Virus record (IMG/VR): IMGVR_UViG_3300025765_000001
DNA: 64,000 bases
Direction: 5' to 3' (one strand)
Source: a virus
Taxonomy: Duplodnaviria; Heunggongvirae; Uroviricota; Caudoviricetes
Part shown: positions 1 through 64,000 of the stretch, in pieces
Numbering within the stretch: position 1 is the stretch's first letter
How the letters are laid out: each line of letters starts with the position of its first letter
Made by a program: the position numbers and the translations under genes
Notes under the pieces: model-generated
What the model saw: the letters and a program-made list of their open reading frames with translations, nothing else
Told to the model about the DNA's origin: nothing
Databases searched by the model: none

Positions 1-9619: not shown

Positions 9620-10644
9620 ATGCATGTGCATTTCAGGGATTACGATATGTTGGCAAAAGTGGCAGTGGAGACGGCGAACTGTTTTGCCGGGGCACTGGTC
9701 ATGCCGAACCTCGTACAACCGGTTACTACGGTCGAGCAATGTTTGGGGTACTGTGATCGTATCAAGGCTATCACGGACAGGTGTAAGAAGTTTACCCCTT
9801 ATATGACGCTCTACCTCCAGATCAATGACTTCTTCCAAGACAAAGACAAACTGAAGGCCGTCAAATTGCTGCACGGCGACTGCATTAAAGCATTCAAGTT
9901 CTACTCCAGAGGCATGACCACCAACAGCGATCATGGGGTTGATCTAAACGATCTCAATTTACTCAAGGTACTTGAGGCGATGTAGGAGGTCGGAATCATC
10001 CTTTGCGTCCACGGAGAGACGGACGGTTTTGTGATAGATCGAGAGATGGAATTTTGCGACCGCTACTATCGGTTCTGGGCCGAGAAGTTTTCAGGTCTCA
10101 AGATCGTCATGGAGCATATTACTACCGAAACAGCCGCACTTGTACTAGATGCCTATTCGCCACGATCACCGTTCATCATCTCTTCCTGACGCTGGATAAC
10201 GTGATCGGCGGTCTGATGCAACCTCACTTGTTTTGTAAACCAATTGTGAAACGCCCAGCAGATAGGGCCGCTCTTTAGAAGTTAGCGATTGGGGTTCACC
10301 CCAAGGTGATGCTCGGCACCGACTCGGCCCCACATCCCAAGAATAAAAAGGAGTGTTCTGGTTGTGCGGCTGGCGTGTACACAGCCCCTTTTGCTTTGCC
10401 GCTCTTAGCTCAGTTCTATGAGTGCAAGAAACTAGATGGCACTCTTACCTTGAGCGTGGAGTACGCTCTACGCTAGTTCGCTTCCTCCAACGCCAGGAAG
10501 ATATACGATCTTCCCGATGTGTCCAAAGAAGTCTTCTTGATGAAGAGGAAACAAACGATTCCCACCGTCACCGTAGCCGGTGTGGTGCCCATGTGGGCAG
10601 GTGAAAAAATCGATTGGTTCGTGGAACACGTTCTGAAGAAGTAA
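9620..10644 (+). pseudogene. pyrC: dihydroorotase (PyrC, E. coli type II class) pseudogene: three in-frame TAG codons and one frameshift
   Basis: Pieces align collinearly with E. coli PyrC: 'HVHFRDYDML...VMPNLVQPVTTVEQ' ~ 'HLHLRDGDML...VMPNLAPPVTTVEA'; 'ILCVHGE' ~ 'LLVHGE'; 'ATITVHHLF...[13 protein letters not shown]' ~ 'ATITPQHLMF...VRPHLYCLPILKR'; 'MLGTDSAPH' ~ 'FLGTDSAPH'. In-frame TAG codons at 9986, 10276 and 10486. Frameshift near 10140-10160. Confidence 0.7.
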
Positions 10645-10672
10645 AAACACCCGGCGTGGCCGGGTGTTTTTA
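10643..10672. terminator. bidirectional rho-independent terminator between convergent genes
   Basis: A-run, stem CACCCGGC / GCCGGGTG, then T-run. Confidence 0.6.
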
Positions 10673-11038
10673 CTTCTTCAGAACCGCTTTCGCTGCTTTC
10701 ACGAAATCGCTCTGATCTGCGGCCAAGAAACCGGTTTGATAGCCCGGCTCCTCGACGCCGGTGATGACCGGTGGTTGTGGTCTCGGCGGTGGTATCGTGT
10801 CAACAACGGTGAATGTCAAAGTTTCACCAGGATCAGACCTATTGCCGTTATTGTCGATGTCTATTAGCCAGAGCGAGATATTCGAGCCTTCGGTTAGGTC
10901 TAGGGTGAAATTCCGCAGGTCTGGGGTGAGGGTGTAAACCGTTTCGTTGCCGTCTACAATGACATGCAACTCTCTGGTTACTACATCACCGGCCCCAGGT
11001 GCGGGTATAGACAGTGTATATCTGAGTTGATCGGCCAT
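10670..11038 (-). CDS. hypothetical protein
   Basis: 122-aa ORF with a Pro-rich stretch. Confidence 0.4.
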   Translation of the reverse strand: MADQLRYTLSIPAPGAGDVVTRELHVIVDGNETVYTLTPDLRNFTLDLTEGSNISLWLIDIDNNGNRSDPGETLTFTVVDTIPPPRPQPPVITGVEEPGYQTGFLAADQSDFVKAAKAVLKK

Positions 11039-11137
11039 AGCACTCCCTTCGATTTTTTCGATTTTACTTCTTTTTGGCCTGCGGGGTTTCTTGCGTTTAG
11101 GCTTCTGCTTGCCTCCAGTACCTATTCAGCTATGAGG

Positions 11138-11734
11138 TTACTTATCTGGCAGGCCGAACAACCCGCTATACAGCTTTTGTTCAAGGGCGGTCCAAACTGG
11201 GCTAGCGTTATAGATTGCACTCAGGTGATGACTCTTAAAGTATCTAGTCAGGTCGTGGTCATAACTATTGTGCGGCTTGGTTGGTAAGTTGAATATAGTA
11301 TCAACTTGCTCTTTTGTAAGCTCGTGTTGGGTCTTCAGAAAACTATACAAATCTTCTCGTAGAAACTCCATTCTGATCCAGTGGGCTATTTCAACGCCGC
11401 CGTCAAGCCACTTCTTTAATAACCGCTCTCCGTAGATGTGATGAACTAGTTCATTGGCTTCGTAATAGGGCCAGGGTTCTCCGAATTCACCACCATGCAG
11501 ATGGGAATGCCACATGGCACTTACTTCCCAAGTGGGGAGTCGTCTGATTCCCAGGACCAGCTTTCTACCATCTAGAACTCCAGCTTGTTTGAAGGTCTGA
11601 TGTTTTTTGGGGTTATCTGCGGCATGATCTGGCACGATTACGCCGGGTAAACTCAGGGCTTTCATTATCTGTTTTACTGGGTCGCCTCCCGTTTTCTGGA
11701 TATGCCCTATGATGTAGTTGGGTGCTAAGATCAT
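11138..11734 (-). CDS. hypothetical protein, possibly sulfotransferase-like (weak)
   Basis: 198-aa ORF overlapping the downstream glycosyltransferase by 4 nt. P-loop-like 'GHIQKTGG'. Assignment is weak. Confidence 0.3.
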   Translation of the reverse strand: MILAPNYIIGHIQKTGGDPVKQIMKALSLPGVIVPDHAADNPKKHQTFKQAGVLDGRKLVLGIRRLPTWEVSAMWHSHLHGGEFGEPWPYYEANELVHHIYGERLLKKWLDGGVEIAHWIRMEFLREDLYSFLKTQHELTKEQVDTIFNLPTKPHNSYDHDLTRYFKSHHLSAIYNASPVWTALEQKLYSGLFGLPDK

Positions 11735-13785
11735 TTAGATACCTCGCTATATATCCTTCTATATTCCATGCAATTCTCCTTGATGTTGTAGACCTTCTGC
11801 CTCATCAGGTTCTCTTTGATCCGCTCTAGGCTGTCATCAACTCTGATTTGCCTGATGAGTTGTGCAATCTGGCCTACGTCCTTGTGGTCCACAAGATATC
11901 CTGTTTCCTCGTGAATCACCCTATCTTGAATCGCACCGACCTTGGTAGCGATTACCGGTATACCAAGTCCCTGGGCCTCCGTGAGTGTGAGACAAAAGGT
12001 TTCATCCCACAGAGATAGAATCACCAATACATCGATATCGTGCAGCATTCCAGGAAGGGTCTGCAATGTATATTTACCCTTTCGCTGCACGTTAAGTATA
12101 TCAATTGCCTTCTCGTATGTAGGATTTATATTCCCAATGATGCAGAAACTATATTCATCCTCGTAGCTGAACAGGTTGGCTAGTGTTAGGAATATGTCGG
12201 CCCCTTTCTGCATACAGAAGTTTCCAAGGAAACCGATTTTGAGTTTGTTCAAATTCCTGTTTCTGCATACTTTGCACCCTACATCAACGCCATGTGGCAC
12301 TACTTTGACTTTTTCGGTTTCCCCGAAGGCTTCGTTGATTTTGTTAGCCACGAATTGAGATGGTACAATTATGGTGTCAGCGGCCTCGATGATCTGAGGA
12401 ACTAGTTTCGCCCGCTCAGTCATGTAGTTTTGAGGATCGGTTCCCATTTTGGCCGACATGCAGTTCAAACACGTCAGATTTTGAGGCTGACAGTGGGTTT
12501 GGCCGCACATTCTGTTGTCTGGAAGGAGTAGGTTGTACTCAGGGCACAGCAGGAAGTAATCATGAATGGTCAGAATGACCTTCGAGCCATACTGCTTGGC
12601 GAGCAGGGGTAACATGAGCGATCCCCAACCAGCCAAATGCTGGAAATGGACTATATCGTAATCGCCTTGTAGTAGCTGGCCGAATTTTTCTTCTATATGC
12701 TGATTTCGGATGTCCACACCATTGTCGAGGACGTGCAGGTGGTGTTGTGGTTTTCTGAGGCGGATGACCCTGGGGTTCCCAGGTTGGTCCTCTAAGTCTA
12801 GGTATTCTCTCACTCTGGTGGAGGGGTAAGCCACAGTGAAATCAAACAAGTCCTTGTTGTGATCGATTACCTGTTTTGTGTGTAGTTCGGTTCCAGCGGC
12901 TACCTCATAGGAATGGATCACCTGTAGAATTCGTTTCTTGCCGTTAGAGTTCATTCTGGAAATGATCTTTTCTTGTATGCCACGAAGCGGGTTGTTGTTG
13001 CAAAAATCATGAATTATGAAATCATACTGCGGCCACTTTTCAAGTAGTTTGGCATGGTTCTGTTTTCGTAGTAGAGTGGAGTTGATCGAGAACGACTTTT
13101 CGCCGTGATGAAATACAAAACCATTGTCGCAGCACACGATCCGGTAGCCTTCTTGGTTTGCTCGCATGGCGTAATCGCACTCATCGCTGTATCCCATGCC
13201 GAAGCGTTCGTCTATCAAGCCAACTTTGTCTATTACCTCACGCTTGATAGCCATGCAGAAGCCGACGCCGGTTGGTACATCTGGGTAGAATCGCTGTGAC
13301 GTTTTGTGTATCAGGTGTGCGAATTCGTCAACGGTCCAGCCTTCGGGAAGGTCGTTGGGCTGGTTGAAGTACGGCACTGAGAAGATTGTTGCGTTGTTTG
13401 AGAGAGGCGTGCAGATGCTGATTTTTTCCGAACTCCAAAGGCACTCATCTATAGTTTCGAGCCAACGCCGGGGAAGCAACGTGTCGGAATTCACGAGAAC
13501 CACGTCATTCCGTGACAGCATCATGCCCATGTTCACGGTTTTGATGAATCCGAGGTTCCGTTCGTTTTTCAGATGAATGTAGTTTTTTTGGCTGAAGGAA
13601 TTCAGGATAGACTCGATGTCTGGGTCGGTACTGCAATCATCAATCGCAATAATTCTGTGCTTTTGGTCTGTGTTCAATAAGATGGTTCTTAGGCATTCTT
13701 TTACGTACTCGCTCGCATTGTAGATCGGGATGATGATGTCATAGATTCTATTCATAGCTCCTCGTTTGCTGATGAGACTCGCCAT
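11731..13785 (-). CDS. bifunctional glycosyltransferase (N-terminal GT2 domain + C-terminal GT4/GT1 domain)
   Basis: GT2 signature 'IIIPIYNASEYVKECLRTIL...IIAIDDCSTD'. C-terminal GT4 motif 'EAQGLGIPVIATKVGAIQDRVIHEETGYLV'. Confidence 0.7.
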   Translation of the reverse strand: MASLISKRGAMNRIYDIIIPIYNASEYVKECLRTILLNTDQKHRIIAIDDCSTDPDIESILNSFSQKNYIHLKNERNLGFIKTVNMGMMLSRNDVVLVNSDTLLPRRWLETIDECLWSSEKISICTPLSNNATIFSVPYFNQPNDLPEGWTVDEFAHLIHKTSQRFYPDVPTGVGFCMAIKREVIDKVGLIDERFGMGYSDECDYAMRANQEGYRIVCCDNGFVFHHGEKSFSINSTLLRKQNHAKLLEKWPQYDFIIHDFCNNNPLRGIQEKIISRMNSNGKKRILQVIHSYEVAAGTELHTKQVIDHNKDLFDFTVAYPSTRVREYLDLEDQPGNPRVIRLRKPQHHLHVLDNGVDIRNQHIEEKFGQLLQGDYDIVHFQHLAGWGSLMLPLLAKQYGSKVILTIHDYFLLCPEYNLLLPDNRMCGQTHCQPQNLTCLNCMSAKMGTDPQNYMTERAKLVPQIIEAADTIIVPSQFVANKINEAFGETEKVKVVPHGVDVGCKVCRNRNLNKLKIGFLGNFCMQKGADIFLTLANLFSYEDEYSFCIIGNINPTYEKAIDILNVQRKGKYTLQTLPGMLHDIDVLVILSLWDETFCLTLTEAQGLGIPVIATKVGAIQDRVIHEETGYLVDHKDVGQIAQLIRQIRVDDSLERIKENLMRQKVYNIKENCMEYRRIYSEVSK

Positions 13786-14253
13786 ATTTAGGTTTTTCGT
13801 CTAGGAGATTTGCCCCTCGTATAGAAAAAAGGCTCACTTGGTACGAGACTTGCTCAATTTTCAATTGGTGTTTGTTTACCCTGTTTCGATGACGCCAGAT
13901 AGAGGAGAACTCTAATGGCAACTATGGTTGCGAATCCCAGGAGGCGAAGTGAGGCACTTAGAACCGTCAAGGAGAAGCTGGCGGTTCTACAAGGCATGTC
14001 AGACGAGATCGGTTCCAAGATGGTCATCGAGACCGCCATCGATGCCGTCGAGTCCACTATGGAAGCCGCCCTCTGCTGATGGGCAGTCGGCGTAACACGC
14101 ATGGGAAATGAACTGTACAGCCGTCCCTGTGCAGACCATTCCTCGACCAGTCTGGCAACTTGACAACCAACCGGGACAAAGTGACGTGATCGAAAAAAGG
14201 GGTTGACTCGGTTGGCCTCTCTTGCTAGAATGTTTCTCGTCAGTTGATTGCTA

Positions 14254-14345
14254 GGCAGGTAGCTTAGTAGGCCGCAAGGTAGCTTGGAGTAGAGCGTCAG
14301 CCTAATAAGTTGAAGGTTGCTGGTGCGAATCCAGTCCTGCCCACT
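14254..14345 (+). ncRNA. tRNA-like element with ~20-nt D-loop insertion/duplication, non-canonical T-loop (TGCGAAT), anticodon loop CTAATAA (AAU?)
   Basis: Acceptor AGGCAGG / CCTGCCC. D-stem GCTT..GAGC encloses a 26-nt loop containing a duplicated TAGCTT. Anticodon stem TCAGC / GTTGA. Confidence 0.3.
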
Positions 14346-14526
14346 TAAACGAGAACTGCCGTGGCCGCAAGGCGGAAAGGCAACCCTGGGAGCGAGTCTC
14401 CCGCTAACATCCAACCGGACTCATAAGGGGTAGCGGGGAATCCGGTTCACGGCGGAAAAATTCCGAAAAATGTCCTTTTTTGGGATTGCTCGTCTATATA
14501 TTGGACAGGCAGAAATGCCGACATGA

Positions 14527-14600
14527 CGTGGGGTGGTGTAATTGGTCAACATACGAGGCTCATAACCTCGTGATTCCAGGTTCGAGTCCTGGCCCCGCAA
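14527..14600 (+). tRNA. tRNA-fMet (CAT), initiator type
   Basis: Acceptor CGTGGGG / CCCCGCA with a C1:A72 mismatch, as in E. coli tRNAfMet. Anticodon loop CTCATAA. T-arm CCAGG TTCGAGT CCTGG. Confidence 0.7.
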
Positions 14601-14876
14601 CTCAAGGACGCTAACAGCATTTTCCTACTACGGCAAAGAGATGGCGTCCGGGGGACAAGCGGTTAAGTCGCTAGTCTCATAAACAACACCGGGCCGTGAG
14701 GCCCACAATGGAGGCAAGAAGAATACAATGGCTGTCCTGATTCAGAGACATGGGAAACAATGGTGCCGCTGCCATAAGCAGTGGAATAACCAGATTACGT
14801 ACCTCATGTCCTGATCGAGCAGCCAAAAGCCGGTTCAGGGCGTGAGTCCTGGGCCGGTGTCATAGGGAACTTGTAG

Positions 14877-14920
14877 AACCCCTCGATACCACTCAGCGGT
14901 ATCGAGGGGTTTCTTTTTTC
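14877..14920 (+). terminator. rho-independent terminator
   Basis: 13-bp stem AACCCCTCGATACC / GTATCGAGGGGTT followed by TCTTTTTTC. Confidence 0.7.
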
Positions 14921-15266
14921 TACGAGGTATCCCTATGAGGATAGTGTCGGAGTTCAGGGACTACTACGATTGCATCCAGGCAATGGGCCAAGATCGGTCG
15001 TTAGTCTATGTGAAAATATCGAAGGAAGTGGATTGTAGTTACCGAGGCGTGAATTCGCCGGTTTACCCCTTCCCGACGTTCGGAGGTTACTATAGGTTTC
15101 CTTACGATGACTTTTCGATCCCTACATGGCGTTCCAAGAGATTTCGATGTATCTGGGAGGATTAGCAGTTCCTCAGAAACCTATGCCGAAAATCTCCGAC
15201 GAAGTGATGGCAGAGATCAAGGGATTCGATAAATGGAGCTTCCGAAAAGAACCCAGCAGGAAATGA

Positions 15267-15337
15267 TGTGGCGTCAGATAATGGTAATCGGCCTGCCTGT
15301 TAAACAGGAGATGTTGGTTCGATCCCAGCCGCCACAG
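15267..15337 (+). tRNA. tRNA-Asn (GTT)
   Basis: Acceptor TGTGGCG / CGCCACA. Anticodon loop CTGTTAA. T-arm GTTGG TTCGATC CCAGC. Confidence 0.55.
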
Positions 15338-15343
15338 CTTTAT

Positions 15344-15428
15344 TCCTGGGTAGCCTAAAGGTAAGGCAGCAGTCTGTTAAACTGCCGTGGCGAAAGTCCG
15401 AATGTTGGTTCGAGTCCAACCCCAGGAG
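15344..15428 (+). tRNA. type II (long variable arm, Tyr/Ser-like body) tRNA with anticodon GTT, discriminator G
   Basis: 85 nt. Acceptor TCCTGGG / CCCAGGA. 3-bp D-stem GCC / GGC. Anticodon arm GCAGT CTGTTAA ACTGC (perfect 5-bp stem, 7-nt loop). 18-nt variable arm. T-arm GTTGG TTCGAGT CCAAC. Architecture parallels bacterial tRNA-Tyr, but the anticodon is GUU. Confidence 0.45.
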
Positions 15429-15499
15429 CTTGATAGGTTAGTTCTTTGACAATTAGGATCGCCAAAACTATAGTCGCCGCAAGGCAGTGGTGACTATAT

Positions 15500-15581
15500 G
15501 GGGTCGTGGCAGAATGGTTATGCACCCGGCTTTTAACCGGAGCGAGAAATCGCAATGAGGGTTCGATTCCTTCTGGCCCCA
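15500..15581 (+). tRNA. type II (Leu-like body) tRNA with anticodon TTT, discriminator A
   Basis: 82 nt. Acceptor GGGGTCG / TGGCCCC. 3-bp D-stem GCA / TGC. Anticodon arm CCCGG CTTTTAA CCGGA. Variable-arm hairpin GCGA GAAA TCGC. T-arm GAGGG TTCGATT CCTTC. Confidence 0.45.
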
Positions 15582-15585
15582 CTTT

Positions 15586-15657
15586 CGGCTCATGTTGTAG
15601 TGGTCTGCGAACCGCTCTGATAAGGCGGGAGTCCTGGGCCGATTCCAGGTGAGCCGA
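15586..15657 (+). tRNA. tRNA-Ile (GAT)-like, degenerate copy (non-canonical T-loop GCCGATT)
   Basis: Anticodon arm CCGCT CTGATAA GGCGG identical to the downstream Ile tRNA. Acceptor CGGCTCA / TGAGCCG. Confidence 0.4.
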
Positions 15658-15665
15658 CTCCGAAT

Positions 15666-15737
15666 GGCCTGGTCGTTCAATGGTTAGGACGCCGCTCTGA
15701 TAAGGCGGTAATGAAGGTTCGACTCCTTCCTGGGCTA
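15666..15737 (+). tRNA. tRNA-Ile (GAT)
   Basis: Acceptor GGCCTGG / CTGGGCT (three G-U pairs). D-stem GTTC / GGAC. Loop CTGATAA. T-arm GAAGG TTCGACT CCTTC. Confidence 0.55.
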
Positions 15738-15744
15738 CTAGATG

Positions 15745-16190
15745 GGCCTGTGTTGTAATGGCAGCGAGCCGGTCGGGCTTATGAGAGAATGTTGGAAGAA
15801 GCGAAAAAGTGTGTCCTGCTTTGTAACTGATGTCACACAGAGGTCACGCACGGCGTAGCGACACTGAACATTGGCGACACATGCCATCCGAACTAGTGTA
15901 GGGGAGTTGTGTGGCCTCTGGGGAGAGGCCCAGACCTTGAGATATGGTGGTCGTGGTGTTGGTTTCGCACGCTTGGCTGTGAACCAAGAGGAATGGGTTC
16001 GATCCCCGTCGATCACCCTTGTAGTCGATGTGGTGTAATTGGCAGCATGGCCGTTGAGCGGAATTAGGTGCAGGTTCGAGTCCTGTCGCCCGGTCTAGAC
16101 AACCAAAACCGGGTGTGATGTAATGGCAGCACGGCCCCAGCGAAGGGGAAACAGGTCTGGGTTTGAGTCTCAGCGATCGAAGATACGTGA
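15745..16190 (+). repeat. family of degenerate tRNA-like repeats sharing TG-NTGT-AAT(T)GGCAGC 5' halves (one canonical tRNA-His embedded at 15947-16017)
   Basis: 5' halves at 15745, 16027 and 16109 share acceptor + D-arm sequence but lack a canonical anticodon arm (e.g. CCCC AGCGAA GGGG). The last has T-loop TTTGAGT. Confidence 0.35.
15947..16017 (+). tRNA. tRNA-His (GTG) with encoded G-1
   Basis: G-1 at 15946 pairs with discriminator C. Acceptor GTGGTCG / CGATCAC. Anticodon arm CTTGG CTGTGAA CCAAG. T-arm ATGGG TTCGATC CCCGT. Confidence 0.65.
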
Positions 16191-16310
16191 GATAGATTGT
16201 GGCGTCGTCTAACACCCCGCCAGAATAGTCGAACAACTATGGGGTAAAAAGGATATCGGGGGCCAGATTAGCCCGGAGATGCAGGTGAAACTCCTGTCCG
16301 TCACAGCCAT

Positions 16311-16383
16311 TGAGGGGTCGTCTAATTGGTAGGACGCTCGGCTTTGAACCGGGAAAATGAAGGTTCGACTCCTTCCCCCTCAG
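16311..16383 (+). tRNA. tRNA-Gln (TTG)
   Basis: Acceptor TGAGGGG / CCCCTCA. Anticodon arm CTCGG CTTTGAA CCGGG. T-arm GAAGG TTCGACT CCTTC. Confidence 0.6.
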
Positions 16384-16384
16384 C

Positions 16385-16470
16385 TAGACAGAATGGTGCA
16401 GACACCAGTTCCTTCGACCAAGTAGGTCAACATCCTGTTAAGATGTCCATTGTGGGTGTCAAATCCCACA
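16385..16470 (+). ncRNA. tRNA-like element with third CTGTTAA anticodon loop and aberrant 8-nt T-loop (TGTCAAAT)
   Basis: Anticodon arm ACATC CTGTTAA GATGT. T-stem GTGGG / CCCAC. Acceptor pairing imperfect. Confidence 0.3.
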
Positions 16471-16507
16471 GGAACAACCTGATGTCGAATATCTCTTCTG
16501 TCTTTAC

Positions 16508-16580
16508 GGCCCCAAGGTGTTAGTGGCAGCATTCCACGCTCTTAACGTGCGGGGTCCGGGTTCAAGTCCCGGTGGGGCCA
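16508..16580 (+). tRNA. tRNA-Lys (CTT)
   Basis: Acceptor GGCCCCA / TGGGGCC. D-stem GTGT / GCAT. Loop CTCTTAA. T-arm CCGGG TTCAAGT CCCGG. Confidence 0.55.
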
Positions 16581-16671
16581 CTTTGCTCTAGAAAAACCTA
16601 GAGCCATCATCTATACTACTAGCACTACGACCAGTGGCTCGACCTGTTCCGCAAGAAGGAATGGATCGAGA

Positions 16672-17133
16672 ATGAATGCAACGAAACTGCTGTCCATAGG
16701 AAAGACAGCCGAAAGATTGGGAGTGCATGTTGATACTCTCAGGGAATGGGACAAAGACGGCAAACTGACCCCGGTGAAGACCCCCGGCAACCATCGCCGC
16801 TACCGCATCGAAGACATCGAAGCGTTCTGCGGCAACATGGTTGAGAAGAAGGATGACGCAAAGGCAGTCAGAGTCGCCCAAGAAAAACCTCAAAATAAAT
16901 TCAAGGATGTTTTGCATTTTGCCGATGATTACATTATAATACTTTGTCTGACTGTGGATACTCTACGATTTTGGCGGGACAAAGACGTATTTGACCTGAT
17001 TGGCACAATCGGAGGACACAACATTGATGAAGTTTTAGGTGTAATTAGTGAAAAGTCAAGTAAGGTGGACAGAGGACGAGGTAAATCTTCTCAAAGAACA
17101 CGGAGCGACAAAACTCCTGCACGAACTGGTTGA
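16672..17133 (+). pseudogene. tnpA: IS607 TnpA N-terminal MerR-like HTH domain (first part of a split tnpA; read-through into the inserted sequence)
   Basis: 'LSIGKTAERLGVHVDTLREWDKDGKLTPVKTPGNHRRYRIEDIE' matches the IS607 TnpA N-terminal HTH. Sequence after ~16870 continues into the inserted element. Confidence 0.5.
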
Positions 17134-18013
17134 GCTACTACCGAGACATACGGCAATGGGTATCTCGATCAAGAGAAAGCGGCTCGGCATAGAACTGCCA
17201 GATGAATACCTGTCAAGGCAAGGAGCATACGGCAGGTCATTTGTAAATAATGACAACTTGTGTAAGACGGATCACAGCCTCACGCTAAACGATCTTGATG
17301 ATACGACCAAACAGGTTCTTCTTGGCAGCGTCTTAGGCGACGGCAGTATCAAGAAGAATGGAAGCGGTGGGAAGATGAGGGGCAAGTGGAGTCAAAGGAA
17401 CTTCATCTTCTACGACATGCACAGAAGTCCACAATTTGACTACACGGACTGGAAGGCATCCAAACTCCAAACATTCTTAGCCAAGTCAAGCCGCAACGAT
17501 GAGAAGAACAGGTCAGAGACTTGGACGGTATCGCATCCGATCTTCACCATGTTGCGTGATAAGTTTTATCCGGCGATGACGAAGTGTAACAAGTGCATGA
17601 TCCCCGCCGACATCGTTGAGCAGATGGATGAGTTGGCGTTGTTGGTGTGGTACTTTGATGACGGCTACATCGGTGTGCGTCCTGATGGATTTGACACCAA
17701 AGGTCATCACAAACGACCGCAACCAAGAATTGCGGCAAAAGGTTGGAACTACGAAGACCTGTGCAGAGCCGCCGAGATACTGAACAAGAACTTGGGGTTG
17801 CATCTGTACGTTCTTACATTCAAGCACAGGGACGGTGTTGGTAAAGAAGTCAAGATACCAGCAAAAGACAGGGATTACTTGTTTCAGCTTTGGCAGCAGT
17901 TGGCGAAACAACACGGCGTACCTGAGTGTATGATGTACAAACTGAACCTGCACGAATGGAAAGATGTACTTGTGTATAAGCAGCCACGAACAGAAGCAGA
18001 AGGGCGACCTTGA
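17048..18013 (+). CDS. LAGLIDADG-family homing endonuclease (two LAGLIDADG motifs)
   Basis: 'LLGSVLGDGSIKKNGSG' and 'LLVWYFDDGYIGVRPDG' motifs. No terminal His-Asn and not in frame with the flanking tnpA pieces, so probably intron-encoded or free-standing rather than an intein. Confidence 0.55.
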   Translation: MKSQVRWTEDEVNLLKEHGATKLLHELVELLPRHTAMGISIKRKRLGIELPDEYLSRQGAYGRSFVNNDNLCKTDHSLTLNDLDDTTKQVLLGSVLGDGSIKKNGSGGKMRGKWSQRNFIFYDMHRSPQFDYTDWKASKLQTFLAKSSRNDEKNRSETWTVSHPIFTMLRDKFYPAMTKCNKCMIPADIVEQMDELALLVWYFDDGYIGVRPDGFDTKGHHKRPQPRIAAKGWNYEDLCRAAEILNKNLGLHLYVLTFKHRDGVGKEVKIPAKDRDYLFQLWQQLAKQHGVPECMMYKLNLHEWKDVLVYKQPRTEAEGRP

Positions 18014-18405
18014 GCGACAAAATGGGCGGGTTCTCGCCTACTGCGTCAAGAAACAGTACCAAGTAGTAAAATCCTACGAGGAAGTCGGCTCTGGCATGTG
18101 CGACACCCGACCAAAACTTCATCAAATCTTCAAGTTGGTTGAAGAGAAGCAGGTGGATAAGGTCATCGTAGAACACAAGGACCGGCTGACCCGGTTCAAC
18201 TTCAACTTTCTGGCAGCGTTCTTCGCCAGTCATGGTGTTGAGGTTGAATGGACAGAGGAAGTGCTTGGGAACAAGCGGTACGAGGACGAGTTAGTGGAAG
18301 ACATGCTCACGCTCATGTCCTCGTTCTCAAACAAAATCTACGGCAAACGATCCGCAGAGAACCGCAAGAAGAAAAAGTTAGAGAAGTTGGCGGCAAAGGA
18401 GCAAG
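17964..18405 (+). CDS. tnpA: IS607 TnpA serine-recombinase catalytic domain (second part of split tnpA; 3' end approximate)
   Basis: 'CISSHEQKQKGDLERQ...VDKVIVEHKDRLTRFNFNFL...SNKIYGKRS' matches the IS607 TnpA catalytic core. The ORF runs on in frame to 19088, overlapping tnpB, so the true stop is uncertain. Confidence 0.5.
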
Positions 18406-19545
18406 GTGAAGGTACAGAGGGGCTTCAAGACGGAGATCAGACCAAGCGACAAGCAAAAGACGCTGCTGCTCAAGAATGCAGGAGCGGCACGCTGGGCGTA
18501 CAACTACGGTCTGAGCCAGAAGAAGATCGCTCTGGAAGCCAAGACGAAGATACCCAACGCCATCGAACTGCACCGTCGCTTGAACGAGTTGAAGAAGACG
18601 GAAATACCGTGGGCTTACGAGTGCAGCAAGTGCAGTTTTCAAGAAGCACTCAGAAACCTCGACAGGGCTTTCAGCAACTTCTGGACAGCACGGAAAACCA
18701 AGAGACGCATGGGCTTCCCGAAGTTCAAGAGCAAGAAGAACGGCATCGGCGGCTTCCGGCTCACAGGGACGATCATCGTGTCCAGCGACCGCATCCAGTT
18801 GCCCCGTCTCGGCACGATCCGGCTCAAGGAGAAGAACTACCTGCCGACCGACGCCAAGATACTCAACGCCACGGTAACGGAGAGGGCTGGCAGGTGGTTC
18901 GTGAGCGTACTGGTGGAGATGGAACAGCCGGAATACACCGGCATCAAGGACAAGAAGGACGTGGTGGGCGTGGACTTGGGCATCAAGACGCTGGCGACCG
19001 TGAGCGACGGCACGGTGTACGAGAACCCGAAACCACTCAAGACCCGATTACGCAAACTACGGCGGCTACAACGAGCAGTCGCCCGTAAGGTCAAGGGCAG
19101 TAGAAACCGCAGGAAGGCGGCAGACCGTGTGGCTCGTTTGTACCTGAAAGTGAGCAACATCCGTAAGGACACCTTGCACAAGATGACGACATGCTTGACG
19201 AAAACCAAGTCGGCGGTCGGTATCGAGGACTTGAACGTGTCGGGGATGCTCAGGAACAGGTGCTTGGCACGGTCTATCGCTGATCTCGGTCTTGGTGAAT
19301 GGCGGCGGCAGATGACCTATAAGGGCGTCTGGTACAAGTGCCACATCGCCGTGGCGGACAGGTTCTTCGCCTCCAGCAAGACGTGTAGCGTCTGCGGGGA
19401 GATCAACGAGAACCTGACGCTGGCTGACCGAGAGTGGGTCTGTGAAGGTTGTGGGACGCACCATGACCGGGACTTCAACGCAAGCAGTAATTTGGAATAC
19501 GTTGCCGCCAGTTCGACGGAAACGATAAACGCCTGTGTAGTGTGA
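18406..19545 (+). CDS. tnpB: IS605/IS607-family TnpB (OrfB) RNA-guided-nuclease-like protein
   Basis: RuvC-like core and C-terminal zinc finger 'CSVCGE...CEGCGTHHDRDFNASSNL'. Length 379 aa. Confidence 0.8.
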   Translation: MKVQRGFKTEIRPSDKQKTLLLKNAGAARWAYNYGLSQKKIALEAKTKIPNAIELHRRLNELKKTEIPWAYECSKCSFQEALRNLDRAFSNFWTARKTKRRMGFPKFKSKKNGIGGFRLTGTIIVSSDRIQLPRLGTIRLKEKNYLPTDAKILNATVTERAGRWFVSVLVEMEQPEYTGIKDKKDVVGVDLGIKTLATVSDGTVYENPKPLKTRLRKLRRLQRAVARKVKGSRNRRKAADRVARLYLKVSNIRKDTLHKMTTCLTKTKSAVGIEDLNVSGMLRNRCLARSIADLGLGEWRRQMTYKGVWYKCHIAVADRFFASSKTCSVCGEINENLTLADREWVCEGCGTHHDRDFNASSNLEYVAASSTETINACVV

Positions 19546-19690
19546 TGGCTCTGGCTTGAGGGCGTACCTCAAGTGAAACTGTTTCGTATGCAGCAGGAAT
19601 GGAACAGGAAATCGGGGTCATTTTGTGCCTTCCAGATTTCCATAGGTTTTCAGGAACGGTTCGACTCCCTACGGTCCCACTAGATGATAG

Positions 19691-19993
19691 GTGAATGAAA
19701 TGAGTGAAGTACAAGACATATCGGTGAAGGCGAAAGGGGTCGAAGTCACCGATAGGCCGGAAGTTTTGGAGTGGCACAGTCAATTTTATTTTGTCGCTGC
19801 CGCTCGAAAAGATGGATCGGCACCCGGCCTTGAGAAAGCTGTAGAGGCGAAGTTTTTCCTCGATCCAGACGAAGCCGAGATGTTCCGGCGAACCGTCAGC
19901 GAGGAATACGATTACCAATACAGAGTGTTTGAAGGCGTTGCGGTGATTCAGCGGTTCCAGAACCGAGGAGACACAAGCAAGGTAGAAGAGTGA
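19691..19993 (+). CDS. hypothetical protein
   Basis: 100-aa ORF downstream of tnpB. Confidence 0.4.
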   Translation: MNEMSEVQDISVKAKGVEVTDRPEVLEWHSQFYFVAAARKDGSAPGLEKAVEAKFFLDPDEAEMFRRTVSEEYDYQYRVFEGVAVIQRFQNRGDTSKVEE

Positions 19994-19997
19994 AGGA

Positions 19998-20068
19998 TGC
20001 CCTCTGGTGTAATGGCAGCACATCTGACTTTGGATCAGATAGTTCACGTTCGAGTTGTGGGAGGGCAG
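19998..20068 (+). tRNA. tRNA-Gln (TTG), second copy
   Basis: Acceptor TGCCCTC / GAGGGCA. D-stem GTGT / GCAC. Anticodon arm TCTGA CTTTGGA TCAGA. T-arm TCACG TTCGAGT TGTGG. Confidence 0.5.
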
Positions 20069-20207
20069 CTTGCAAAGAGCGGATAGTAACGATGGCATGG
20101 GTGAACTGTCACCAGATATTACTCCCAAAAGGCCCGCTCCGAGTCGGGGAAGTGGATTACCAGCCCTGGTGCCTTAGCCCCGATGGGTGTGACCGAGGGT
20201 AGATGCT

Positions 20208-20283
20208 GGGTATGCTAAACGGTGTTATAGTTGCCGGTTGTAGCCTCTATCCGGTTGTGTTGGTTCAACTCCAACCACGCCCA
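20208..20283 (+). ncRNA. tRNA-like element (good T-arm GTTGG TTCAACT CCAAC and acceptor-like ends; internal arms unresolved)
   Basis: 3' end CACGCCC-A. Interior contains CCGG...13 nt...CCGG rather than a canonical anticodon arm. Confidence 0.25.
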
Positions 20284-20366
20284 CTATGGAAATCTTTTTC
20301 GTCATTTGCGTAATTGGTTTGTTTTGTTGGATAGTTGTCGTTGCAGCCGAGATTTTGACATGAAAT

Positions 20367-20436
20367 GGCCCGTTCGCTGGATGCGGAGTCCGGTCTTCTA
20401 AACCAGACGGGAGAGGTTCGATTCCTCTACGGGCTA
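20367..20436 (+). tRNA. tRNA-Arg (TCT) with short D-arm (alternative 8-nt-loop reading possible)
   Basis: Acceptor GGCCCGT / ACGGGCT. Anticodon arm CCGGT CTTCTAA ACCAG (one mismatch). T-arm AGAGG TTCGATT CCTCT. Confidence 0.4.
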
Positions 20437-20625
20437 CTTGCGGGCCGTGAGTGTGACGGAAGCACGCAACGCTTCGGACGTTGAAGAAAGGGTTGGCGTG
20501 TCTGGGTCTGTTAGGTGTCATCATCTGGCAGGCTAATCACTGGTATCAGGCAAGGCACACGCTTTGCCCGACTAGCAACATGTACTGCTGTCCGAAATGC
20601 GGCTGGGACGCATATGTGTAGTTAT

Positions 20626-20696
20626 TGACCCCTAGTGTAACGGTAGCACAAGTGACTCTGGATCACTTAGTCAAGGTCCGAATCCTTGGGGGTCAG
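20626..20696 (+). tRNA. tRNA-Gln (CTG)
   Basis: Acceptor TGACCCC / GGGGTCA. Anticodon arm AGTGA CTCTGGA TCACT. T-arm CAAGG TCCGAAT CCTTG. Confidence 0.5.
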
Positions 20697-20698
20697 CT

Positions 20699-20813
20699 TG
20701 GGACATAGTGTAAGCGAGAAGCTGTCGTTGTGTATGATTCTAGATGAAAGCAACGGCTGGTAGCACGAGTCTATACGAAGGGCTTAGTTTGGGTTCGAGT
20801 CCCAATGTCCCAA
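20699..20813 (+). ncRNA. 115-nt tRNA-like RNA: tRNA-Arg(ACG)-like frame with ~50-nt insertion in the D-loop
   Basis: Perfect acceptor TGGGACA / TGTCCCA. T-arm TTGGG TTCGAGT CCCAA. Anticodon arm AGTCT ATACGAA GGGCT. D-stem GTGT..GCAC encloses a 51-nt loop with internal hairpin GTCGTTG / CAACGGC. Confidence 0.35.
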
Positions 20814-20821
20814 CTTAGATG

Positions 20822-20893
20822 GTGTGGGTAGCTTAATGGCAAAGCATCTGCTTGTGAGGTAGAAAGATGCCGGTTCGAGTCCGGTCCCACACC
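20822..20893 (+). tRNA. tRNA-His (GTG), second copy, G-1 encoded
   Basis: G-1 at 20821, discriminator C. Acceptor GTGTGGG / CCCACAC. Anticodon arm TCTGC TTGTGAG GTAGA. T-arm GCCGG TTCGAGT CCGGT. Confidence 0.6.
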
Positions 20894-20896
20894 CTT

Positions 20897-21082
20897 ATGA
20901 AACTGCAAGAAATGAGACATCTATTTAAGGAGTTCGGAAGGACGCTCGGCAAACATCCTGACGAGTGGTGGGGTTTTGAGCAGGCGGTATGGCATGAATT
21001 GTCGAAAAAGTTTACCATATGGTTAAGCAAGAACCGGGACGAGCTAGAAAAGCTCCGAGAGAAGGACAAGTACGTTGTATAA
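20897..21082 (+). CDS. small hypothetical protein
   Basis: Starts immediately after the tRNA-His. 61 aa from the internal Met. Confidence 0.3.
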   Translation: MKLQEMRHLFKEFGRTLGKHPDEWWGFEQAVWHELSKKFTIWLSKNRDELEKLREKDKYVV

Positions 21083-21154
21083 GGCCATGTAGCCAAGTGG
21101 TAAGGCATGGGTCTGCAAAATCCATCATCGTGGGTTCGACCCCCACCGTGGTTT
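21083..21154 (+). tRNA. tRNA-Cys (GCA)
   Basis: Acceptor GGCCATG / CGTGGTT (G-U rich). D-stem GCC / GGC. Anticodon arm TGGGT CTGCAAA ATCCA. T-arm GTGGG TTCGACC CCCAC. Confidence 0.5.
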
Positions 21155-21215
21155 CTAGAGACGCTAACAGCATTTTCTAACAACCTTCCAAGTTGACGAA
21201 ATAGCGTCTCGTTTT

Positions 21216-21294
21216 GTCGATGGAGGCGAAAGCATCGGGGCGGTGCATTGGTCTGCAAAACCAACGCCAAGTGGTTCAACTCTACCCATCGACT
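21216..21294 (+). tRNA. tRNA-Cys (GCA), second copy with enlarged D-arm (79 nt)
   Basis: Acceptor GTCGATG / CATCGAC. Anticodon arm TTGGT CTGCAAA ACCAA. About 6 extra nt in the D region. Confidence 0.4.
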
Positions 21295-21540
21295 TTTCAT
21301 TTTAGGAGACCGATCATGTGGGGCGTAAACAAGAAGGCGATCCTAGTTGAGACAAGCGATTACTACAGCGAGGACGATACGCCTTCGGTCTGTACTACGG
21401 TGATCGAGTCGCTATCCGATTTGGCGACCTGCCTGGGTAATGACTTGGCGGGAGATCATCATGCGATGGAGGCCCTGCTGAAGAACTAGCACTTCCTCAA
21501 GGCCCTGGACCAACGTGGTTTTCGTGACGTAGAGAAGATC

Positions 21541-21849
21541 GTGTCTGCCGTTGAGAAGGTGAAGGCCGGAACTAGGTTCTTCATGTACAACGGCGAGAGC
21601 TACCCTTCGATTCGTGAGATCGACATCTTCAACAAGGACCGCTATGTTGCTGAACAGCTTGCGGACGTGGAGAAGTCCTCGCTCAAGGAGATCAATGGGA
21701 CGGCATATCGATACGTGCTGGCCGCTCGCAAGAGAATCGATGCTGCGAGCAAGGCAAGAGCAGCCAAGGCGAAGAATTGCCAAAAGAAGCTTAAGAAAAA
21801 GGAACTAGAGAAGGCCAGAGAGTTATTGAAGGAAGCTGGTGAGTTATGA
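21541..21849 (+). CDS. hypothetical protein (Lys-rich C-terminus)
   Basis: 102-aa ORF. Confidence 0.4.
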   Translation: MSAVEKVKAGTRFFMYNGESYPSIREIDIFNKDRYVAEQLADVEKSSLKEINGTAYRYVLAARKRIDAASKARAAKAKNCQKKLKKKELEKARELLKEAGEL

Positions 21850-22391
21850 ATGACAAGTTGACTATGACCGAACTAGAACAGAAAGAGGCCAGACTTCAGG
21901 AGCTATACAACCTATCTGACAAAATCAACGAAGAAGTGACCGAACTCAATCAACAGCTTTACAGCCTAAGATTGAAGAGGTTGCTTGAGACCGATTTGCT
22001 GAGTCGCATTGATTGGCTCTATACTTACGATCTAGCTCTCAGAGGCGAAGAGGCTGCTGGGATTGGCGATTTGCTCAAGCCGTGGGGCTACCACGACCGA
22101 TTTGAGGGCGAAGAGTGGAGTCTGAGTTTTGACGATGGCGAGATCAGGCTGGGATTCGGCGAGGCAGAATTCATGGCTGACTTCATCAAGGCCCAGAAAC
22201 TCAAGGTGAATTTTAAGGGTTTGCAGAGCGAACTGAAGCAGAAGGAGACCGAGTACCATAAGGTGAAGGAACTTGCCGAAACGCTCGGAATACTCGATGG
22301 CAAAGAAGATAACGAAGCAGCAGGAAATTCGCCACGAGGAGCAGTACGTCGAGTTCCTGCGGAAGCGTCTTGGGTCATAGATAAATCATGA
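21846..22391 (+). CDS. hypothetical coiled-coil protein
   Basis: 181-aa ORF overlapping its neighbours by 4 nt on each side. Confidence 0.45.
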   Translation: MNDKLTMTELEQKEARLQELYNLSDKINEEVTELNQQLYSLRLKRLLETDLLSRIDWLYTYDLALRGEEAAGIGDLLKPWGYHDRFEGEEWSLSFDDGEIRLGFGEAEFMADFIKAQKLKVNFKGLQSELKQKETEYHKVKELAETLGILDGKEDNEAAGNSPRGAVRRVPAEASWVIDKS

Positions 22392-22960
22392 CCCGCACGC
22401 AGTTCTTGATCCAGCTAATTAACGACCGGAAGCTGAAGCGATTCGCTGAGATCGGTGTCTATAAAGGGAAGACGTGTAGGACGATCTTGAAAAACTGCCC
22501 TTCCCTCGAAATCTATTGGGCGGTCGATTCCTGGCTCGAATATACAAAACTTGGTTTCGAGAACCCGACCTTCAAGCAGGGTTTGTTGACCCAAGAACAA
22601 TGGGACCAAATGTATATCCGCAACTGCCTGGATATGCATTACTTCCCCGCCTTGAAGGTTTTTCGGGGAACCTTGCTTCAGGTGGCATGGTTGTTCAGAG
22701 GGAGGCCCAATTTTGATTTCATCTACATCGATGGCTTGCACGATAAAGAATCTGTGCTAGCCGACATTGCGGCCTGGAAGCCACTGGTGGTAGAAGGGGG
22801 CTTGCTAGGCGGGCATGATTATGGTAAAGGACACAGGAAGGGGCATCGTGTCGCCGAGGCGGTCAATGAGGCTTTTACAAAGGAACAGATCAATCTAGGG
22901 CCGGACGGCGTTTGGTATGTATTCATCGGTAGCTCAACCGACAGAGCAGCAGACTCTTAA
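22388..22960 (+). CDS. class I SAM-dependent methyltransferase
   Basis: Motif I 'FAEIGVYKGKT' and post-motif 'FDFIYIDGLHDKESV...VVEGGLLGGHDY'. Confidence 0.55.
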   Translation: MTRTQFLIQLINDRKLKRFAEIGVYKGKTCRTILKNCPSLEIYWAVDSWLEYTKLGFENPTFKQGLLTQEQWDQMYIRNCLDMHYFPALKVFRGTLLQVAWLFRGRPNFDFIYIDGLHDKESVLADIAAWKPLVVEGGLLGGHDYGKGHRKGHRVAEAVNEAFTKEQINLGPDGVWYVFIGSSTDRAADS

Positions 22961-22995
22961 TCTGAAGGTTGTGGGTTCGACTCCCACTCGATGGA
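22923..22995 (+). tRNA. tRNA-Lys (CTT), second copy (overlaps the last codons of the upstream ORF)
   Basis: Acceptor TCATCGG / TCGATGG. D-arm GCTC AACCGACA GAGC. Loop CTCTTAA. T-arm GTGGG TTCGACT CCCAC. Confidence 0.5.
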
Positions 22996-23352
22996 CTGTG
23001 AATAGAGATTTTTGGAGTCCTATCATACTTCTCTTCTTCTCGCTCGTTGTCGGGCTGGTTGGGTTCTTACTTTTGCTAGTAGGGTATGTTTATTTTGGAA
23101 TCTGAGCCGGGCCAACATCTCTACGTCATCTCTGACTTCTGGGCTTGCGAAGAACGAGAACGGTTCTCTTGGGACCATGCGATTCACTTTCCTCTTGGTA
23201 GTGAAGTGATCTATTGTGACATTGTTCTCGCTGGCAGAGACTTCTACGACCGGCAGCCCATCGAGAAATGGTGTGTGCTTTTTGAGTTTGATGGGAAGAG
23301 GTTCAAAGCAGTGGCTTCTTGTTTCATCTCTGAGTCTATTTGGCGTCAATTA

Positions 23353-23982
23353 CTACATCATTTTAGTCTTATCACCAGCGGACATCGGGACTTGGCCTCT
23401 CCTTCTCATGATCTCGTCTTGAACTAGTTTCATCTTAGCTTTGTCGCCTTCGGCCTTGTCAGGGGTCGGTGCGGCTGGTGCAGCACCACCTTTTCTTAGG
23501 CCCATCAAACGCTGCCACCAATTACCCCCCTTCTTCGGCTCCTTTGGTAGCCATCCCTTCTCTCTACCTACCTTGCCTGCCCTTATTACTGCTGCTACTG
23601 GCGAAGTAATTGCCTGAGTTACTCCAGTCCCGATATCTTGCAACCCGCTTAGTCCTTGGCGACCGGCCCATCTCAAAGCCGAATCATCTCCTGTAATGGC
23701 CTTGTTCGCCATTCCGTACAAGCTGCCTCCCGCACCCGCTGCCAGTCTAGCTCCTCCACCGAGTGCTCTAAGGGTGCCGCCGATGAGGTTTCTTCCGAGA
23801 TTAACCCCGCCAGAGGCCATGCCTTTCAACATGTCATATAATCCCTCGTCTAGATTCATGCCGTTGTCCTTGAAGAACTCAACAATTTCCTCGTGAGTTG
23901 CACCGTGATCGGCTAGTTCCAGGTAGACCTGACAGTATTGGTCTTGCTTCTGTGCGTATTCTGAAAAACTGTGTATACTCAT
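23353..23982 (-). CDS. hypothetical Gly/Ala-rich protein
   Basis: 209-aa ORF. Confidence 0.4.
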   Translation of the reverse strand: MSIHSFSEYAQKQDQYCQVYLELADHGATHEEIVEFFKDNGMNLDEGLYDMLKGMASGGVNLGRNLIGGTLRALGGGARLAAGAGGSLYGMANKAITGDDSALRWAGRQGLSGLQDIGTGVTQAITSPVAAVIRAGKVGREKGWLPKEPKKGGNWWQRLMGLRKGGAAPAAPTPDKAEGDKAKMKLVQDEIMRRRGQVPMSAGDKTKMM

Positions 23983-24176
23983 GCCTTTCCTCCGTGAGTT
24001 ATCTATGGTTGGAATTGATCTTTTGCAGTCAGTTTGCTAATATCCTTTTATAGAGAATGTAGACCCGTTTGCCTTTTTGATCCTGATCTACATCGGCTGC
24101 TTGGTACTGGCGGCTATTGTGGCAGCCATTTACAAAAAGTTCTTCAAAAAAGACCCTCCAGACTGGCAAATTTGAC

Positions 24177-24545
24177 ATGGAGCTAAACAGCACTTACTGG
24201 CACCAGAGACAGAATCCTATGCCTAAGAACGTCGAGCAATTTCTGTGGGAGATATTGGTCTCAACCGTAAAGAACGGCAAATCTATCAGGACTAGATACC
24301 ATCGGGTTTGGGATGCGAAGGTTCGTGAAATCAGCAAAGGACTAACTATATTGACACCAGCCAGGGGTCAGTGGATCAATCCAGATGGCGAGCTTTTCGT
24401 TGAGCGGATGATCCCTGTGAGGATCGCCTGTACTGCCGAGGAAATCGAACAGATCGCCGACATGATCGCTGTGTACTATAAGCAGAAATCGGTCATGTAC
24501 TACAAGCTTAGTGATGGTGTGGTAATCAAGCACTATGACACCTGA
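24177..24545 (+). CDS. hypothetical protein
   Basis: Internal Met of the 24117 ORF. Confidence 0.4.
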   Translation: MELNSTYWHQRQNPMPKNVEQFLWEILVSTVKNGKSIRTRYHRVWDAKVREISKGLTILTPARGQWINPDGELFVERMIPVRIACTAEEIEQIADMIAVYYKQKSVMYYKLSDGVVIKHYDT

Positions 24546-24713
24546 CGAAATCGATTCGCTGGTCAAAGAGAATGAGCGACTCAAGCAAGAGAATGCATCA
24601 CTCAAATCTCAAATTGCTTCTCTTCGTAAGCAATTGGAATCACACCAGAGATACATTTCACAGCGAAGGCGTCTAGAAGACGACTATCTGCCATACGAGG
24701 ATGATCCGTATAG

Positions 24714-25073
24714 ATGATCCGTATTGCGTCAGGTCGTCTTTTGTTGTATTATTCCGGCATGAAAAAATGTTTACTCTGCCGTAATTCTATGGAGGAAGAT
24801 CAGCACGGTTTTTTCACAGGCGGTACACTTTATGCCAATTTCGGCTATCACAGTCGGTTTGATGACTGTCCAGGGCTTCCGCCCCCTGGTGTAAATGTTA
24901 CTCCTCCAGAACGGCTTTCGATGTGCCGTGAGGTTGTCGCATACATCTGTAACGACTGTTTTGAAAAGAATTATGAACTTTTCGAGGGGTATGATATTAT
25001 CTTCACACGACCAAAACGAGTATTGGAGTTCACTGGTGGCGAACTACTCGATAAAGAGCAACTCTCATCATGA
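24714..25073 (+). CDS. hypothetical Cys-containing protein
   Basis: 119-aa ORF. Confidence 0.4.
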   Translation: MIRIASGRLLLYYSGMKKCLLCRNSMEEDQHGFFTGGTLYANFGYHSRFDDCPGLPPPGVNVTPPERLSMCREVVAYICNDCFEKNYELFEGYDIIFTRPKRVLEFTGGELLDKEQLSS

Positions 25074-25567
25074 AGTAAGACTATACATCGGGTCTAGAGA
25101 ACATTACAATGGGCAGCGTTTTGGGCGAGACGAGCTAATCGCAGCCGTGACCGAGTTCCAACGTCAAAACACATTGGAATTGGCTGGACCTCTCAGGTTC
25201 ACTCCGACTTGCTATGTCTGGGATGACTATATTGAGGACGGTTGGGAAATAGCGATCATTAACTACCCCCGCTACCCCAAGCCCGAAGCAGTCCTCAATT
25301 CTTTTATGCTGAGGTTGGCGGATTACCTGTTGTACCGTTTCAGGCAAAACAGGATTTCTGTAGTTTTCCCCAATGAGATTGTCATGCTACAGTCGCATGA
25401 TGCACAGGAGAGGAGTTGAGTGATGTTCTGGGCCGGACTCGTCGTTGGCATTTCACCGCCGCACGATGACAATCAAGGGGTGCCACGAAACCTTTAAGAT
25501 ATATCCCTTATATAATGGTGGTGAGTGGAAGTAGGATTTCCATTTCCCATAAAAGGAACTGCAAGTA

Positions 25568-25700
25568 TTGCAAAGACCGTCCCTGATGCGGGTGTAACTC
25601 AGTGGTAGAGTGCCATATGATGCGGATATTTGCCCTCGGTTCTAGATGGAGCATACCTCAGAAGGTTTTCGATCCTTCTGAACGAGGTATCGGTGTCTAG
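25568..25700 (+). ncRNA. structured non-coding region: degenerate tRNA 5' half followed by mutually exclusive hairpins
   Basis: Starts like a tRNA (GCGGGTG TA ACTC AGTGGTAG AGT) then loses tRNA structure. ATACCTC at ~25627 pairs with GAGGTAT at ~25663, which alternatively pairs with GATACCTC at ~25680. Confidence 0.3.
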
Positions 25701-25805
25701 ATACCTCAAAAATAGTCTATACGTTCCCTTCTATCACCTTCTCTTGGATCGCCTGAATTCAGACTTTTTGGTGTTGATAAATGCCTTTGTTTCATATATA
25801 GTTCC

Positions 25806-25967
25806 ATGAAGCTCAAGAAGTTTGCAGAGTGGGTCTCTCTGCGAGAATCAAAGAAGAAACCCCACACTTGTTGCGAGTGTTGCAAATCCTGTCCTTGCGG
25901 CGAAGAATGCAAATGCTGCCAGGAAGGGAAGTGTTGCCCTTGCTGTAAGTGTTGCGATGAAGAGTAG
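25806..25967 (+). CDS. small cysteine-rich (metallothionein-like) protein, 53 aa
   Basis: 'MKLKKFAEWVSLRESKKKPHTCCECCKSCPCGEECKCCQEGKCCPCCKCCDEE': 18 Cys in the last 32 residues. Below the 60-aa ORF-track cutoff. Confidence 0.4.
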   Translation: MKLKKFAEWVSLRESKKKPHTCCECCKSCPCGEECKCCQEGKCCPCCKCCDEE

Positions 25968-25969
25968 TC

Positions 25970-26344
25970 ATGTATTCCATCACCCAACTGAACAACGGCA
26001 AATGGTATTGTGAGGTCAGGATTCAGGATGGGACTGAAAGATGGGAAAAAGACACTCGTGAGGAGACTGTTAGATCAGTCATCTCCGGTGCCAGGGTACT
26101 TAACGGGTCTTACATTCGAGAGGACGATATATCCTTTCATATACAACCGCCAAAGATGCCGGTTGTAACTCAGGCGGGCGTCCCTATCTTCGAGGCGGAT
26201 GAGAAGCTCTTGCTAGAGATCAAGCGTGGTGCTAAAAAGGTTCTAGATTTTGATCATTATCTTGTGAAGTATCGTATTACACAAGATGAGGCCGATTTGA
26301 TTGTCGATATCAGAGAAGGCAAAGCCAGAGTGATGAGAGGCTAG
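25970..26344 (+). CDS. hypothetical protein
   Basis: 124-aa ORF. Confidence 0.45.
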   Translation: MYSITQLNNGKWYCEVRIQDGTERWEKDTREETVRSVISGARVLNGSYIREDDISFHIQPPKMPVVTQAGVPIFEADEKLLLEIKRGAKKVLDFDHYLVKYRITQDEADLIVDIREGKARVMRG

Positions 26345-26345
26345 A

Positions 26346-27155
26346 ATGTCCACAGAACCATTCAATGTCAAAGTCTGGACTCTTCACACCCATGCTTCCC
26401 GTATTGAGAAAGCCGAGAAGACACTAGCTGGTACAGCTAACGCTGGCGGCGTCAAGTGGTGTGGGCCATTTACTTACGCCAACGCTGCCGGGTGGTGGTT
26501 ATATCCTCCCATCGACATTGATATTTTGTGGCGAGGCGGCAAGGAATTCGAGCATCGCCTTCTATTGCCTTGGGATAACGAAGAGGAACTTCTGATTTCT
26601 AGTTTACTTCGTCCAGAAGACCAAGCTGATATTTCCAAATTCTGTCTTGGCGGCAGAACAAAATTCACCTGGGGGGCCGTTGAGGAAGGCGTCGTACAGA
26701 TGTGGACTGGCTGTATTTTCGAGACTCCTCCTGGTTGGGGTTTGCATATTCGGAGTCCGATCAATTGCCCAACACAACCCTATCACATCATGGAAGGTAT
26801 ACTAGAAACCGATTGGCTACAATATGACATTTGGACCAATCTAGTTTTCGACCGGGCAGATGAGTGGGTTCACTTGCGACGAGACCAATGGCCTCCTTTG
26901 GCTCATATTGTGCCGATCAAGAGGGAGAGCTATAATGAGTCGTGGGAGTTTTCGGTAGAGCAGGTAAACCGAGATACGCCGGAAGCAAACCGGGTGTTCG
27001 AGTATTACGTGGAGTACAACATGAAGAAGTTTGGGCATGGTGGCAAGCAGGCTTTGTCAACGACCGATCTGAACTTGACGAAAGACTCGACTACTTACAT
27101 GAGGGAACGCAAGAAATTCTTGAAGTGTCCCTACTCTTCTGATTCGGATGACTAA
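26346..27155 (+). CDS. hypothetical protein
   Basis: 269-aa ORF. Confidence 0.5.
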   Translation: MSTEPFNVKVWTLHTHASRIEKAEKTLAGTANAGGVKWCGPFTYANAAGWWLYPPIDIDILWRGGKEFEHRLLLPWDNEEELLISSLLRPEDQADISKFCLGGRTKFTWGAVEEGVVQMWTGCIFETPPGWGLHIRSPINCPTQPYHIMEGILETDWLQYDIWTNLVFDRADEWVHLRRDQWPPLAHIVPIKRESYNESWEFSVEQVNRDTPEANRVFEYYVEYNMKKFGHGGKQALSTTDLNLTKDSTTYMRERKKFLKCPYSSDSDD

Positions 27156-27192
27156 GCGTTGTTGTAGCTGCATTGGCACGATGTAGATGAAT

Positions 27193-27263
27193 GCGGGTTT
27201 GGTGTAGTGGAAACACGACAGCCTTCCAAGCTGTAGTCACCGGATCATGTCCGGTAGCCCGCT
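27193..27263 (+). tRNA. tRNA-Gly (TCC) with non-canonical T-loop (ATCATGT)
   Basis: Acceptor GCGGGTT / AGCCCGC. D-stem GTGT / ACAC. Anticodon arm ACAGC CTTCCAA GCTGT. Confidence 0.4.
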
Positions 27264-27825
27264 CTGCACATGTGCGGGGTTAGCCATGAGCTTCCTGCGA
27301 GGCCCCGTTAGTTTCGATCACGGCTTTCTCCTGCTTTCTTAAACCCGCCAAAATCGGCGAGCCTAAATAGATGGTCTTTCAACCATCAAAAAGTAATTAA
27401 ACTTCACTCCCTACGAGCAGTTCTTGTAGGAAGATTTCGCCCAAGAGATTTTCACCCTTGTATCGAATAGTGCCAGCAAACTCTTTGAGGTCTGCCAGTC
27501 TAACCCGGCTGGAAAACAAAACAATTGTCAAAATCTTTGGGAATGGTTGAATTACTTGAAAAATTATGTAGATGTTTATATTCGATTAAACGAGGCAAAG
27601 TGATCCGAGTCATACATGGCGAAATATGGAACGAAGATTTCACGCAACTGAACGATCTAATCAGAGATTTCCAGTCTTCAAACACTGTTTGCCTCTGATG
27701 TTCTGGTAACTGGCTCAGAATTTCTAATTCTTGTGGCAATGCTAAATTTGTCCAATCTTCGTTCAATCAGACTGTTGTGTACAATTCGGTATTTCTCCTG
27801 AATTTCCTTCGCTTTCAGTAACATC

Positions 27826-27868
27826 TTTCACCAATTCATTTCACCAATTCATTCTTAACATTGGTGAA
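27826..27868. repeat. iteron-like repeats: TTCACCAATTCATT x2 direct plus inverted ATTGGTGAA
   Basis: Seen directly, inside a ~0.9 kb AT-rich stretch (27300-28150) with little coding potential. Confidence 0.5.
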
Positions 27869-28167
27869 CCAACGCATAAAGTCGTCCTTGTCTGGTAGTT
27901 CCTCGAAAGGTTCGTCAAACACTATCTTCTCTCCGTTGAGAATGGCGTATTCTTTAGTCAGTTCGCTCACTTCTACCTCTAGTAGTCATAATCGCTCCAT
28001 TCTTGAAAAACTTTACCTGATTTTGGTGGATTTTCTTGGATTTAGGCAAGTTTATGGGAAACTGCTAAACCTCGTGCAAGGTCCAAGTGTCTAGCCTCTG
28101 AAACCCGCCCAGGTCGGTTACTACGCTAATTCCAAAGGGCCAGCGTGCTTAGGCGAAAAAGGCATAG

Positions 28168-28551
28168 GTTGTTTGTCGGTTAGAAAAAGACGCTTCGGAG
28201 TTCTATAGGAAGGGAAAGTGGCTTCAATCTCGATGTAAAACTTGCAAAAGGAAGGCGAATCACCTTCATTACATCGAGAATAAAGACTGCTATCTTGCCA
28301 AGAACGCCGAGTTCAAAGCCAAGAGGATAGTTGCACTAGGTAGAATCAAGGAAGAACAAGGTTGCCGTCTATGTCCAGAAAAGATGGCGTGCAGTGTGGA
28401 CTTCCACCATCTAGAAAGCGAAGAGAAGGAGTTTGGCATAGCCAACGGCTACACGCTTTCGTGGAAGAAGATTCTTGCAGAGATTGACAAGTATGTTGTT
28501 CTTTGTAAGAATTGTCATGCGAAGGTACATGCTGGTTTGTTGTGGGTTTAG
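28168..28551 (+). CDS. HNH homing endonuclease (no ATG start; terminates inside the next tRNA)
   Basis: 'CRLCPEK...DFHHLESEEKEFGIANGY...VVLCKNCHAKVHAG' HNH motif. Its TAG stop at 28549 lies within tRNA-Gly(CCC). Confidence 0.5.
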   Translation, partial: VVCRLEKDASEFYRKGKWLQSRCKTCKRKANHLHYIENKDCYLAKNAEFKAKRIVALGRIKEEQGCRLCPEKMACSVDFHHLESEEKEFGIANGYTLSWKKILAEIDKYVVLCKNCHAKVHAGLLWV

Positions 28552-28612
28552 TTCAATGGTAGAACGGAACATTCCCAATGTTCAGGTACGGGTTCGATTC
28601 CCGTATCCCGCT
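28542..28612 (+). tRNA. tRNA-Gly (CCC)
   Basis: Acceptor GTGGGTT / ATCCCGC (one mismatch). D-arm GTTC AATGGTA GAAC. Anticodon arm GAACA TTCCCAA TGTTC. T-arm ACGGG TTCGATT CCCGT. Confidence 0.6.
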
Positions 28613-29190
28613 TTTGGGGCGGCTCCCTTGCAAGGTGAAATTGCGAAACTGGTCAGGCCGGAAGGTGTAGCCATAAACAGCGTGCCAATGATGATTGTTG
28701 GGGGTCTGCTAATAGTCGAGGAGATGATCCGAGACTATTGCCCAACGCAGCCTGCCTCTTTGGTTACAAAGATCGGGCTGGTAGCTGTCTTTGTTGGCAT
28801 GTGTTTGTTTTGATAGACCTCTAACCAACAAGGTGATTAAGATGTTGTGCTGACATGAAAGACTTGGCCCACACGAGGCCAGACCAAGGCAGAATCACAG
28901 TCAATCTATATGACCCGATTATGTTGAGAGCGATTGATAAGACGTTGAAAGCAGCCGGTTTTAACTCCTACGTCTTTTCCAAAACGGCTGTAGTCGTAAA
29001 CATACCCAGGCCGACTTCGGAAGACAGAGACCAAGTTGTAGCTCACGTCAAAAAGTTGACAGAAGAACAACCGTCTTTAGAAGAAGTACGGTGTGGACCC
29101 CAAGACCAAGGCGACGTGGCACTGCGTTCGTAAGGAGTCCGCCAACGGTAAGGAAATCATGAAACTCACCAAGAAGTACAGTTTGGCCGC

Positions 29191-30012
29191 ATGAATAAAC
29201 TCACTCTACAAGAAAAGCTCGCCATACGAGGCATGATCCAACAACGTCAAATCCCTGAAGAGGGGTGGGTGTTATTGGAGCGTTTGTTCGAGGAGAACAA
29301 CGCCAACATTAGGCGTGCTACCGATCCTAGCTTGGAAACTGGAGGAAGTAGTTGCTCATCCGCCGCCGAAGTTCAAATATCCAACATGAGTTACGAAAAC
29401 TTCCGGGCAACGATTTTTGTTCTCGGCCACGGAGGAGTACCCAAGGTAGCCGATTTACCATATCTGGAGCCTGTGAATCTAGATGATCTGAATCTAGACA
29501 ATCGATTGGCCGAGTCTCGCATATTTCTGTCCAACCTCCCAGATCAAGTTACGACAGACTATATCGGCTTCGCTACCTATCGTTGGAACGAAAAGTTCCC
29601 AAAACTGCGACCTATCCTGCCTCTAGAAAAGTTGTGGAAATTGCCCCTTGCCAAGAATGTGGTTTGGGCACCAGTTCTTGCCGAAGGTTGGGTAGCTCTT
29701 TCTGAGTCATACCACCCAGGCATGACGAAGTATTTAGAAGAGGCGGCTAGTTACTCTAATATGTCGCTGACTCAAGGCCACGGCATGTGGTGTAACAATT
29801 TCATTTGCCACAAGTCGGTGTATAAAGAGTTCCAGCAGTTCTTCAGGCACATGTTTGACTTTTTCTTCGAGAAGTATGGTTACTCGATGGACTTTGGGGA
29901 TATAGATGAGAAAAGACGAGTGGCTTACTTCTACGAACGAATGGCAATTTTATTCTTCTCGAATCGAACCGACCTGGAGATTCGTGCTATCCCAGCTAGG
30001 ATCAAGAAATGA
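29191..30012 (+). CDS. hypothetical protein
   Basis: 273-aa ORF. Confidence 0.5.
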   Translation: MNKLTLQEKLAIRGMIQQRQIPEEGWVLLERLFEENNANIRRATDPSLETGGSSCSSAAEVQISNMSYENFRATIFVLGHGGVPKVADLPYLEPVNLDDLNLDNRLAESRIFLSNLPDQVTTDYIGFATYRWNEKFPKLRPILPLEKLWKLPLAKNVVWAPVLAEGWVALSESYHPGMTKYLEEAASYSNMSLTQGHGMWCNNFICHKSVYKEFQQFFRHMFDFFFEKYGYSMDFGDIDEKRRVAYFYERMAILFFSNRTDLEIRAIPARIKK

Positions 30013-30329
30013 GTAACGAATGTCCGTCCGTGTATCTACAAGAGAAGTGTGCAACACTCTCCGCTGTTTTGGATTTCTTCATGCAAGGCATGCCGCACTA
30101 CTCGATCAACGAAAAGAAGTTGACCTTCTTCGCACAGATTGATTTCTGGGAGTGGGAACTGGAGACTGTGCCGTGGGTCGATCTCAACCGGCTCATCGAT
30201 AAGTGGAACGCACTGTTGGAAGGCTGCGAAAAGAAGCTCCTCGATAACAGCATCAATCCAGATTGTGGTGCGGACGTACAGCCGGATTTGTCCAAGTACA
30301 AGAAGAAGCGGAAGATCGTTTCCGCTTGA
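30009..30329 (+). CDS. hypothetical protein
   Basis: Start overlaps the upstream stop by 4 nt. Confidence 0.45.
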   Translation: MSNECPSVYLQEKCATLSAVLDFFMQGMPHYSINEKKLTFFAQIDFWEWELETVPWVDLNRLIDKWNALLEGCEKKLLDNSINPDCGADVQPDLSKYKKKRKIVSA

Positions 30330-30397
30330 CAGTGCAACTTTCGGATATACAATGTGCGTCAGGCATCAACGCATAACTCGTATCCTGGGAGGAAAGC

Positions 30398-30922
30398 ATG
30401 TCAACAACCACGAAAGCCAAGGTAAAGTCTGAATGGGCCGATAAGCCCTCGACCATCAAACATCTGGTCGCATTCACGCCCAGCAAAGAAGCTCGAATCG
30501 TCATCAAGTTCGGCAGCAGCAACATCGACAGCAAGGTGAGGATTGGCGGCGTCGGTGGCGATCCTCGTTTTGGTCGCTATCGTGGTTTCGGCAGCGGCTA
30601 CATGGCAGGCCGTCACAACGTCCGTTACGATACCAGGGTTGTCAAGCGGAATGGCAGGCCGATGACCATCCCGCTCCAGGTGAAGACCACGTTCATCGAA
30701 TGCACGATTGGCGAGAAGACCATCAAAGCCAGGAGTTGCTGCAAGCCGCCCGATTTCTGGTCCACGAAGACTGGCATCTACTACGCAGTCCGGCACCTGT
30801 TCCGCATCGATTCCAAGGCCGACAAACCGATCCTCTCCAAGAAGGACCGGGCAACGCTGATGCAAGCTCTCTGCCCTTGGCTCTTCAACAAGGCCAAAAA
30901 GAAGAAAACAGCAATCGAGTAA
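30398..30922 (+). CDS. hypothetical protein
   Basis: 174-aa ORF followed by a terminator. Confidence 0.5.
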   Translation: MSTTTKAKVKSEWADKPSTIKHLVAFTPSKEARIVIKFGSSNIDSKVRIGGVGGDPRFGRYRGFGSGYMAGRHNVRYDTRVVKRNGRPMTIPLQVKTTFIECTIGEKTIKARSCCKPPDFWSTKTGIYYAVRHLFRIDSKADKPILSKKDRATLMQALCPWLFNKAKKKKTAIE

Positions 30923-30944
30923 TTCCGACCCTAGCCTTGGAAGC

Positions 30945-30977
30945 GACACGCCCGGCGAAAGCCGGGCGTGTTCGTTT
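30945..30977 (+). terminator. rho-independent terminator
   Basis: Stem GACACGCCCGGC / GCCGGGCGTG with GAAA loop, followed by TTCGTTT. Confidence 0.7.
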
Positions 30978-31051
30978 ATATTGACAGTTTTTGCTTTTCA
31001 TGGCAGACTATTTCCGTTCTTGAAACTGAAACAATGTAGGAGGAGTCTAGA

Positions 31052-32965
31052 ATGGAAAATCTAATTCTTATCCTGATCCTGGCTGGGAGCGTGGTCTTTG
31101 GTTTCTTGGTTCTGGCGTGGCTGATCACGAGATACGTTCCCAACACCAAAGAGGCCATTGTCGAGAAACTATGGTCTGGCAAAGGTTCGCTGAGCGAGGG
31201 CTATATCATCGCTCTCAACGGCGAGGCTGGTTACCAAGCCGACGTTCTGCGAGGCGGTATCCACTTCGGATACTGGCGATGGCAGTATGGTCTACACAAG
31301 ACCAAACTCATCGAGATTCGTCAGGGTAAACTCGGTTACGTCTTCTCCAGAGTCGGCGACCCGCTACCGCCTAGCCAAACTCTGGGCAAGATCGTGGAGT
31401 GCGATCATTTCCAAGACGTGAAGAAGTTTCTAGATGGCGGCGGTCAGAAAGGTCGGCAGCGTGCCATTCTTCGTGAAGGCGTTTACGCTATCAACCTTGC
31501 CGCTTTCTCCGTCATCACCGAGGATCATGTTTACTCGCTGGATCACGACAAGAGCCTGACAGAGTATCACGATCAACTCAAAACCACCAAGGGCTTTGAT
31601 CCGGTGGTCATCGGCAGTTCGACCGGCCAAGATAACATTGGCATCGTGACTACACATGATGGTCCGTCGCTGAAGCCGGGCGAGATCATTGCTCCCGCTG
31701 TTGCGACGGAAGCCAACGACCCGAATTTCCACAACAACTACCAGGACATCGAAGCCTTCTTGCGGGCCGGTGGTCAGCGTGGCTTGCAATACGCTCCGTT
31801 GCTAGACGGCACGTACTTCCTGAATCACTGGTTTGCCACGATGAAGCTGGTGCCCAAGGAGGTTGTAGACATTGGCTACGTCGGCGTAGTTGTGAGCTAC
31901 TACGGCAAGGAAGGTGCCGACACGTCCGGCACTACGTTCCGTCACGGCGAACGTGTACATGTTGGCGAGCGTGGCGTCTGGGAGAAAACGCTTGGCCCCG
32001 GCAAATATCCTTTCAACAACTTCGCTGGCAAGATCATCATGGTGCCGACGACCAACTTTGTCTTGCACTGGATCACCGGCAAAACCGAAGGGCACAAGTA
32101 CGACGAGAGCTTGCGGTCCATCGACCTTATCACGAAAGACGCCTACGAGCCGATCCTGCCACTTTCGGTCGTCGTACACATCGACTACCAGAAGGCTCCC
32201 AGCGTGATCCAGCGGTTCGGCGATGTGAAGAAGCTCATCACTCAAACCATCGACCCGATGCTGAGTGCCTACTTCCGTGACGTGGCTCACAAGAAGACCA
32301 TGCTGGAACTCGTTCACAGCCGTGATGAAATCCAGAAGCAGGCTCGCAAGGAGCTACAAGAGAAGTTCAAGCAATTCGATATCGAATGTGTTGACGTTCT
32401 GATCGGACGCCCAGAGTCCCAGGACAACGACCAGAAGATCGAAACCCTGTTAGAACAGTTGCGAACCCGGCAGCTTTCGCTCGAACAGATCGAAACCTAC
32501 AACAAGCAAGAGCAGGCTGCGGCCAAGCTCCAAACGCTGAACGAAGCCAACGCAAAGGCCGAGTTGCAAAAGGAGCTAACTTCCTCGAAGGTCAAGATCG
32601 AGATCGCTGGCAACGAAGGTTCCGCCGATCTAGAATTGGCCAAGAAGGAGGCCGAGAAGGTCAAGGTTCTCGCAGCCGCCGAAGCCGAGAAGATCACCAG
32701 CATCGGTACTTCCGAGGCCGATGTCTTGCAGAAAAAGGTCAAATCGTTCGGCGATTCCAGACTCTATGCGATGTCAGTGCTGGCTCAGTACGTCACGCAG
32801 AGCAAGCAGCCCATCGTCCCGACCAACCTGTTCACAACGGGCGGCGGGAAGCAGAATGGCGGCGTGCTTGATCTACTACTGTCACTGATAGCGGTGGAAC
32901 AAGTCAAGAAGCTGTCCAGCGACGGCCAATACGTTGAAGACAATGGGGCCTTAGCAGAGAAGTAG
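31052..32965 (+). CDS. SPFH/band-7 (flotillin/YqiK-like) membrane protein
   Basis: N-terminal TM helix, central SPFH-like region, C-terminal coiled coil with Ala/Glu-rich EA repeats ('AAAEAEKI...'). Confidence 0.55.
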   Translation: MENLILILILAGSVVFGFLVLAWLITRYVPNTKEAIVEKLWSGKGSLSEGYIIALNGEAGYQADVLRGGIHFGYWRWQYGLHKTKLIEIRQGKLGYVFSRVGDPLPPSQTLGKIVECDHFQDVKKFLDGGGQKGRQRAILREGVYAINLAAFSVITEDHVYSLDHDKSLTEYHDQLKTTKGFDPVVIGSSTGQDNIGIVTTHDGPSLKPGEIIAPAVATEANDPNFHNNYQDIEAFLRAGGQRGLQYAPLLDGTYFLNHWFATMKLVPKEVVDIGYVGVVVSYYGKEGADTSGTTFRHGERVHVGERGVWEKTLGPGKYPFNNFAGKIIMVPTTNFVLHWITGKTEGHKYDESLRSIDLITKDAYEPILPLSVVVHIDYQKAPSVIQRFGDVKKLITQTIDPMLSAYFRDVAHKKTMLELVHSRDEIQKQARKELQEKFKQFDIECVDVLIGRPESQDNDQKIETLLEQLRTRQLSLEQIETYNKQEQAAAKLQTLNEANAKAELQKELTSSKVKIEIAGNEGSADLELAKKEAEKVKVLAAAEAEKITSIGTSEADVLQKKVKSFGDSRLYAMSVLAQYVTQSKQPIVPTNLFTTGGGKQNGGVLDLLLSLIAVEQVKKLSSDGQYVEDNGALAEK

Positions 32966-32975
32966 GCCAAAGAGA

Positions 32976-33007
32976 ACGGCCCGCCGAAAGGCGGGCCGTT
33001 CTTGTTT
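32976..33007 (+). terminator. rho-independent terminator
   Basis: Stem AACGGCCCGCC / GGCGGGCCGTT with GAAA loop, followed by CTTGTTT. Confidence 0.7.
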
Positions 33008-33233
33008 ATAGAGGTATCTTTCCTCGAATCATATCCCAAAGTATTCTCCAGTCGGAGAGCTTGGCTAGTAGCGGGTTTCGGAATGCTGCCGGTTTGTTGT
33101 GTTCAAATAGAAAGTGTCCGGTCCATGCGAATGGGTAGACGACGAATGGCAGTAGAACTAGCAGAAGCAAGAACCAGCCGCCCAACCAGATAACGAGTCC
33201 CAGGAAAGCTAGGGTCGTCAATTGGCCCAGCAC
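33006..33233 (-). CDS. small membrane protein, DUF962-like (weak)
   Basis: 'HFLFEHNKPAAF' resembles the DUF962/Mpo1 motif. Two TM helices. Confidence 0.35.
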   Translation of the reverse strand: MLGQLTTLAFLGLVIWLGGWFLLLLVLLPFVVYPFAWTGHFLFEHNKPAAFRNPLLAKLSDWRILWDMIRGKIPL

Positions 33234-33298
33234 ATGTAGTCTTCTGCACTATTTGTTCTGATGTAGAGACAGGTAGTGTTGGTAGTATTCGTCAAAGG

Positions 33299-33508
33299 TC
33301 ACTTGTTGTTGGCCTTTCTTACGCAGTGATCGCAACCCTGGGTCATGCACTTGCATTCCGGACCACAATCACACTGACGTGCGGACGGCGGCAGGCACTT
33401 ACCACCCTCGCCCGAACATGGGGCACAGTGGTAACACTTCGGCCTGCCGGTGCAGCCGGTCACGGCCAGGGCAGCACCGATCAAAAAAACAGCAATTAGA
33501 CTTTTCAT
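33299..33508 (-). CDS. cysteine-rich putative lipoprotein
   Basis: Signal peptide with lipobox 'AVTGC'. 14 Cys in 45 residues. Confidence 0.45.
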   Translation of the reverse strand: MKSLIAVFLIGAALAVTGCTGRPKCYHCAPCSGEGGKCLPPSARQCDCGPECKCMTQGCDHCVRKANNK

Positions 33509-33831
33509 ATTATGTTTCCAATTCTAGGTACAGTAGGTCCAAACTTGATTTCTATGTAGGTAGCTCCTCGTTTGACTACGTTCACGAGGGCGTAGGCAAC
33601 TAGATCACCAGCTTTGGCTTTGACCTGGGCGGACCCAGCACGTCGGGCCTCGATGTCGCATTCGATGCCTTGGTCGCTCAAAGGAACGAGATCGACAATT
33701 CCTTCCGGTTCAGAAGACCACCGTACCGGCAAGTCCCGCTCTCTGATTTCGGTTACGAGGTTTCCCAGGATTGCCAGGAGCGAAGCCGTGGTCTTCTCGT
33801 TTGTTTGGAGCGTGATTACCGGGATGCTCAT
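33505..33831 (-). CDS. hypothetical protein
   Basis: 108-aa ORF, coupled to its neighbours. Confidence 0.45.
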   Translation of the reverse strand: MSIPVITLQTNEKTTASLLAILGNLVTEIRERDLPVRWSSEPEGIVDLVPLSDQGIECDIEARRAGSAQVKAKAGDLVAYALVNVVKRGATYIEIKFGPTVPRIGNII

Positions 33832-34112
33832 TTATTCTCTTCTTCCTTTGCCACTGGCTCAGCAGGTGGTTCTTCTTGGGGTTTGGCCCAGGGTGCCGTC
33901 TTCAGTTTGTCCTTCTTCGGGAATAGCCATTTCAGGAAGGCGGACTCGTCCATCTTCTTGTCTTCAGTCAGAAATTGCTTGAATGATCGCATGATTTCCT
34001 CTTTCTGTTGCTCCAGGTATTTATGTCCCAACAGGCGGTTTCCGACGTGTTTCCGGGCCGGAAAAAATTTTGAAAAAGTGCGAATCTTGGGGCGGGCATA
34101 CTCGTCTATCAT
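33828..34112 (-). CDS. hypothetical protein
   Basis: 94-aa ORF. Confidence 0.45.
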   Translation of the reverse strand: MIDEYARPKIRTFSKFFPARKHVGNRLLGHKYLEQQKEEIMRSFKQFLTEDKKMDESAFLKWLFPKKDKLKTAPWAKPQEEPPAEPVAKEEENK

Positions 34113-34470
34113 GCAGGTGGCAGAGATTCTCGAAAAAAAATCTCAGTCGGACTTGACCAGAATCGTGGGTTGGAGTATAAATACACTTACGAGACACGAG
34201 TTCTCGACCGGGGGCGTGTGCCCCACAAGGAGACTAACGGTTATGTTGACGTGCAGGTTTACCTTTGTAGAACGCACAGCCGGAACCACGGAAGCCGTGG
34301 CCCCGGCAGCGGTGCGTCCAGAGGGTATGTCCGCCGTCGATACCACCGTCTAGTTTCCTGAACCGTCGCATCGGTTCAGGGAAGCCTGAACCGGATGAGA
34401 CGTAGTAAATAGACTCGTCAAACCCGTTTAGGCAGCCAAAAGCAGCTTGAACGGGTTTTTCGTTTTGCGA

Positions 34471-34541
34471 CCCGACATCGTTCAATGGTAGGACAGGGGT
34501 TTCATACGCCCACAACAGTGGTTCGATTCCACTTGTCGGGA
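34471..34541 (+). tRNA. tRNA-Met/Ile2 (CAT), elongator type
   Basis: Acceptor CCCGACA / TGTCGGG. D-arm GTTC AATGGTA GGAC. Loop TTCATAC. T-arm AGTGG TTCGATT CCACT. Confidence 0.5.
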
Positions 34542-34582
34542 TTTTTGAACACTGGCTACTCTCATAAGTCACAAGGAGACTT

Positions 34583-34939
34583 ATGATGTATAGCCACAAA
34601 GAGTATATCAGAGAGAGGTATCGCAACGACCCAGAGTACAAGAAGAAACAGATAGAATTGGTCGAACGTCGCAAGCGTGAGTTGCGTCAGTGGTTTCTAA
34701 AATTGAAATCAACTCTGTCCTGCGAGAAGTGCGGTGAGGATCATGTAGCTTGTTTGGATTTTTACCACACTGATCCTAAGATCAAAGAATCGGCTCTGGG
34801 CGAGTGTTGGAGGAGAGGTTGGTCGAAGGAGCGAGTGTTAGCAGAGATAGCGAAGTGTAAAGTTCTTTGTTCTAATTGTCACCGAAAGGAACATTGGGAT
34901 GAGGAACAAAAGAAGTGGATGTTTCGGGAAGTGGGCTAA
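34583..34939 (+). CDS. HNH homing endonuclease
   Basis: 'CEKCGEDHVACLDFYHTDPKIK...CKVLCSNCHRKEHW'. Confidence 0.65.
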   Translation: MMYSHKEYIRERYRNDPEYKKKQIELVERRKRELRQWFLKLKSTLSCEKCGEDHVACLDFYHTDPKIKESALGECWRRGWSKERVLAEIAKCKVLCSNCHRKEHWDEEQKKWMFREVG

Positions 34940-34949
34940 AGGCTAGCCG

Positions 34950-35000
34950 CCTGATTTGGGGCCAGGACATCAAGTGGGTTCGATTCCCCTTCCCGACTGA
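34950..35000 (+). ncRNA. 3' tRNA fragment (T-arm + acceptor 3' strand) duplicating the end of the tRNA at 34471-34541
   Basis: GTGGGTTCGATTCCCCT TCCCGAC sits immediately after the HNH gene. Confidence 0.35.
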
Positions 35001-35107
35001 CAGATAGAGAGCTTCTAGCTTTCTAGCGATCTTTGACAATTTGGTTGAAACGTCAAATGCCCTTCGTCACCATCGAGGGCATGGTAGCGATATCATGTCC
35101 TCGTTTT

Positions 35108-35180
35108 GCGGGTGTAGCTTAATGGCTAAAGCACGACGTTGCCAACGTCGGGACTACGGGTTCGAGTCCCGTCACCCGCT
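35108..35180 (+). tRNA. tRNA-Gly (GCC)
   Basis: Acceptor GCGGGTG / CACCCGC. Anticodon arm CGACG TTGCCAA CGTCG. T-arm ACGGG TTCGAGT CCCGT. Confidence 0.65.
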
Positions 35181-35184
35181 CTGT

Positions 35185-35255
35185 GCGTCCTTGGTCTAGT
35201 GGTATGATGCTAGCTTACCATGCTGGAGGCACCGGTTCGATTCTGGTAGGACGCT
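35185..35255 (+). tRNA. tRNA with Glu/Gln-type D-arm and anticodon loop TTACCAT (anticodon ACC, A34)
   Basis: Acceptor GCGTCCT / AGGACGC. D-arm GTC TAGTGGTAT GAT. Anticodon arm CTAGC TTACCAT GCTGG. T-arm ACCGG TTCGATT CTGGT. Confidence 0.4.
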
Positions 35256-35469
35256 CTCGCCACTATGGTGTAGTTGCGAAAGGGGTAGGCGTTTCTGAAG
35301 ACTACAGGATGATGCTTGTGAAAGCCTGAGTAAACTGGATAGTAACATCGCAAAAGGCTCTAAAAATCGTGAACTGGGAGAATGGTCCGGACAGGCTTGA
35401 AAGGGAACGATGGTAAGTACCAGTCATCGGAATGTAGCTAGTAGGTTTCGCCGAGTCCGAGTAGTAGGG

Positions 35470-35530
35470 AACACGCCGCTAAGCATTTTGCGATTCGGAA
35501 GCGGAATCATGGGTTCGAGTCCCATTGGTG
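35470..35530 (+). ncRNA. 59-nt mini tRNA-like element (acceptor + T-arm + one central hairpin, no D-arm)
   Basis: GCCGCTA...TGGTGGC acceptor. T-arm ATGGG TTCGAGT CCCAT. Central GATTC GGAAGCG GAATC. Confidence 0.25.
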
Positions 35531-35543
35531 GCTCTTTTATTCT

Positions 35544-35616
35544 GGTGCTGTGGTGTAACGGTCTAGCATAACACTCTGTCGAAGTGTTGGAGCGGGTTCA
35601 ACTCCCGTCAGCACCG
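35544..35616 (+). tRNA. tRNA-Asp (GTC)
   Basis: Acceptor GGTGCTG / CAGCACC. Anticodon arm ACACT CTGTCGA AGTGT. T-arm GCGGG TTCAACT CCCGT. Confidence 0.65.
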
Positions 35617-35639
35617 CTTGTTCCAGGGACGCCTGGGGC

Positions 35640-35745
35640 AAACTGGCTAGGAGGATCGACGGATTCTCTGAAATCGTTCGTATAGCCCGGTTAGTATGCC
35701 GGGGCGAAAGCCCGGAGGCGTGGGTTCAAATCCCACACGTAAGCC
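35640..35745 (+). ncRNA. ~105-nt tRNA-like RNA with long internal helices and 8-nt 'anticodon' loop
   Basis: T-arm GTGGG TTCAAAT CCCAC. Internal CCCGG TTAGTATG CCGGG and CCGGGG CGAAAG CCCGG hairpins. Acceptor-like pairing TGGCTAG / TAAGCCA. Confidence 0.3.
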
Positions 35746-35826
35746 AGCTTTACAAGGAGACCATCATGCGTAGTCAAAGGAATGGTAGCGTCTTCTAGAG
35801 CAATTACGCTCTAGGAGAAATGCTAC

Positions 35827-36183
35827 ATGGCAAAGAAGAAGTGGTACTACGGCTGCCTGCGAAATCCTCGCACAACGCAGGAACGCAGAGCGAACCAAGA
35901 ACGCAATAATCCTCTCATTAGAGGAAGGCGAAGGAAGCTTCCCAACGCCTGGGATGACATTCCTCGCAGTAGCGATCAGAAGTCTTGGAAGGTTCTTGGT
36001 CGCAAGCATCAGTATCGTGACGAGAAGAAAGGGTACTCGTTGCACGAGTTCACTTATTCGTGGTGTGATGTCGAGAGCAGGATGATCACTCGAAACATCA
36101 TGCGACACCTGGATCAGATCGGGTGCTGGTATGAGTATGCTTTTGAAGGCATCAAGTGGTTCGGCCCTGCCGACTCTTGGTAG
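35827..36183 (+). CDS. hypothetical basic protein
   Basis: 118-aa ORF. Confidence 0.4.
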   Translation: MAKKKWYYGCLRNPRTTQERRANQERNNPLIRGRRRKLPNAWDDIPRSSDQKSWKVLGRKHQYRDEKKGYSLHEFTYSWCDVESRMITRNIMRHLDQIGCWYEYAFEGIKWFGPADSW

Positions 36184-36208
36184 GAAACGGCCCCTTCGGG
36201 GGCCACAT

Positions 36209-36282
36209 GGCCCTATGGTGTAGTGGTTTCTGCATGTCTGGTTGTCAACCAGCAGGTCGGGGTTCGATTCCCCGTAGGGCCG
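36209..36282 (+). tRNA. tRNA-Asp (GTC), second copy
   Basis: Acceptor GGCCCTA / TAGGGCC. Anticodon region CTGG TTGTCAA CCAG. T-arm CGGGG TTCGATT CCCCG. Confidence 0.5.
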
Positions 36283-36287
36283 CTTTT

Positions 36288-36358
36288 GCCGGTATGTTGT
36301 AGTGGTAGCGAGTCTGCCTTGTAAGCAGAAAGCGAGGGTTCGATTCCTTCTACCGGCT
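36288..36358 (+). tRNA. tRNA-Thr (TGT)
   Basis: Acceptor GCCGGTA / TACCGGC. Anticodon arm TCTGC CTTGTAA GCAGA. T-arm GAGGG TTCGATT CCTTC. Confidence 0.65.
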
Positions 36359-36370
36359 TTGAAGGGATAT

Positions 36371-36447
36371 GCGGCTATAGTGTTTAACGGTCTCAGTACG
36401 ACTGGCTTCCAACCAGTTAGTGGCAGGTTCAAATCTCCCTAGCTGCT
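36371..36447 (+). tRNA. tRNA-Gly (TCC)-like, weak T-stem
   Basis: Acceptor GCGGCTA / TAGCTGC. Anticodon arm ACTGG CTTCCAA CCAGT. Confidence 0.35.
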
Positions 36448-36517
36448 CTTGAATGCAAGCACTTTCCCTGGTCGTATATTTCAGGAGTATCAAGGACTCC
36501 TATATACGACCAATTAT

Positions 36518-36589
36518 GGCTCCATCGTCTAGTGGTCAGGATAACAGACTTTCAATCTGTAGACCGGAGTTCGACTCTCTGTGGAGCTA
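36518..36589 (+). tRNA. tRNA-Glu (TTC)
   Basis: Acceptor GGCTCCA / TGGAGCT. D-arm GTC TAGTGGTCAGGAT. Anticodon arm ACAGA CTTTCAA TCTGT. T-arm CGGAG TTCGACT CTCTG. Confidence 0.65.
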
Positions 36590-36591
36590 CT

Positions 36592-36780
36592 ATGAAACTC
36601 GACAAGGACTTGCAGGCGAGATGGGATGAGTTGTTCGAGCAATGCCCCATACTCACTTTCAAAGAATGGTATAGTGGTGTACCCACGAGGAGGTACATGC
36701 TGGAACGTGAACAACAGAAGTTGATAGAAGAGCAAGAAAAACGGGACCGCCTTGCAAACAAGAATAATGTTTGCAATTCT
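36592..36780 (+). CDS. small hypothetical protein
   Basis: Begins 3 nt after the tRNA-Glu. 3' end approximate. Confidence 0.3.
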
Positions 36781-37075
36781 ACTCTAACAACAAACAGAAA
36801 GAGGCTGAGTACAACAAGAAGTATAAAGCCGTGTGGTATAAGAAAAACAGACGAAGGCTGAAAGAATGGTTTTGGGAATACAAGAAAACGCTGGTGTGTA
36901 CAGAGTGTGGTGCAGACCATCCAGCGGTGATTGATTTCCACCATCCAGGCAAAAAGGAGGCTGGTATCTCTGAAATGTTGAAGGATGGCGTTGGCAAAGA
37001 TACGCTGTTGGCCGAGGTTTAACAATGTAGCAACTGCCACAGGATATTACATTACGGCGAAGACAATTGATGCCC
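36771..37075 (+). pseudogene. HNH endonuclease interrupted by an in-frame TAA within the HNH motif
   Basis: 'CTECGADHPAVIDFHHPGKKE...LLAEV*QCSNCHRILHYGEDN' has a stop between the conserved blocks (compare the 34583 paralogue '...LAEIAKCKVLCSNCHRKEHW'). Confidence 0.45.
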
Positions 37076-37143
37076 CGTTCGACTTCGGGTGAGGTCGCTT
37101 GGCTTTCAACCAAGCTAGAAGAGTTCGACTCTCTTACGGGGTA
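37072..37143 (+). tRNA. tRNA-Glu (TTC)-anticodon tRNA, second type
   Basis: Acceptor GCCCCGT / ACGGGGT. Anticodon arm CTTGG CTTTCAA CCAAG. T-arm AAGAG TTCGACT CTCTT. Confidence 0.5.
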
Positions 37144-37149
37144 CTATAT

Positions 37150-37222
37150 GCCCCATTCGACTTTCGGTGAGGTCACGAGACTCTCAATCTCGGTAGGACG
37201 GGTTCGACTCCCGCATGGGGTA
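37150..37222 (+). tRNA. tRNA-Glu (CTC)
   Basis: Acceptor GCCCCAT / ATGGGGT. Anticodon arm CGAGA CTCTCAA TCTCG. T-arm ACGGG TTCGACT CCCGC. Confidence 0.5.
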
Positions 37223-37228
37223 CTATAT

Positions 37229-37303
37229 TGGGGTGTGGTTCAGCTTGGAGTGGACGCCAGTTTCGGGAACTGGAGAACGTGGGTTCAAGTTCCACCACCC
37301 CGA
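37229..37303 (+). tRNA. tRNA-Pro (CGG)
   Basis: Acceptor TGGGGTG / CACCCCG. D-stem GTTC / GGAC. Anticodon arm CCAGT TTCGGGA ACTGG. T-arm GTGGG TTCAAGT TCCAC. Confidence 0.55.
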
Positions 37304-37411
37304 CTCGAAGGCAACAGGTCCGACTCGGATGGCCTGGTGCTACTACCTGTCAGCCGCCATTAGTGTAAGGGCACGTCCGCCAGCAAGGGCGGGAGGACCG
37401 AGTTTCTATAT

Positions 37412-37487
37412 CTGGATGTGTCGGGAGTCCGGTTATCCGTCCTGCTTCGGATGCAGGGGCACGTTGGTTCAAATCCAACCACCCAGA
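37412..37487 (+). tRNA. tRNA-Pro (CGG), second copy
   Basis: Acceptor CTGGATG / CACCCAG (one mismatch). Anticodon arm CCTGC TTCGGAT GCAGG. T-arm GTTGG TTCAAAT CCAAC. Confidence 0.45.
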
Positions 37488-37492
37488 CTCAT

Positions 37493-37566
37493 CGGGGCGT
37501 AGCTCAGCTTGGTAGAGCGTCTGGTTTGGGACCAGAAGGCCGCAGGTCCGAATCCTGTCGCCCCGA
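37493..37566 (+). tRNA. tRNA-Pro (TGG)
   Basis: Acceptor CGGGGCG / CGCCCCG. D-arm GCTC AGCTTGGTA GAGC. Anticodon arm TCTGG TTTGGGA CCAGA. T-arm GCAGG TCCGAAT CCTGT. Confidence 0.65.
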
Positions 37567-37880
37567 CTGTGGAGTGGTGAAGATAAGGGATACTTCAAAC
37601 GTCACACTCATAATGTGAAACTGTAGGTGCAACTCCTACCCCTACTATCTTGAAGAGGTTGAAGAACCTCAGAAAGAAATGGCGGACAGAGCAGACTAGA
37701 GAACGAAGTTTCGTCTGGGCTACGTGCCCGGTGCCTTGAGTCTCGAAAAATCAGTTGGGATAGATATCGATTACGGTATGTGTTCCAGCGAGCTTGATCG
37801 GTTCATTCGTGAACTCGAAAGAGCAACCACGCCAGGGTAGTTTAACAGAAAGTCCCTTGCCGACTATTTCCTCTACAAAC

Positions 37881-37952
37881 GGGCCTTTAGGTTAGAGGAA
37901 AACCGCTTGGATCACGCCCAAGAAACCGCTGGTTCGAGTCCAGCAAGGCCCA
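37881..37952 (+). tRNA. tRNA-Val (CAC)
   Basis: Acceptor GGGCCTT / AAGGCCC. D-stem GGTT / AACC. Anticodon arm CTTGG ATCACGC CCAAG. T-arm GCTGG TTCGAGT CCAGC. Confidence 0.5.
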
Positions 37953-38027
37953 CTGCCGGGCGACAAAATAGAAGACGTGTCATGCACGTATGTTACCGTT
38001 GGACCAACGGAATCAATGTCCGGCAAT

Positions 38028-38099
38028 GACCCATTGGTTTACCGGATGCATCTCTGTCTGACGTACAGAAAGCAGTAGGTTCGATTCTTACATGGGTCA
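38028..38099 (+). tRNA. tRNA-Val (GAC)
   Basis: Acceptor GACCCAT / ATGGGTC. Anticodon arm TCTGT CTGACGT ACAGA. T-arm GTAGG TTCGATT CTTAC. Confidence 0.55.
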
Positions 38100-38114
38100 C
38101 TCGGAGGGTATATC

Positions 38115-38546
38115 ATGAGAAAGCTATTCCGTTTCAAATACGAGCCTTGCAACAAGACGTGTTATGCATATTGTTCAAAGCTCATGACCGAGTTGAGGAA
38201 GTTGTCTCAAGACAAAAGAGAAGAACTAGTCTTTAGCATGGTCGAGGCACATAACCGGTTGTGCGATAACCCGGAGTATTCTTTCGGTGTGGACGTGGAT
38301 GAAGTGAACGATATATTCGTCTCTCACTTCCGAACGCCTCAAAGCACCGACTTGTTTTCAAGCAAAGAATTCTCCGATTGTGTACAGACCGTGATGAACA
38401 CAGACATCCCGCAGGTAAAGGGAGAATGTAACTTCGGCGACAACGGGGCCGAAGACCTTGGTAGAGAGATACTAAGGTTCTGCACGGATGTCGGCTACGC
38501 CGAAGTTCTGGAGAAGCGTTGTGAGTGTAAAGCTCACGCTGCTTAA
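38115..38546 (+). CDS. hypothetical protein
   Basis: 143-aa ORF between tRNA clusters. Confidence 0.45.
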   Translation: MRKLFRFKYEPCNKTCYAYCSKLMTELRKLSQDKREELVFSMVEAHNRLCDNPEYSFGVDVDEVNDIFVSHFRTPQSTDLFSSKEFSDCVQTVMNTDIPQVKGECNFGDNGAEDLGREILRFCTDVGYAEVLEKRCECKAHAA

Positions 38547-38714
38547 CATGGGCAAGCAAAAAGTAAGATACTGTGTCCGAGCCAATCCGCCGCATGGATG
38601 GTAGATTTGGGACCGGAAACGACAGAAATGGTGGGGGAGACCTACCAAAGAGTTCCCGACGAAGGAACTAGAGTTGCTCAACTCTGGCCGACAAGCAGAG
38701 TTGAAATACTAGAT

Positions 38715-38787
38715 GGGCCATTGGTGTATCGGCTAACACGTCTCGCTTACACCGAGAAGACGGTAGGTTCAACTCCTACATGGCCCA
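38715..38787 (+). tRNA. tRNA-Val (TAC)
   Basis: Acceptor GGGCCAT / ATGGCCC. D-stem GTGT / ACAC. Anticodon arm TCTCG CTTACAC CGAGA. T-arm GTAGG TTCAACT CCTAC. Confidence 0.65.
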
Positions 38788-38897
38788 CTGCCAGCAAGGT
38801 GCAGGGTAGAGTTACTTCACAGGTTCAATTCTTGTTTTCTCCGCAAGGGGAAAGCTAAAGGTAGCTTCACTCTTCTCGAATATGTCTGCTGGCAAAT

Positions 38898-38972
38898 GGG
38901 CCGTTGGTGAAGCCTGGAGTTCACGTCACGTTGACATCGTGAAGGTCGCTGGTTCAAATCCAGCACGGCCCA
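38898..38972 (+). tRNA. tRNA-Val (GAC), second copy
   Basis: Acceptor GGGCCGT / ACGGCCC. D-stem GTGA / TCAC. Anticodon arm TCACG TTGACAT CGTGA. T-arm GCTGG TTCAAAT CCAGC. Confidence 0.6.
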
Positions 38973-39180
38973 CTTATGGAATTGCTAGATAATCTCAAAT
39001 CTCTGACGAACGTGGCAAAGTTCTTCCACAAGCTGCGACACAAAGAGCTTGTGTTAGATAAGAAGACACCCATCGAGGACGTTACCAAGAAGCTTAAAAG
39101 AAAGGTGCCTGCTGTACTAGAAGGCTGTAAAGTCCATCTGGCTACATATCACCGATCTCAAGAAGCAGGGTAAAGTTTCG

Positions 39181-39525
39181 GTGGATCACCCGCAGGTCGG
39201 GCAATTCGTAGTAGATATGCGTCACAAACCGCATGTGGCGAAAGATGCGATTCAAATCGAGGCCAATCTAGAACGGCCTTTGCCGGTCGGCGTGACTGAT
39301 CTACAACAGCGAATTACGATTTTTCCGCATGGCCCTGGGCAGACAATGGTGCAATTGGAGATCGGCATGAAACTACAACGTATCGTGCCTTCGTTTGTCA
39401 GGAATTACGCTCAGGGGGAATTAGATGCGGCCACAGAGCGTTCGATACGCAATATCGAGCAGGTGTTGAGGAATCTGCCGTCTCCGAAGAAGGGATTGGT
39501 AATCCCTCTTCACTTGGATAGATAG
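39181..39525 (+). CDS. hypothetical protein (GTG start)
   Basis: 114-aa ORF. Confidence 0.35.
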   Translation: MDHPQVGQFVVDMRHKPHVAKDAIQIEANLERPLPVGVTDLQQRITIFPHGPGQTMVQLEIGMKLQRIVPSFVRNYAQGELDAATERSIRNIEQVLRNLPSPKKGLVIPLHLDR

Positions 39526-39921
39526 TAGGTGATCTATCATTACCAGGGACGCCTAGTACGAGTGCTTTACAAACCTAAGATACGAAACCCTAATTTCGTG
39601 TTTGTAGAGTATCTTAACACTCAGACGAAGTTTCTGGTAGAGTGCTACAAGCTGACCAAGGCTTGGGAGTAACTATGGTAGGTTCAGACGAACCGATTTG
39701 GCTTGGGTTGACCGGGCGTGAGATCGGCATGTTGGTAACAGCGTTGATCTTGTTTGTGATCTTCGTCTACCATTGGTGCAGGTATAAAGTTTGGAACTGG
39801 CTTGCTTTGGTACTCATGCTATCGCCTTGGCCGATATTTTGGCTGATTCGATGGCATATAGAAGGGAAACTATGATTGACGAGAGAAGTGGATCAAGTCA
39901 ATCAAGTGTGATTAGCTTGAT

Positions 39922-39994
39922 GGGGGCTTAGCTCAGTTGGGAGAGCGACAGGCTGGCAGTCTGTAGGTCATGGGTTCGAGTCCCATAGCCTCCA
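39922..39994 (+). tRNA. tRNA-Ala (GGC)
   Basis: Acceptor GGGGGCT / AGCCTCC gives the G3:U70 alanine identity pair. Anticodon arm ACAGG CTGGCAG TCTGT. T-arm ATGGG TTCGAGT CCCAT. Confidence 0.7.
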
Positions 39995-39999
39995 CTTTT

Positions 40000-40071
40000 G
40001 GCTCCATCGTCTAGCGGCTAGGACATAACCCTCTCAAGGTTAAGACCGGAGTTCGAGTCTCCGTGGAGTCA
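40000..40071 (+). tRNA. tRNA-Glu (CTC), second copy
   Basis: Acceptor GGCTCCA / TGGAGTC. Anticodon arm TAACC CTCTCAA GGTTA. T-arm CGGAG TTCGAGT CTCCG. Confidence 0.6.
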
Positions 40072-40253
40072 CTTATGAACGCTAGAATGGTTTAGCCAGA
40101 CCCGCTTAGGGATTTGGATTGGAACCTGTAGTGCGTTTCTTTTCTACGCATGGCACATTATGATGTGTCGTCGTAAGAAAGAGAAATACATGTACTATGA
40201 GGCCGAGAAAGCATACAATCCGAAATTAGAGTTTCGGTGGTGGATTAAGTAGC

Positions 40254-40565
40254 ATGTGGGAAAACTGCCACGACGCATTGGAGTATGAAGAGGCCGTGAA
40301 GCGGGCTGAAGAGTACAAACGAGTCAGCAAGCCGCTTCAAGCTGTGTGCAATGTCTGTGGCACCCCTTCTCAGTTCTTCATTCAAGGGAACATCACTGTC
40401 GAAGAAGAGGAAGGCGAAGTAAAATTGGTTGCGATCTGCAAAAAGTGCCTTCTAGAGATCGGCTTAGAGCAATGCTACAAATTCTTGATGGACCATGTTG
40501 GAACTTCACAGCGAACGAAATACCTCCAAGGTTTCAAAGCCCAGCGACTATTGATGGGGGCTTAG
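40254..40565 (+). CDS. hypothetical zinc-ribbon-like protein
   Basis: CxxC...CxxC pattern. 3' end runs into tRNA-Ala. Confidence 0.35.
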   Translation: MWENCHDALEYEEAVKRAEEYKRVSKPLQAVCNVCGTPSQFFIQGNITVEEEEGEVKLVAICKKCLLEIGLEQCYKFLMDHVGTSQRTKYLQGFKAQRLLMGA

Positions 40566-40627
40566 CTCAGATGGGAGAGCGATAGCTTTGCAAGCTATAG
40601 GTCATGGGTTCGAGTCCCATAGCCTCC
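40555..40627 (+). tRNA. tRNA-Ala (TGC)
   Basis: Same G3:U70 acceptor as the GGC isoacceptor. Anticodon arm ATAGC TTTGCAA GCTAT. Confidence 0.7.
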
Positions 40628-40688
40628 ACTCGTCTCATACATAGGAAAAGGTCATGAAATGAAGCGTGTAGATAACGATTGATGTTTG

Positions 40689-40759
40689 GCCCCGTCCAGC
40701 GGACTTCTGGCACCGAGTTTCCTAAACTTGGTTAATTGGTTCGACTCCAATACGGGGTA
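40689..40759 (+). tRNA. tRNA-Arg (CCT)
   Basis: Acceptor GCCCCGT / ACGGGGT. Anticodon arm CGAGT TTCCTAA ACTTG. T-arm ATTGG TTCGACT CCAAT. D-arm atypical. Confidence 0.45.
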
Positions 40760-40762
40760 CTT

Positions 40763-40860
40763 GCGGGATGGTGCAGGATACGGTTCCTTCGCCAAATGGT
40801 ATGGCACTAGCTGTCAAAGCTGGAGTTGTGGGTTCAATTCCCACAGGTTCAAATCCCGTA
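40763..40860 (+). ncRNA. ~95-nt tRNA-like element with two consecutive T-arm-like hairpins
   Basis: GTGGG TTCAATT CCCAC followed by ACAGG TTCAAAT CCCGT. Ends GCGGGAT...ATCCCGT could pair. Confidence 0.25.
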
Positions 40861-40892
40861 TCTGTTTATTTCTCCCGCTACTTACATAAGGA

Positions 40893-41540
40893 ATGATTTA
40901 TCATGCAATCGGGACGCATCTTGGTGATTGTTGGTCCAGCCTGAACTACGTGCTATTCCAAGACGATCCCTGCATCTCGATGTATTTCCTATCACACTCC
41001 AGGGGGTGGAAGAAACGGAATGCTGGAAAGCACTTCAGGAAGATGATCCCGTTGTTCAAAGACGGTGATAGAATCAAAGTTACCGAAGAGCTACCAACTG
41101 TACGGCTAACTTGGAGGGGCATTTACAATGTCCCAGGTTATCACGAGACCGTTTATCCCTGGGCGGGCGAGGGCAGCAAGAAGGTTGCCTATCAGTTCAA
41201 TGGTCGCAACAACGGCTTTGCTAAGAACTGCAAGCCCTGGGAAGAAGCGTGGATTTTGGAAGTGCTATGTGAGCTTGGCTATGAGCCGGTTCAGATGGGC
41301 TTGCCAAAATCGCTGAAGCAGAGCATCAAAGACTTGTCTCGGTGCTGTGCCTTCGTTGGAGTAGAGAGTGGTTTTTCGGTAGTATCACAGTCGATAGTCG
41401 GTTTGCCGATAACGATCATTCGCAACCAGATCGAGGAGGAATCTATTCGGCACTCACAGCGAGGCGACGGGCGGATAGTTAAAGACGCTGCTGAGTATAT
41501 AGCTCTGTTAAAGAGCGGTCAGATTGCCGGTATAGGATAG
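40893..41540 (+). CDS. hypothetical protein, possibly GT9-like glycosyltransferase fold (weak)
   Basis: 'VGVESGFSVVSQSIVGLPI' loosely resembles the heptosyltransferase donor-binding motif. Confidence 0.3.
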   Translation: MIYHAIGTHLGDCWSSLNYVLFQDDPCISMYFLSHSRGWKKRNAGKHFRKMIPLFKDGDRIKVTEELPTVRLTWRGIYNVPGYHETVYPWAGEGSKKVAYQFNGRNNGFAKNCKPWEEAWILEVLCELGYEPVQMGLPKSLKQSIKDLSRCCAFVGVESGFSVVSQSIVGLPITIIRNQIEEESIRHSQRGDGRIVKDAAEYIALLKSGQIAGIG

Positions 41541-41593
41541 TGGTAGTCCGTCTCACTCGTAATGAGAAAGCCTGTGTTCGATTCATAGTACCG
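41523..41593 (+). tRNA. tRNA-Thr (CGT)
   Basis: Acceptor GCCGGTA / TACCGGC. Anticodon arm TCTCA CTCGTAA TGAGA. T-arm CTGTG TTCGATT CATAG. Confidence 0.65.
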
Positions 41594-41605
41594 GCTCTTG
41601 CTCAA

Positions 41606-41722
41606 GTGCAGATCGTTGCCGTAATGAGAAGTAGGTATCGAATCCCCAAGTCGCAAGTCAGCCGAGCAACTGGCGTAAGCGATGCAAGGTAGGTCTAGCG
41701 TGAGTTCGAGTCTCACCGATCT
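41606..41722 (+). ncRNA. ~116-nt tRNA-like RNA closed by a 10-bp terminal helix (CAGATCG.../...CGATCTG) with a canonical T-arm
   Basis: GTGCAGATCG at 41603 pairs with CGATCTGCAC at 41714. T-arm GTGAG TTCGAGT CTCAC lies directly before the 3' strand. Interior has several small hairpins, no canonical anticodon arm. Confidence 0.3.
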
Positions 41723-41727
41723 GCACA

Positions 41728-41799
41728 ACTGCCGATGTAGCATAAAGGTAATGCACGATCTTGGTAAGATCGGGAGTGTGGGTTCAAGTCCCACCATCG
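41728..41799 (+). tRNA. tRNA-Thr (GGT)
   Basis: Acceptor GCCGATG / CATCGGC. Anticodon arm CGATC TTGGTAA GATCG. T-arm GTGGG TTCAAGT CCCAC. Confidence 0.65.
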
Positions 41800-41821
41800 G
41801 CTCTTTGACGTTTCAACCAAA

Positions 41822-41892
41822 CATGCTACCGTCTTCTAGTGGTAAGAAACCAGCGTGGTAAGCTGGGAACCTGAGTTTGATTCTCAGCGGTA
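41822..41892 (+). tRNA. tRNA with GGT anticodon, Glu/Gln-type D-arm and T-loop TTTGATT
   Basis: Acceptor GCTACCG / CGGTAGC. Anticodon arm CCAGC GTGGTAA GCTGG (G32). Confidence 0.4.
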
Positions 41893-42039
41893 GCTCTCAT
41901 TTCTCTCTATCCTAATCCTAGAATCACTGGTAGAATCTATATACCGTCTAGCGGTATATAGATCATCCGACCGCTACTGCTACTGTATTAAGGAGATCAA
42001 CGAGCAGGATAGGTACGTGTTGCTTGAGCTTGTTGATGG

Positions 42040-42630
42040 TCACTGGCTGGTGAAGTCCTGCTGAAAGAATAGTTCTTTGAACTCGTCCGATGCGGGGATG
42101 TCGTTTTCGGCCAGCCACTTCATAATGTTTTGGTGTCTTAGCAACGCCAGGGCAGGGTCACTCATTTTCTGATGGTGAGGCTCGAACATTACAGCTTTGA
42201 AATACCTCATCGAGCCTTTCTTAATCATGTGTGGGAACAAGTAGTATTCACTGCCTTCGATGTCGGCTCGCAAGATGTTGTTGTTGCTCGGCAAAAGCGT
42301 CTCTTTCACCCACCTGTCGAAATCGATGCACTCTACCTTAGTGACTCGGTTAAGATTTCCATTGCAAGGTATTTTGTCTACTATAGTTGAACCAGCACCC
42401 TTATAGCCGCTTACTTCCATCTCCTTTACCTCCTCTCTGATCCAAACTGCTTTTCTGAGATAGCGAAAATTAGGAAACTCCTTTTCTAGTTTTTCTAGAG
42501 CTTCGGCTAATTTCTCATGTGGGGCGGGACATGGATCGAACCCATAGAACACAATCTCCGGGTATTCTATAAGAGGCTCACGAATATACTTTGGGCGATT
42601 TACTCCTAATTCTATCACAACTGTTTTCAT
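42040..42630 (-). CDS. FkbM-family methyltransferase
   Basis: 'ILRADIEGSEYYLF' matches the FkbM 'LLKIDIEGAEyevL' block. Confidence 0.5.
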   Translation of the reverse strand: MKTVVIELGVNRPKYIREPLIEYPEIVFYGFDPCPAPHEKLAEALEKLEKEFPNFRYLRKAVWIREEVKEMEVSGYKGAGSTIVDKIPCNGNLNRVTKVECIDFDRWVKETLLPSNNNILRADIEGSEYYLFPHMIKKGSMRYFKAVMFEPHHQKMSDPALALLRHQNIMKWLAENDIPASDEFKELFFQQDFTSQ

Positions 42631-42653
42631 TGGTTTGCCTATATAGATAGAGT

Positions 42654-43040
42654 ATGGATTTCAAGAAGTTTATCGAACAGAACGCAATGCCGATGCAGCA
42701 GTTTTCTCAGCCCGCCAAGCCGTGGAAGGCCAAGAAAGCTGATGTTCTACGTTTCTGGCAGGAGATTCGCCCCGGTTTGCCCATTGAAGTTCAGCCTGTC
42801 GAGAAAGGTCATAGCGGAACTAGATTCAACGAAGATGGCATTCGTATAACTGGCAGCCCAGTTTTTATTAGTAGCGTGCTTAGTCGCCTCAAGGATTTGC
42901 TCAGTTATAACTCTACTCCTGGTAAGAAACTAGATGTGGAATATAGAGAAATACAAAGTGCTGGTAGCACAGGTCGGAAAGTATATGTCTTTTATGTTCA
43001 CGTTTTGCAAGATGAACTTGATATGCCAAAGGTTCCTTGA
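42654..43040 (+). CDS. hypothetical protein
   Basis: 128-aa ORF. Confidence 0.4.
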   Translation: MDFKKFIEQNAMPMQQFSQPAKPWKAKKADVLRFWQEIRPGLPIEVQPVEKGHSGTRFNEDGIRITGSPVFISSVLSRLKDLLSYNSTPGKKLDVEYREIQSAGSTGRKVYVFYVHVLQDELDMPKVP

Positions 43041-43066
43041 TTTGATTTTGCTTTTCTGTTAGGGCC

Positions 43067-43447
43067 ATGAGAGTAGTACAAGACCAAGAAGATGAAGGCG
43101 GCAACAAACCGCAAGAGAAGCCTCAGAAAAAAGACGAGCGTGTAGAACGTCCGCCCAAGAGTCAAAAAACCAATAGACTCTGCGGACTTGTAGAGGGCTG
43201 GGTACTAGATACGTTAGGGCGTTCGCCTAACTTTTCTCATGTTCGAGCCTACCACCTTTGGGATAATAGATTCCGAGTCAACATCTGGACGAATGAGAAC
43301 CGTATCTCTGATAGTTTTTTCATCCACGCTGTACTCGATGGGATAACGCACTCGTCACCAGCCTTGGAGAAGAAATATGCAGACCCAGCAGCAACAACAC
43401 CTGCCGGACCAGAACTTGTTGAAGCAGCAAGTTCAAATGTAGAGTGA
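43067..43447 (+). CDS. hypothetical protein
   Basis: 126-aa ORF. Confidence 0.4.
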   Translation: MRVVQDQEDEGGNKPQEKPQKKDERVERPPKSQKTNRLCGLVEGWVLDTLGRSPNFSHVRAYHLWDNRFRVNIWTNENRISDSFFIHAVLDGITHSSPALEKKYADPAATTPAGPELVEAASSNVE

Positions 43448-43755
43448 TTGCTGCTTATTTTGGGCAGAGGAGGAACATGAACTATTACCAAGCGAGAGAG
43501 ATGTACAAGGATGGGAAGCCGAGCGGCAAATGGCACTACATTTGTATGAACGACGGAAAAATCTGGCCTGTCGGATACTGTAGTCCCTGGAAGACCTGTC
43601 TTGACTGCGACGGCAAAAGTGCATGGTATCATCTCTATGACGACACTCCTGATTGTGCTACATGTAATAACAAGGGAATAGTAGAAGATGCAAATCCTTG
43701 CCCTGGTCACGATACACCAGACGAGGCTGTAACCACTATAGAGAGTATCTTCTAG
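43444..43755 (+). CDS. hypothetical Cys-rich protein
   Basis: 10 Cys in 103 aa. Confidence 0.4.
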   Translation: MIAAYFGQRRNMNYYQAREMYKDGKPSGKWHYICMNDGKIWPVGYCSPWKTCLDCDGKSAWYHLYDDTPDCATCNNKGIVEDANPCPGHDTPDEAVTTIESIF

Positions 43756-44363
43756 ATAACGCAAAGTACGATAACCACCTGCAAGTCAAGAAACTGCCGC
43801 TCGTTCCAACATATGTCGTTGACATAGGTGCCCACATCGGAACATTCTCTGTATTGGTTAAACGCACCTTCCCAGGCAGCCAAACCATATGTTGCGAACG
43901 CTGCCCAGAAAACATTCCAATGCTATCGAAGAATATCCGTGGCTTTGGCAAGGTGGTTCAGGCCGCAATCACCTATGAGGTCGATCTAACACTTTTGAAC
44001 TCGGTATTCCCAGATTGTGTGTCTATAGGAGGGAGCATTGTCTGTCATCCTGATTTGCTTGCCACAATTGATAAAGTGCGGTATTGGGCCGATACGAGGC
44101 CGTTAGCTCGCAAGACTTTGGAAAATGTGATCTCCGAGAATAAACTAGAACGGATCGATCTGTTGAAACTAGATTGCGAGGACAGCGAATTGAGTATTCT
44201 CCGAAACACCACATCACTAGATAAAATTCGATTCATTGTCGGCGAGTGGCACGGAAGGAATCAGTTCATGGATATAGTTTCAACTAGGTTTTCAACCTGG
44301 AACTTCAGAATTTTCAGAGATGGCGAATTGGGATTATTCTGGTTAGAAAATAAGGTAATATGA
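43698..44363 (+). CDS. FkbM-family methyltransferase (true start probably downstream of 43698)
   Basis: 'VVDIGAHIGTFS' (FkbM DIGANxG motif) and 'IDLLKLDCEDSELSIL'. Confidence 0.55.
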   Translation: MPWSRYTRRGCNHYREYLLDNAKYDNHLQVKKLPLVPTYVVDIGAHIGTFSVLVKRTFPGSQTICCERCPENIPMLSKNIRGFGKVVQAAITYEVDLTLLNSVFPDCVSIGGSIVCHPDLLATIDKVRYWADTRPLARKTLENVISENKLERIDLLKLDCEDSELSILRNTTSLDKIRFIVGEWHGRNQFMDIVSTRFSTWNFRIFRDGELGLFWLENKVI

Positions 44364-44782
44364 TGTCAACAATCTTTCTTACTCGTCCTCCGTTCATCGT
44401 GGATGCAGGGCCGTGCCCTGGCGTTTACTCGGAGGCTTACCAATTTCACCTACAAATGAAAGGAATTGATCCTATGGCTATTTTGAAAGGCTTTCCGCTG
44501 TCCAACACCATTTCTCCGGATACGAGGATAAATATAGAAGAAGAATCAATGTGGCCCATTGACGATACCGATGCCAAGGTTTGCAAAGAGATAGTTGCCG
44601 ATGACCCACAAGCTGGTCCAGGGCAGGACGCCGAGTGGGATACTGGCAATTACACGATGGTTCATGACGAAAGGGATTACGGAGATGGCCGCAACATCAG
44701 TTTCAGGAAGAGGTCTGGGGATGTCCTACCCGCCAACGGAGAGGAAATCCAAGCAGAAACCGCAGAATCACATAACGTGTAA
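44360..44782 (+). CDS. hypothetical protein
   Basis: 140-aa ORF. Confidence 0.4.
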   Translation: MMSTIFLTRPPFIVDAGPCPGVYSEAYQFHLQMKGIDPMAILKGFPLSNTISPDTRINIEEESMWPIDDTDAKVCKEIVADDPQAGPGQDAEWDTGNYTMVHDERDYGDGRNISFRKRSGDVLPANGEEIQAETAESHNV

Positions 44783-44912
44783 TTGTGGTCCGAATTGCGA
44801 CCCTCCACCGACTCCCACGCCTTCTCCTAGCAAATGCTATTCTAGAGTGAAAGTTGGCGGGGTCTCTAGAATCAAAGTATCTAATAGTAGGAGTCTCAAG
44901 ATTTGTACATAA

Positions 44913-44993
44913 GGGGCCTTGGTCTAACGGTAAGGCGTCGTGTTAAAGTCACAGTGCCGCACGAAGATGTCGGTTCGATTCCGGCAGGTTCCA
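44913..44993 (+). ncRNA. 81-nt tRNA-like RNA (type II length) with anticodon region expanded to a 5-bp stem enclosing 17 nt
   Basis: Acceptor GGGGCCT / AGGTTCC (two G-U). T-arm GTCGG TTCGATT CCGGC. TCGTG...17 nt...CACGA in place of a 7-nt anticodon loop. Confidence 0.3.
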
Positions 44994-45070
44994 TATTGAT
45001 TGAAATGTCTTTTCTGGTTACACTCTAGCATCGTATAGTACATTTTGCCACTTACCCAAAGGAATGCAAG

Positions 45071-47179
45071 ATGTCAGTACCAGAGATGTTGGAAAGACGG
45101 GTGTGGCCCATCGAGAAAGCCCTGCAACGCATCCTTGTTGGGCAGAGGAACGTCATCCGCCGTGTGACTATGGCGTTATTCGCTGTCGGACAGCGGGACT
45201 TCTATCCAGATGGTACACGATTTTTAGGAACAGGCCACGTTCTATGCGAAGGCGGTGTAGGAACAGGAAAATGTCTTGGTAAAGGCACCCCCGTCTTGAT
45301 GTTCGACGGAACTATAATTCCCGTTGAATCCGTTAAGACTGGAGACCTGTTGATGGGACCAGATTCTCTGCCCAGGAAGGTTATTGCTCTCGGACACGGT
45401 TTTGGAGAGCTATATCGGGTGATACCAAAAAAGGGCGATTCGTATGTTGTCAATGACGAGCATATCCTGTCATTTAAGATGACTAGTCGTGGTCGAAATA
45501 GGCAGGGCAATTTTCCACGTTCTGGCGACAATGTTCCTGGCATGATTTATAACATGTCAGTCAAAGAATACTTGGGAAGGTCAGAGCGATTCAAGAGTCA
45601 TGCCAAGGGATATAGAGTTGGCATCGAGTTTGATGAGCGAATTGTGCCACTGGACCCGTATTTTTTTGGCGTGTGGTTGGGAGATGGGATCAGTCGCACC
45701 GCACAGGTTTGCAATACGGATAACGAAATTATTGCGTACATTCGTAAGATGGCAAACAAGTACAGGCTGCGGTTCAACACTTACACAGCAAGCGGGAAAG
45801 CTCCGATTCACTCGTTGTGGGGGAAAAAATTCCATCCTAATGCGATATTGAGTGCTTTACGTGAAATGAACGTATTGCAAAACAAACATGTTCCACAAAT
45901 ATACAAAGCAAATTCACGACGAGTGAGATTGCAAATTTTGGCCGGACTGATGGACACAGATGGCAGTCTGTCGGCTGGTTGCTATGACTTCGTAAACAAG
46001 TCAAAACAACTTGCCGATGATGTGGTTTATTTGGCGAGGTCTCTAGGATTCGCCGCTTATGTCAAACCATGCACCAAGGTTTGCAAAAACAACGGTAAAA
46101 AGGGTCGATATTACCGAGTATCGATTTCTGGAAATTTATCGGAAGTTCCGGTTCGCATTGCCAAGAAAAAGGCTTCTCTTCGTCGGCAGAAGAAGAATGT
46201 GTTGGTGACTGGAATCAAAGTAGAACCAGAGGGCTATGGAGAATACTTTGGTTTCGAGATTGAGGGACCAGACAGGCTGTTTCTCCTGGGAGATTTCACG
46301 GTCACACACAATACCGTTCTCTGTAAAGCACTTTCTAGGTTGCTGGCTGGCAACTCCAAACGAGTATCGGGAATGCCCGACGCACTTGCCAGCGATATTA
46401 CTGGTTGCGAGATCATCTTGCTGACCGGCGATACCAAGACGGTCCAGGGGCCGCTATTCTGCAACGTTATGCTGGCTGACGAGATCAACCGTTTCCCGCC
46501 CAAAGCCCAAAATGCGTTCATCGAAGCACTGGCTGAAGGCTGTGTCACCATCGCAAATGAAACTATTCGTTTGAAGCAGCCTTTCTTCTGCCTCGCTACA
46601 CAGAACCCGACTGAGCAAAAAGGCACGAGTCGTCTACAAGAGGCTCTGTCAGACCGGTTTATGTTCAAACTCGTCATGCGTGAGACTACAGAGCAGGAGA
46701 AGATTGATATCGCAAAGCGGACACACCACTTCGATGTCACGAACCTGAATCCTGTAATTACGACAGACGAAGTATACGAAGCTAGAGAGTATTTCTTCAA
46801 CAATACTCACGTCAGCGATGAGGTACGTCGCTACGCTGCTCGCTTGCTTCGTGCAATCAACCATCCAGCGGAATACAAACTTCTTGAGAAGGAACGGGCC
46901 TTGCTTGCGGGCGATAACATCTTCAAGCAAAAGCCAGCGGTCAACGACCGTGCCATGCTGCATATGGAAGGTGCGGCGATGATGGAGGCGGTTATGAGTG
47001 GGAGGGACTACGTGATCCCCGCCGACGTTGCTGCTGTTGCGGCAGATGCCCTCCGTGCCCGTCTTCTCCTGTCTGAGTCTAGTTTGCACCTTCTGGCGGA
47101 ACTACACCCAGGCAAAACCGAAACCGAGTTGGTGGACTATTTCATAGACGAAACTCTGTCTAGGGTGCGACACACTTGA
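45071..47179 (+). CDS. MoxR-family AAA+ ATPase containing a LAGLIDADG intein inserted in the Walker A P-loop
   Basis: Extein 'HVLCEGGVGTGK|...|TVLCKALSRLLAG' reconstitutes 'GVGTGKT'. Downstream MoxR motifs 'LLADEINRFPPKAQNAFIEALAEG...ATQNPTEQKGTSRLQEALSDRF'. Confidence 0.8.
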   Translation: MSVPEMLERRVWPIEKALQRILVGQRNVIRRVTMALFAVGQRDFYPDGTRFLGTGHVLCEGGVGTGKCLGKGTPVLMFDGTIIPVESVKTGDLLMGPDSLPRKVIALGHGFGELYRVIPKKGDSYVVNDEHILSFKMTSRGRNRQGNFPRSGDNVPGMIYNMSVKEYLGRSERFKSHAKGYRVGIEFDERIVPLDPYFFGVWLGDGISRTAQVCNTDNEIIAYIRKMANKYRLRFNTYTASGKAPIHSLWGKKFHPNAILSALREMNVLQNKHVPQIYKANSRRVRLQILAGLMDTDGSLSAGCYDFVNKSKQLADDVVYLARSLGFAAYVKPCTKVCKNNGKKGRYYRVSISGNLSEVPVRIAKKKASLRRQKKNVLVTGIKVEPEGYGEYFGFEIEGPDRLFLLGDFTVTHNTVLCKALSRLLAGNSKRVSGMPDALASDITGCEIILLTGDTKTVQGPLFCNVMLADEINRFPPKAQNAFIEALAEGCVTIANETIRLKQPFFCLATQNPTEQKGTSRLQEALSDRFMFKLVMRETTEQEKIDIAKRTHHFDVTNLNPVITTDEVYEAREYFFNNTHVSDEVRRYAARLLRAINHPAEYKLLEKERALLAGDNIFKQKPAVNDRAMLHMEGAAMMEAVMSGRDYVIPADVAAVAADALRARLLLSESSLHLLAELHPGKTETELVDYFIDETLSRVRHT
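45272..46312 (+). other. intein (347 aa) with LAGLIDADG homing-endonuclease domain
   Basis: Begins 'CLGKGTPVLMFDG' (block A) directly after GTGK. Contains 'FFGVWLGDGIS' and 'ILAGLMDTDGS'. Ends 'FTVTHN' followed by extein Thr (+1). Confidence 0.75.
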
Positions 47180-48021
47180 AAAAGAACTTTCGATCTATCG
47201 AAATCACTGTTAAGAAACTGCTCAATACTTTTCCAACTGGCGGGCATGTAAGTTCACTCAAGAACTCCATTATTGACGTTGATGTGGTCCGAGAGTATCA
47301 GCCCGGTGACAAGCGGTTGGATAGTCGAGCCAGCCTCCGTACCAACAGCATTATGTCGAGGGTATTCACCCCCGACAAGTCAATGAACGTGATGTTGGTT
47401 TTGGATGTTAGTTGCTCTCAGGCATCTAAGTTCGAGTCGGCTATTCTTGTGTGCCTGTATCTGTGCTATCTGGCAAATCAGTCCAACGACCCGGTTGGTC
47501 TGACAACTTTTGGCGATAGAGTGTCACTTTCTATCCAGCCGGATGAGGACATTCGGAATGTTACCTCTGTACTAGAACAAATTTACTATAGAGGCAATCT
47601 ATCACCTGGGAGTAACCTGGACGACGCTCTTCGGAGGATTGGCAATCAAGAACCCTCGAATACTCTCACTGTGCTGGTAAGTGATTTCTGTTTCCCGTTT
47701 AGCGATCGTATAGTTGGTCTACTACGTTGTATATCATGCGGCATAAATAACGTGATGATAGCTCCAATTCTTGCAAACTCTCAGGAATGGTCTTTCGATG
47801 TATTGCCATTTCGGGTAGACTTTAAGGATTCGGAAAGCAACGATGCAACTAACTGGAATTTTGGATCGGAGAAGGCACACAAAGGTCATCTGGCGGCTTT
47901 TGAGAAGTGGCAAACCGATCTAAAGGCCGTCCTGCATCAAGGAAGGGTCGAGCCTATCTTGATGCAGGTAGATAAGCCTGATTTTATGATGCCCTTGGTC
48001 AAATTTTTCCTGAGAGCGTAA
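47176..48021 (+). CDS. DUF58-family protein (MoxR partner)
   Basis: 'VVREYQPGDKRLD' matches the DUF58 RxYxPGD signature. Start overlaps the MoxR stop. Confidence 0.7.
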   Translation: MKKNFRSIEITVKKLLNTFPTGGHVSSLKNSIIDVDVVREYQPGDKRLDSRASLRTNSIMSRVFTPDKSMNVMLVLDVSCSQASKFESAILVCLYLCYLANQSNDPVGLTTFGDRVSLSIQPDEDIRNVTSVLEQIYYRGNLSPGSNLDDALRRIGNQEPSNTLTVLVSDFCFPFSDRIVGLLRCISCGINNVMIAPILANSQEWSFDVLPFRVDFKDSESNDATNWNFGSEKAHKGHLAAFEKWQTDLKAVLHQGRVEPILMQVDKPDFMMPLVKFFLRA

Positions 48022-48022
48022 C

Positions 48023-49504
48023 ATGGACCTGATTTCTGCTTTCACTCTGTTCTTCGGTATCTTCGCTTGCATAGATCGGCAGCCGGTCTATCAGATCGAC
48101 CATTTTTACTACTACAACGCTGAACACAAGCAGATCGGTTTGCCGTTGCAAGGTGGGGTGTTGGCTCCCAACGGTCCCGGTTTACAAGACTTCATTGACG
48201 CTGGCAAACACGGCGAGGCGACAGTTAAGAAGCTGGAGAAAAGCCAGTTTGAGGGTGTTGTTTTCGTCTGCGACGACAACCGGAAAATGCTTGAGTTGCT
48301 TAGAAAGTTGAGCGACAAGAAGATAGAAGCGTACCCTATAGTCAAGTTCTCTAACATGCTCTGTGTGCCCAGCGACACGGTTTTGGTGAAAACGAAGAAG
48401 CATGTTACCGAGGCCACGTTGAAGCAACGCCTCAAGCACAACGGCAAACTAGTTGTCGATAAAATCGACAAAGCGGCACCGTACACATACCAAATCAAGA
48501 TCAGCAAGATGTCGTTGCCTCCCAACATTCTTGTCACGGCTAATATGCTCGCAGAGGATACGGCGTGGTTTGAACATGCACGAGCGATGTTCCGCCCCAT
48601 ATATCAGCCTGTTGTGGCGTGGGTCGTCGTAGAACGACCAGCGAGTTCGACCGTTGGCGAGGAACGCCTTCTGAAGCTTGTAATCGAAGTACACAAGCCT
48701 TCGATCAAGATTCTGAAGGACACCATTCCGAGCCTTGGGCATAATAAATGGATTCCTCAGCCTCAGACGCTCGATGTTTGGTGTGAATTCGGGAAGCCAT
48801 CGCCACACAAGGTAGAAGCCACGCAAGACGGCTACATGATCACGATCACGCAGCCGTTTCGCTTTTACTCAATTGTCCCGATCATTATTCCGCCTGCTGG
48901 CTTTGTCTACGAAGACGATGATGGGGAGAAATATATGGCTAACATCCAGGGCTGCAAATATCGAAACTCTAGTCTGCTTGCTGGGACAAATATCGATGAC
49001 ATACAGCCAAGACCCCCCATTGGATCACTGCCTTTGTTAGACGCTCCTGAGCCTCTGGTTCCCGAAACCAGCCTGTATGGTTATCGACCGCTGTTGTTAT
49101 ACGGAATGGCGATGGTCGGGGTTGGGTCGCTGGTGTTGGTGCTTTTGGTGTTGGCAAAGGCCAATCGTTTTCGCATCAACACGCTGTTGCGTTGGGCCGG
49201 AAGTCGAGAGCGTGCCCGTTACTGGAATGAGCTAGAATCGACTGCGTTCCACCTGAATGCTGGCGACAACTGGCGTCTGGCCTACCAACAGGTTACGGAT
49301 GCACTCTCGAATGTGCTGAGCGAGTTTTATGATGTCAAACGGCCATTGTCGGCTTTGGAACACAAAGACACGCTTCTTCAGTCCATCGTAGGCGAGCTAG
49401 AACTGTTCTATAAGTCCGACTATGAGCCGAACGAGGCTGCTGTGGCGGCTCTGGTTGCCAACCTGAACACCTTTGTCAAGGAACGGGTCAAGTTCAATGT
49501 TTGA
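48023..49504 (+). CDS. membrane-anchored protein of the Bat-like operon
   Basis: 493 aa, single C-terminal-proximal TM helix. Immediately follows the DUF58 gene. Confidence 0.4.
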   Translation: MDLISAFTLFFGIFACIDRQPVYQIDHFYYYNAEHKQIGLPLQGGVLAPNGPGLQDFIDAGKHGEATVKKLEKSQFEGVVFVCDDNRKMLELLRKLSDKKIEAYPIVKFSNMLCVPSDTVLVKTKKHVTEATLKQRLKHNGKLVVDKIDKAAPYTYQIKISKMSLPPNILVTANMLAEDTAWFEHARAMFRPIYQPVVAWVVVERPASSTVGEERLLKLVIEVHKPSIKILKDTIPSLGHNKWIPQPQTLDVWCEFGKPSPHKVEATQDGYMITITQPFRFYSIVPIIIPPAGFVYEDDDGEKYMANIQGCKYRNSSLLAGTNIDDIQPRPPIGSLPLLDAPEPLVPETSLYGYRPLLLYGMAMVGVGSLVLVLLVLAKANRFRINTLLRWAGSRERARYWNELESTAFHLNAGDNWRLAYQQVTDALSNVLSEFYDVKRPLSALEHKDTLLQSIVGELELFYKSDYEPNEAAVAALVANLNTFVKERVKFNV

Positions 49505-50570
49505 ACACCCATACTTTTTGGCACTCGGTCTGCTAGCGTTAGCATTTTTATTCTACCGCTGCAACCGGTACTTCTTGACCCATGCCTATGTCAAGGCCCT
49601 GAAAACTACGCAGGACGCAATTGGCGGGGGAAGTGGGCGTTTTAGATTTCAGAGTTCGATGCTGGCATTGGGGTGGGTGGTCTTGATTATTGCCGCTTCG
49701 GGTATGTCCTGGGGTTTCACACAACCCGTTAGGAAGCAACAAGTCCACAAATACGTACTGGTAAACGATGGCTCTGGTTCTATGGTGGATGGGAACAAAC
49801 TACAAGGGAGGGGGAAGCAACTAGATACTGTTCACAAAGGAAACCAAGCGTTTCTCAACATGCTCGCCCAGAGAGATGACGGGAGCAAGGATGTGGTGGG
49901 AGCGGTGGTGTTTTCCAATGATGCCTACATTGTCTCTTACTTAGTTGATGATCCCGCCTTTGTTGAAAAAAAGTTGAGCTTCATCGACTATAGGCTGCCT
50001 CCCCTTGCAGGAGGCACGCTGTCGGATAGGTCTTTGTGGTGTGCCGTGGAAATGCTGATGCGTGATGGTAAGAAAGCGTCGGATGAAGACATGCTCGCAA
50101 TGCAGTTGACTATGTACGGTCCAGAGGAGAAATACAAGCGAACGGAGAAGATGGAAGAGCTTGTTAAGAAGTACCAGCCAATTGTAGAAGGCGGCAATAT
50201 CGTTATCTTTACCGATGGGATATTCCAACCCTGGGGCAACGCCCAGATGATGTCCACTTTCAAATTGCTCGATCTGTGTAAGGATTTGCGTATTAAGGTC
50301 TACCTAATTTCGGTCGAGACGATAGACCCGCTGTTGTTCGCAAGCATGAAAGAGACCGGAGGGTTTGCTATACTCTTGCGTGGCTTTGATGCCAAGGTGT
50401 TTGAGCAGACCTACACAGATATAGTGAGAAGCAACGCTCAAGAGGAAATCGTTGTAGACCAGCCCATCAGGAAACCGTTGTCTCCGATCTTGGCCCCAAT
50501 AGCTTTTGCTCTTATTGCTGCGGGTTTGCTGTTGAGGCTGACATTTAATCGAAACTACACAGAGGTCTAA
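49497..50570 (+). CDS. vWA-domain membrane protein (BatA/BatB-like)
   Basis: N-terminal TM helices. MIDAS 'LVNDGSGSM'. Start overlaps the upstream stop. Confidence 0.6.
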   Translation: MFEHPYFLALGLLALAFLFYRCNRYFLTHAYVKALKTTQDAIGGGSGRFRFQSSMLALGWVVLIIAASGMSWGFTQPVRKQQVHKYVLVNDGSGSMVDGNKLQGRGKQLDTVHKGNQAFLNMLAQRDDGSKDVVGAVVFSNDAYIVSYLVDDPAFVEKKLSFIDYRLPPLAGGTLSDRSLWCAVEMLMRDGKKASDEDMLAMQLTMYGPEEKYKRTEKMEELVKKYQPIVEGGNIVIFTDGIFQPWGNAQMMSTFKLLDLCKDLRIKVYLISVETIDPLLFASMKETGGFAILLRGFDAKVFEQTYTDIVRSNAQEEIVVDQPIRKPLSPILAPIAFALIAAGLLLRLTFNRNYTEV

Positions 50571-50571
50571 C

Positions 50572-51381
50572 ATGAAAAAGCTACTACTCCTCGTCCTGGT
50601 TACACTCGCTGGCGGAAGCTATATGATGTTCTATAGCAAGGCCCAGGATTACGAACGCCAGCAGAAGGAAACAGAGTGCCAAGCACAAATCAAGAAAGTC
50701 GATGCCGTAAATGCGTTCATTAAGAGCATTAACGAGGCGAAGACAGTCGCTCAATTAGAAAGCTTGGAAGCAGAGTTGGCTCATTGGCTTGATCCAGACG
50801 GAGATGCCCACAAAAAAGTTAGGTCCACGATTTTGCTCAAAAAGGCCAGGGTATCTTTTGATGAGGCCGAGGAGCTTCTACAACAAGCAATCAGCTTGCA
50901 GCAGGCATTGAATTTACCACCGTTGCCTCCACCGTTGCCTCCACCACAGTCGGAGCTAGCGGACCCGCATAATCACTATAATTCCGCACCGCCGTCCAGA
51001 CCGGAACTGTCGATTCATCCAGCGGCTCAGGAGGCTTTAATCAAAGCCGACAAGCTGTACGTGGACAGCAAAAAATATCTGGATAAGCTCAGCGACATTC
51101 CAGGTGATACGAGCTATAACTTCTCGCTTAATTACCTCAAGGGAGAGGTATATTATCGTCACACGATGTTTCGTTCGTCGTCCGAAACTGTTCAGGACTT
51201 GTTCACACAGACTGCCACGTACTACAAGAAAGCTCTGTCGTACAAGCCCGGAGACGTTGATACCACTGTCAACATCGAACTGCTTCTTAAACAGCAGCAG
51301 GGCATGATGGGCGAGGCAGGACAATCTCAGCCTCAACGGATGTTGAACCAAATGGGCATGGGCAAGTCCAAAGGCAACTGA
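50572..51381 (+). CDS. TPR-like protein with Pro-rich linker (BatC-like)
   Basis: N-terminal TM/signal segment, PPLPPPLPPP linker, TPR-like helical repeats at the C-terminus. Confidence 0.45.
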   Translation: MKKLLLLVLVTLAGGSYMMFYSKAQDYERQQKETECQAQIKKVDAVNAFIKSINEAKTVAQLESLEAELAHWLDPDGDAHKKVRSTILLKKARVSFDEAEELLQQAISLQQALNLPPLPPPLPPPQSELADPHNHYNSAPPSRPELSIHPAAQEALIKADKLYVDSKKYLDKLSDIPGDTSYNFSLNYLKGEVYYRHTMFRSSSETVQDLFTQTATYYKKALSYKPGDVDTTVNIELLLKQQQGMMGEAGQSQPQRMLNQMGMGKSKGN

Positions 51382-51382
51382 T

Positions 51383-52423
51383 ATGTTCGAGAACCCCTTA
51401 TTTCTCTGGGCACTCCTGTTTGTGCCCCTGGTAGTAATACTGCTGGTGTATTCGTGGCGTTGCTTCAAGAAATTCGAGCAATCGCCACGAATTGCCTCTT
51501 TTCTATACGCAAGTAGGCGTCCTGGCTGGGCAGCCCGTAGGGTTATTGCTGTCGTTTGGTTGGTTTCTCTGTCTCTGTTGATTCTTGGTCTTGCTCAGCC
51601 GTATGTAGATGTCCCGACTTCAGAGAAAAAGCACAAGAACGTCAGGATATTCTTCGTCGTGGATGTCTCTAGATCGATGGTCTATGCCGAGGATATCAAG
51701 CCCAATAGAATGGTTGCGGCACGGTCTGAGTTGGTAGAACTCTACAAGCAATTGGATGGGCATTATGAGTGCAGCATCATTCCTTTTGCTGGTTCGCCGA
51801 ACGTCTATTACTGCCCCCTGACGTACAGTAAGCGAGTTATTCTGCCGCTCCTTGAAGACCTGGGGCCGGACACGGCACCAGAATATGGCACTGATTTGGT
51901 TAAGGCTGTGTCGGCTCTTCAAAACATTCTCAAGCAAGAAAAGCTAGATCAAGACGGTATCAACCTCATCATTCTCGTCAGCGACGGCGGCAAGGAGGAG
52001 GCAGAGGCGACGAACAGGGTAAGACTACATGCGTTGGTCCAAAGCATGGCCTCGAAGAACTGTAAGTTCTTCACGGTTGGTGTTGGTGGTCGTGATCCCT
52101 GTGAGCTAATCAAACGGTACGGCGATGGCTCGTTCGATGATTTTTTGAAGGAAGACGGCAAGATACAGGTCTCTCATTTGGATGAGGAGATTTTGCAGGC
52201 AGTGGCAGATCAAGGCAACGGCAAATATTGTCATTTTCATCAGAAAGATCAGATGCGGGGCTTTGTAAACGAAGCGATACAGCGAAACCGCATAGAAGAG
52301 GGAGCCATTGTCGTCACAAAAAGGGTCTACCTGGAGTATTATTTGTACGCCCTCTGTGCTATACTTCTGTGGTTCGGTTTCATAGCCAACAAAACATATG
52401 CATCAGAGACCAGAAGTAAGTGA
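51383..52423 (+). CDS. vWA-domain membrane protein (BatA-like)
   Basis: Two N-terminal TM helices. MIDAS 'FFVVDVSRSM'. C-terminal TM. Confidence 0.65.
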   Translation: MFENPLFLWALLFVPLVVILLVYSWRCFKKFEQSPRIASFLYASRRPGWAARRVIAVVWLVSLSLLILGLAQPYVDVPTSEKKHKNVRIFFVVDVSRSMVYAEDIKPNRMVAARSELVELYKQLDGHYECSIIPFAGSPNVYYCPLTYSKRVILPLLEDLGPDTAPEYGTDLVKAVSALQNILKQEKLDQDGINLIILVSDGGKEEAEATNRVRLHALVQSMASKNCKFFTVGVGGRDPCELIKRYGDGSFDDFLKEDGKIQVSHLDEEILQAVADQGNGKYCHFHQKDQMRGFVNEAIQRNRIEEGAIVVTKRVYLEYYLYALCAILLWFGFIANKTYASETRSK

Positions 52424-52585
52424 TGAGGAAATTCAATTCCTCGTCTACAGGTATGTGATGGGCGAACTTACCGACGTGCAGTTTAATTACTATGTCCAGG
52501 TCTGGCAATTGGATCGGGAATACGTTAATCTTCTGCTCAGCGATGCTAGACGAGCCAAGGAGATTTTCGACCATGTTCCTTTTGG

Positions 52586-53020
52586 GTGCCTTTGGTTTTT
52601 GATGGCTGTGGTCATTGTGTTGATAATCATAATGTTGAATTTTCTACTATAATGAGTGACCATTACGACGAAGCTGAGCTTTTTGTCTGCGATTGCAGCG
52701 ATGTAGCTCACCAACTTGTTTTCCAACTCTGGGACTTTAGCAAGAACGGCGAGGAGCTTTGGAGACCGGCAAAGGAAAACGTAAATTTGACAGTTTGCGT
52801 TTACCTGAACCAGTATCACGGCTTCTGGGCACGTCTCTGGATGGCGGTCAAGTACGTGTTTGACTACCGAAGTAAGTACGGCGAGTTTGACGTGGTGAAC
52901 ATCCGGGCCGAGGATGTGCCAAGAATGAAGGCAATTCTTGACAAGTTCGCTTCTAGGGTCCAGTATTATCAGGGAGAGTTAGACGCCCTGGATTCCAAGC
53001 GGAACTTGGTCCAAGAGTAA
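52586..53020 (+). CDS. hypothetical protein
   Basis: 144-aa ORF. Confidence 0.4.
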   Translation: MPLVFDGCGHCVDNHNVEFSTIMSDHYDEAELFVCDCSDVAHQLVFQLWDFSKNGEELWRPAKENVNLTVCVYLNQYHGFWARLWMAVKYVFDYRSKYGEFDVVNIRAEDVPRMKAILDKFASRVQYYQGELDALDSKRNLVQE

Positions 53021-53619
53021 CGCCGTTCCTCAGCGAGACAACGAACAGCGAACCTCAACACGCCTACCAATACGGCATCCCAACGGTCGATTTCTACTTG
53101 GGTCATAATATCTCTGGCGGGCAAACCGTGGCCCTCGTAGTACCGCCTGCACCTGCTGATCCAGGGCTGTTCAGCGATCTCGCAGAATAGAAAATCCATT
53201 ACGCTCCGGTAGGAGTCCATCTTCTTCCGGGTAGAGACGTACTTCAATGCCAGAAGCGTGTCGGTGTCTTCCAGGGCCGTTTCTGCCAAGGGAAAGATCG
53301 TGGTCAAATACTCGCTCTCGCAGCGGATTGACAGTTCAGGACGGATTGAGCAGGCCAGTTGCATGAGTACCTCCTTGCTGTGGGCTAAAAGCAAGTATCG
53401 TGCCAAGCGAGGAAACACCCAGGGGCCGGTGCCGGAAGAGGCTTGTCGTAACTGGAGTTACGGAAAACGGAACTAGGTTGGCCTTCCACAAGATTGTTTG
53501 TGCGGTCAACAAAATCGATTGTGGAGTCGAACGATACCGATCATGGCGTCGGGCGAATGTCGTCAAAAGGCGGCGACCGTCGCCGTAAGGTGACGCCAAA
53601 AGGCGTCGGAGGGGTAATG

Positions 53620-53919
53620 GAGTACCGTATGTTTGCACGGAGGGTGCTGGATCGGCCTCTCCGGGTTGCCATCCTCGATCACCGAGGGCTGCGTTTTGTC
53701 GCCAAAGTCCTCAACACTAGCGAAGGCGGGTTGGGGCTTCTTTGCGATCAGGCTTTTGAGATTGGCTCGGTGCTGCAAGTCATTACTGGGTCGCTTTGGT
53801 GTGACACAAAAGTTCGGCATTGCACTAGAACAGGAAATGAATACACTGTTGGTGTGGAGTACACAGACGCTCACAAGGGCAAAGCGATCACCAACAGTCT
53901 GAATAGAGGTCATTTATGA
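53620..53919 (+). CDS. PilZ-domain protein (putative c-di-GMP receptor)
   Basis: 'RRVLDRPL' (RxxxR) and 'NTSEGGLGL' ((D/N)xSxGG). Start taken at the internal Met of the 53494 ORF. Confidence 0.45.
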   Translation, partial: EYRMFARRVLDRPLRVAILDHRGLRFVAKVLNTSEGGLGLLCDQAFEIGSVLQVITGSLWCDTKVRHCTRTGNEYTVGVEYTDAHKGKAITNSLNRGHL

Positions 53920-54380
53920 GTGTACTAGAAACGATTCAGTTCCGAATCACCGCAGCGATGAAGTCGGGCAACGACACAGAGAAGAATCTTTTTCGAGTCG
54001 TTCTCGGCGAGGCACAGATGGCCGCTGTCCGCAAGGGAAAGGACAAGCCGGACGACGAAACCATGATCGCTACCATTCGCAAGGTTATCAACGGTCTGAA
54101 TGAGAACATTGTTCTGGTCAAAGGGTCGGCCACAGGCGGCTCAACCGTGCAGCAGGAAACCGAGCTAGCTCTGCTGGCACCGTTCCTGCCCGCTACCTGG
54201 GACCAGCCGCAGATCGAGGCATTCTTCCTCAATGGCGATAACCTGGTTTTTGAACAAATTCGTGACGCCAAGAGCGAGGGAGCGGCGATGGGCCTTGCTA
54301 TGAAGACGCTCAAAGGCGAATCGGCACCGGTCAACGCCGACGACGTGAAGGCTGTTGTCACCAAGATTCGTACATCCTGA
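53916..54380 (+). CDS. GatB/YqeY-domain protein
   Basis: C-terminal 'AAMGLAMKTLKGESAPVNADDVKAVVTKIR' and overall helical pattern match the YqeY family. Confidence 0.55.
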   Translation: MSVLETIQFRITAAMKSGNDTEKNLFRVVLGEAQMAAVRKGKDKPDDETMIATIRKVINGLNENIVLVKGSATGGSTVQQETELALLAPFLPATWDQPQIEAFFLNGDNLVFEQIRDAKSEGAAMGLAMKTLKGESAPVNADDVKAVVTKIRTS

Positions 54381-54437
54381 AAACATAAGTTGGCAGAAAA
54401 AGTCACGCTTTCAGCGTGGCCTTTTCTATTTTAGGGC

Positions 54438-54701
54438 ATGAAGCCAGTTCTATCTCATACACGCCATATTGCGAAGGCCATTTCTTACCGTATTCTCGGC
54501 ACCATCGCAACTATATTGATCGGCTGGGTAGTAACCGACAGTATAGAAGTCGGGACTTCTCTTGGAATCCTCGACATTACTGTTAAGACTTTCCTCTATT
54601 ACCTTCATGAACGGGTCTGGTATAGAATCCCGTTTGGAGTAAATAGAGATGATAATATGCATCCAACCAGTGGAACAGTGGACGGGAGCGACCGATCTTG
54701 A
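54438..54701 (+). CDS. small membrane protein (DUF2061-like)
   Basis: 'AKAISYRILGT...WYR' pattern, two TM helices. Confidence 0.4.
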   Translation: MKPVLSHTRHIAKAISYRILGTIATILIGWVVTDSIEVGTSLGILDITVKTFLYYLHERVWYRIPFGVNRDDNMHPTSGTVDGSDRS

Positions 54702-54864
54702 CAAAGCGACATACCTCGAAATTCTTGATGGTGTGGACCCAGATCAAGAGGCCAATAGCTTCTACTACGGCGAAAACCACTTGCTACTTATTGAGCATTT
54801 CATTAAACTAGGGGCCAAGGTAGTAGAGAACCCGATCAAGACCTACTTTGTATAGGAGAGGGTC

Positions 54865-55326
54865 ATGTCGATCTTCGAGAGGGAATCCAAGAAGGATTTC
54901 GATTTCGAGAAGGACATCCTGGGGCTTCAAATGGTGAGGCCCTATAAGCACGAGGGTCGCTGGGTTTTCGATGACCAAGAAGGACTTCGCCGGGATATCG
55001 CACCCGCTGGTGCTACTGTAGCGACTCTCTCTCCAATTGTGGTCGGGGCCGACCGCTTAATTATGGAGGGAACCAGGAGGAAGGGAATCGAAAATCCAGA
55101 AAGTGGATTTCGTCTCTACTTCTCAGATAAGGCGTTTCCTGATGCCGATGTAGAGTTCCGCTGGGAGCGGGAATGCTATGACGGGCATATCTACAACGTT
55201 TTACCATGCGGAGATAAAATTGCCATTCCCTCCGACCAACAGGCTTGGATTTGTCCTTACCTGATGTTATACTACAAACAACCGCCGAAGATTCTATTTC
55301 TGAAGATCGAGGCTGATGGGAGATAA
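54865..55326 (+). CDS. hypothetical protein
   Basis: 153-aa ORF. Confidence 0.45.
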   Translation: MSIFERESKKDFDFEKDILGLQMVRPYKHEGRWVFDDQEGLRRDIAPAGATVATLSPIVVGADRLIMEGTRRKGIENPESGFRLYFSDKAFPDADVEFRWERECYDGHIYNVLPCGDKIAIPSDQQAWICPYLMLYYKQPPKILFLKIEADGR

Positions 55327-55328
55327 CA

Positions 55329-64000: not shown

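What the first reader, a model, noticed from the sequence alone, without database searches (positions are those of the whole stretch)
9620..10644. Well-conserved dihydroorotase gene inactivated by three in-frame TAG codons plus one frameshift
The amino-acid sequence across all four pieces still aligns closely with E. coli PyrC, so the decay is recent, or the gene is still expressed by suppression. All three internal stops are TAG, which resembles amber-recoded or suppressor-dependent genes in some large phages.
Basis: seen in the sequence. Interest (0 to 1): 0.55.

Follow-up and report, generated by a model that had tools for sequence, protein, structure and literature searches.

The report
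Decayed dihydroorotase gene in huge phage
This is a dead copy of a nucleotide-synthesis gene (pyrC) in a 464-kb phage genome, broken by three TAG stops and two frameshifts, and the same phage carries its own TAG-reading suppressor tRNA just outside the window.

Summary
The pyrC remnant spans 9568-10644 and has five lesions: a +1 A insertion in an A-run at 9603-9608, TAG at 9983, a 10-nt deletion at about 10151, TAG at 10276 and TAG at 10474. Two related phage contigs (L001, L003) carry an intact pyrC at the same position, with sense codons where the window has TAG. The window is part of a 463,644-bp contig, and three assemblies give identical sequence.

With the lesions repaired by hand, the protein still passes the curated PyrC model and keeps all catalytic motifs, so the decay is recent. 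The frameshifts make it a pseudogene whatever happens at TAG.

A good tRNA(CUA) lies 4.6 kb beyond the window's right end and is conserved at the same site in a relative. Two otherwise intact, conserved genes in the window each carry one in-frame TAG (21487, 57368). No convincing in-frame TAA or TGA was found. TAG is nevertheless a normal terminator for many genes.

The likely picture is partial amber suppression that lets TAG mutations persist. pyrC itself is dead.

The parts
9527..9558 (+). Hairpin plus T-run (GACGCCCGG..CCGGGCGTC TATTTTT) that ends the upstream gene. It is conserved in relative L001.
   Evidence: Read directly from the sequence and aligned with L001. The simple terminator scan did not list it.
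9559..9570 (+). GGAG ribosome-binding site (9559-9562) and the original ATG start (9568-9570) of pyrC.
   Evidence: The frame from this ATG reads MSVENTFSGIVVKKPL and stops at TGA 9616-9618.
9603..9608 (+). Lesion 1: a run of six A that most likely gained one A (+1 frameshift). Removing one A gives GIVVKSPYDMHVH, which matches VVVKSPYDMHVH in the relative.
9605..10150 (+). Body of pyrC, first half, in the +1 frame relative to the start codon. Motif codons are intact: HxH at 9623-9631, the lysine of AFKFY at 9890-9904, CVHGE at 10004-10018, MEHITT at 10109-10126.
9983..9985 (+). Lesion 2: in-frame TAG. Both relatives have Glu here; L001 has GAG, so this is a single G-to-T change.
10151..10152 (+). 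Lesion 3: site of a 10-nt deletion relative to L001 (CTGGACCACG is missing). The frame shifts, and the old frame runs into TGA at 10187-10189.
10153..10644 (+). Body of pyrC, second half, back in the frame of ATG 9568. ATITVHH is at 10159-10179, TDSAPH (the Asp motif) at 10318-10335, VVPMWAG at 10582-10602. The final TAA is at 10642-10644.
10276..10278 (+). Lesion 4: in-frame TAG. L001 has AGG (Arg) and L003 has Gln at this position.
10474..10476 (+). Lesion 5: in-frame TAG. L001 has GCT (Ala) and L003 also has Ala.
10648..10675 (.). Hairpin plus T-run (ACACCCGGC GTG GCCGGGTGT TTTT) between pyrC and the convergent minus-strand gene. It is conserved in L001.
21316..21849 (+). Context: an otherwise intact conserved gene with a single in-frame TAG at 21487-21489. 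Homologs are continuous and have Pro or Lys at that position.
56900..57697 (+). Context: a two-domain gene with a single in-frame TAG at 57368-57370. The conserved WNYRV motif lies before the TAG and IHEVHY after it, in the same frame. Six homologs are single continuous proteins.

Best explanation
The region 9568-10644 is a unitary pseudogene of a class II (homodimeric-type) dihydroorotase, PyrC. An ancestor of this huge-phage lineage acquired the gene, most likely from a Campylobacterota-like source, as an accessory nucleotide-metabolism gene. Two related phages still keep it intact at the same position.

In this 464-kb phage the gene has taken five independent disabling hits:
- a +1 insertion just after the start
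- three TAG nonsense codons
- a 10-nt deletion in the middle

No full-length enzyme can be made. Translation from the original ATG stops after 16 codons. Even with every TAG read through, the body's frame ends at TGA 10187, before the catalytic Asp motif.

The decay is recent, because all motif codons survive and the repaired protein still passes the curated PyrC model.

A second, less certain inference concerns why all the stops are TAG. The phage carries its own amber-suppressor tRNA(CUA), so TAG substitutions are partly masked and can persist, whereas TAA and TGA substitutions are purged. That would also explain the single in-frame TAGs in two otherwise intact genes nearby.
For: Shown directly:
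- The five lesions and their coordinates.
- The repaired translation scores 309.1 bits on TIGR00856 (cutoff 292.95). It aligns end to end with solved dihydroorotases, best 3pnu at E = 3.6e-78.
- L001 (about 70% nucleotide identity over 4.2 kb) and L003 carry intact pyrC between the same neighbours, with sense codons at all three TAG sites and no indels.
- The window is 100% identical to ENA ERZ27245623 k141_14709 (463,644 bp), to JGI 3300009594 contigs and to Logan SRR5747427 contigs over all overlaps. JGI contig Ga0114941_100001 covers the pyrC remnant.
- Another decayed host-type gene lies just left of the window. It is GDP-mannose-dehydratase-like, truncated at the N terminus and frameshifted.

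For the suppressor link:
- A tRNA with anticodon loop CU-CUA-AA has a perfect acceptor stem and scores 54.9 bits on the Rfam tRNA model (L089 18255-18330, minus strand).
- An ortholog sits at the same position in relative L096, with one compensatory acceptor-stem change.
- In-frame TAGs occur in two conserved, otherwise intact genes.
- In 81 kb, 9 of 28 TAG-ended ORFs are followed by coding-like in-frame sequence, against 1 of 67 TAA- or TGA-ended ORFs (Fisher P = 5e-5).
- All 5 homology-verified internal stops are TAG (P about 0.02-0.04).
Against: - The branch-specific non-synonymous rate of pyrC in the window's lineage is not higher than that of neighbouring genes. dS is saturated, so relaxed selection could not be shown.
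- All three assemblies appear to come from one sequencing run (my inference: the Logan assembly is of run SRR5747427 and all three agree at 100% over their overlaps). They do not exclude an intact minority allele in the population.
- For this gene alone, three of three stops being TAG is expected by chance about 10% of the time.
- Four of the nine TAG cases are simply adjacent genes in the same frame where TAG clearly terminates, such as IF-1 before LigA.
- TAG is not depleted as a terminator: 28 of 95 ORFs end in it.
Confidence: 0.9

Rival explanations
1. pyrC is still expressed as a functional enzyme. The phage's tRNA(CUA) reads the three TAGs as an amino acid, and the two frame changes are bypassed by ribosomal frameshifting or by starting at ATG 9620.
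For: A conserved tRNA(CUA) exists in the genome. All catalytic motif codons are intact. The A-run contains the slippery-looking A_AAA_AAG.
Against: - The first shift needs +1, whereas A_AAA_AAG promotes -1, which leads into the third, non-PyrC frame.
- The second shift is a 10-nt deletion with no slippery motif. Both relatives are simply in frame there.
- ATG 9620 has no ribosome-binding site, and starting there would remove the strand before HxH.
- Even then the frame ends at TGA 10187.
Confidence: 0.03
2. The lesions are artefacts of assembly or sequencing, or belong to a defective minority genome. The real phage has an intact pyrC.
For: The first frameshift lies in a homopolymer. All assemblies appear to derive from the same sample or run.
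Against: - Assemblies from three different pipelines agree base for base over 14-20 kb stretches.
- A 10-nt deletion and three point changes to TAG are not typical errors.
- Other genes nearby also show real decay or in-frame TAG, backed by homology.
Confidence: 0.04
3. It is a plain pseudogene, and the TAG-only pattern is coincidence. The tRNA(CUA) has nothing to do with these codons, and the two other TAG-bearing genes are also just freshly dead.
For: - P(3 of 3 TAG) is about 0.1 for pyrC alone.
- TAG is a normal terminator for about 30% of ORFs, including IF-1 and Ro60.
- The region holds other decaying genes.
- The TAG positions are not conserved in relatives.
Against: - All five verified internal stops are TAG (P about 0.02-0.04).
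- TAG-ended ORFs are far more often followed by coding-like in-frame sequence than TAA- or TGA-ended ones (P = 5e-5).
- The suppressor tRNA is conserved with a compensatory change, which argues that it is in use.
Confidence: 0.35

Closest known systems
Class II homodimeric dihydroorotase PyrC (TIGR00856; solved structures 3pnu from Campylobacter jejuni and 1j79 from E. coli)
   Same: The repaired translation matches end to end, above the curated cutoff. HxH, the lysine, two further His motifs and the Asp motif are all encoded.
   Different: The reading frame is broken five times. The closest sequences are phage-borne copies and Campylobacterota PyrC rather than E. coli. Phage-borne pyrC is rare: only 4 weak records in 50,697 phage records. 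Several of those look to me like host DNA rather than phage, which I did not check.
TAG-recoded (genetic code 15) phages with Sup-CTA tRNAs, such as crAss-like phages and phAss-1 (PMC9523058, PMC10607447, PMC11210395)
   Same: The phage encodes a tRNA(CUA) and has in-frame TAG in a subset of conserved genes. About half of predicted code-15 phages carry such a tRNA (PMC11210395, read).
   Different: In-frame TAG is rare here: a handful in 81 kb. TAG remains a common true terminator. This is a 464-kb phage from an environmental metagenome whose habitat I could not establish, not a gut phage. pyrC is not made intact by reading TAG as sense.
Decaying host-derived accessory (auxiliary metabolic) genes in large phages
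   Same: A host-like metabolic gene sits as its own unit between two hairpins, is intact in relatives and is degraded in one lineage. A second example, a dehydratase remnant, lies nearby.
   Different: Every nonsense lesion is of the one stop type that the phage's own suppressor tRNA could mask.

Membership tests
Dihydroorotase, homodimeric type (PyrC, TIGR00856) | Full-length sequence match above the curated family cutoff | tested here: met
   309.1 bits against a cutoff of 292.95, profile positions 2-340 of 341, for the hand-repaired translation.
Dihydroorotase, homodimeric type (PyrC, TIGR00856) | Metal-binding and catalytic residues: HxH, carboxylated Lys, two further His, Asp. The residue roles come from my knowledge of E. 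coli PyrC. | tested here: met
   Codons for HVH, AFKFY, CVHGE, MEHITT and TDSAPH are present and aligned with solved dihydroorotases.
Dihydroorotase, homodimeric type (PyrC, TIGR00856) | An uninterrupted reading frame able to give the whole barrel | tested here: not met
   Two frameshifts and three TAG. It is a member by descent, not a working member.
Unitary pseudogene | Intact orthologs at the same genomic position in relatives | tested here: met
   L001 and L003.
Unitary pseudogene | Several independent disabling lesions that do not compensate one another | tested here: met
   Five lesions. The two indels are 546 nt apart, and the conserved body between them is in the shifted frame.
Unitary pseudogene | Relaxed selection on the lineage | tested here: inconclusive
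   The ratio of the window-branch dN to the mean of the relatives' branches is 1.9 for pyrC. Neighbouring genes give 0.95-3.5. dS is saturated.
Gene of a TAG-recoded or amber-suppressing phage | tRNA with a CUA anticodon encoded by the phage | tested here: met
   L089 18255-18330 (minus strand), 54.9 bits, 4.6 kb beyond the window's right end. Conserved in L096. No credible one lies inside the window.
Gene of a TAG-recoded or amber-suppressing phage | The gene becomes a complete ORF when TAG is read as sense | tested here: not met
   The frameshifts remain. The TAG-as-sense ORF is only 10003-10644.
Gene of a TAG-recoded or amber-suppressing phage | In-frame TAG in other conserved genes of the same genome | tested here: met
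   Genes 21316-21849 and 56900-57697.
Gene of a TAG-recoded or amber-suppressing phage | TAG depleted as a terminator | tested here: not met
   28 of 95 ORFs end in TAG. IF-1 ends at its profile end on TAG, and the Ro60 end agrees with homologs. Only 81 of 464 kb were available.
Programmed ribosomal frameshift site | A slippery motif of the right direction, conserved in relatives | tested here: not met
   A_AAA_AAG would give -1 but +1 is needed. There is no motif at the 10-nt deletion, and the relatives are in frame.

The most novel reading that the evidence does not exclude
This lineage of huge phages (about 460 kb) runs a partial or timed amber-suppression regime. It uses its own conserved tRNA(CUA), perhaps together with a nearby RF1-like protein that lacks domain 1 and has PHL in place of the PxT codon-reading motif. 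TAG still ends many genes. However, TAG inside genes is read through often enough that such codons persist or are used for regulation. The TAG-only nonsense spectrum of the dying pyrC would then be a mutational footprint of that regime. It would be a possible snapshot of an early stage on the way to full TAG reassignment.
Probability: 0.4. Interest if true: 0.65.

Novelty: new member of a known kind. Interest (0 to 1): 0.4.

Why it matters
By itself this is a routine pseudogene call and should be annotated as such. There are three points of wider interest:
- Related huge phages carry an intact pyrC, which is a rare accessory gene for phages.
- The genome encodes a conserved amber suppressor while still using TAG as a normal stop. 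If read-through is confirmed, this is a useful intermediate case for how stop-codon reassignment begins in phages.
- Gene callers using the standard code split at least two real genes here at TAG.

Tried and rejected
- Near-identity DNA search of the phage collection found nothing close. Peptide and DNA pattern scans of IMG/VR also found nothing close. Ro60 gave only distant IMG/VR relatives.
- An exact look-up of the glycosyltransferase failed, probably because the called start differs.
- The 'tRNA-SeC (tca)' at 40782-40852 is not an opal suppressor. Three of its seven acceptor pairs are mismatched, and it sits inside a Y-RNA-like fold.
- Low-threshold ARAGORN 'cta' hits at 25610 and 62876 have no Rfam support, and one lies inside the IleRS gene.
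- No paralog of the suppressor exists among the phage's tRNAs (best 68% identity), so the amino acid it carries could not be inferred.
- A dN/dS test for relaxed selection failed because dS is saturated.
- My impression that the minus-strand candidate with TAG at 59963 is TnpB-like was not supported.
- The apparent frameshift in the minus-strand gene at 58234-57880 could not be verified; no family hit.
- More distant homologs of the suppressor's neighbouring gene have no tRNA beside them.
- The overlapping ORFs at 16.6-19.6 kb are a mobile-element insertion, not frameshift errors.

Full report
**What is in the sequence.** Translating 9500-10700 in three frames shows a dihydroorotase-like protein spread over two frames.

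- A GGAG at 9559-9562 and an ATG at 9568 open a frame that reads MSVENTFSGIVVKKPL and stops at TGA 9616.
- The conserved body starts in the +1 frame as KSPYDMHVHFRD, directly after a TAA at 9602.
- The body runs through TAG 9983-9985 to about 10150.
- The homology then continues in the frame of ATG 9568 (LFATITVHH...), through TAG 10276-10278 and TAG 10474-10476, to TAA 10642-10644.

The true start is 9568, and there is a second frameshift near the 5' end.

**What the gene is.** A hand-repaired translation scores 309.1 bits on TIGR00856 (pyrC_dimer, cutoff 292.95), covering profile positions 2-340 of 341. It aligns end to end with solved dihydroorotases. The best is Campylobacter jejuni 3pnu (E = 3.6e-78), and E. 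coli 1j79 gives E = 6e-55. The codons for HxH, the lysine, CVHGE, MEHITT and TDSAPH are all intact.

**Relatives.** A search of 5.8 billion proteins gave one outlier at 60% identity (P0001). After it came thousands of PyrC sequences at about 50% identity; every named hit near the top is from Campylobacterota.

- P0001 lies on a 4.2-kb JGI contig (L001). That contig aligns with the window over its whole length at about 70% nucleotide identity. It has the same upstream gene, the same two hairpins and the same three downstream genes.
- A metagenome scan found a second syntenic relative, L003. It has an intact pyrC followed by the same genes and the start of the same tRNA array.

The base-level alignment shows each lesion against an intact ortholog:

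| Lesion | Window | L001 | L003 |
|---|---|---|---|
| TAG 9983 | TAG | GAG (Glu) | Glu |
| TAG 10276 | TAG | AGG (Arg) | Gln |
| TAG 10474 | TAG | GCT (Ala) | Ala |
| about 10151 | lacks 10 nt | has CTGGACCACG | no frameshift or stop |
| 9603-9608 | six A | AAGAG here; reads VVVKSPYDMHVH | contig starts too late |

Removing one A from the run restores GIVVKSPYDMHVH, which matches VVVKSPYDMHVH in L001.

**Is the sequence reliable?** The window is 100% identical to three sets of contigs:

- ENA ERZ27245623 contig k141_14709 (463,644 bp; the window corresponds to 272,659-336,658)
- two JGI 3300009594 contigs
- Logan SRR5747427 contigs

JGI contig Ga0114941_100001 covers the pyrC remnant itself. 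Three pipelines agree. They probably used the same reads, so population variants cannot be excluded.

**Why it is a pseudogene.** From the original start, translation ends after 16 codons. ATG 9620 has no ribosome-binding site. In that frame, even with TAG 9983 read through, the ORF ends at TGA 10187, before the Asp motif. The run A_AAA_AAG would promote a -1 slip, but a +1 shift is needed. The 10-nt deletion has no slippery context, and the relatives are simply in frame there. A working enzyme would need two unprogrammed frameshifts plus three read-throughs.

**How old is the decay?** All motif codons survive and the family cutoff is still passed, so it is recent. A three-taxon comparison gave no excess non-synonymous change on the window's branch relative to neighbouring genes. 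The ratio was 1.9 for pyrC against 0.95-3.5 for the neighbours, and dS was saturated. That fits recent decay but does not prove it.

**Is 'all TAG' meaningful?** For pyrC alone it is not. TAG makes up 43-52% of possible single-base nonsense changes in this gene, so three of three has P of about 0.08-0.14. The wider context changes that assessment.

- *Suppressor tRNA.* The window has 44 tRNAs by both ARAGORN and Rfam, and none has a CUA anticodon. Extending 9 kb to the right through the ENA contig revealed a tRNA with anticodon loop CU-CUA-AA. It has a perfect 7-bp acceptor stem and scores 54.9 bits. It lies 4.6 kb beyond the window's end (L089 18255-18330, minus strand).
- *Conservation of that tRNA.* The relative from the sample that gave L003 has a tRNA(CUA) at the same position, between the same methyltransferase gene and the same 233/245-aa protein gene. 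It shows one compensatory acceptor-stem change.
- *Gene 56900-57697.* It carries TAG at 57368 between the nearly invariant WNYRV motif and IHEVHY, in one frame. Six homologs are single continuous two-domain proteins.
- *Gene 21316-21849.* It carries TAG at 21487. Homologs at 74%, 52% and 50% identity are continuous, with Pro or Lys at that site.
- *Codon-usage scan of 81 kb.* Of 28 TAG-ended ORFs, 9 are followed by at least 40 coding-like in-frame codons. The figures are 0 of 25 for TAA and 1 of 42 for TGA (Fisher P = 5e-5). Four of the nine are adjacent genes in the same frame where TAG plainly terminates.
- *Verified internal stops.* All five that are backed by homology are TAG (P about 0.02-0.04).

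**Against full recoding.** TAG ends about 30% of ORFs.

- The IF-1 homolog ends on TAG exactly at its profile end.
- The Ro60-like gene's TAG end agrees with distant homologs.
- The in-frame TAGs are not conserved in relatives.
- In-frame TAG is rare, only a handful in 81 kb.
- I could read only 17% of the genome, and none of it holds structural genes.

**Best reading.** pyrC is a recently dead accessory gene (confidence about 0.9). The TAG-only pattern, together with the TAGs in two live-looking genes, is best explained by partial amber suppression from the phage's own tRNA, which makes TAG substitutions less harmful. My confidence in that second step is about 0.4-0.5. The rival is coincidence in a region that is decaying anyway. 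A GDP-mannose-dehydratase-like remnant, truncated and frameshifted, lies just left of the window.

**Comparison with what is known.** Phage TAG recoding with Sup-CTA tRNAs is established (PMC9523058, PMC10607447). About half of predicted code-15 phages carry such a tRNA (PMC11210395, read). This case differs in that TAG is still a frequent terminator and in-frame TAG is rare. As a finding, the pyrC remnant is a new member of a known kind.

Noticed in passing
L089 18255-18330 (minus strand), about 4.6 kb beyond the window's right end; ortholog at L096 1598-1673: An amber-suppressor-type tRNA (anticodon CUA) with a perfect acceptor stem, 54.9 bits on the Rfam tRNA model. It is conserved at the same position in a related phage, with one compensatory stem change.
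   Followed up: yes
window 21316-21849 (+), TAG at 21487-21489: A conserved gene of unknown function with one in-frame TAG. Homologs at 50-74% identity are continuous, with Pro or Lys at that site. The source's gene calls split it in two.
   Followed up: yes
window 56900-57697 (+), TAG at 57368-57370: A two-domain gene (the C-terminal domain matches phrog_21321) with one in-frame TAG between the conserved WNYRV and IHEVHY motifs. Six homologs are single continuous proteins.
   Followed up: yes
window 40761-40883 (+): ARAGORN's 'tRNA-SeC (tca)' has 3 of 7 acceptor pairs mismatched. It sits inside a long closing stem with a tRNA-like core and gives a weak hit to Deinococcus Y RNA (fold z = -3.4). 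It is probably a YrlA-like Y RNA that partners the Ro60/TROVE gene at 2446-4371.
   Followed up: partly
L089 13721-14359 (+), just beyond the window's right end: A 212-aa release-factor homolog, closest to RF1 (187 bits, profile positions 133-345 of 361). It lacks domain 1, has GGQ, and has PHL where RF1 has the PxT codon-reading motif. It lies 4 kb from the tRNA(CUA).
   Followed up: partly
window 16620-19658: A 3-kb insertion relative to L003. It holds a MerR-type HTH ORF, a LAGLIDADG endonuclease ORF, a serine-recombinase-like ORF and a TnpB (OrfB_IS605) gene. It looks like an IS607-type element whose recombinase gene is interrupted.
   Followed up: partly
window 45071-47179 (+): A MoxR-type AAA ATPase carrying Hint and LAGLIDADG domains (an intein), followed by VWA and BatA-like genes.
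   Followed up: no
window 55798-55887 and 56171-56265 (+): Two unusual tRNAs. One has a long variable arm and anticodon UAU. The other has a 24-nt insertion in the anticodon loop after CUUA.
   Followed up: partly
L092 5019-5722 (1.8-2.5 kb left of the window's start): A remnant of a GDP-mannose/dTDP-glucose dehydratase-like gene. It lacks the first ~80 profile positions and has a frameshift, so it is a second decayed host-type gene.
   Followed up: partly
window 57880-58234 (minus strand): An ORF that seems to change frame near 58060 (..FLLNKL | EKGQVDWSFLLGEITGE..). It may be another frameshifted gene. No family match was found to confirm it.
   Followed up: partly
window 60382-63168, 28855-29133; L092 6713-6931: Translation-related genes in the phage: a full IleRS, a 92-aa fragment resembling ribosome recycling factor, and a full-length IF-1 that ends on TAG three codons before the in-frame LigA start.
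   Followed up: partly
L089 20082-20178 (minus strand): A group II intron domain V/VI match (60.6 bits), beyond the window's right end.
   Followed up: no
window 54649-55326 (+), TAG at 54853-54855: A 68-aa ORF ends on TAG three codons before the in-frame start of a DUF6717 gene. Both sides look coding. It is unclear whether this is one gene or two.
   Followed up: partly

Follow-up and report, generated by a model that had tools for sequence, protein, structure and literature searches.

Homing endonuclease genes (HEGs) invade conserved host genes by way of introns or inteins, or bare, as in the T4-like phages. In "genes in pieces", exemplified by nrdA of Aeromonas phage Aeh1, which mobE has split (PMC3045599; reviewed in PMC2988022), a HEG lies without an intron or intein inside a conserved coding region of a phage genome; the host gene is left as two open reading frames (ORFs) with short insert-derived tails, and spread by break repair (intronless homing) is inferred. 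Split-intein fractured genes (PMC2677866) likewise consist of two pieces with a free-standing HEG between them. The I-SceI-type monomeric endonucleases (PF03161; PDB 1r7m and 6x1j) carry two LAGLIDADG motifs with acidic residues in one chain. Canonical IS607 elements combine TnpA, TnpB and an omega-RNA, and in IStrons a ribozyme spans the whole IS605/IS607 element and removes it from host transcripts (bioRxiv 10.1101/2023.11.20.567912).

The window, a 64,000-nt stretch of huge-phage DNA, contains a LAGLIDADG HEG inside the tnpA gene of an IS607-type element (Table 1), with tRNA-Lys(CTT) (16508–16581) and tRNA-Gln(TTG) (19998–20069) as the neighbours on either side. The arrangement is probably a free-standing homing-endonuclease cassette nested in tnpA and spread by intronless homing. 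It resembles Aeh1 mobE/nrdA in the layout of the two ORFs, with an insert-derived tail of 85 residues on the helix-turn-helix (HTH) ORF and a 5-residue head on the catalytic ORF, in its phage context and in its presumed mode of spread. It differs in its nuclease, which is of the LAGLIDADG rather than the HNH or GIY-YIG type and, in one clade, is joined in frame to the upstream fragment. Its host gene is the transposase of another mobile element and not an essential phage enzyme, so that no constraint obliges the two-piece product to keep its function. Unlike the fractured genes, it has no split-intein halves; the tail on the upstream ORF resembles an HTH, and the insert contributes just five codons ahead of the catalytic fragment. 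The nuclease has the two I-SceI-type motifs, and its profile match (residues 79–297) covers the whole core, but the similarity is remote (E about 1e-6), the gene is not intron-encoded and there is an extra N-terminal module of ~75 residues. As in canonical IS607 elements the TnpA halves span the transposase model end to end and tnpB follows directly, with a right-end block, whereas tnpA is interrupted at the active site with an Arg to Cys replacement and no stop codon, and the left end is probably truncated. IStrons also join an IS607-family element to a second selfish device, but here no ribozyme and no left-end group I intron was found, and the second element parasitises the transposase gene.

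The invaded gene is thus the transposase of another selfish element, entered at its active-site codons, and the invasion recurs in diverged huge-phage lineages and in an abundant IS607 clade. No description of a HEG within an IS607 tnpA was found in the searchable literature. The locus offers a natural system for hyper-parasitism among mobile elements, for the gain of accessory DNA-binding domains by LAGLIDADG enzymes through in-frame capture of a host-gene HTH, and for asking whether a serine transposase tolerates a split between its DNA-binding and catalytic domains.

Table 1. Features of the interrupted IS607-family element in the window.
Feature	Coordinates	Strand	Remarks
IS607-family element remnant	16625..19664	+	tnpA fragments, nested HEG cassette, tnpB and right-end block
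tnpA 5′ fragment, MerR-type HTH and linker	16672..16875	+	TnpA residues 1–68, ending ...KKDDAKAVRV
Inserted homing-endonuclease cassette	16875..17978	+	1,104 nt; intact alleles have 19 nt here, the codons for CTYSRV
Cassette-encoded C-terminal extension of the HTH ORF	16876..17133	+	ORF 16672–17133, 153 aa; HTH reading frame continued
LAGLIDADG homing endonuclease gene, 321 aa	17048..18013	+	GTG start; AGGTG at 17037–17041, 6 nt upstream
tnpA 3′ fragment, serine-recombinase catalytic domain	17979..18394	+	begins at the SSHEQ codons with the nucleophile Ser
tnpB, 379 aa, apparently intact	18406..19545	+	RuvC D-E-D and zinc finger
Conserved non-coding block at and after the tnpB stop	19527..19664	+	reaches the right boundary of the element

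Architecture of the interrupted element

The HTH ORF matches Pfam MerR (1.2e-14, aa 8–44) and the catalytic ORF (17964–19088) matches Resolvase (4.4e-19, aa 3–139). On the NCBIfam IS607-transposase model NF033518 the former occupies positions 2–59 and the latter positions 59–187 (133.9 bits; cut-off 110), and the two are therefore complementary halves of one TnpA; the fragments are 85% identical to residues 1–68 and 94% identical to residues 74–203, respectively, of the intact TnpA P0001. In place of the single IS607 polypeptide carrying both domains, the halves lie in different frames, and the coordinates modulo 3 are 1 for the HTH, 2 for the LAGLIDADG gene, 0 for the catalytic domain and 1 for tnpB. 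An earlier note made from the sequence had proposed a tnpA split between these domains by a double-motif LAGLIDADG gene, with the three pieces in three frames, and the profile matches and the comparison with the uninterrupted allele L002 bear out both points. The frame changes are not assembly errors, because the stretch 13156–22013 is 100% identical between contigs of two independent assemblies from two projects, JGI 3300009594 (103,649 bp) and ENA ERZ27245623 (463,644 bp). The orphan "MerR/excisionase" and "resolvase" ORFs that flank the LAGLIDADG gene in the source gene calls are halves of one tnpA, a point of practical use in annotation.

The cassette limits are the ends of the blastn blocks against L002, which aligns to 16625–16874 (89% nucleotide identity) and to 17979–18394, with only L002 positions 465–483 in between; this comparison with an intact IS607 copy confirms the interruption of tnpA and reveals the replacement at the insertion site. 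The separation of ~1.1 kb given in the earlier note is accurate (1,104 nt), whereas its start of the catalytic domain at 17964 has to be moved: tnpA homology restarts at 17979, and the insert supplies the ATG at 17964 together with the four codons behind it. The catalytic ORF accordingly begins MYLCI-SSHEQ..., while intact relatives (86–91% identical) read ...AVRV[V/C/A]TYSRVSSHEQ... in a protein alignment with P0001–P0011, and the codons lost include that of the catalytic Arg. The insertion site coincides exactly with the codons of the first beta-strand and active site (..TYSRV|SS..). Of the active-site motif Y-x-R-V-S-S the Ser-Ser at 17979–17984 is kept and the residues before it are those of MYLCI; the near-invariant Arg two residues upstream of the Ser, now Cys, is the equivalent of Arg8 in the serine-recombinase active site of resolvases. 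The last 40 nt of the insert have no similarity to the intact pre-Ser codons in a shuffle test. A derivation of the last ~25 nt from mutated TYSRV codons with a 4-nt deletion, as a LAGLIDADG overhang scar, was rejected, the alignments being no better than shuffles.

The tnpB product matches OrfB_IS605/TnpB (9e-33), Cas12f1-like_TNB and HTH_OrfB_IS605 in Pfam and guided_TnpB in NCBIfam (304.9 bits; cut-off 100). It contains the RuvC motifs VGVDLGIK (18964–18987), GIEDLN (19219–19236) and HDRDFNAS (19462–19485) and a zinc finger (CSVCG...CEGCG), and its gene has the downstream position seen in the IS607 family. The related elements L002, L093 and L004 show DNA homology to the window from 16625 as far as 19661–19664, beyond which the three sequences diverge. 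On the right it stops at ...CAGGAACGGTT in the window, L004 and L093 alike, a three-way comparison that backs the boundary at ~19664. The conserved block there is 76–81% identical in nucleotides to its equivalents in L004 and L093 and is presumed to comprise a putative omega-RNA scaffold and the right end, an assignment drawn from IS607/TnpB biology (bioRxiv 10.1101/2023.11.20.567912). On the left, ~210 nt and an ORF of 65–76 aa upstream of the 16625-equivalent position are common to L093, L004 and L002 and missing in the window, where the last ~16 codons of this ORF remain; the left end of the window element is probably truncated, a call made by comparison with these three elements and not with a defined IS end sequence. 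Other LAGLIDADG genes are situated between tnpA and tnpB in L093 and L004. A DNA search of 16500–19700 against 50,697 deposited phage genomes gave no match, and a scan for promoters and terminators yielded numbers expected by chance.

The earlier note had also suggested a nested mobile element that killed the transposase. The nesting stands; the killing is likely for the window copy, which is probably unable to transpose alone because of the Arg to Cys replacement, the missing tnpA stop codon (the catalytic ORF meets no stop ahead of tnpB) and the apparently truncated left end. The catalytic domain is otherwise free of decay.

The endonuclease gene and the upstream extension

The HEG encodes a single chain with the two motifs LLGSVLGDGSI (17318–17350) and LLVWYFDDGYI (17639–17671), each with its acidic residues (LGDG, FDDG), and matches LAGLIDADG_2 (Pfam PF03161; 3e-16, 60.3 bits against a cut-off of 25). 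A profile search of PDB with the HEG identifies I-SceI and 6x1j with E of 4e-7 to 4e-6. All 38 invariant columns of the family are kept, including both acidic motif residues, and dN/dS relative to L004 is 0.11, a substitution pattern indicating that the gene is under purifying selection. Among the 27 homologues found, most are ~280–345 aa long and most begin MK[ST]QVxWT at the position of the window GTG; four (395–486 aa) have extra N-terminal sequence. The N-terminal module (WTxxE...LLPRHT...KRxRLG) is present in one to three copies in homologues, and neither this module nor the extension peptides have a Pfam match at E≤10. At its other end the HEG extends to the 3′ junction, with its final 35 nt overlapping the tnpA catalytic fragment, and the C-terminal region to CMxYK is conserved in homologues that lie outside tnpA, such as L007.

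The extension that the cassette adds to the HTH ORF has a core (residues 90–117; nt 16939–17022, ILCLTVDTLRFWRDKDVFDLIGTIGGHN) that repeats the TnpA HTH in degenerate form. The L004 extension aligns with residues 15–59 of the intact TnpA P0002 (BLASTP, E=2e-5), and the TnpA HMM has a second domain match in the extension (9.0 bits, i-E 2.8e-4). It is conserved as a protein in the window, L004, L008, L013 and L105, with dN/dS of 0.4–0.5. Two other interpretations of the extension were rejected: the first ~20 residues as a relic of helix A of the catalytic domain have no TnpA HMM support, and the low synonymous divergence (dS 0.44) as a sign of an RNA element is matched by similar sliding-window peaks in the HEG and by a null fold z-score. 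An AlphaFold2 model of the 153-aa ORF, made without an alignment, was uninterpretable (mean pLDDT 36.7).

Intron and intein readings

The earlier note preferred a group I intron with a HEG, and a group I or group II intron spliced from the tnpA mRNA has several features in its favour: introns often carry LAGLIDADG genes, the nearest relatives with solved structures are encoded in introns (I-SceI), the insertion is in a highly conserved active-site region, and the 16875/17979 junction would be in frame. The search with intron models that the note had proposed returned no Rfam 15 intron family in 16400–20000 at E≤10 with permissive filters, a neighbouring tRNA being the only match, and the whole 64-kb window contains no group I intron at Rfam gathering thresholds. 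The entire insert is coding and conserved at the amino-acid level, including the last 100 nt where P7–P9 would be placed, and its 5′-most 200 nt show no more folding potential than shuffled sequences (z = −0.24). Splicing could not restore tnpA, because the flanks lack the (C)TYSRV codons of intact alleles; a spliced product would have no conserved Tyr and, in the case of L004, no Arg either. No ribozyme core (P3–P9, G-binding site) was recognised by covariance models, and the insert leaves no non-coding space to hold one. Homologous HEGs are also free-standing between unrelated genes (L007), and in a second clade of interrupted alleles (clade B, below) the HEG shares the reading frame of the HTH, and a separate start codon comes after it. 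An intron is highly improbable on these grounds.

A LAGLIDADG intein inserted before the nucleophile Ser and later frameshifted is barely credible. Its +1 residue would be Ser, the interval between 16876 and the TGT at 17965 is divisible by 3, and CLTVDTL in the extension is superficially like block A. This segment was rejected as an intein block, as it aligns significantly to the TnpA HTH and no other block accompanies it. No Hint or intein Pfam family matches the product of any frame, although Hom_end_hint and LAGLIDADG_3 readily pick up a genuine intein at another place in the window (ORF 45071–47179); intein blocks, which the earlier note had named as the finding that would overturn its interpretation, are thus lacking, and the absence of a His-Asn terminus that it reported holds in every frame at the 3′ junction. 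The nuclease is moreover of the LAGLIDADG_2/I-SceI type, most homologues start at MK[ST]QVxWT and are not embedded in a host protein, and the same frame arrangement is found in diverged copies and in both assemblies.

Recurrence, mosaic divergence and the fate of tnpA

The HTH, HEG and catalytic-domain layout is present in at least five other lineages, among many environmental genomes. The HEG is at the same tnpA position in L001, L004/5/6, L008–12, L013/L098, L105 and L106, and in clade B in L107, L108, L110–112, L114, L115, L120, L122, L132 and L135. Clade B is an abundant IS607 clade ("Bacteroidales" in two source annotations) in which HTH and HEG form a single in-frame ORF, and the catalytic ORF has its own ATG overlapping the HEG stop, starts MLARCST and keeps the catalytic Arg. 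Its HEG-bearing alleles are a minority, since intact alleles (205 aa) are abundant, in clusters of 200–400 members.

Divergence is mosaic in clade B. The HEGs of L107 and L108 are 96% identical in nucleotides (dS 0.10) and their catalytic domains 81% (dS 1.64); between L107 and L115, dS is 0.31 for the HTH and 2.27 for the HEG. These values read as the signature of homing into diverged tnpA alleles. In clade A the window flanks are closest to the HEG-less L002 (HTH 90% identical in nucleotides, versus 77% to the HEG-bearing L004). Recent homing is shown directly only in clade B, because the clade-A HEGs are as diverged as their flanks (dS about 1.2), which counts against the cassette reading there. 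In L004 a ~420-nt filler is flanked by two copies of a 48-nt piece of the 3′ exon; this looks like a repair scar and fits break repair at the insertion site.

According to the preferred reading of a free-standing cassette, the mobile unit would comprise ~170 nt encoding a relic HTH-like peptide and the gene for the 321-aa I-SceI-like nuclease. The insertion position suggests as the nuclease target the conserved active-site-coding sequence of uninterrupted tnpA (in alleles such as L002 and L093 the sequence around GTCAGAGTT..AGCCGAGTCAGTAGCCA). Such alleles occur repeatedly, both inside single genomes of huge phages and bacteria and from one genome to another; a cut allele would be repaired from an occupied one, by which the cassette is copied in, and the occupied allele, its target altered by the replacement of 19 nt, would be immune to cutting. 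The HEG would be expressed from the tnpA transcript; it has its own Shine-Dalgarno sequence and starts before the truncated HTH ORF has ended. Neither RNA nor protein splicing would be involved: tnpA persists as two ORFs, the HTH with its extension (153 aa) and the catalytic domain from the insert-derived ATG, and tnpB and the right-end block of the window copy are still intact.

The state of the catalytic domain bears on whether the two ORFs still act together. In the window it is 99% identical in amino acids and 88% in nucleotides to that of L002 (dN/dS 0.014), and catalytic domains adjoining the HEG have dN/dS of 0.014–0.043, the catalytic Arg to Cys change being the one near-invariant position violated. 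In HEG-bearing copies the domain is under very strong purifying selection and has nearly all of its near-invariant residues. This lack of decay, which counts against the preferred reading, also fits a still-functional split transposase, in which the HTH-extension protein and the separate catalytic domain assemble and the cassette tails are perhaps interaction domains. The mobE-split NrdA of phage Aeh1 is a precedent (PMC3045599), and an in-frame ATG five codons ahead of SSHEQ in the window and L001, the conserved clade-B ATG with its retained Arg, and the conservation of the extension across lineages agree with it. The window copy itself, with Cys for the catalytic Arg and its left end apparently missing, speaks against such an assembly, as does the Shine-Dalgarno sequence of the ATG at 17964, which is weak and too close (GGAAAG abutting the ATG). 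Several lineages keep HTH and HEG and have lost more of the catalytic domain: it looks intact in the window and L001 but is disrupted in L004, L110 and L115, cut to ~35 codons in L106 and absent in L008 and L013. Recent homing into alleles that were intact and under selection also accounts for its strong conservation, and clade B provides direct evidence of such homing. We regard a functional two-piece transposase as unlikely.

The HTH is always kept beside the HEG, even in copies without the catalytic domain (L008, L013, L105), and together with the in-frame fusion in clade B and the other LAGLIDADG genes of L093 and L004 this could point to a domesticated or retargeted HTH-nuclease module with a function beyond selfish homing. 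The TnpA HTH might tether the nuclease to IS607 ends, which would parallel the transposon retention driven by TnpB but with a protein as guide, or the pair might serve the phage as a weapon that cuts competitors carrying IS607. Such a module is very unlikely. Any HEG dependent on a host promoter and flanking homology would be expected to keep the upstream exon, no evidence ties the nuclease to the ends of the IS, and the family also occurs in unrelated contexts. A maintained hybrid, in which the HTH (fused in clade B, adjacent in clade A) brings a protein-guided nuclease to IS607 DNA and the catalytic domain still works with it, is distinctly unlikely too; if it existed, IS607 would gain an RNA-independent second homing drive beside TnpB and its omega-RNA, or a two-piece serine transposase. 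A further candidate, L042 in IMG/VR, is an intact IS607 element that merely lies near an unrelated LAGLIDADG gene.

Organization of the split transposase gene and its junctions

The tnpA gene of the IS607-family element is split by a double-motif LAGLIDADG homing endonuclease gene (HEG), with the three pieces in three different frames, as the earlier note proposed from the sequence; Pfam, the NCBIfam IS607 model and two independent contigs all confirm this. The four ORFs between 16672 and 19545 each score well over the curated Pfam cut-off. The NCBIfam IS607-transposase model matches the HTH ORF at profile positions 2–59 and the catalytic ORF at positions 59–187 with no duplication, and the two are thus complementary halves of one TnpA. 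The region 13156–22013 is 100% identical in two contigs (103,649 bp and 463,644 bp) from unrelated projects, so the frame changes in 16672–19088 are real.

Features of the window and of related loci
Feature	Sequence	Coordinates	Strand	Details
HTH ORF (tnpA 5′ part)	window	16672–17133	+	153 aa, frame 1; MerR/HTH_17, residues 8–52
Extension of HTH ORF	window	16876 to about 17070	+	same frame as HTH
HEG ORF	window	17048–18013	+	321 aa, frame 2; LAGLIDADG_2
HEG N-terminal module	window	17048–17280		HEG residues 1–78
Catalytic ORF (tnpA 3′ part)	window	17964–19088	+	374 aa, frame 0; Resolvase, residues 3–139
tnpB	window	18406–19545	+	379 aa, frame 1; OrfB_IS605/TnpB
MoxR-like AAA_3 ATPase	window	45071–47179		702 aa; intein domains at residues ~68 to ~355, before ATPase core
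TROVE (Ro60-like) ORF	window	2446–4371		641 aa; phage context, close to tRNA array
tRNA array	window	14527–56266	+	44 genes, all on this strand
tRNA(tca)	window	40782–40852		SeC or suppressor-like call
tRNA-Phe(aaa)	window	44913–44993		
tRNA-Ile(tat)	window	55798–55887		unusually long, 90 nt
tRNA	window	56170–56266		unusually long, 97 nt; four-base 'anticodon' call
Aminoacyl-tRNA synthetase	window	60382–63168		
Small upstream ORF	L093	4829–5032		
Small upstream ORF	L004	5459–5656		
Small upstream ORF	L002	93–323		
Small upstream ORF	L013	4426–4644		
Duplicated exon and filler	L004	6930–7400		
Second LAGLIDADG gene	L004	7904–9301		465 aa, with HTH_23
Different LAGLIDADG gene	L093	5702–7654		650 aa
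Methyltransferase-like ORF	L115	~1870–2320		Pfam Dam, 3e-27
Methyltransferase-like ORF	L122	~740–1190		NPPF motif, weak N6_Mtase match
HEG in-frame stop	L008	~5917–6000		

A search with the conceptually rejoined TnpA returned 1,612 homologues, the best of which are uninterrupted, 220–250 aa long and 86–91% identical, several of them from 0.1–0.7 Mb contigs. Intact homologues read ...KKDDxKAVRV[V/C/A]TYSRVSSHEQKQKGDLERQ... in the junction region, where L002, an uninterrupted allele used as DNA reference, carries ...GTCAGAGTTTGCACATACAGCCGAGTCAGTAGCCATGAGCAG...; the window passes from ...KKDDAKAVRV into AQEKPQ... at the left junction and from ...NGKMYLCI into SSHEQKQKGDLERQ... at the right. L002 DNA aligns with 16625–16874 and 17979–18394 with 19 nt of L002 intervening, so that in the window 1,104 nt stand in place of the CTYSRV codons; comparison with intact IS607 copies, both L002 and the proteins, fixes the break in this way. 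The catalytic domain had been placed from 17964, and the ORF does open there, but tnpA homology resumes only at 17979 in the L002 alignment. ATG 17964 and the four following codons are derived from the insert, and this head has no detectable similarity to the lost tnpA codons. The replaced codons hold an Arg two residues ahead of the nucleophile Ser, Arg8 in resolvase numbering, whose role in serine recombinases is established.

A group I intron carrying the HEG, previously regarded as the likelier explanation, is not borne out. A search of 16400–20000, spanning the insert, with Rfam 15 (E≤10) gave no intron match, the adjacent tRNA alone being matched, and no intron family reaches the Rfam gathering thresholds in the whole 64-kb window. 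The insert is all coding, without non-coding room, as the HEG ORF extends to the 3′ junction and its C-terminal region as far as the CMxYK motif is kept in homologues located between unrelated genes (e.g. locus L007). The 5′ 200 nt of the insert fold as shuffled sequences do (z = −0.24), and joining the flanks would not restore an intact tnpA, codons having been lost. A group I or group II intron spliced from tnpA mRNA is thus essentially excluded. The chance that the insert is a decayed intein lying before the nucleophile Ser is negligible, and this too is essentially excluded: Hint and intein families match none of the products, the reported absence of a His-Asn terminus is confirmed, and the nuclease belongs to the LAGLIDADG_2 type. 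A genuine intein in the AAA_3 ATPase ORF of the same window, the internal control for intein detection, was readily found (Hom_end_hint, LAGLIDADG_3 and Hom_end).

The inserted cassette

The first part of the cassette extends the HTH ORF and is conserved at the protein level, with many changes at third codon positions (window, L004, L008, L013 and L105). Its core (ILCLTVDTLRFWRDKDVFDLIGTIGGHN) aligns with TnpA residues 15–42 or 15–59; the L004 extension matches TnpA by BLASTP (E=2e-5), and the TnpA HMM finds a second domain of 9 bits in the extension. The core is thus a degenerate second HTH copy.

The second part, the HEG, starts at GTG 17048, 6 nt downstream of AGGTG and before the HTH ORF has ended. 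Most of the 27 homologues detected are about 280–345 aa long and most begin MK[ST]QVxWT exactly at the position of this GTG; four larger ones (395–486 aa) have additional N-terminal sequence. Of the 38 columns invariant across 18 aligned members, the window HEG preserves all 38, the two LAGLIDADG acidic residues among them. In the PDB the family profile matches two intron-encoded enzymes, one of them I-SceI, and I-SceI-like LAGLIDADG proteins are the closest enzyme family. With a dN/dS of 0.11 against the L004 copy (81% identity), the window HEG is under selection and presumably active.

The HEG N-terminal module (WTxxE..L....LLPRHT..I..KR.RLG; about 45–75 residues) is present once in the window and as two or three tandem copies in the homologous proteins P0138 and P0146; Pfam gives no match to the module, which may be a DNA-binding repeat. 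In the L008–L012 copies an in-frame stop lies at the conserved Trp codon of this module, such that the gene call begins at an internal start and gives 281 aa, and these copies may be decaying.

The insert is probably a free-standing HEG cassette. Its nuclease would target the sequence encoding the active site of IS607 tnpA, and the cassette would be expressed from the tnpA transcript and be immune to its own nuclease because the target is replaced. The outcome would be a split transposase gene, which in the window copy is probably dead. The closest known phenomenon is the fragmentation of T4-like phage genes by free-standing homing endonucleases (PMC2988022, PMC3045599). The apparent novelties are the invasion of another mobile element's transposase gene at the active site, the recurrence of the association over diverged IS607 clades, and the in-frame capture of the transposase HTH by the nuclease. 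Full-text literature on IS607 or TnpB with LAGLIDADG yielded general reviews and IStron work only, in which this arrangement is not described.

Recurrence and divergence in related elements

The same layout occurs elsewhere with TnpA always broken at one place, between residues ~64–70 and ~73–80. In clade A, which has the window-type layout, the extension is present and the HEG is in the +1 frame. L001 contains the HEG 3′ part and the catalytic domain with the junction frame as in the window, and L004–L006 have an 81% identical HEG with tnpB reduced to remnants. L008–L012 and L013/L098 have HTH, extension and HEG without the catalytic domain, and an intact tnpB 1.4–3 kb downstream; L105 also belongs to this clade, and L106 retains about 35 codons of the catalytic domain. 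The catalytic domain forms a decay series from intact-looking (window, L001) through disrupted and remnant to absent.

L004 has a duplication of 48 nt of its 3′ (catalytic) exon (SSHEQKAKDDLERQNG), the two copies flanking a ~420-nt filler with a reverse-strand ORF; this looks like imprecise repair at the same site. Downstream of the L004 catalytic domain comes a second, unrelated LAGLIDADG gene. The 686-kb contig L093 has an intact tnpA followed by a different LAGLIDADG gene and then tnpB. The IS607 elements of these phages have been colonised repeatedly by LAGLIDADG genes.

In clade B (L107, L108, L110–112, L114, L115, L120, L122, L132 and L135) the HEG is 33–37% identical to that of the window and the HTH is joined to it in frame (...DLDAYMGVEKEKQEKLTVKKQVAWTQ...), forming a single 336-aa ORF with HTH_17 and LAGLIDADG_2; in L107 the fusion spans 1134–2141. 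The HEG stop codon is overlapped by the ATG of the catalytic ORF, whose product begins MLARCSTAKQ. HEG-bearing alleles are a minority in clade B, since those without an interruption (...KLTVIYARCSTAKQ...) are very numerous and fall into clusters of 200–400 member sequences; the name IS607 family transposase, from Bacteroidales, is given to two related entries. Other HEG-family members lie in unrelated contexts. This fusion would explain the clade-A extension: the cassette would carry the relic of an HTH once fused to the nuclease, and relic and nuclease would subsequently have entered another tnpA as a unit. That the HTH-nuclease is instead a retargeted or domesticated module is very improbable. 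In L115 and L122 the HEG is separated from the catalytic domain by an inserted ORF that resembles DNA adenine methyltransferases.

Pairwise divergence of HEG-bearing and HEG-less copies
Pair	Region	Nucleotide identity	dS	dN/dS
Window vs L002 (HEG-less)	HTH	90%	0.36	0.142
Window vs L002 (HEG-less)	catalytic domain	88%	0.98	0.014
Window vs L001 (HEG-bearing)	catalytic domain	83%	1.6	0.026
Window vs L004 (HEG-bearing)	HTH	77%	1.31	0.095
L001 vs L004	HEG (99 codons)	80%	1.35	0.071
L001 vs L004	catalytic domain	91%	0.54	0.035
Clade B pairs	catalytic domain	76–88%	0.7–2.3	0.03–0.07
L107 vs L108	HEG	96%	0.10	0.230
L107 vs L108	catalytic domain	81%	1.64	0.045
L107 vs L115	HTH	94%	0.31	0.023
L107 vs L115	HEG	75%	2.27	0.062

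Clade B shows mosaic divergence and clade A incongruent divergence, as would be expected if break-induced gene conversion carries the cassette from one tnpA allele to another, diverged one; such movement would explain the freshly selected look of the catalytic domains adjoining HEGs. Near-invariant catalytic-domain positions are essentially never violated in HEG-bearing copies, and the sole violation in the window is the junction Arg, which is Cys. This strong constraint, together with the conserved extension and the start codons of the catalytic ORFs, could also reflect two tnpA pieces that still assemble into an active transposase, by analogy with the mobE-split NrdA (PMC3045599). This main rival is unlikely given that the catalytic Arg is lost in the window and the catalytic domain is lost or disrupted in several lineages.

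State of the window copy and its surroundings

The suggestion of a nested mobile element that killed the transposase holds for the nested element, probably a free-standing HEG, and the killing is probable in the window copy, which has lost the Arg. No stop codon closes the catalytic frame ahead of tnpB, and the two overlap out of frame by 683 nt. The region of this open frame is strongly T-depleted (AT skew +0.3), given which the read-through may be due to chance; the homologous protein P0116 (365 aa, 63% identity) reads through similarly. The window tnpB has RuvC and zinc-finger motifs.

Homology with related elements starts on the left at 16625, 43 nt past a tRNA-Lys. A further ~210 nt upstream, with a small ORF, are common to L093, L004 and L002, and the window element therefore probably lacks its left end. 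In related elements this conserved ORF (65–76 aa, ...TEFETADG...ELDETPTVEEFQEIYD...), which has no Pfam match, lies ahead of tnpA with an overlap between the two; its last ~16 codons alone remain in the window (16625–16672). The three elements compared agree on where the conserved block after tnpB stops (about 19664), and the block would fit an omega-RNA scaffold and right end.

The surroundings, which include a class I aminoacyl-tRNA synthetase, a NAD-dependent ligase, a Ro/TROVE protein and glycosyltransferases, point to a huge phage, and the tRNA array and the synthetase mark it as one with its own translation gene set.

What the first reader, a model, noticed from the sequence alone, without database searches (positions are those of the whole stretch)
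20699..20813. Long tRNA-like RNAs with 20-50 nt insertions in the D-loop or anticodon region: candidate Y-RNA-like partners of the Ro60 orthologue
At least seven elements have clean acceptor pairing and canonical T-arms but expanded interiors: 14254-14345, 20699-20813 (51-nt D-loop), 35640-35745, 40763-40860, 41606-41722, 44913-44993, and 56171-56265 (28-nt 'anticodon loop'). Bacterial YrlA RNAs have exactly this design, a tRNA-like acceptor/T/D module with the anticodon arm replaced by an Ro-binding helix. These could instead be intron-containing tRNAs, decayed tRNAs or a new ncRNA class.
Basis: inference. Interest (0 to 1): 0.7.

Follow-up and report, generated by a model that had tools for sequence, protein, structure and literature searches.

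The report
Expanded tRNA-like RNAs in phage array

Summary

- **Focal element (20699-20813).** It is a tRNA-derived gene packed between tRNA-Gln and tRNA-His, with a perfect cloverleaf, an ACG anticodon loop and a 44-nt hairpin in the D-loop. A related phage contig (L013) keeps it at the same place. Thirteen stem positions differ and none of the 29 pairs is broken (0 of 200,000 simulations). So it is neither decayed nor chance.
- **Y-RNA tests on the focal element.** It fails every one: no Rfam YrlA or Y_RNA match, normal arm order, no terminal Ro-type stem, and 16 kb from the TROVE gene.
A covariance model (R1) built from hairpins next to TROVE genes in related phages also hits beside TROVE in two Planctomycetota genomes. 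There its stem encloses Rfam-detectable YrlA modules.
- **Other elements.** 14254 is a conserved non-decoding tRNA-like RNA. 44913 is a tRNA with a long variable region. 56171, 35640 and 41606 stay unresolved.

The parts
20699..20813 (+). Focal element: a tRNA-derived RNA gene with a Gln-type body (U1-A72, D arm like the neighbouring tRNA-Gln). Acceptor 20699-20705 / 20806-20812; D stem 20708-20711 / 20763-20766; anticodon stem 20768-20772 / 20780-20784; loop ATACGAA 20773-20779 (ACG at 20775-20777); T arm 20789-20805; discriminator A at 20813.
   Evidence: Sequence; deletion scan gives tRNA-Arg(ACG), score 116-117.5; homologue in L013 3374-3488(-) keeps all 29 pairs although 13 stem positions differ.
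20714..20757 (+). 44-nt insertion in the D-loop between positions 15/16 and 17. It has an 8-bp hairpin stem (20724-20731 / 20750-20757) and a roughly 18-20-nt loop.
   Evidence: The stem is kept in L013 with one double and two single compensatory changes, while the loop differs at 9 of 20 columns. The sequence is unique in the window.
20626..20697 (+). tRNA-Gln(CTG), 1 nt upstream of the focal element. It is 96% identical in L013.
20822..20894 (+). tRNA-His(GTG), 8 nt downstream of the focal element. It is 99% identical in L013.
   Evidence: No promoter or terminator motif lies between these genes on the + strand.
14254..14345 (+). Conserved non-decoding tRNA-like RNA. The D-loop is 26 nt and carries a GCC-GCAA-GGT hairpin (14271-14280) at the same D-loop site. 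T loop is TGCGAAT.
   Evidence: L013 has 18 nt more (a second hairpin copy). L016 4813-4893, 125 nt downstream of TROVE, has no insertion. Acceptor, anticodon and T stems covary, but the 'anticodon' loops are CTAATAA, GTCAAA and GGCAATAA.
40763..40878 (+). Lower stem GCGGGA/TCCCGC; internal loop TGGTGCAG / TGTTTATTTC; upper stem GATACGG/CCGTATC. The apical 58-nt tRNA-like module has a D-like arm, the arm CTAGC-TGTCAAA-GCTGG, and T arm GTGGG-TTCAATT-CCCAC.
   Evidence: R1: 32.4 bits, E 6e-7. The unconstrained MFE fold gives the same architecture.
16386..16505 (+). Y-RNA-like RNA between tRNA-Gln 16311-16384 and tRNA-Lys 16508-16581. An R1 stem encloses a cloverleaf closed by GUUCCU/AGGAAC, with loop CUGUUAA.
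   Evidence: R1: 25.3 bits, E 6e-5. It is 94% identical to the syntenic L013 5781-5898(-); the apical module is invariant and the changes are confined to the stem.
38789..38894 (+). Y-RNA-like RNA between two tRNA-Val genes. An R1 stem encloses a T-arm-like hairpin (ACAGG-TTCAATT-CTTGT), a GCAA hairpin and one more hairpin.
   Evidence: R1: 22.2 bits, E 5e-4. The next best window score is 10.1 bits.
56171..56265 (+). tRNA-like RNA with perfect acceptor, D (with A20) and T arms. A 21-nt insertion turns the anticodon loop into a bulged hairpin extension. The body resembles tRNA-Arg(UCU).
   Evidence: No relative was available, so it is unresolved.
44913..44993 (+). tRNA-Phe(AAA) with about 10 extra nt in the variable region.
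   Evidence: ARAGORN and Rfam, 46.7 bits.
35640..35745 (+). Multi-hairpin RNA ending in a canonical T arm, with only a 4-bp closing stem. Unresolved.
   Evidence: Rfam partial tRNA match of 32.8 bits; fold z-score -2.3; no R1 hit.
41606..41726 (+). 10-bp terminal stem (GTGCAGATCG/CGATCTGCAC) stacked on a canonical T arm, with a non-tRNA interior. Unresolved.
   Evidence: Sequence; no tRNA call even after deletions; fold z-score 0.18; no R1 hit.
2446..4371 (+). TROVE/Ro60 orthologue (641 aa).
   Evidence: Pfam PF05731, E 9e-19; phrog_850. Homologues are 52-58% identical in Planctomycetota and 62-70% in related phage-like contigs.

Best explanation
**Shown.**
- 20699-20813 is a real, selectively maintained tRNA-derived RNA gene. 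It is not a Y RNA and not a pseudogene.
- It sits 1 nt after tRNA-Gln and 8 nt before tRNA-His on the same strand, with no promoter or terminator motif between them. Its acceptor/T-arm minihelix is intact.
- A 44-nt hairpin is inserted in the alpha region of the D-loop, at the outer corner of the tRNA L-shape.

**Inferred.**
- It is transcribed within the tRNA polycistron. It is cut out by RNase P and the 3' processing enzymes, and it receives CCA like its neighbours.
- It most likely works as a tRNA mimic rather than a routine decoder. It would present a tRNA-Arg-like anticodon loop (ACGAA) and a tRNA core to tRNA-binding proteins, while the extra hairpin acts as a handle or a block.
- 14254-14345 is a second member of this design. 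It has the same insertion site and no conserved anticodon loop.

Only 40763-40878 is a Y-RNA-like RNA. Together with 16386-16505 and 38789-38894, it has the clade's Ro60-linked stem wrapped around a tRNA-like module. These three are the likely partners of the phage Ro60 protein.
For: **Structure and tRNA origin**
- After excision the element scores at the median of the window's tRNAs.
- It keeps U8, A14, G18G19, the T loop and an A15-T48 pair.

**Conservation in a second phage**
- A syntenic homologue lies in L013, a contig found through a glycosyltransferase 78% identical in protein.
- Thirteen of 58 stem positions differ and no pair is broken. That comprises 4 double and 5 single compensatory changes, including some in the inserted hairpin.
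- In the null simulation 0 of 200,000 trials kept all pairs, and 8 broken pairs were expected.
- The hairpin loop differs at 9 of 20 columns. Other unpaired positions differ at only 2 of 39.

**Against routine decoding**
- The L013 copy has G33 instead of U33, and ARAGORN (not Rfam) also calls a 71-nt tRNA-Arg(ACG) in L013.
- Position 20 is T, not the A20 typical of tRNA-Arg (sequence; the A20 rule is my own knowledge).
- The sister design at 14254 has loops of 7, 6 and 8 nt in three lineages while its stems covary.
- An engineered aptamer placed between C16 and G18 of E. coli tRNA-Tyr was not detectable in cells, whereas V-loop insertions were stable and active (PMC5397188).

**Not a Y RNA**
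- There is no Rfam hit and no R1 hit for the element.
- Positive controls for both models work.

**Y-like trio**.
Against: - Only two independent sequences of the focal element exist. The other assemblies of this phage are identical, and the metagenome scan found only L013.
- In the window the anticodon loop is fully canonical (U33, ACG, A37), and it is the only ACG-bearing gene seen in the array. A decoding role in this phage is therefore not excluded.
- No binding partner or target for a mimic has been identified.
- No expression data are available.
- The phage origin of the 463-kb contig is inferred from gene content only. No structural genes lie in the window.
Confidence: 0.5

Rival explanations
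1. It is a working tRNA-Arg(ACG, read as ICG after deamination) that tolerates a hairpin in its D-loop. It would be charged and used on the ribosome, like the array's tRNA-Asn and tRNA-Lys, which carry extra variable-arm hairpins.
For: - The cloverleaf is perfect and the 7-nt loop has U33, ACG and A37.
- It is the only ACG anticodon found in the window.
- Six of seven loop bases and all tertiary-core bases are conserved in L013.
- tRNA-Asn 15344-15429 and tRNA-Lys 15500-15582 show that this lineage keeps hairpin-bearing tRNAs with canonical anticodon loops.
Against: - The L013 homologue has G33.
- Position 20 is not A (sequence).
- An engineered insertion at the same D-loop site was unstable in E. 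coli (PMC5397188).
- The sister element 14254 is clearly non-decoding.
- Neither Rfam nor ARAGORN accepts the element as it stands.
Confidence: 0.28
2. It is a partner or a substrate of the phage Ro60 (TROVE) protein, through a mode other than the canonical Y-RNA stem. For example, Ro60 might recognise the hairpin-bearing, partly misfolded tRNA-like core.
For: - In relatives, tRNA-like RNAs with expanded interiors lie 0.1-0.8 kb downstream of TROVE, interleaved with R1 hairpins: L016 4813-4893 and 5353-5452, L017 3040-3128, L010 5657-5766.
- 14254 is homologous to one of them.
- The L013 copy of the focal element has GACGAAG, which matches the GNCGAAN0-1G motif, in its anticodon loop.
Against: - There is no R1 or Rfam Y-RNA signal in the element.
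- The motif is short, lies in a loop rather than a terminal stem, and reads TACGAAG in the window.
- The element is 16 kb from the TROVE gene.
- Three better candidates exist in the same array.
Confidence: 0.13
3. The 44 nt are an intron. They would be removed by an unknown endonuclease and ligase to give a standard 71-nt tRNA-Arg(ACG).
For: The excised form is a median-scoring tRNA. The conserved hairpin could be a recognition element.
Against: - It is too short for a group I intron, and there is no intron hit in Rfam.
- There is no bulge-helix-bulge geometry. The 8-bp hairpin is flanked by 12 and 5 unpaired nt.
- No splicing endonuclease or RNA ligase was found among the window ORFs scanned.
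- The L013 copy would still carry G33 after splicing.
Confidence: 0.05
4. It is a decaying duplicate of the neighbouring tRNA-Gln gene that picked up a random insertion.
For: The array is highly redundant and contains many aberrant copies. The body resembles tRNA-Gln(CTG) next door.
Against: All 29 pairs, including those of the inserted hairpin, survive 13 stem substitutions, with a null probability below 5e-6. Unpaired core positions are 95% conserved.
Confidence: 0.03

Closest known systems
YrlA / YrlB bacterial Y RNAs (Rfam RF02553; Chen et al. 2014, PMC4201824)
   Same: - The three R1 elements (16386, 38789, 40763) combine a long stem, made by the RNA's two ends with a conserved internal loop, with a tRNA-like module.
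- The same stem family flanks TROVE genes on the same strand in Planctomycetota and related phages. In the bacteria it encloses modules that Rfam recognises as YrlA.
- Like D. radiodurans Yrn2, which is made in one precursor with tRNA-Asp (PMC4201824), they sit between tRNA genes.
   Different: - None of the three reaches an Rfam score.
- Their module has the normal D-anticodon-T order, closed by an acceptor-like helix, rather than T / closed acceptor / D.
- They lie 12-36 kb from the TROVE gene, not within 4 kb.
- The focal element 20699 shares none of the defining features.
tRNAs with long variable arms, and engineered V-loop or D-loop aptamer fusions (PMC5397188)
   Same: It is a tRNA body that carries an extra hairpin. 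The insertion site (between positions 16 and 18) is the one tested with the 'D-Spinach' construct.
   Different: Natural class II tRNAs and the stable engineered fusions carry the extra arm in the variable loop. The engineered D-loop fusion was not detectable in E. coli, whereas here the D-loop hairpin is conserved under selection.
Phage T4 RNAC and RNAD (stable RNAs encoded in the T4 tRNA cluster)
   Same: They are small stable RNAs of unknown function encoded among phage tRNA genes (PMC9697503). From my own knowledge, they have tRNA-like ends and are matured by the tRNA-processing pathway.
   Different: No sequence relationship was tested. The T4 RNAs are not known to keep a full cloverleaf with an anticodon loop.
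Archaeal tRNA introns at non-canonical positions, including the D-loop (own knowledge)
   Same: It is an intervening sequence inside the D-loop of an otherwise standard tRNA.
   Different: No bulge-helix-bulge motif is present, and no splicing endonuclease is known in bacteria or seen in the window.

Membership tests
YrlA (RF02553), focal element 20699-20813 | Scores against the Rfam covariance model (gathering score 69 bits) | tested here: not met
   No match at E<=5. The model does detect YrlA-like RNAs at 32-39 bits beside TROVE genes in L002, L005, L018 and L019.
YrlA (RF02553), focal element 20699-20813 | Encoded within about 4 kb of the Ro60 gene on the same strand (PMC4201824) | tested here: not met
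   It is on the same strand, but 16.3 kb downstream of TROVE 2446-4371.
YrlA (RF02553), focal element 20699-20813 | Long stem formed by the 5' and 3' ends that carries the Ro60-binding motif GNCGAAN0-1G | tested here: not met
   The ends form only a 7-bp acceptor stem. TACGAAG (window) and GACGAAG (L013) lie in the anticodon loop. There is no R1 hit.
YrlA (RF02553), focal element 20699-20813 | tRNA-like module in the order T arm, closed acceptor-like stem-loop, D arm, with the anticodon arm replaced | tested here: not met
   The order is the normal D-anticodon-T, and the 5-bp anticodon stem with its 7-nt loop is intact.
YrlA (RF02553), focal element 20699-20813 | Bound by Ro60/Rsr | not testable with these tools
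   Needs a pull-down or EMSA.
Clade-specific Y-RNA stem family (model R1), element 40763-40878 | Lower stem, internal loop GGUG(A/C)AG / CG(A/U)UUAUUUC, and a covarying upper stem | tested here: met
   32.4 bits, E 6e-7. 16386-16505 scores 25.3 bits and 38789-38894 scores 22.2 bits, while the noise ceiling is 10.1 bits. In the 9 members not used for training, 87% of cells are paired, against 39-64% in the slid controls.
Clade-specific Y-RNA stem family (model R1), element 40763-40878 | Family is linked to Ro60 genes | tested here: met
   R1 hits lie within 60 nt downstream and 30-420 nt upstream of TROVE in two Planctomycetota MAGs. Two of them enclose Rfam YrlA hits. There are 4, 2 and 5 copies in the TROVE-downstream gaps of L007, L016 and L017. 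The window copies themselves are 12-36 kb from TROVE.
YrlA (RF02553), element 40763-40878 | Rfam score and T / closed acceptor / D module order | tested here: not met
   There is no RF02553 hit. The module order is D-like, anticodon-like, T.
tRNA (RF00005), focal element | Reaches the Rfam gathering score of 29 bits, or is called by ARAGORN | tested here: not met
   There is no Rfam hit. ARAGORN calls it only in intron mode, as a mis-parsed tRNA-His. After the insertion is deleted it calls tRNA-Arg at 116-117.5.
tRNA (RF00005), focal element | Cloverleaf with a 7-bp acceptor, a 7-nt anticodon loop with U33 and purine 37, and a T arm | tested here: inconclusive
   Met in the window. The L013 homologue has G33. 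The D-loop is 51 nt instead of 7-11.
tRNA (RF00005), focal element | Aminoacylated and used in decoding | not testable with these tools
   Needs charging assays or tRNA-seq.
Intron-containing tRNA (group I or bulge-helix-bulge type) | A self-splicing intron fold, or a bulge-helix-bulge motif at the junctions | tested here: not met
   The insertion is 44 nt and gives no intron family hit. The hairpin is flanked by 12-nt and 5-nt single strands.
tRNA pseudogene | Substitutions accumulate without regard to base pairing | tested here: not met
   None of 29 pairs is broken after 13 stem substitutions, where 8 were expected to break; 0 of 200,000 simulations match this.

The most novel reading that the evidence does not exclude
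Huge phages that probably infect Planctomycetota encode a toolkit of engineered tRNA chimeras inside their tRNA arrays. It has two parts:
- Y-RNA stems grafted onto complete cloverleaves.
- tRNA mimics carrying a protein-binding hairpin at the elbow.

Both would work with the phage Ro60 protein to capture or divert host tRNA-processing, tRNA-surveillance or anticodon-nuclease defence factors during infection. On this reading the focal D-loop-hairpin RNA is a decoy for a tRNA-Arg-directed enzyme.
Probability: 0.15. Interest if true: 0.85.

Novelty: new variant of a known kind. Interest (0 to 1): 0.66.

Why it matters
- **Not just duplicates and junk.** Phage tRNA arrays are usually read as codon-supply or anti-defence spare parts, and odd members are dismissed as pseudogenes. 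Here several odd members are shown to be under selection for structure.
- **An unusual insertion site.** The conserved hairpin sits at a D-loop site where an engineered insertion was not tolerated in E. coli.
- **Candidate Y RNAs for a poorly covered clade.** The work gives a testable sequence model (R1) of the Y-RNA stem used by Planctomycetota and their phages, which Rfam covers only weakly. It also shows Y-RNA stems fused to normally ordered cloverleaves.
- **Concrete ligands for a phage Ro60.** A Ro60 protein now has three candidate RNA partners that can be tested. This opens the question of what tRNA mimicry does in Ro60 biology.

Tried and rejected
- **Close relatives in public phage sets.** Megablast of 19-23 kb against GenBank phages gave no match. 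An IMG/VR search with ORF 21846-22391 found no relatives. An IMG/VR scan for the tRNA-His 31-mer found nothing. The single metagenome DNA scan returned only the L013 contig.
- **ORF 40893-41540.** It has no homologue among 5.8 billion proteins, so no comparative data could be obtained for 35640, 41606, 44913 or 56171.
- **Population variation.** Three other assemblies are 100% identical to the window.
- **Insertions as copies of a mobile repeat.** All the insertions are unique in the window.
- **GGTCCGA (the metazoan Y-RNA helix).** It occurs at the chance frequency.
- **GNCGAAN0-1G.** It occurs in several inserted GAAA-tetraloop hairpins, but it is too short to be informative (about 30 expected per strand).
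- **Bulge-helix-bulge intron geometry for 20699 and 56171.** Absent.
- **Sequence homology between R1 and the Rfam YrlA consensus.** Not demonstrable. R1 gives only 11-12-bit partial hits on the L002/L005 YrlA loci. The link rests on position and nesting in L018 and L019.
- **The window's own TROVE-downstream hairpin (5565-5640).** It resembles the family by eye but does not score with R1.
- **Intergenic DNA next to TROVE.** It is not alignable between relatives by blastn.
Full report
**Context.** The window has 50% GC. It is identical to part of a 463,644-bp metagenome contig (ENA ERZ27245623) and also occurs on JGI and Logan contigs.
- It encodes an NAD-dependent DNA ligase, a TROVE/Ro60 protein (2446-4371), a sigma factor, a two-domain glycosyltransferase and homing endonucleases.
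- It also encodes an IS607-like recombinase with TnpB, an intein-bearing MoxR ATPase with VWA partners, a YqeY/GatB-like protein and a class I aminoacyl-tRNA synthetase.
- Many ORFs have no homologue.
- This content fits a huge phage. No structural gene lies in the window, so that assignment is an inference.
- Between 14.2 and 56.3 kb all tRNA genes are on the + strand. ARAGORN, and Rfam at gathering score and 48 at a looser threshold.

**The observation.** The focal element is as described.
- It reads TGGGACA-TA-GTGT-AA-[44 nt]-TGGTA-GCAC-G-AGTCT-ATACGAA-GGGCT-TAGT-TTGGG-TTCGAGT-CCCAA-TGTCCCA-A.
- Neither ARAGORN nor Rfam accepts it as it stands. ARAGORN's intron mode mis-parses it as tRNA-His.
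- Deleting 40-45 nt from the D-loop yields tRNA-Arg(ACG) at ARAGORN score 116-117.5. The 44 called tRNAs score 101.6-124.4, with a median of 116.
- The other six elements are a mixed group; the observation check gives each one. 44913 is an ordinary call with a longer variable region. 35640 has only a 4-bp closing stem. The 'acceptor' of 40763 is a mis-pairing.

**Test of the Y-RNA reading with public models.**
- At E<=5 the only YrlA hit in the window scores 24.9 bits against a gathering score of 69. It lies at 37462-37518, the junction of two ordinary tRNA-Pro genes. Chen et al. list such tandem tRNAs as false positives (PMC4201824).
- The model is able to find such RNAs elsewhere. It finds full-length YrlA-like RNAs at 35-39 bits just upstream of TROVE genes in distant viral contigs L002 and L005. 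It also finds them in two Planctomycetota genomes.
- The defining features of YrlA come from Chen et al.: a gene within 4 kb of Ro60 on the same strand, a terminal stem with the GNCGAAN0-1G motif, and a T / closed acceptor / D module. The focal element lacks all three.

**A relative of the array.**
- The glycosyltransferase next to the array has a homologue 78% identical in protein on a 15.8-kb contig (L013, identical to L014).
- That contig's array is syntenic with window 13.8-22.3 kb at 64-89% DNA identity.
- Between its tRNA-Gln(CTG) and tRNA-His(GTG) lies a 115-nt homologue of the focal element, with the insertion present.
- The cloverleaf plus the insertion hairpin make 29 pairs, and both sequences pair at all of them. 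Thirteen stem positions differ, as four double and five single compensatory changes. One double and two single changes fall in the inserted hairpin.
- Placing 13 random substitutions in the stems kept all pairs in 0 of 200,000 trials, with 8 broken pairs expected.
- The hairpin loop differs at 9 of 20 columns. All other unpaired positions differ at 2 of 39.
- The flanking tRNA-Gln and tRNA-His are 96% and 99% identical. The element itself is 79% identical.
- The element is therefore under selection for its fold, insertion included. This rules out decay and chance.

**Is the focal element a decoder?**
- For: in the window the loop is canonical (U33, ACG, A37), and no other ACG anticodon was found there.
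- Against: the L013 copy has G33, and ARAGORN, though not Rfam, also calls a 71-nt tRNA-Arg(ACG) in L013.
- Against: position 20 is T, and the body looks like the neighbouring tRNA-Gln (U1-A72, same D arm).
- Against: Masuda et al. could not detect an E. coli tRNA-Tyr carrying an aptamer between C16 and G18. The same aptamer in the V-loop gave a stable, translationally active tRNA (PMC5397188).
- The sister element 14254-14345 has its insertion at the same D-loop site, a GCC-GCAA-GGT hairpin. L013 carries two copies of that hairpin. L016 4813-4893, 125 nt downstream of a TROVE gene, carries none.
- Its acceptor, anticodon and T stems covary across the three lineages. Its 'anticodon' loops are CTAATAA, GTCAAA and GGCAATAA, so it cannot be a conserved decoder.
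- In contrast, tRNA-Asn 15344-15429 and tRNA-Lys 15500-15582 carry GAAA-tetraloop hairpins in the variable region. They keep canonical anticodon loops in both phages.
- I therefore favour a tRNA mimic matured by the tRNA pathway, at about 0.5. An expanded functional tRNA-Arg is the main rival, at about 0.28.
- There is no promoter or terminator motif between 19998 and 21155 on the + strand, and the spacers are 1 and 8 nt. Co-transcription and release by RNase P and 3' processing are inferred from this, not shown.

**Where the Y RNAs are.**
- TROVE homologues 62-70% identical lie on short phage-like contigs that share the ligase-TROVE-sigma order.
- Their TROVE-downstream gaps contain repeated hairpins and tRNA-like RNAs.
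- Twelve hairpin copies align with a lower stem, an internal loop (5' GGUG(A/C)AG, 3' CG(A/U)UUAUUUC) and an upper stem. Nine of the 13 predicted pairs, in both stems, show compensatory changes. The apex carries the conserved motifs UACUUCA and AAUGAAA. Four copies come from L007, two from L016, four from L017 and two from the L013 array.
- The covariance model R1 built from them was run with filters off. In the Gemmataceae MAG (L019, TROVE 4001-5878) it hits 5932-5996 (53.5 bits), 3791-3860, 3885-3971 and 3652-3763.
- In the Planctomycetaceae MAG (L018, TROVE 4001-5905) it hits 5962-6031 (46.1 bits), 3583-3652, 3892-3969 and, weakly at 10.6 bits, 3766-3866.
- L019 3652-3763 and L018 3766-3866 enclose the Rfam YrlA hits at 3680-3740 and 3764-3840. 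There the T / closed acceptor / D module sits in the apex of the R1 stem.
- R1 is therefore the Y-RNA stem of this clade: bare like YrlB, or enclosing a tRNA-like module like YrlA.
- This link rests on position and nesting. Direct sequence similarity to the Rfam consensus could not be shown, and binding to Ro60 is untested.

**R1 in the window.**
- There are exactly three hits above noise, all on the + strand: 40764-40876 (32.4 bits, E 6e-7), 16389-16501 (25.3 bits, E 6e-5) and 38792-38891 (22.2 bits, E 5e-4). The next best score is 10.1 bits.
- Each has a 49-58-nt apical insertion.
- In 16386-16505 the insertion is a cloverleaf closed by GUUCCU/AGGAAC, with a CUGUUAA loop and a T-like arm.
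- In 40763-40878 it has a D-like arm, the arm CTAGC-TGTCAAA-GCTGG and a canonical T arm.
- In 38789-38894 it has a T-like hairpin and two further hairpins.
- The arm order is the normal tRNA order, not the permuted YrlA order. This is why Rfam misses these RNAs, and it is the main difference from the known family.
- 16386-16505 is 94% identical to its syntenic L013 homologue, with an invariant apical module.
- Nine members not used in training keep the R1 pairs in 87% of cells, against 39-64% in the slid controls, with seven pairs changed on both sides. That alignment was fitted to the model, which favours the structure somewhat.

**Verdict.**
- The focal element and 14254 form a separate, conserved design: a tRNA core with a hairpin in the D-loop. 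I found no precedent for it in four targeted literature searches.
- The closest loose analogues are the T4 RNAC and RNAD stable RNAs of unknown function (PMC9697503).
- A link between these tRNA-like RNAs and Ro60 is not excluded. Relatives keep expanded tRNA-like RNAs in the TROVE-adjacent small-RNA locus, such as L017 3040-3128 and L016 5353-5452, whose anticodon arms are replaced by longer bulged or branched helices. For the focal element, however, no test supports the link.

Noticed in passing
Each has an R1 stem around a tRNA-like module and sits tightly between tRNA genes.
   Followed up: yes
window 16025-16181; L013 6343-6499(-): A conserved 157-nt 'double tRNA-like' element. It has two D arms and two T arms. 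The strand after T arm 1 (CGCCCGGT) pairs with the strand before D arm 2 (ACCGGGTG) to make a closed acceptor-like hairpin, and the outer ends pair with each other. All 39 predicted pairs are kept in both phages, 3 of them with double changes.
   Followed up: partly
window 5530-5733: A strong sigma-70-type promoter (TTGACA-17-TATCAT with TG) lies 1.2 kb downstream of TROVE. It is followed by a long bulged hairpin (5565-5640) and a weak tRNA-like fold (acceptor GGCTGG/CCAGCC, 8-nt T loop). The fold z-score is -4.6. It resembles the R1 family by eye but does not score with R1.
   Followed up: partly
window 21209-21293; L013 2679-2763(-): A tRNA-Cys(GCA)-like element missed by both tRNA finders. 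It has a 9-nt connector (GAGGCGAAA) in place of positions 8-9. The anticodon loop is conserved, and the acceptor and D stems each show two double compensatory changes.
   Followed up: partly
window 20189-20283 and 40688-40760: Two more uncalled tRNA-like elements. The first has a 13-nt 'anticodon' loop and a long D region, and is 90% identical in L013. The second has no 8-9 connector and either a 9-nt loop or a 6-bp stem with loop TTCCTAA.
   Followed up: partly
window 15344-15429, 15500-15582, 55798-55887: tRNA-Asn, tRNA-Lys and tRNA-Ile(TAT) carry hairpins in the variable region, although these are normally short-variable-loop tRNAs. The Asn and Lys hairpins are GAAA-tetraloop hairpins and are conserved in L013.
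   Followed up: partly
window 35185-35256, 44913-44993, 14254-14345, 20699-20813: There are unusually many anticodons starting with A: Gly ACC, Phe AAA, Ile-like AAT and Arg ACG. In bacteria A34 is normally confined to tRNA-Arg(ACG).
   Followed up: no
window 16588-19600: A MerR-like ORF, a LAGLIDADG endonuclease, and an IS607-like serine recombinase with TnpB are inserted in the array. This block is absent from the syntenic L013 array.
   Followed up: partly
L013 3921-3986(-) and 8674-8745(-): Bare R1 hairpins (63 and 57 bits) lie inside the related phage's tRNA array. The second has no counterpart in the window (an indel between window 14686 and 14688), so these hairpins come and go within arrays.
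   Followed up: partly
window 37573-37647; L007 about 6150-6257: A weak tRNA call (33.7 bits) has a T arm GTAGG-TGCAACT-CCTAC identical to two mini tRNA-like modules in the TROVE-downstream gap of L007. Its D arm reads GAAG-ATAAGGGATA-CTTC, echoing the R1 apical motif.
   Followed up: partly
window 2446-4371; The nearest cellular homologues of the TROVE protein (52-58% identity) are from Planctomycetota (Gemmataceae, Planctomycetaceae, Urbifossiella). This suggests the host phylum.
   Followed up: partly
window 53916-54380: A stand-alone YqeY/GatB-tail-like protein (phrog_1460, 'tRNA amidotransferase'). From my own knowledge, this domain binds the tRNA-Gln D-loop region in GatB, and several of the aberrant elements have Gln-type D arms.
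   Followed up: no
window 45071-47179: A MoxR-type AAA ATPase is interrupted by an intein with a LAGLIDADG homing endonuclease. It heads a DUF58/VWA (Bat-like) operon directly after tRNA-Phe(AAA).
   Followed up: no
window 35441-35526: A weak tmRNA-like Rfam hit (15.5 bits, E 0.036) ends in a perfect T arm (ATGGG-TTCGAGT-CCCAT).
   Followed up: no

Follow-up and report, generated by a model that had tools for sequence, protein, structure and literature searches.

A six-gene MoxR-DUF58-BatA/BatB-type cassette conserved among huge phages, with an intein in its MoxR gene

The described systems closest to the locus reported here are the Bacteroides aerotolerance (Bat) operons of bacterial cell envelopes with their MoxR-DUF58 partners, which we take to be represented by BatA-E of B. 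fragilis and by homologues in Leptospira, Borrelia (BB0170-BB0176), Francisella and Riemerella. Bacterial Bat and MoxR mutants display stress, aerotolerance and virulence defects (PMC3557215, PMC11834572), and bat deletions in Leptospira gave no phenotype (PMC3557215). Viruses were already known to carry other types of MoxR-vWA pair (PMC7824862), including p618/p892 of Acidianus two-tailed virus (ATV), the MoxR-vWA-metallopeptidase set of group 2.2 jumbo phages, and the CobS/CobT-like phrog_249. Genes for membrane and surface proteins have also been reported from huge phages (PMC7162821). Our literature search found no paper on a six-gene MoxR/DUF58/Bat-type module in phages, in keeping with the original prediction that such a module was uncharacterised.

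The window, that is, the whole 64,000-nucleotide stretch of DNA analysed here, belongs to a contig of 463,644 bp. As first proposed, six co-directional open reading frames are present, and they fill exactly positions 45071-52423:

g1, 45071..47179, + strand: MoxR-type AAA+ ATPase precursor, 702 aa, made up of N-extein, intein and C-extein
intein within g1, 45272..46312, + strand: 347 aa (residues 68-414), including a LAGLIDADG homing-endonuclease domain
g2, 47176..48021, + strand: DUF58 protein, 281 aa, soluble and vWA-like, with a DxSxS MIDAS motif
g3, 48023..49504, + strand: orphan membrane protein, 493 aa
g4, 49497..50570, + strand: BatA-like vWA membrane protein, 357 aa from the ATG at 49497
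g5, 50572..51381, + strand: N-terminally anchored all-helical protein, 269 aa
g6, 51383..52423, + strand: BatB-like vWA membrane protein, 346 aa, which shares the three-TM architecture of g4

The genes had been described as all coupled by overlap. In fact, overlaps occur at two of the five junctions (4 nt between the g1 stop and the TTG start of g2, and 8 nt between g3 and g4, counted from ATG 49497), and the other three have 1-nt spacers. An alternative start for g4 lies upstream at TTG 49473, but gene callers choose the ATG. Profile searches placed g1, g2 and g6 above Pfam thresholds and g4 below the threshold for VWA_2, and left g3 and g5 without a match. These searches uphold the MoxR, the DUF58 and both vWA proteins of the predicted MoxR/DUF58/vWA/TPR/vWA set, and with them its MoxR/BatA-BatB character; the TPR assignment did not hold. 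Nor is this a complete Bat module, as had been claimed, because BatD and BatE are missing.

The 702-aa reading frame of g1 does encode a MoxR ATPase (AAA_3, 117 bits, E 5e-34, plus AAA_lid_2; best PDB relative 2r44_A, 3.6e-41), and it also contains a 347-aa intein that had been overlooked. The intein is inserted between K67 and the T of the Walker A GKT, with junctions GVGTGK/CLGKG and TVTHN/TVLCK (the slash marks the junction), and matches Hom_end_hint (48 bits), LAGLIDADG_3 (32 bits) and Hom_end; PHROG matches to this stretch are intein-bearing terminases. Cys1, the terminal His-Asn and the +1 Thr are all there, and the intein is probably competent to splice, to judge from its sequence. Its exact excision yields a protein, predicted at 355 aa, that is colinear with intein-free homologues of 355-356 aa, to which the exteins are 66-81% identical. 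Our alignment (A5) shows no variation in Walker A (G-x-x-G-x-G-K/T), in Walker B (DE) or at the sensor and Arg positions. The same site holds a full-length, partly decayed or mini intein in other alleles (L013, P0128, P0048, P0018) and is vacant in most. Inteins of P-loop proteins such as phage terminase large subunits, DnaB and RecA share the Walker A insertion with the +1 Thr of GKT as nucleophile, the Hint plus LAGLIDADG architecture, and the pattern of presence/absence alleles with endonuclease decay to a mini-intein. The g1 intein differs from them in its host protein, a MoxR ATPase, and to our knowledge no MoxR intein has been described.

The second gene product matches DUF58 (75 bits, E 5e-21) and VWA_2 (1e-6), carries the motif DVSCS at residue 77, and has no TM segment by hydrophobicity. 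The two vWA membrane proteins run in the order TM, K/R-rich 29-aa loop, TM, vWA domain, C-terminal TM, and have parallel N-termini (MFEHP in g4, MFENP in g6). For g6, VWA_2 (49 bits, 9e-13) and VWA (1e-7) are matched, the BatA N-terminal domain reaches 20.5 bits against a cut-off of 25.9, and NCBIfam BatB_Lepto gives 8e-25, under the model cut-off; its sole PDB sequence relatives are 4jdu_A, an 'aerotolerance-related membrane protein' (3e-12), and 3ibs_A, 'BatB' (5e-11). The VWA_2 score of g4 falls below the gathering score (E 2e-4, 22 bits against 27). Its homologues nevertheless all match VWA_2 with invariant D-x-S-x-S, T and D residues, and these MIDAS residues are also invariant across g4, g6 and one cellular BatA. 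Hydrophobicity and positive-inside counting, on which our topology calls are based, predict that both vWA domains are periplasmic. This prediction is favored by its agreement with the BatA homologue BB0173, whose vWA domain was mapped experimentally as facing the periplasm (PMC5700661).

For g5, there was no significant HMM match, with TPR models reaching E 0.13-0.2 at best. After its N-terminal anchor, the protein has a proline-rich linker that leads to a TPR/14-3-3-like helical repeat in the C-terminal part, and the C-terminus itself, ending in GKSKGN, is conserved in the family. Foldseek searches with the AF2 model (pLDDT 73.5) returned 14-3-3 proteins and an idealised TPR (1na3: 24% identity over 86 columns, prob 0.99, E 0.05-0.2). 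We therefore describe g5 as TPR-like in predicted fold only, on a model of moderate confidence; neither g5 nor g3 has demonstrable homology to any Bat component.

Compared with a Bat operon, the phage module likewise starts with MoxR (AAA_3) and DUF58, encodes a pair of vWA paralogues, each with three TMs, an N-terminus reading MFxxP and a full MIDAS, whose closest solved relatives are Bacteroides BatB/aerotolerance proteins, and includes a helical-repeat protein. Its general order is that of a cellular operon (L033) reading MoxR-DUF58-DUF4381-BatA-BatB/TPR-BatD. In contrast to Bat operons, it lacks BatD and BatE, has a 470-490-aa orphan in place of a small DUF4381-type protein at position 3, places its TPR-like gene, which fails TPR models, between the two vWA genes, and scores sub-threshold for the BatA N-terminal domain and the NCBIfam BatA/BatB models. 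Its MoxR shares no more than 43% identity with cellular MoxRs, has no bpMoxR N-domain match and, in the present copy, carries an intein; the module itself is carried on huge phage genomes. An operon of Halarcobacter ebronensis (L015; MoxR-DUF58-small TM protein-vWA) shares the first two genes, after which come genes for a membrane protein and for a vWA protein anchored by a TM. It has four genes rather than six, however, and its 128-aa third protein shows no significant similarity to the tail of g3 (hhalign probability 5.8%).

The window carries 44 tRNAs, one of them 78 nt upstream of g1, interspersed with LAGLIDADG, HNH and resolvase genes, much as the original prediction had described for the surroundings of the module (one HNH gene lies at 58298-59131), and it contains no rRNA. 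Neither the window nor the 10-kb extensions of its own contig contain capsid, portal or terminase genes; because these hallmarks were unseen in the parts of the contig read, the phage status of the window rests on its relatives and genome style. The missing hallmarks could instead suggest a bacterial (or CPR) chromosome fragment with an ordinary cellular operon. In a divergent subclade of the module (L007/L014, L009), found on contigs of uncertain origin, one contig is binned as a Candidatus Saccharibacteria MAG, and another module copy has cellular-looking neighbours (MFS, GDPD and FAD-oxidase genes). We nevertheless give this explanation hardly any credence, in view of the tRNA-rich, rRNA-free genome style, the 464-kb contig, and the nearest relatives of the module. 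The complete, curated 595,163-bp phage LR756511.1, the sole DNA match in the phage database, carries all six genes in identical order; a 633,754-bp contig carries the module 3.4 kb downstream of Portal_T4, Peptidase_S77 and Gp23 genes; and further copies lie on IMG/VR viral contigs of 38-341 kb. The placement on a phage is thus supported, by association with these relatives: the genome is that of a huge phage, not a bacterial chromosome.

The phages with the module are uncultured. Neighbourhood comparison found the six genes in the same order at every related locus examined, including 17 of 17 phage-clade loci with enough flank, and the flanks varied between head genes, replication genes, tRNAs and a gene for an HtrA-like protease. 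The module is under purifying selection (dN 0.13-0.9, dS saturated, dN/dS 0.10-0.24 where measurable) and restricted to a huge-phage clade. Its component families are typical of cellular envelopes, and huge phages are rich in cellular-type genes, the window and its flanks contributing aminoacyl-tRNA synthetase (aaRS), RF, IF-1 and ligase genes. Accordingly, the phages could have captured a host operon recently and could carry it as a moron or auxiliary gene set, a passenger that duplicates the host Bat system without phage-specific adaptation. We consider this very unlikely. The phage-module MoxRs form a discrete clade with 54-83% identity, against at most 43% to any cellular MoxR recovered; partners resembling g3, g4 or g5 were absent from all of the roughly 77 cellular MoxR loci; the module persists across loci of 24.5% to 50% GC at saturated dS; and its own GC equals that of the window, so that its composition is not anomalous. 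By these sequence comparisons, the module appears to be a deeply diverged variant specific to the phage clade, with no recent host capture.

The inner membrane is the starting place of T4-type prohead assembly, and the adjacency to portal, prohead-protease and Gp23 capsid genes on the 634-kb contig could point to a chaperone with which the MoxR and vWA proteins help to build a very large capsid or tail at the membrane. Iyer et al. (2021) propose such a role for the MoxR-vWA pair of group 2.2 jumbo phages, citing the ATV p618/p892 precedent (PMC7824862). Those viral pairs resemble the present module in combining a MoxR-family AAA+ protein with vWA/MIDAS partners. However, they are two-component and soluble or peptidase-fused, whereas the present Bat-type set has six genes, one of them for DUF58 and four for membrane proteins with a predicted periplasmic orientation, an architecture unlike the CobS/CobT-like or peptidase-fused type. 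The bulk of these four proteins would lie away from capsid assembly, and the adjacency to head genes is seen in one lineage only, other lineages having replication genes, tRNAs or the HtrA-like protease there. A role in virion assembly therefore strikes us as improbable.

The third gene encodes an orphan membrane protein. It opens with a hydrophobic helix and an ectodomain of about 330 aa; beyond a disordered linker and a TM at 358-376, it ends in a predicted cytosolic helical bundle of about 115 aa. In the AF2 model (pLDDT 64.6), the ectodomain combines a ferredoxin-like a/b fold with a beta-sandwich. No match was found in Pfam, NCBIfam, PHROG or PADLOC, fold searches were uninformative, and no relation to DUF4381 or BatD was detectable. 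About 68 representatives exist among 1.84 billion proteins, all of 450-590 aa apart from truncated members, and the family occupies position 3 in every related locus. It is by far the fastest-evolving component, with 24-29% identity where MoxR retains 70-81%. Such divergence in a predicted periplasmic subunit is expected for target recognition, and the module could serve superinfection exclusion or inter-phage conflict: g3, the predicted periplasmic vWA/MIDAS domains and the TPR-like protein would bind either components of incoming phages or the receptor and injection machinery of the host, with the MoxR/DUF58 motor driving or resetting the assembly from the cytoplasm. Al-Shayeb et al. suggested that membrane and surface proteins of huge phages may alter susceptibility to other phages (PMC7162821), and predicted conflict systems have MoxR-vWA pairs at their core (PMC13622651). 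However, PADLOC defence models went unmatched apart from generic AAA similarity, the module contains no effector, beta-propeller or toxin domain, and the bpMoxR domain typical of conflict-type MoxRs is missing from the phage clade and found in cellular hits. Adaptation to different host envelopes would equally explain the rapid evolution of g3. We regard exclusion as unlikely overall, and as the foremost of the alternatives.

The explanation that we favor, with roughly even confidence, is that this conserved huge-phage cassette is a phage-lineage-specific MoxR-DUF58-BatA/BatB variant, a Bat-type transmembrane chaperone complex adapted to the phage that remodels the host envelope to keep the infected cell stress-tolerant. 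Following translation of the g1 precursor, the intein would excise itself and restore the Walker A loop GVGTGK-T, and the mature 355-aa ATPase would form the usual AAA+ ring in the cytoplasm, where g2 might act as its adaptor. The remaining four proteins would enter the host cytoplasmic membrane. There, g4 and g6 could present their metal-binding vWA/MIDAS domains on the periplasmic side, while g5 might contribute a TPR-like scaffold held in the periplasm by its proline-rich stalk. With its fast-evolving ectodomain and cytosolic helical tail, g3 could join these periplasmic parts to g2 and g1 in one physical complex. During infection, the module would spend ATP on assembling or remodelling a protein complex at the host envelope, most likely so that the envelope of the infected cell withstands stress and stays intact while a very large phage completes its long replication cycle. 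A gene set for a predicted ATP-driven, membrane-spanning machine, of a type usually met in bacterial cell envelopes, is conserved in a group of giant phages, and in the genome described here the gene for its motor is interrupted by an intein.

The module at 45071-52423 consists of six ORFs on the plus strand, packed with almost no intergenic space: a MoxR AAA+ ATPase precursor (g1), a DUF58 protein (g2), an orphan membrane protein (g3), a BatA-like vWA protein (g4), a predicted helical-repeat protein (g5), and a BatB-like vWA protein (g6). The five junctions between them are as follows.

g1/g2 junction, + strand: 4-nt overlap (TTGA)
g2/g3 junction, + strand: 1-nt spacer
g3/g4 junction, + strand: 8-nt overlap, counted from ATG 49497
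g4/g5 junction, + strand: 1-nt spacer
g5/g6 junction, + strand: 1-nt spacer

The start of g4 at ATG 49497 is the choice of the metagenome gene callers, the mechanical alternative being TTG 49473; from this ATG the protein begins MFEHP, in parallel to the MFENP of g6. The packing of the six genes is operon-like. The original prediction had all six genes translationally coupled through overlapping starts and stops, and while the operon-like packing stands, a true overlap is found at only two of the five junctions. A consensus scan for promoters and terminators gave counts that were not above those in shuffled sequence, and the GC content of the module equals that of the window.

Profile searches bore out the MoxR and DUF58 assignments. 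As a protein of the MoxR-proper/MRP subfamily should, g1 matches AAA_3 at 117.4 bits (cut-off 27, E = 5e-34) and AAA_lid_2 at 29.7 bits (cut-off 22.7), and its closest solved relative is 2r44_A (3.6e-41). g2 matches DUF58 (PF01882) at 75.3 bits (cut-off 23.4, E = 5e-21), carries a DVSCS motif of the vWA metal site (MIDAS) at residue 77, and is without a transmembrane (TM) segment. The predicted pair of TM vWA genes of the BatA/BatB type (Bat, Bacteroides aerotolerance) was likewise found, with a complete MIDAS in both; VWA_2 lies above its cut-off for g6 (49.2 bits, 9e-13, with VWA also above cut-off at 32.4 bits, 1e-7) and below it for g4 alone (22 bits, cut-off 27). All 15 of the 15 scanned g4/g6 family members match VWA_2, and the full MIDAS set (D-x-S-x-S, T, D) is invariant when homologues of g4 and g6 are aligned with one cellular BatA. 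Among all PDB chains, the only sequence relatives of g6 are 4jdu_A, an 'aerotolerance-related membrane protein', and 3ibs_A, 'BatB'. The BatA N-terminal domain (PF07584) aligns to g6 over its whole 77-position model at 20.5 bits, under the cut-off of 25.9, and has no match in g4; the MFE(H/N)P start is common to both proteins. The NCBIfam models for BatA and BatB are Leptospira-specific 'exception' models, and against these g6 reached 87.6 bits with VWA_BatB_Lepto (8e-25), far under the cut-off of 350, while VWA_BatA_Lepto gave 45 bits (cut-off 380).

The 702-aa g1 ORF also matches Hom_end_hint (aa 68-137; 48.2 bits, cut-off 32.1), LAGLIDADG_3 (31.7 bits, cut-off 22.5), and Hom_end (aa 274-355; 26.7 bits, cut-off 21.1). 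As judged from its sequence, g1 carries an in-frame intein with a LAGLIDADG homing endonuclease.

45272-46312, + strand: intein, aa 68-414 of g1, junctions GVGTGK/CLGKG...TVTHN/TVLCK

Conceptual removal of aa 68-414 restores the Walker A motif GVGTGKT and leaves a protein of 355 aa that is colinear with intein-free homologues of 355-356 aa; only in this form are Walker A (GxxGxGKT), Walker B (hhhhDE), and the sensor and arginine residues intact. Invariant in the MoxR alignment (g1 numbering) are G61, G64, K67, T415, D470, E471, N512, R529, and R627. C68, H413-N414, and T415 are present at the intein/extein boundary, and since Cys1, the block-B His, the terminal His-Asn, and the +1 Thr are all intact, we infer that the intein is splicing-competent. 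A full-length intein occupies the same MoxR site at a second locus (L013) and in the MoxR allele P0128, which falls into a common 90% cluster with the intein-free P0014; P0048 has an intein with a partly deleted endonuclease and P0018 a mini-intein. These occupancy states correspond to the stages expected of a homing intein. PHROG matches of g1 to the terminase large subunit cover the intein stretch only and thus reflect intein-bearing terminases. The portal gene of a related huge phage (L004 1-410, on a 633,754-bp contig) matches Intein_splicing as well as Portal_T4, so that inteins seem common in this phage group. For annotation, this means that gene callers give a 702-aa 'MoxR/terminase-like' protein where the predicted functional product has 355 aa. 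To our knowledge, no intein has been described in MoxR, and a P-loop intein is documented here at several stages of decay within a MoxR host protein.

The two remaining proteins have no such family assignment. g3 (493 aa) had no match in Pfam, NCBIfam, PHROG, or PADLOC, and a full HMMER profile search returned only 68 relatives among 1.84 billion representatives; evident fragments apart, these are 430-590 aa long, and no Pfam domain was found in the distant ones. Its AlphaFold2 (AF2) model (pLDDT 64.6) suggests an N-terminal hydrophobic helix, mixed alpha/beta and beta-sandwich domains (aa 27-313), a disordered linker, a TM helix (358-376 by hydrophobicity), and a C-terminal helical bundle, with weak Foldseek matches to ferredoxin-like and Ig-like folds. 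Two identities tried for g3 gained no support: DUF4381, for which there was no Pfam match and hhalign probabilities against two cellular position-3 proteins were 5.8% and 0.2%, and BatD, for which the hhalign probability against a cellular BatD was 0.8%. The DUF11-like domain of BatD (PF13584) had no match in any of the six module proteins.

In g5 (269 aa), an N-terminal anchor precedes long helices, a proline-rich linker, and C-terminal helical hairpins. The original prediction took it for a TPR (BatC) gene, but it passes no TPR model and is TPR-like only in its predicted fold. No HMM match was significant (the best, TPR_1, had E 0.13-0.2 in two of 11 family members), a PDB profile search returned nothing, and hhalign against a cellular BatB-TPR fusion gave a probability of 0.4%. 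The family consensus NYxKGEIYYR...YYKKAL.YKPGD..T.VNIELL has a TPR-like look. In its AF2 model (pLDDT 73.5), Foldseek matched 14-3-3 proteins and idealized or designed TPRs at probabilities of up to 0.99 and, over 86-97 columns, 24-25% identity, though E was 0.05-0.2. From the model, a TPR-like fold is plausible. In every member of the g5 family, a disordered stretch is followed by a near-invariant C-terminal tail, ...ML-N-Q..G.GKSKGN (window 51364-51381 in g5). We speculate that this conserved end could serve as a docking peptide or provide a MIDAS site with a carboxylate ligand.

Membrane topology was predicted from hydrophobicity and positive-inside counts only, and g1 and g2 have no hydrophobic segments.

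g4 and g6: TM, 29-aa K/R-rich loop (5 and 8 positive charges), TM, vWA domain of ~245 aa, TM, short basic tail
g5: one N-terminal anchor
g3: TM, then a K/R-rich stretch; cytoplasmic tail of 117 aa

For both g4 and g6, the positive-inside rule predicts a vWA domain that faces the periplasm. The same vWA topology has been mapped experimentally for BB0173, the BatA homologue of Borrelia (PMC5700661).

When the spliced MoxR was compared with 5.8 billion proteins, ~63 clusters at 54-83% identity were followed by a sharp drop to the cellular MoxRs at 39% or less. Intein-bearing or truncated members apart, the MoxRs of this clade have ~355 aa, and the contigs that carry them reach 634, 623, 595, 587, 586, and 281 kb. 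We searched all 102 collected loci with the six window proteins by tblastn and found all six genes, in order, at every locus that has a clade MoxR and enough flank (at L011, the g3 ORF is present and too divergent for tblastn). By contrast, none of the ~77 cellular MoxR loci (MoxR 31-43% identity) has a g3-, g4-, or g5-like gene; some have a DUF58 gene (21-30%) and four a g6-like vWA gene. A metagenome search with the MoxR-clade alignment was dominated by cellular MoxRs (a generic Walker-B-region pattern) and recovered only three short clade members; its cellular loci served here for comparison. The flanks of the module vary by lineage and hold head genes, PolA/NUDIX/DnaB-like genes, tRNAs, or a divergent HtrA-like protease, which argues that the six genes travel as a unit. 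Between MoxR and DUF58, some lineages have one to four additional small ORFs (L006 11068-11277, L098 11068-11646, L100 11068-12350), including those for a conserved 69-aa protein, a CxxC protein of 64-76 aa, and a 63-aa protein, to which L100 adds a 242-aa protein; the cassette is therefore not strictly six genes everywhere.

GC content at these loci lies between 24.5% and 50%. Most comparisons show saturation of dS; dN is 0.13-0.9, and dN/dS, where measurable, is 0.10-0.24. The module is under long-term purifying selection inside phage genomes and was not recently captured; that it is a passenger operon we hold to be very unlikely. Conservation is highest in g1, lower and about equal in g2, g4, and g6, lower again in g5, and lowest in g3. 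This rapid evolution of g3, the fastest of the six subunits, speaks for superinfection exclusion or conflict at the envelope, an unlikely reading in our estimate.

The most divergent copies of the module (L007/L008/L014 and L009/L010) have MoxRs 55-58% identical to g1. L014 is a contig of a metagenome-assembled genome labeled Candidatus Saccharibacteria and the only contig recovered from GTDB by the narrow g3 alignment; the neighbors at L009 are MFS, GDPD, FAD-oxidase, and DUF2238 genes. Immediately upstream of MoxR lies a divergently transcribed gene for a trypsin/PDZ (HtrA/DegP-like) protease (L007/L014 3806-4831, minus strand; L009 3487-4536, minus strand). This subclade may consist of phage contigs that were mis-binned, or it may be a cellular lineage akin to the donor; with its origin uncertain, the module can be called exclusive to phages only with this reservation.

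The window itself is part of a 463,644-bp contig (ENA ERZ27245623 k141_14709; JGI Ga0114941_100001). As predicted, tRNA and HNH genes surround the module: both ARAGORN and Rfam found 44 tRNAs in the window (and Rfam no other RNA family), and its genes include LAGLIDADG, HNH, resolvase, NAD-ligase, Ro/TROVE protein, class I aaRS, and YqeY genes, with RF-1-like, IF-1-like, sigma-70, and amidoligase genes in the 10-kb extensions on either side. No structural (hallmark) genes were found in the window or these extensions. The gene content is in the style of the huge-phage genomes of Al-Shayeb et al. 2020 (PMC7162821). Among 50,697 phage records, the only DNA match by blastn was LR756511.1 (SR-VP_PHAGE_COMPLETE_CIR-CU-CL_42_23), a curated, complete genome of 595,163 bp that carries all six module genes in unchanged order with an intein-free MoxR; megablast with 24 kb against the phage collection gave no match. 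For the host of LR756511.1, the table of Al-Shayeb et al. has no phylum above threshold (PMC7162821). On the 633,754-bp contig, the module lies 3.4 kb downstream of genes for Portal_T4 (intein-bearing), a Peptidase_S77 prohead protease, and the Gp23 capsid protein; a chaperone for virion assembly is nonetheless a quite unlikely role for the module in our view. It is also present on IMG/VR contigs of 340,934, 210,307, 187,011, 62,798, 41,630, and 38,608 bp, which came up in searches with alignments, a search of IMG/VR with g6 alone returning nothing. No non-module genes common to the window and the flanks of the related loci were found. With relatives of the module on a curated phage, beside T4-like head genes, and on IMG/VR contigs, the case that the window is phage DNA rather than bacterial chromosome is strong, by association, and we regard a cellular fragment as extremely improbable.

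Several other features of the contig deserve mention. The product of 2446-4371 is a TROVE/Ro60-like RNA-binding protein (E = 9e-19) whose homologues, annotated 'Ro-like RNA binding protein', occur in many Streptomyces, Gordonia, and Bacillus G phages; no Y-RNA-like Rfam match lies near it. A 637-aa SPFH/Band-7 membrane protein (31052-32965) is 35% identical to a region of LR756502.1, a complete phage of 642 kb, and is the only non-module link that we found to another curated huge phage. About 42 tRNA genes, many of them isoacceptor duplicates, fill 31 kb (14273-44993), broken by genes for a LAGLIDADG endonuclease (17048-18013) and a serine recombinase/resolvase (17964-19088). The 71-nt tRNA at 40782-40852, with anticodon UCA, is called tRNA-SeC by ARAGORN but, being shorter than a true selenocysteine tRNA would be, looks like an opal-suppressor type. 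A 212-aa RF-1/PCRF-like gene (L103 13721-14359, on the same contig) lies ~100 nt past the 3' end of the window, and together the two may have to do with the reassignment of a stop codon or with how this is regulated; g1, g3, and g5 end in TGA, yet read normally in code 11. Long tRNA calls of 81-97 nt (56170-56266, 55798-55887, 44913-44993, 15344-15429, 15500-15582), which may hold introns or long variable arms, include a four-base anticodon (taac), a tRNA-Ile(tat), and a tRNA-Phe(aaa) 78 nt upstream of g1. Downstream of the module are genes for PilZ-like, YqeY/GatB-like, and DUF6717 proteins, and another part of the contig has a second, weak DUF6717 copy (positions for this set of genes: window 53494-54380 and 54865-55326, and L104 12605-12892).

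Of the components of cellular Bat operons, the phage cassette retains MoxR, DUF58, and a pair of BatA/B paralogues. The cellular locus L033, from a metagenome, encodes, in canonical order, MoxR, DUF58, DUF4381 (weak), BatA with the BatA N-domain, a BatB-TPR fusion, and BatD, and a short form in Halarcobacter (L015) encodes MoxR, DUF58, a 128-aa protein, and a vWA protein. In contrast to these, the phage cassette has the orphan g3 in place of the small position-3 protein and a TPR-like protein between the vWA genes, and lacks BatD and BatE, so that the 'complete' Bat module originally proposed does not hold. MoxR-vWA-beta-propeller ternary conflict systems are a different arrangement, with a bpMoxR, a sensor beta-propeller, and effectors (Kaur et al. 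2020, as cited in PMC13622651). bpMoxR (PF20030) is absent from g1, is listed for two of the ~63 clade members in precomputed Pfam lists, and is present in cellular hits; no propeller or effector domain was found in the module, and we rejected a conflict-type MoxR-vWA system on these grounds. PADLOC defense models gave only weak generic AAA matches for g1 (DolB, 2e-6) and nothing for g2-g6. A different viral pair, MoxR-vWA-metallopeptidase, occurs in T4-like jumbo phages, with a precedent cited in ATV (Iyer et al. 2021, PMC7824862). The main text of Al-Shayeb et al. does not mention MoxR, vWA, or inteins (PMC7162821). As the original prediction supposed, in the searchable literature we found no phage for which a Bat-type MoxR/DUF58/vWA cassette has been described. 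The module is real, conserved, and undescribed, and it is largely built from known families, in uncultured phages.

MoxR ATPases with vWA/MIDAS partners are assembly or remodeling chaperones. Such a chaperone role has been discussed for Bat proteins (PMC3557215), and bacterial genetics ties Bat/MoxR loci to stress tolerance, aerotolerance, and virulence (PMC3557215, PMC11834572); bat deletions in Leptospira had no phenotype (PMC3557215). Based on the anatomy of the six proteins, we propose three layers. A cytoplasmic MoxR ring, active once spliced, would work with DUF58 as its adaptor; coupling might run via the g3 tail, the basic loops of g4 and g6, or both; and the two MIDAS domains, a g5 scaffold, and the g3 ectodomain would form a periplasmic assembly. 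Given the module as described, our tentative preference, at a little short of an even chance, is that it maintains or remodels the envelope of the infected cell. A bolder form of this idea, which we consider doubtful, is a dedicated six-subunit trans-envelope MoxR/vWA machine of a very-large-phage clade (187 to 634 kb in the cases with long contigs), with g3 found nowhere else, that is placed in the host inner membrane and reshapes or guards the periplasm and envelope during infection: a phage-specific envelope organelle rather than a borrowed stress operon.

Bacteria widely carry Bat-type MoxR/DUF58/vWA operons, whose biochemical function is unassigned after 25 years (PMC3557215). A streamlined, strongly conserved, clade-restricted phage version implies a direct use to the virus within a single infection, which leaves envelope assembly, protection, or exclusion as the plausible functions. 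The compact six-gene set lends itself to heterologous reconstitution, and, if the bolder form of our idea is true, these phages would offer perhaps the first setting in which a biochemical role could be assigned to such operons. A membrane-spanning chaperone machine would also be an addition to the cellular-style systems of huge phages.

Follow-up and report, generated by a model that had tools for sequence, protein, structure and literature searches.

Results

Precursor reading frame and boundaries of the insert

The gene at positions 45071-47179 (+) of the window (i.e., the entire 64,000-nucleotide stretch of viral DNA analyzed) raises the question of what the long segment that interrupts its Walker A motif represents, and whether this segment is an intein, as proposed in a preliminary description of the locus. 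Translation revealed a single uninterrupted ORF of 702 aa, read as ...EGGVGTGK|C-(347 aa)-HN|TVLCK... (vertical bars mark insertion points here and below), in which the 347-aa insert corresponds to residues 68-414 and nt 45272-46312, with ...HVLCEGGVGTGK on its N side and TVLCKALSRLL... on its C side. These boundaries, which agree to the base with those first proposed, divide the precursor as follows.

45071-45271, + strand: N-extein of the MoxR precursor, aa 1-67 (translation; aligns with N-termini of intein-free orthologues)
45251-45271, + strand: first part of Walker A, GGVGTGK, closing the N-extein (translation)
45272-46312, + strand: intein, 347 aa, in which a class 1 Hint domain resembling that of PI-SceI encloses a LAGLIDADG homing endonuclease (Pfam, PI-SceI match, AF2/Foldseek; segment missing from 57 orthologues)
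46313-47179, + strand: C-extein, aa 415-702 plus stop, the first residue of which (+1 Thr) completes Walker A, GK|T (Pfam AAA_3, AAA_lid_2; colinear with 2R44)

The insert contained no in-frame stops, against 14 and 19 when read in the two alternative frames. The intein (45.3% GC) was lower in GC than the extein (52.3%) and the window (50.1%).

Identity of the interrupted protein

Splicing of the precursor in silico gave a 355-aa MoxR with AAA_3 plus AAA_lid_2. Removal of the insert raised the AAA_3 score from 117.4 to 131.8 bits with the whole profile covered (1-131 of 131; Pfam), and the spliced protein aligned colinearly with the solved MoxR 2R44 (E 3.6e-41), without a gap at the junction. 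The following motifs, as well as the AAA lid (Pfam AAA_lid_2), were located in the C-extein.

46466-46492, + strand: Walker B, VMLADEINR
46589-46609, + strand: sensor 1, ATQNP
46646-46666, + strand: arginine of DRF (Arg finger)

The assignment of the host protein to the MoxR (AAA_3) ATPases was upheld by this score, by the match to 2R44 and by the motifs being in place, and the exteins were colinear with 57 intein-free phage orthologues as well as with 2R44. The phage MoxR clade shared only 33-39% identity with cellular MoxRs, and the ATPase/chaperone activity of the spliced product is putative, as judged from family membership. Both the residues at the junctions and the intein-free orthologues placed the insertion point precisely at the Lys-Thr bond of Walker A (GTGK|T), as originally described. 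Because the Lys that binds phosphate and the Thr that coordinates Mg are 347 residues apart, it is reasonable to regard the unspliced precursor as unable to form a P-loop.

Splicing blocks and predicted fold of the insert

Searched alone against Pfam, the insert matched Hom_end_hint (E 2.8e-13), LAGLIDADG_3 (1e-07) and Hom_end (1.3e-06), in each case above the gathering score, and its best solved relative by sequence was PI-SceI (3.1e-14, phmmer against PDB). An AlphaFold2 model of the insert (pLDDT 95, pTM 0.92) was matched by Foldseek to full-length PI-SceI (E 2.5e-25, TM 0.79-0.82), and the Hint fold of this predicted model to PI-SceI, the TliVMA intein and Prp8 inteins. These similarities go well beyond what chance would give. 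The features associated with splicing were as follows.

45272-45310, + strand: block A (CLGKGTPVLMFDG), aligning with PI-SceI residues 1-54
45272-45274, + strand: Cys1, the N-terminal splicing nucleophile, invariant in 65 homologous inteins
45446-45475, + strand: block B (VVNDEHILSF) with the N61-x-x-H64 motif, N61 and H64 being invariant in 65 homologues
45485-45541, + strand: loop enlarged by an insertion of about 11 residues (SRGRNRQGNFPRSGDNVPG) in the region between Hint strands (alignment of MoxR inteins)
46241-46312, + strand: blocks F and G (EYFGFEIEGPDRLFLLGD FTVTHN) with penultimate His346 and terminal Asn347 (invariant residues in 65 homologues)

The class 1 splicing residues, i.e., Cys1, block B NxxH, the terminal His-Asn and the +1 Thr, were complete in the insert. 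Among the 65 homologous inteins, C1, N61, H64, D228, D230, H346 and N347 were invariant, and the invariant positions of blocks F/G comprised F337, L339, D341, F342, T343 and V344 in addition to H346 and N347. The FTVTHN ending was common to at least 110 homologues, and all 117 homologues located at a GK|T/S site had T or S at +1. Block B contains Asn in place of the Thr found in many inteins; this Asn is invariant within the present intein family and also occurs in block B of PI-SceI. The insertion of about 11 residues was unique to this copy among six aligned MoxR inteins, and the loop that carries it was the sole low-confidence part of the AF2 model (pLDDT about 63). The initial identification of a LAGLIDADG-type intein was thus borne out by family matches, conserved residues and predicted fold, as well as by the intein-free orthologues described below. 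Splicing itself is predicted from the conserved residues.

The LAGLIDADG endonuclease

Two LAGLIDADG helices with acidic ends (GVWLGD138G and LAGLMDTD230G) aligned to the corresponding PI-SceI motifs, and the phmmer alignment against PDB also placed the LAGLIDADG Asp and active-site Lys positions of PI-SceI in register with the insert.

45656-45694, + strand: first LAGLIDADG motif (PYFFGVWLGDGIS) with catalytic Asp138, aligning with PI-SceI AYLLGLWIGDGLS
45881-45907, + strand: NKHVP with the conserved Lys, just upstream of the second LAGLIDADG motif
45929-45973, + strand: second LAGLIDADG motif (LQILAGLMDTDGSLS) with Asp228 and Asp230, aligning with PI-SceI FLAGLIDSDGYV

D138 was conserved in at least 90% of the 65 homologous inteins, in which D228, D230 and G231 were invariant, and Foldseek matched the endonuclease fold of the model to full-length PI-SceI and, over about 180 columns, to I-DmoI. 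From these features we infer an endonuclease activity, the candidate DNA target of which in the intein-free allele is GGNACNGGNAAR|ACNGTNCTNTGYAAR; the putative target in LR756511.1 is the empty-site DNA CACGTTCTGTGTGAGGGCGGCACAGGAACGGGCAAG|ACCGTTCTTTGCAAACTTCTCTCTCGC. The intein is probably still active.

Distribution among MoxR orthologues

Contiguous GxxxxGK[TS] was present in all 57 full-length intein-free orthologues and the exact junction EGGVGTGKTVLC in 10 of these. The closest intein-free relative was 83% identical over the exteins, and the DNA of LR756511.1 and of five IMG/VR contigs showed empty sites. Only about 7 of 68 MoxR orthologue clusters contained the intein, i.e., approximately 90% were without it, and the six further intein-containing clusters, found in public metagenome data, carried it at the same codon. 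Full MoxR inteins were 347, 337, 336 and 335 aa in length, whereas in a MoxR intein of 261 aa both LAGLIDADG motifs had decayed and one MoxR allele contained a mini-intein of 142 aa; in the decayed relatives P0005 and P0006, the endonuclease was lost and the splicing blocks were kept. The exteins of the intein-containing allele P0003 were 91-93% identical to intein-free alleles, and each allele with the intein had intein-free alleles as its nearest relatives. MoxR inteins clustered together in a neighbor-joining tree with bootstrap values of just 43-52%, and this grouping does not establish that the MoxR lineage was invaded just once. Within the window, tblastn detected no second copy of the intein indicative of intragenomic spread. 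As judged from these sequences, the full, endonuclease-decayed, mini and absent forms are those of a classic homing cycle, and the intein is an apparently selfish and sporadic passenger of this phage MoxR lineage.

The same intein family in other P-loop ATPases

Related inteins with 47-56% identity were located at GK|T/S of helicases and of ClpB-like, ABC, PhoH, IstB, DnaB and CobS-like ATPases. Among the 120 best homologous intein matches, 117, from many ATPase families, occupied GK|T/S, and homologous inteins were abundant in phage helicases. The pattern of these matches indicates that the intein family is widespread and uses the K|T/S spot in many kinds of ATPase. One Azospirillum protein that consists of an intein plus a CobS-like ATPase carries no name other than 'Hint domain-containing homing endonuclease'. 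The novelty claimed for the locus, namely that P-loop inteins were known from replication ATPases and not from a MoxR chaperone, held in its second part only. Full-text literature searches brought up no description of a MoxR or COG0714 intein, whereas inteins of this family at K|T/S also occur in non-replication hosts (ClpB-like, ABC, PhoH, IstB, AAA and CobS-like), so that P-loop inteins are not restricted to replication ATPases.

Operon and genome setting

The interrupted gene is followed on the same strand by a conserved series of genes.

47176-48021, + strand: DUF58 (VWA-like) gene with a TTG start (Pfam DUF58 5.2e-21 and VWA_2)
48023-52423, + strand: remaining conserved operon (Pfam; gene order common to intein-free and intein-containing relatives)
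within 48023-52423, + strand: 493-aa ORF without a family match (Pfam)
49473-50570, + strand: weak-VWA protein, 365 aa (Pfam)
within 48023-52423, + strand: 269-aa ORF
51383-52423, + strand: BatA-N/VWA protein, 346 aa (Pfam)

The TTG start of the DUF58 gene overlaps the MoxR stop (TTGA). This gene was downstream of MoxR in all related loci, and the MoxR-DUF58-VWA order was kept in 7 related loci with or without the intein. The earlier view that the activity of the whole operon depends on splicing was overstated; only the ATPase is interrupted, and dependence of the DUF58/VWA proteins on it is an assumption carried over from MoxR-VWA systems.

The window contained 44 tRNAs, and a protein identical to the 702-aa precursor was present on a 463-kb contig. 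From the tRNA array, contig sizes and relatives, the genome looks like that of a huge phage; no structural phage genes were identified within the window. In an Rfam scan of the window, tRNAs alone reached the gathering score, and no group I intron was detected at that score around a LAGLIDADG_2 ORF at 17048-18013. Megablast of positions 40000-60000 gave no match to near-identical DNA in the phage collection, and the closest deposited phage, LR756511.1, was related at the protein level only.

Discussion

Nature of the insert

The findings make it highly probable that the insert represents a true intein, of class 1 and the PI-SceI (Hom_end_hint) type, located at GVGTGK|T of the MoxR AAA+ ATPase that heads a MoxR-DUF58-VWA operon of a huge phage. 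That the 347 residues are instead a native, non-splicing insertion domain of a MoxR subfamily, kept in the mature protein, is scarcely credible. Lineage-specific insertions do occur in AAA+ proteins and the ORF is continuous, but a native domain would split the invariant Walker A GK|T and abolish nucleotide binding; it would also have to account for matches to intein/endonuclease families and to PI-SceI by both sequence and predicted fold, for a Cys start and a His-Asn end followed by Thr, for orthologue clusters of which some 90% are gapless at the site, and for the same module at the same dipeptide of unrelated ATPases. This explanation was rejected from the family matches, catalytic residues, predicted fold and empty sites. 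The metagenomic source of the DNA and the richness of phage helicases in homologous inteins raise the further question of an assembly chimera, in which a MoxR gene was joined to the intein of another gene, e.g., a helicase. The chance of this is minute, and a chimera was rejected because three contigs, drawn from JGI, Logan and ENA assemblies, encode a 702-aa protein with the identical sequence, and because related inteins are found at the same codon in six other MoxR clusters; moreover, the reading frame continues across each junction and the P-loop is restored exactly.

Two other explanations accept the insert as an intein and differ as to its present state. The loop insertion unique to this copy, the decay of the element in P0005 and P0006 and the fact that splicing here is predicted only would all be compatible with a remnant that no longer splices, the MoxR gene being in effect a pseudogene in this phage. 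Such loss of function is very unlikely, however, given that all residues invariant in the 65 homologues are intact, that the frame is open across 2.1 kb, that the exteins retain all AAA+ motifs and the 83% identity to intact intein-free orthologues noted above, and that the decayed relatives lost the endonuclease while retaining the splicing blocks. It is also improbable, to a high degree, that co-option has turned the intein into a conditional switch that holds back MoxR/VWA chaperone activity until a redox or infection-stage signal. Conditional splicing of P-loop inteins is documented for mycobacterial DnaB (PMC6195587, PMC7360933), the Cys1 nucleophile is present, and extein Cys residues occur at -8 and +4. 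In contrast, absence of the intein from about 90% of orthologue clusters and its decay elsewhere are more in keeping with a selfish passenger than with a regulator under selection. The -8 and +4 Cys were considered as an intein-linked redox trap and rejected as not intein-specific, since both are conserved in intein-free orthologues (HVLCEGG...TVLCK). We likewise see little prospect that the intein serves as a post-translational timer or sensor, whereby splicing, e.g., gated by the redox state of Cys1, would set the time at which the MoxR-DUF58-VWA system is switched on in infection.

Proposed splicing and homing

If the intein functions as its residues predict, the 702-aa precursor would be made as a single chain from which the Hint domain then excises itself. 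Cys1 would form a thioester open to attack by Thr+1, cyclization of Asn347, assisted by His346, would free the intein, and an O-to-N shift would yield the peptide bond of the ligated 355-aa MoxR, with the P-loop restored as GGVGTGKTVLCK. Before splicing, the ATPase would have no assembled nucleotide-binding site. The released intein would be expected to cut intein-free alleles at the Walker-A-coding DNA during phage co-infection, and repair of the cut allele would copy the intein in, i.e., homing.

Significance

With this MoxR, a known kind of element gains a new host protein. Understanding of how inteins work is unchanged by the finding, which adds MoxR chaperone-type AAA+ proteins and huge phages to the hosts of this intein family, neither of which was reported for it in the papers found. 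The presence of all homing-cycle stages at a single codon offers a natural system for the study of intein gain and loss in phage populations, and the results illustrate the breadth with which one intein family uses the universal GK|T of P-loop NTPases. They also bear on annotation pipelines, which split or misname intein-bearing genes. With Thr at +1, the mini-intein of 142 aa and the full-length inteins related to it are candidate splicing tools.

Comparison with known systems

PI-SceI also interrupts the P-loop region of an ATPase; its site in the V-ATPase P-loop (G|CGKT) precedes that of the phage intein by one turn, and its +1 residue is Cys, as opposed to GK|T and Thr at +1 in the phage protein. 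PI-SceI (the Saccharomyces VMA1 intein; PDB 1VDE, 1LWS; Pfam Hom_end_hint plus Hom_end) and the phage intein share the Hint plus LAGLIDADG architecture and a similar C-terminal ending (...FLL..VHN), although the two are only about 20% identical over the structure and the phage intein is shorter by about 100 residues.

With regard to the host protein, the spliced extein shares AAA_3, AAA_lid_2, motifs and DUF58/VWA neighbors with MoxR/VWA systems (2R44; PMC7824862), pairs of which occur in jumbo phages with a proposed role in virion assembly (PMC7824862). It differs from described MoxRs, in none of which was an intein found, and MoxR was absent from the top intein-containing proteins in the main-text tables of Novikova et al. 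2016 (PMC4760082).

Insertion at K|T, where the invariant Walker A Lys meets the nucleophilic Thr, is the 'classic' P-loop insertion (PMC5050341) and, according to Kelley et al. 2016 (PMC5050341) and Novikova et al. 2016 (PMC4760082), is common among bacterial, archaeal and phage inteins. The 'classic' K|T inteins (mycobacteriophage TerL1-a, DnaB-b, MCM-a and RFC-a) occupy the same site as the MoxR intein, but their hosts are replication, recombination or packaging ATPases. The pattern noted here, of one intein cluster in the Walker A motifs of unrelated proteins, has been described in Anaeramoeba (PMC10710043), where the transfers were eukaryotic and intragenomic rather than phage, bacterial and metagenomic as in the present case. 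Inteins of the same family (40-48% identity) are present in helicases of Jersey-like Salmonella phages (vB_SenS-Ent1 gp34, annotated as containing an intein and its LAGLIDADG endonuclease) and in SF2 helicases of phages of Klebsiella and Vibrio. These share the start CL.KGTPV and the end GDFTVTHN with the MoxR intein and occupy the same Walker A Lys/Thr point (GSGK|T and GGGK|T), whereas the SF2 helicase host is unrelated to AAA+ MoxR and the flanking DNA has only GGN NNN GGN AAR|ACN in common with the MoxR site.

Identification of the intein and its insertion site

A single open frame on the + strand of the window (45071-47179), with a plausible ribosome-binding site (AAGGA) upstream of its ATG, encoded a 702-aa precursor in which an insert was bounded by GTGHVLCEGGVGTGK and CLGKGTPVLMFDG at its N-terminal junction and by LFLLGDFTVTHN and TVLCKALSRLLAG at its C-terminal junction.

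45272-46312, + strand: insert of 347 aa, residues 68-414 of the translated precursor

These limits coincided exactly with those in the preliminary description, and the stretch contained no stops in the reading frame as opposed to 14 and 19 in the other two frames. The search of intein-family profiles suggested in that description gave, for the insert alone, Pfam matches to Hom_end_hint (E 2.8e-13, spanning intein residues 1-70), LAGLIDADG_3 (1e-07) and Hom_end (1.3e-06), all of which exceeded gathering scores. The top solved relative by sequence was PI-SceI, the yeast VMA1 intein (3.1e-14), with which the N-terminal Hint strands, both LAGLIDADG motifs (PYFFGVWLGDGIS with AYLLGLWIGDGLS and LAGLMDTDGSLS with LAGLIDSDGYVT) and the conserved Lys of the NKHVP segment could be aligned. 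Alignment with 64 homologous inteins indicated invariance of C1, of N61 and H64 in block B (NxxH), of D228, D230 and G231 in the second LAGLIDADG motif and of F337, L339, D341, F342, T343, V344, H346 and N347 in blocks F and G, and at least 90% conservation of D138 in the first LAGLIDADG motif. The residue at +1 was Thr. An AlphaFold2 model built from the same alignment (mean pLDDT 95, pTM 0.92) matched PI-SceI chains best in a Foldseek search of the PDB (E 2.5e-25, query TM 0.79-0.82), followed by the TliVMA intein, Prp8 inteins (Hint part) and I-DmoI (LAGLIDADG part). Together, the Pfam matches, residue conservation, model, Foldseek results and +1 Thr indicate that the insert has all sequence and predicted-fold features of class 1 inteins and of an intact LAGLIDADG endonuclease.

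Joining of both exteins in silico gave a 355-aa protein that scored 131.8 bits against AAA_3 (MoxR; profile positions 1-131 of 131), up from 117.4 bits for the precursor, and that also contained AAA_lid_2. This protein matched the solved Cytophaga MoxR structure 2R44 (3.6e-41) in an alignment that was unbroken across the splice junction (eggvgtgktvlckalsrll in the spliced protein, EGVPGLAKTLSVNTLAKTM in 2R44); the comparison with intein-free MoxR sequences proposed earlier thus revealed colinearity at the junction with both 2R44 and the orthologues described below. The C-extein contained the Walker B (VMLADEINR) and sensor 1 (ATQNP) motifs as well as the DRF arginine. As read from sequence, the intein parts the phosphate-binding Lys of Walker A from the Mg-coordinating Thr, and because of the geometry of this separation, we infer that the precursor would be unable to bind nucleotide. 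It is very probable that the ATPase matures only through protein splicing.

Empty sites and distribution of the intein

The nearest deposited relative, LR756511.1 (595,163 bp, from an uncultured phage), contained an orthologue with 70% extein identity in which EGGTGTGKTVLCK was uninterrupted. In IMG/VR, the intein was absent from five further loci and one truncated locus, and present in one (L011, which encodes the same protein as P0003 below). Searched against the database, the spliced extein gave approximately 61 clusters at 54% identity or more, below which identity fell sharply to cellular MoxRs (33-39%). Full-length intein-free clusters accounted for 57 of these; a contiguous GxxxxGK[TS] was noted in 57/57, and 10 of the 57 exactly reproduced the in-silico junction of the window, EGGVGTGKTVLC. 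The claim that a LAGLIDADG intein interrupts Walker A of a MoxR ATPase was therefore correct, with profile matches, residues, predicted fold and intein-free orthologues in agreement. A search with the precursor identified six further intein-containing MoxR clusters.

P0002, P0003, P0004 and partial P0007: full inteins of 335-340 aa
P0005: intein of 261 aa with both LAGLIDADG motifs degraded and approximately 50 residues deleted
P0006: mini-intein of 142 aa without endonuclease

The nearest relatives of every intein-containing extein were intein-free (83% identity for that of the window, 93% for that of P0003). Between intein-containing alleles, inteins were more diverged than exteins (53-64% as opposed to 61-74% identity), and GC content was lower in the intein (45.3%) than in the exteins (52.3%) or the window (50.1%). 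This distribution is the picture expected of a homing element, which would invade, lose its endonuclease, shrink and finally disappear. A role for the intein as a regulatory switch is less favored, and a selfish passenger is the better reading, because the intein is missing from approximately 90% of orthologue clusters.

A family of P-loop inteins

Homologous inteins were present in 117 of the 120 best database matches to the precursor; in all 117, the intein began with CL.(K/R)GTPV, finished with GDFTVTHN and was located between the Lys of GxxxxGK and the next Thr or Ser. Hosts included SF2 and SF1 helicases, ClpB-like AAA_2, AAA, AAA_22 and ABC ATPases, PhoH, IstB-like proteins and DnaB, and among these matches, inteins outside the MoxR group showed 47-56% identity. 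The same family was noted at GSGK|T of a CobS-like AAA+ ATPase from Azospirillum sp. Sh1 (P0072, NCBI nr), which matched TIGR01650 (8e-41) after in-silico splicing; since NCBI gives this protein no other name than "Hint domain-containing homing endonuclease", its host function is masked by annotation. In a phage collection, the family occurred in helicases of Klebsiella, Vibrio, Pseudomonas, Escherichia and Jersey-like Salmonella phages, including Salmonella phage Ent1, in which the annotation of gp34 already names an intein and its LAGLIDADG endonuclease.

MoxR and helicase site DNA had little in common beyond GGN NNN GGN AAR|ACN, and spread between unrelated genes through recognition of this short core is plausible. 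The seven MoxR inteins formed their own group in a neighbour-joining tree with bootstrap values of only 43-52%; that the MoxR lineage was invaded just once is likely, though short of proof.

In two metagenomic proteins, reading of the sequences pointed to more than one intein. P0008 (replicative DNA helicase, JGI) had two inteins of this family, one at Walker A (GAPGTGK|C...VHN|S) and the other after a non-Walker-A K|S site (...IKLRDGK|C...VHN|S). In P0009, an intein at KPG|C...VVHN|SGK was immediately followed by a second Cys start and later by a second end (...THN|T), which looks from sequence like two adjacent inteins within one P-loop.

Genomic surroundings

The MoxR gene opens a MoxR-DUF58-VWA block that ended at 52423, with a gene order common to seven related loci with or without the intein.

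47176-48021: DUF58 (VWA-like) gene, TTG start overlapping the MoxR stop codon
Downstream, in order: 493-aa ORF without family match, weak-VWA protein, 269-aa ORF, BatA-N/VWA protein

Cell-like genes typical of huge phages were also noted.

4-1602: NAD-dependent DNA ligase
2446-4371: TROVE (Ro60-like) protein
6712-7530: protein with sigma-70 region 2
31052-32965: SPFH/Band 7 protein
60382-63168: class I aminoacyl-tRNA synthetase, 928 aa

An identical 702-aa protein was recorded on a contig of 463,644 bp, and further MoxR orthologues on contigs of 586-634 kb. Gene content, tRNA load and the contigs of relatives are typical of huge phages.

ARAGORN and Rfam agreed on 44 tRNA genes, all + strand (14273-56266) and mostly arrayed between 14.3 and 41.9 kb. 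One (44913-44993, +, 81 nt, called Phe with anticodon AAA) preceded the MoxR start by only approximately 80 bp. Another (40782-40852, +, anticodon TCA, 41.3 bits as a tRNA in Rfam), labeled SeC by ARAGORN, may act as an opal suppressor; since the MoxR gene stops with TGA, the phage's own genes are apparently not recoded here. A tRNA-like gene of 97 nt (56170-56266, +, Rfam tRNA 57.6 bits) was assigned a four-base anticodon, TAAC, by ARAGORN and may be a mis-parsed tRNA with an intron or long variable arm. An IS607-like element (16672-19545, +) was located within the tRNA region.

16672-17133, +: MerR-type HTH ORF
17048-18013, +: free-standing LAGLIDADG_2 endonuclease ORF, in a different frame, between HTH and recombinase domain
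17964-19088, +: Resolvase-domain serine recombinase
18406-19545, +: TnpB/OrfB_IS605 protein with Cas12f-like TNB domain

Rfam identified no group I intron at gathering threshold around the LAGLIDADG_2 ORF.

Comparison with known systems

Jumbo phages have been reported to encode MoxR-VWA pairs, which were proposed to aid virion assembly (PMC7824862). Insertion of inteins at K|T, termed the "classic" P-loop site, was reported for mycobacteriophage terminases by Kelley et al. (PMC5050341), Novikova et al. (2016, PMC4760082) documented inteins in the P-loops of many ATPases, among them DnaB, MCM and RFC, and a 2023 study of Anaeramoeba described intein transfer among P-loops of non-homologous proteins (PMC10710043). 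In agreement with the preliminary description, full-text literature searches (intein with MoxR, COG0714 or huge phage) turned up no account of a MoxR ATPase that carries an intein; an unremarked entry in supplementary tables of the 2016 survey is possible. As judged from sequence and predicted structure, the Walker A loop of this MoxR ATPase from a huge phage carries an intact homing intein of the PI-SceI-like kind. Both the kind of element and the insertion site are already well known, while the host protein family, the phage setting and the clean natural series of homing-cycle stages are new.
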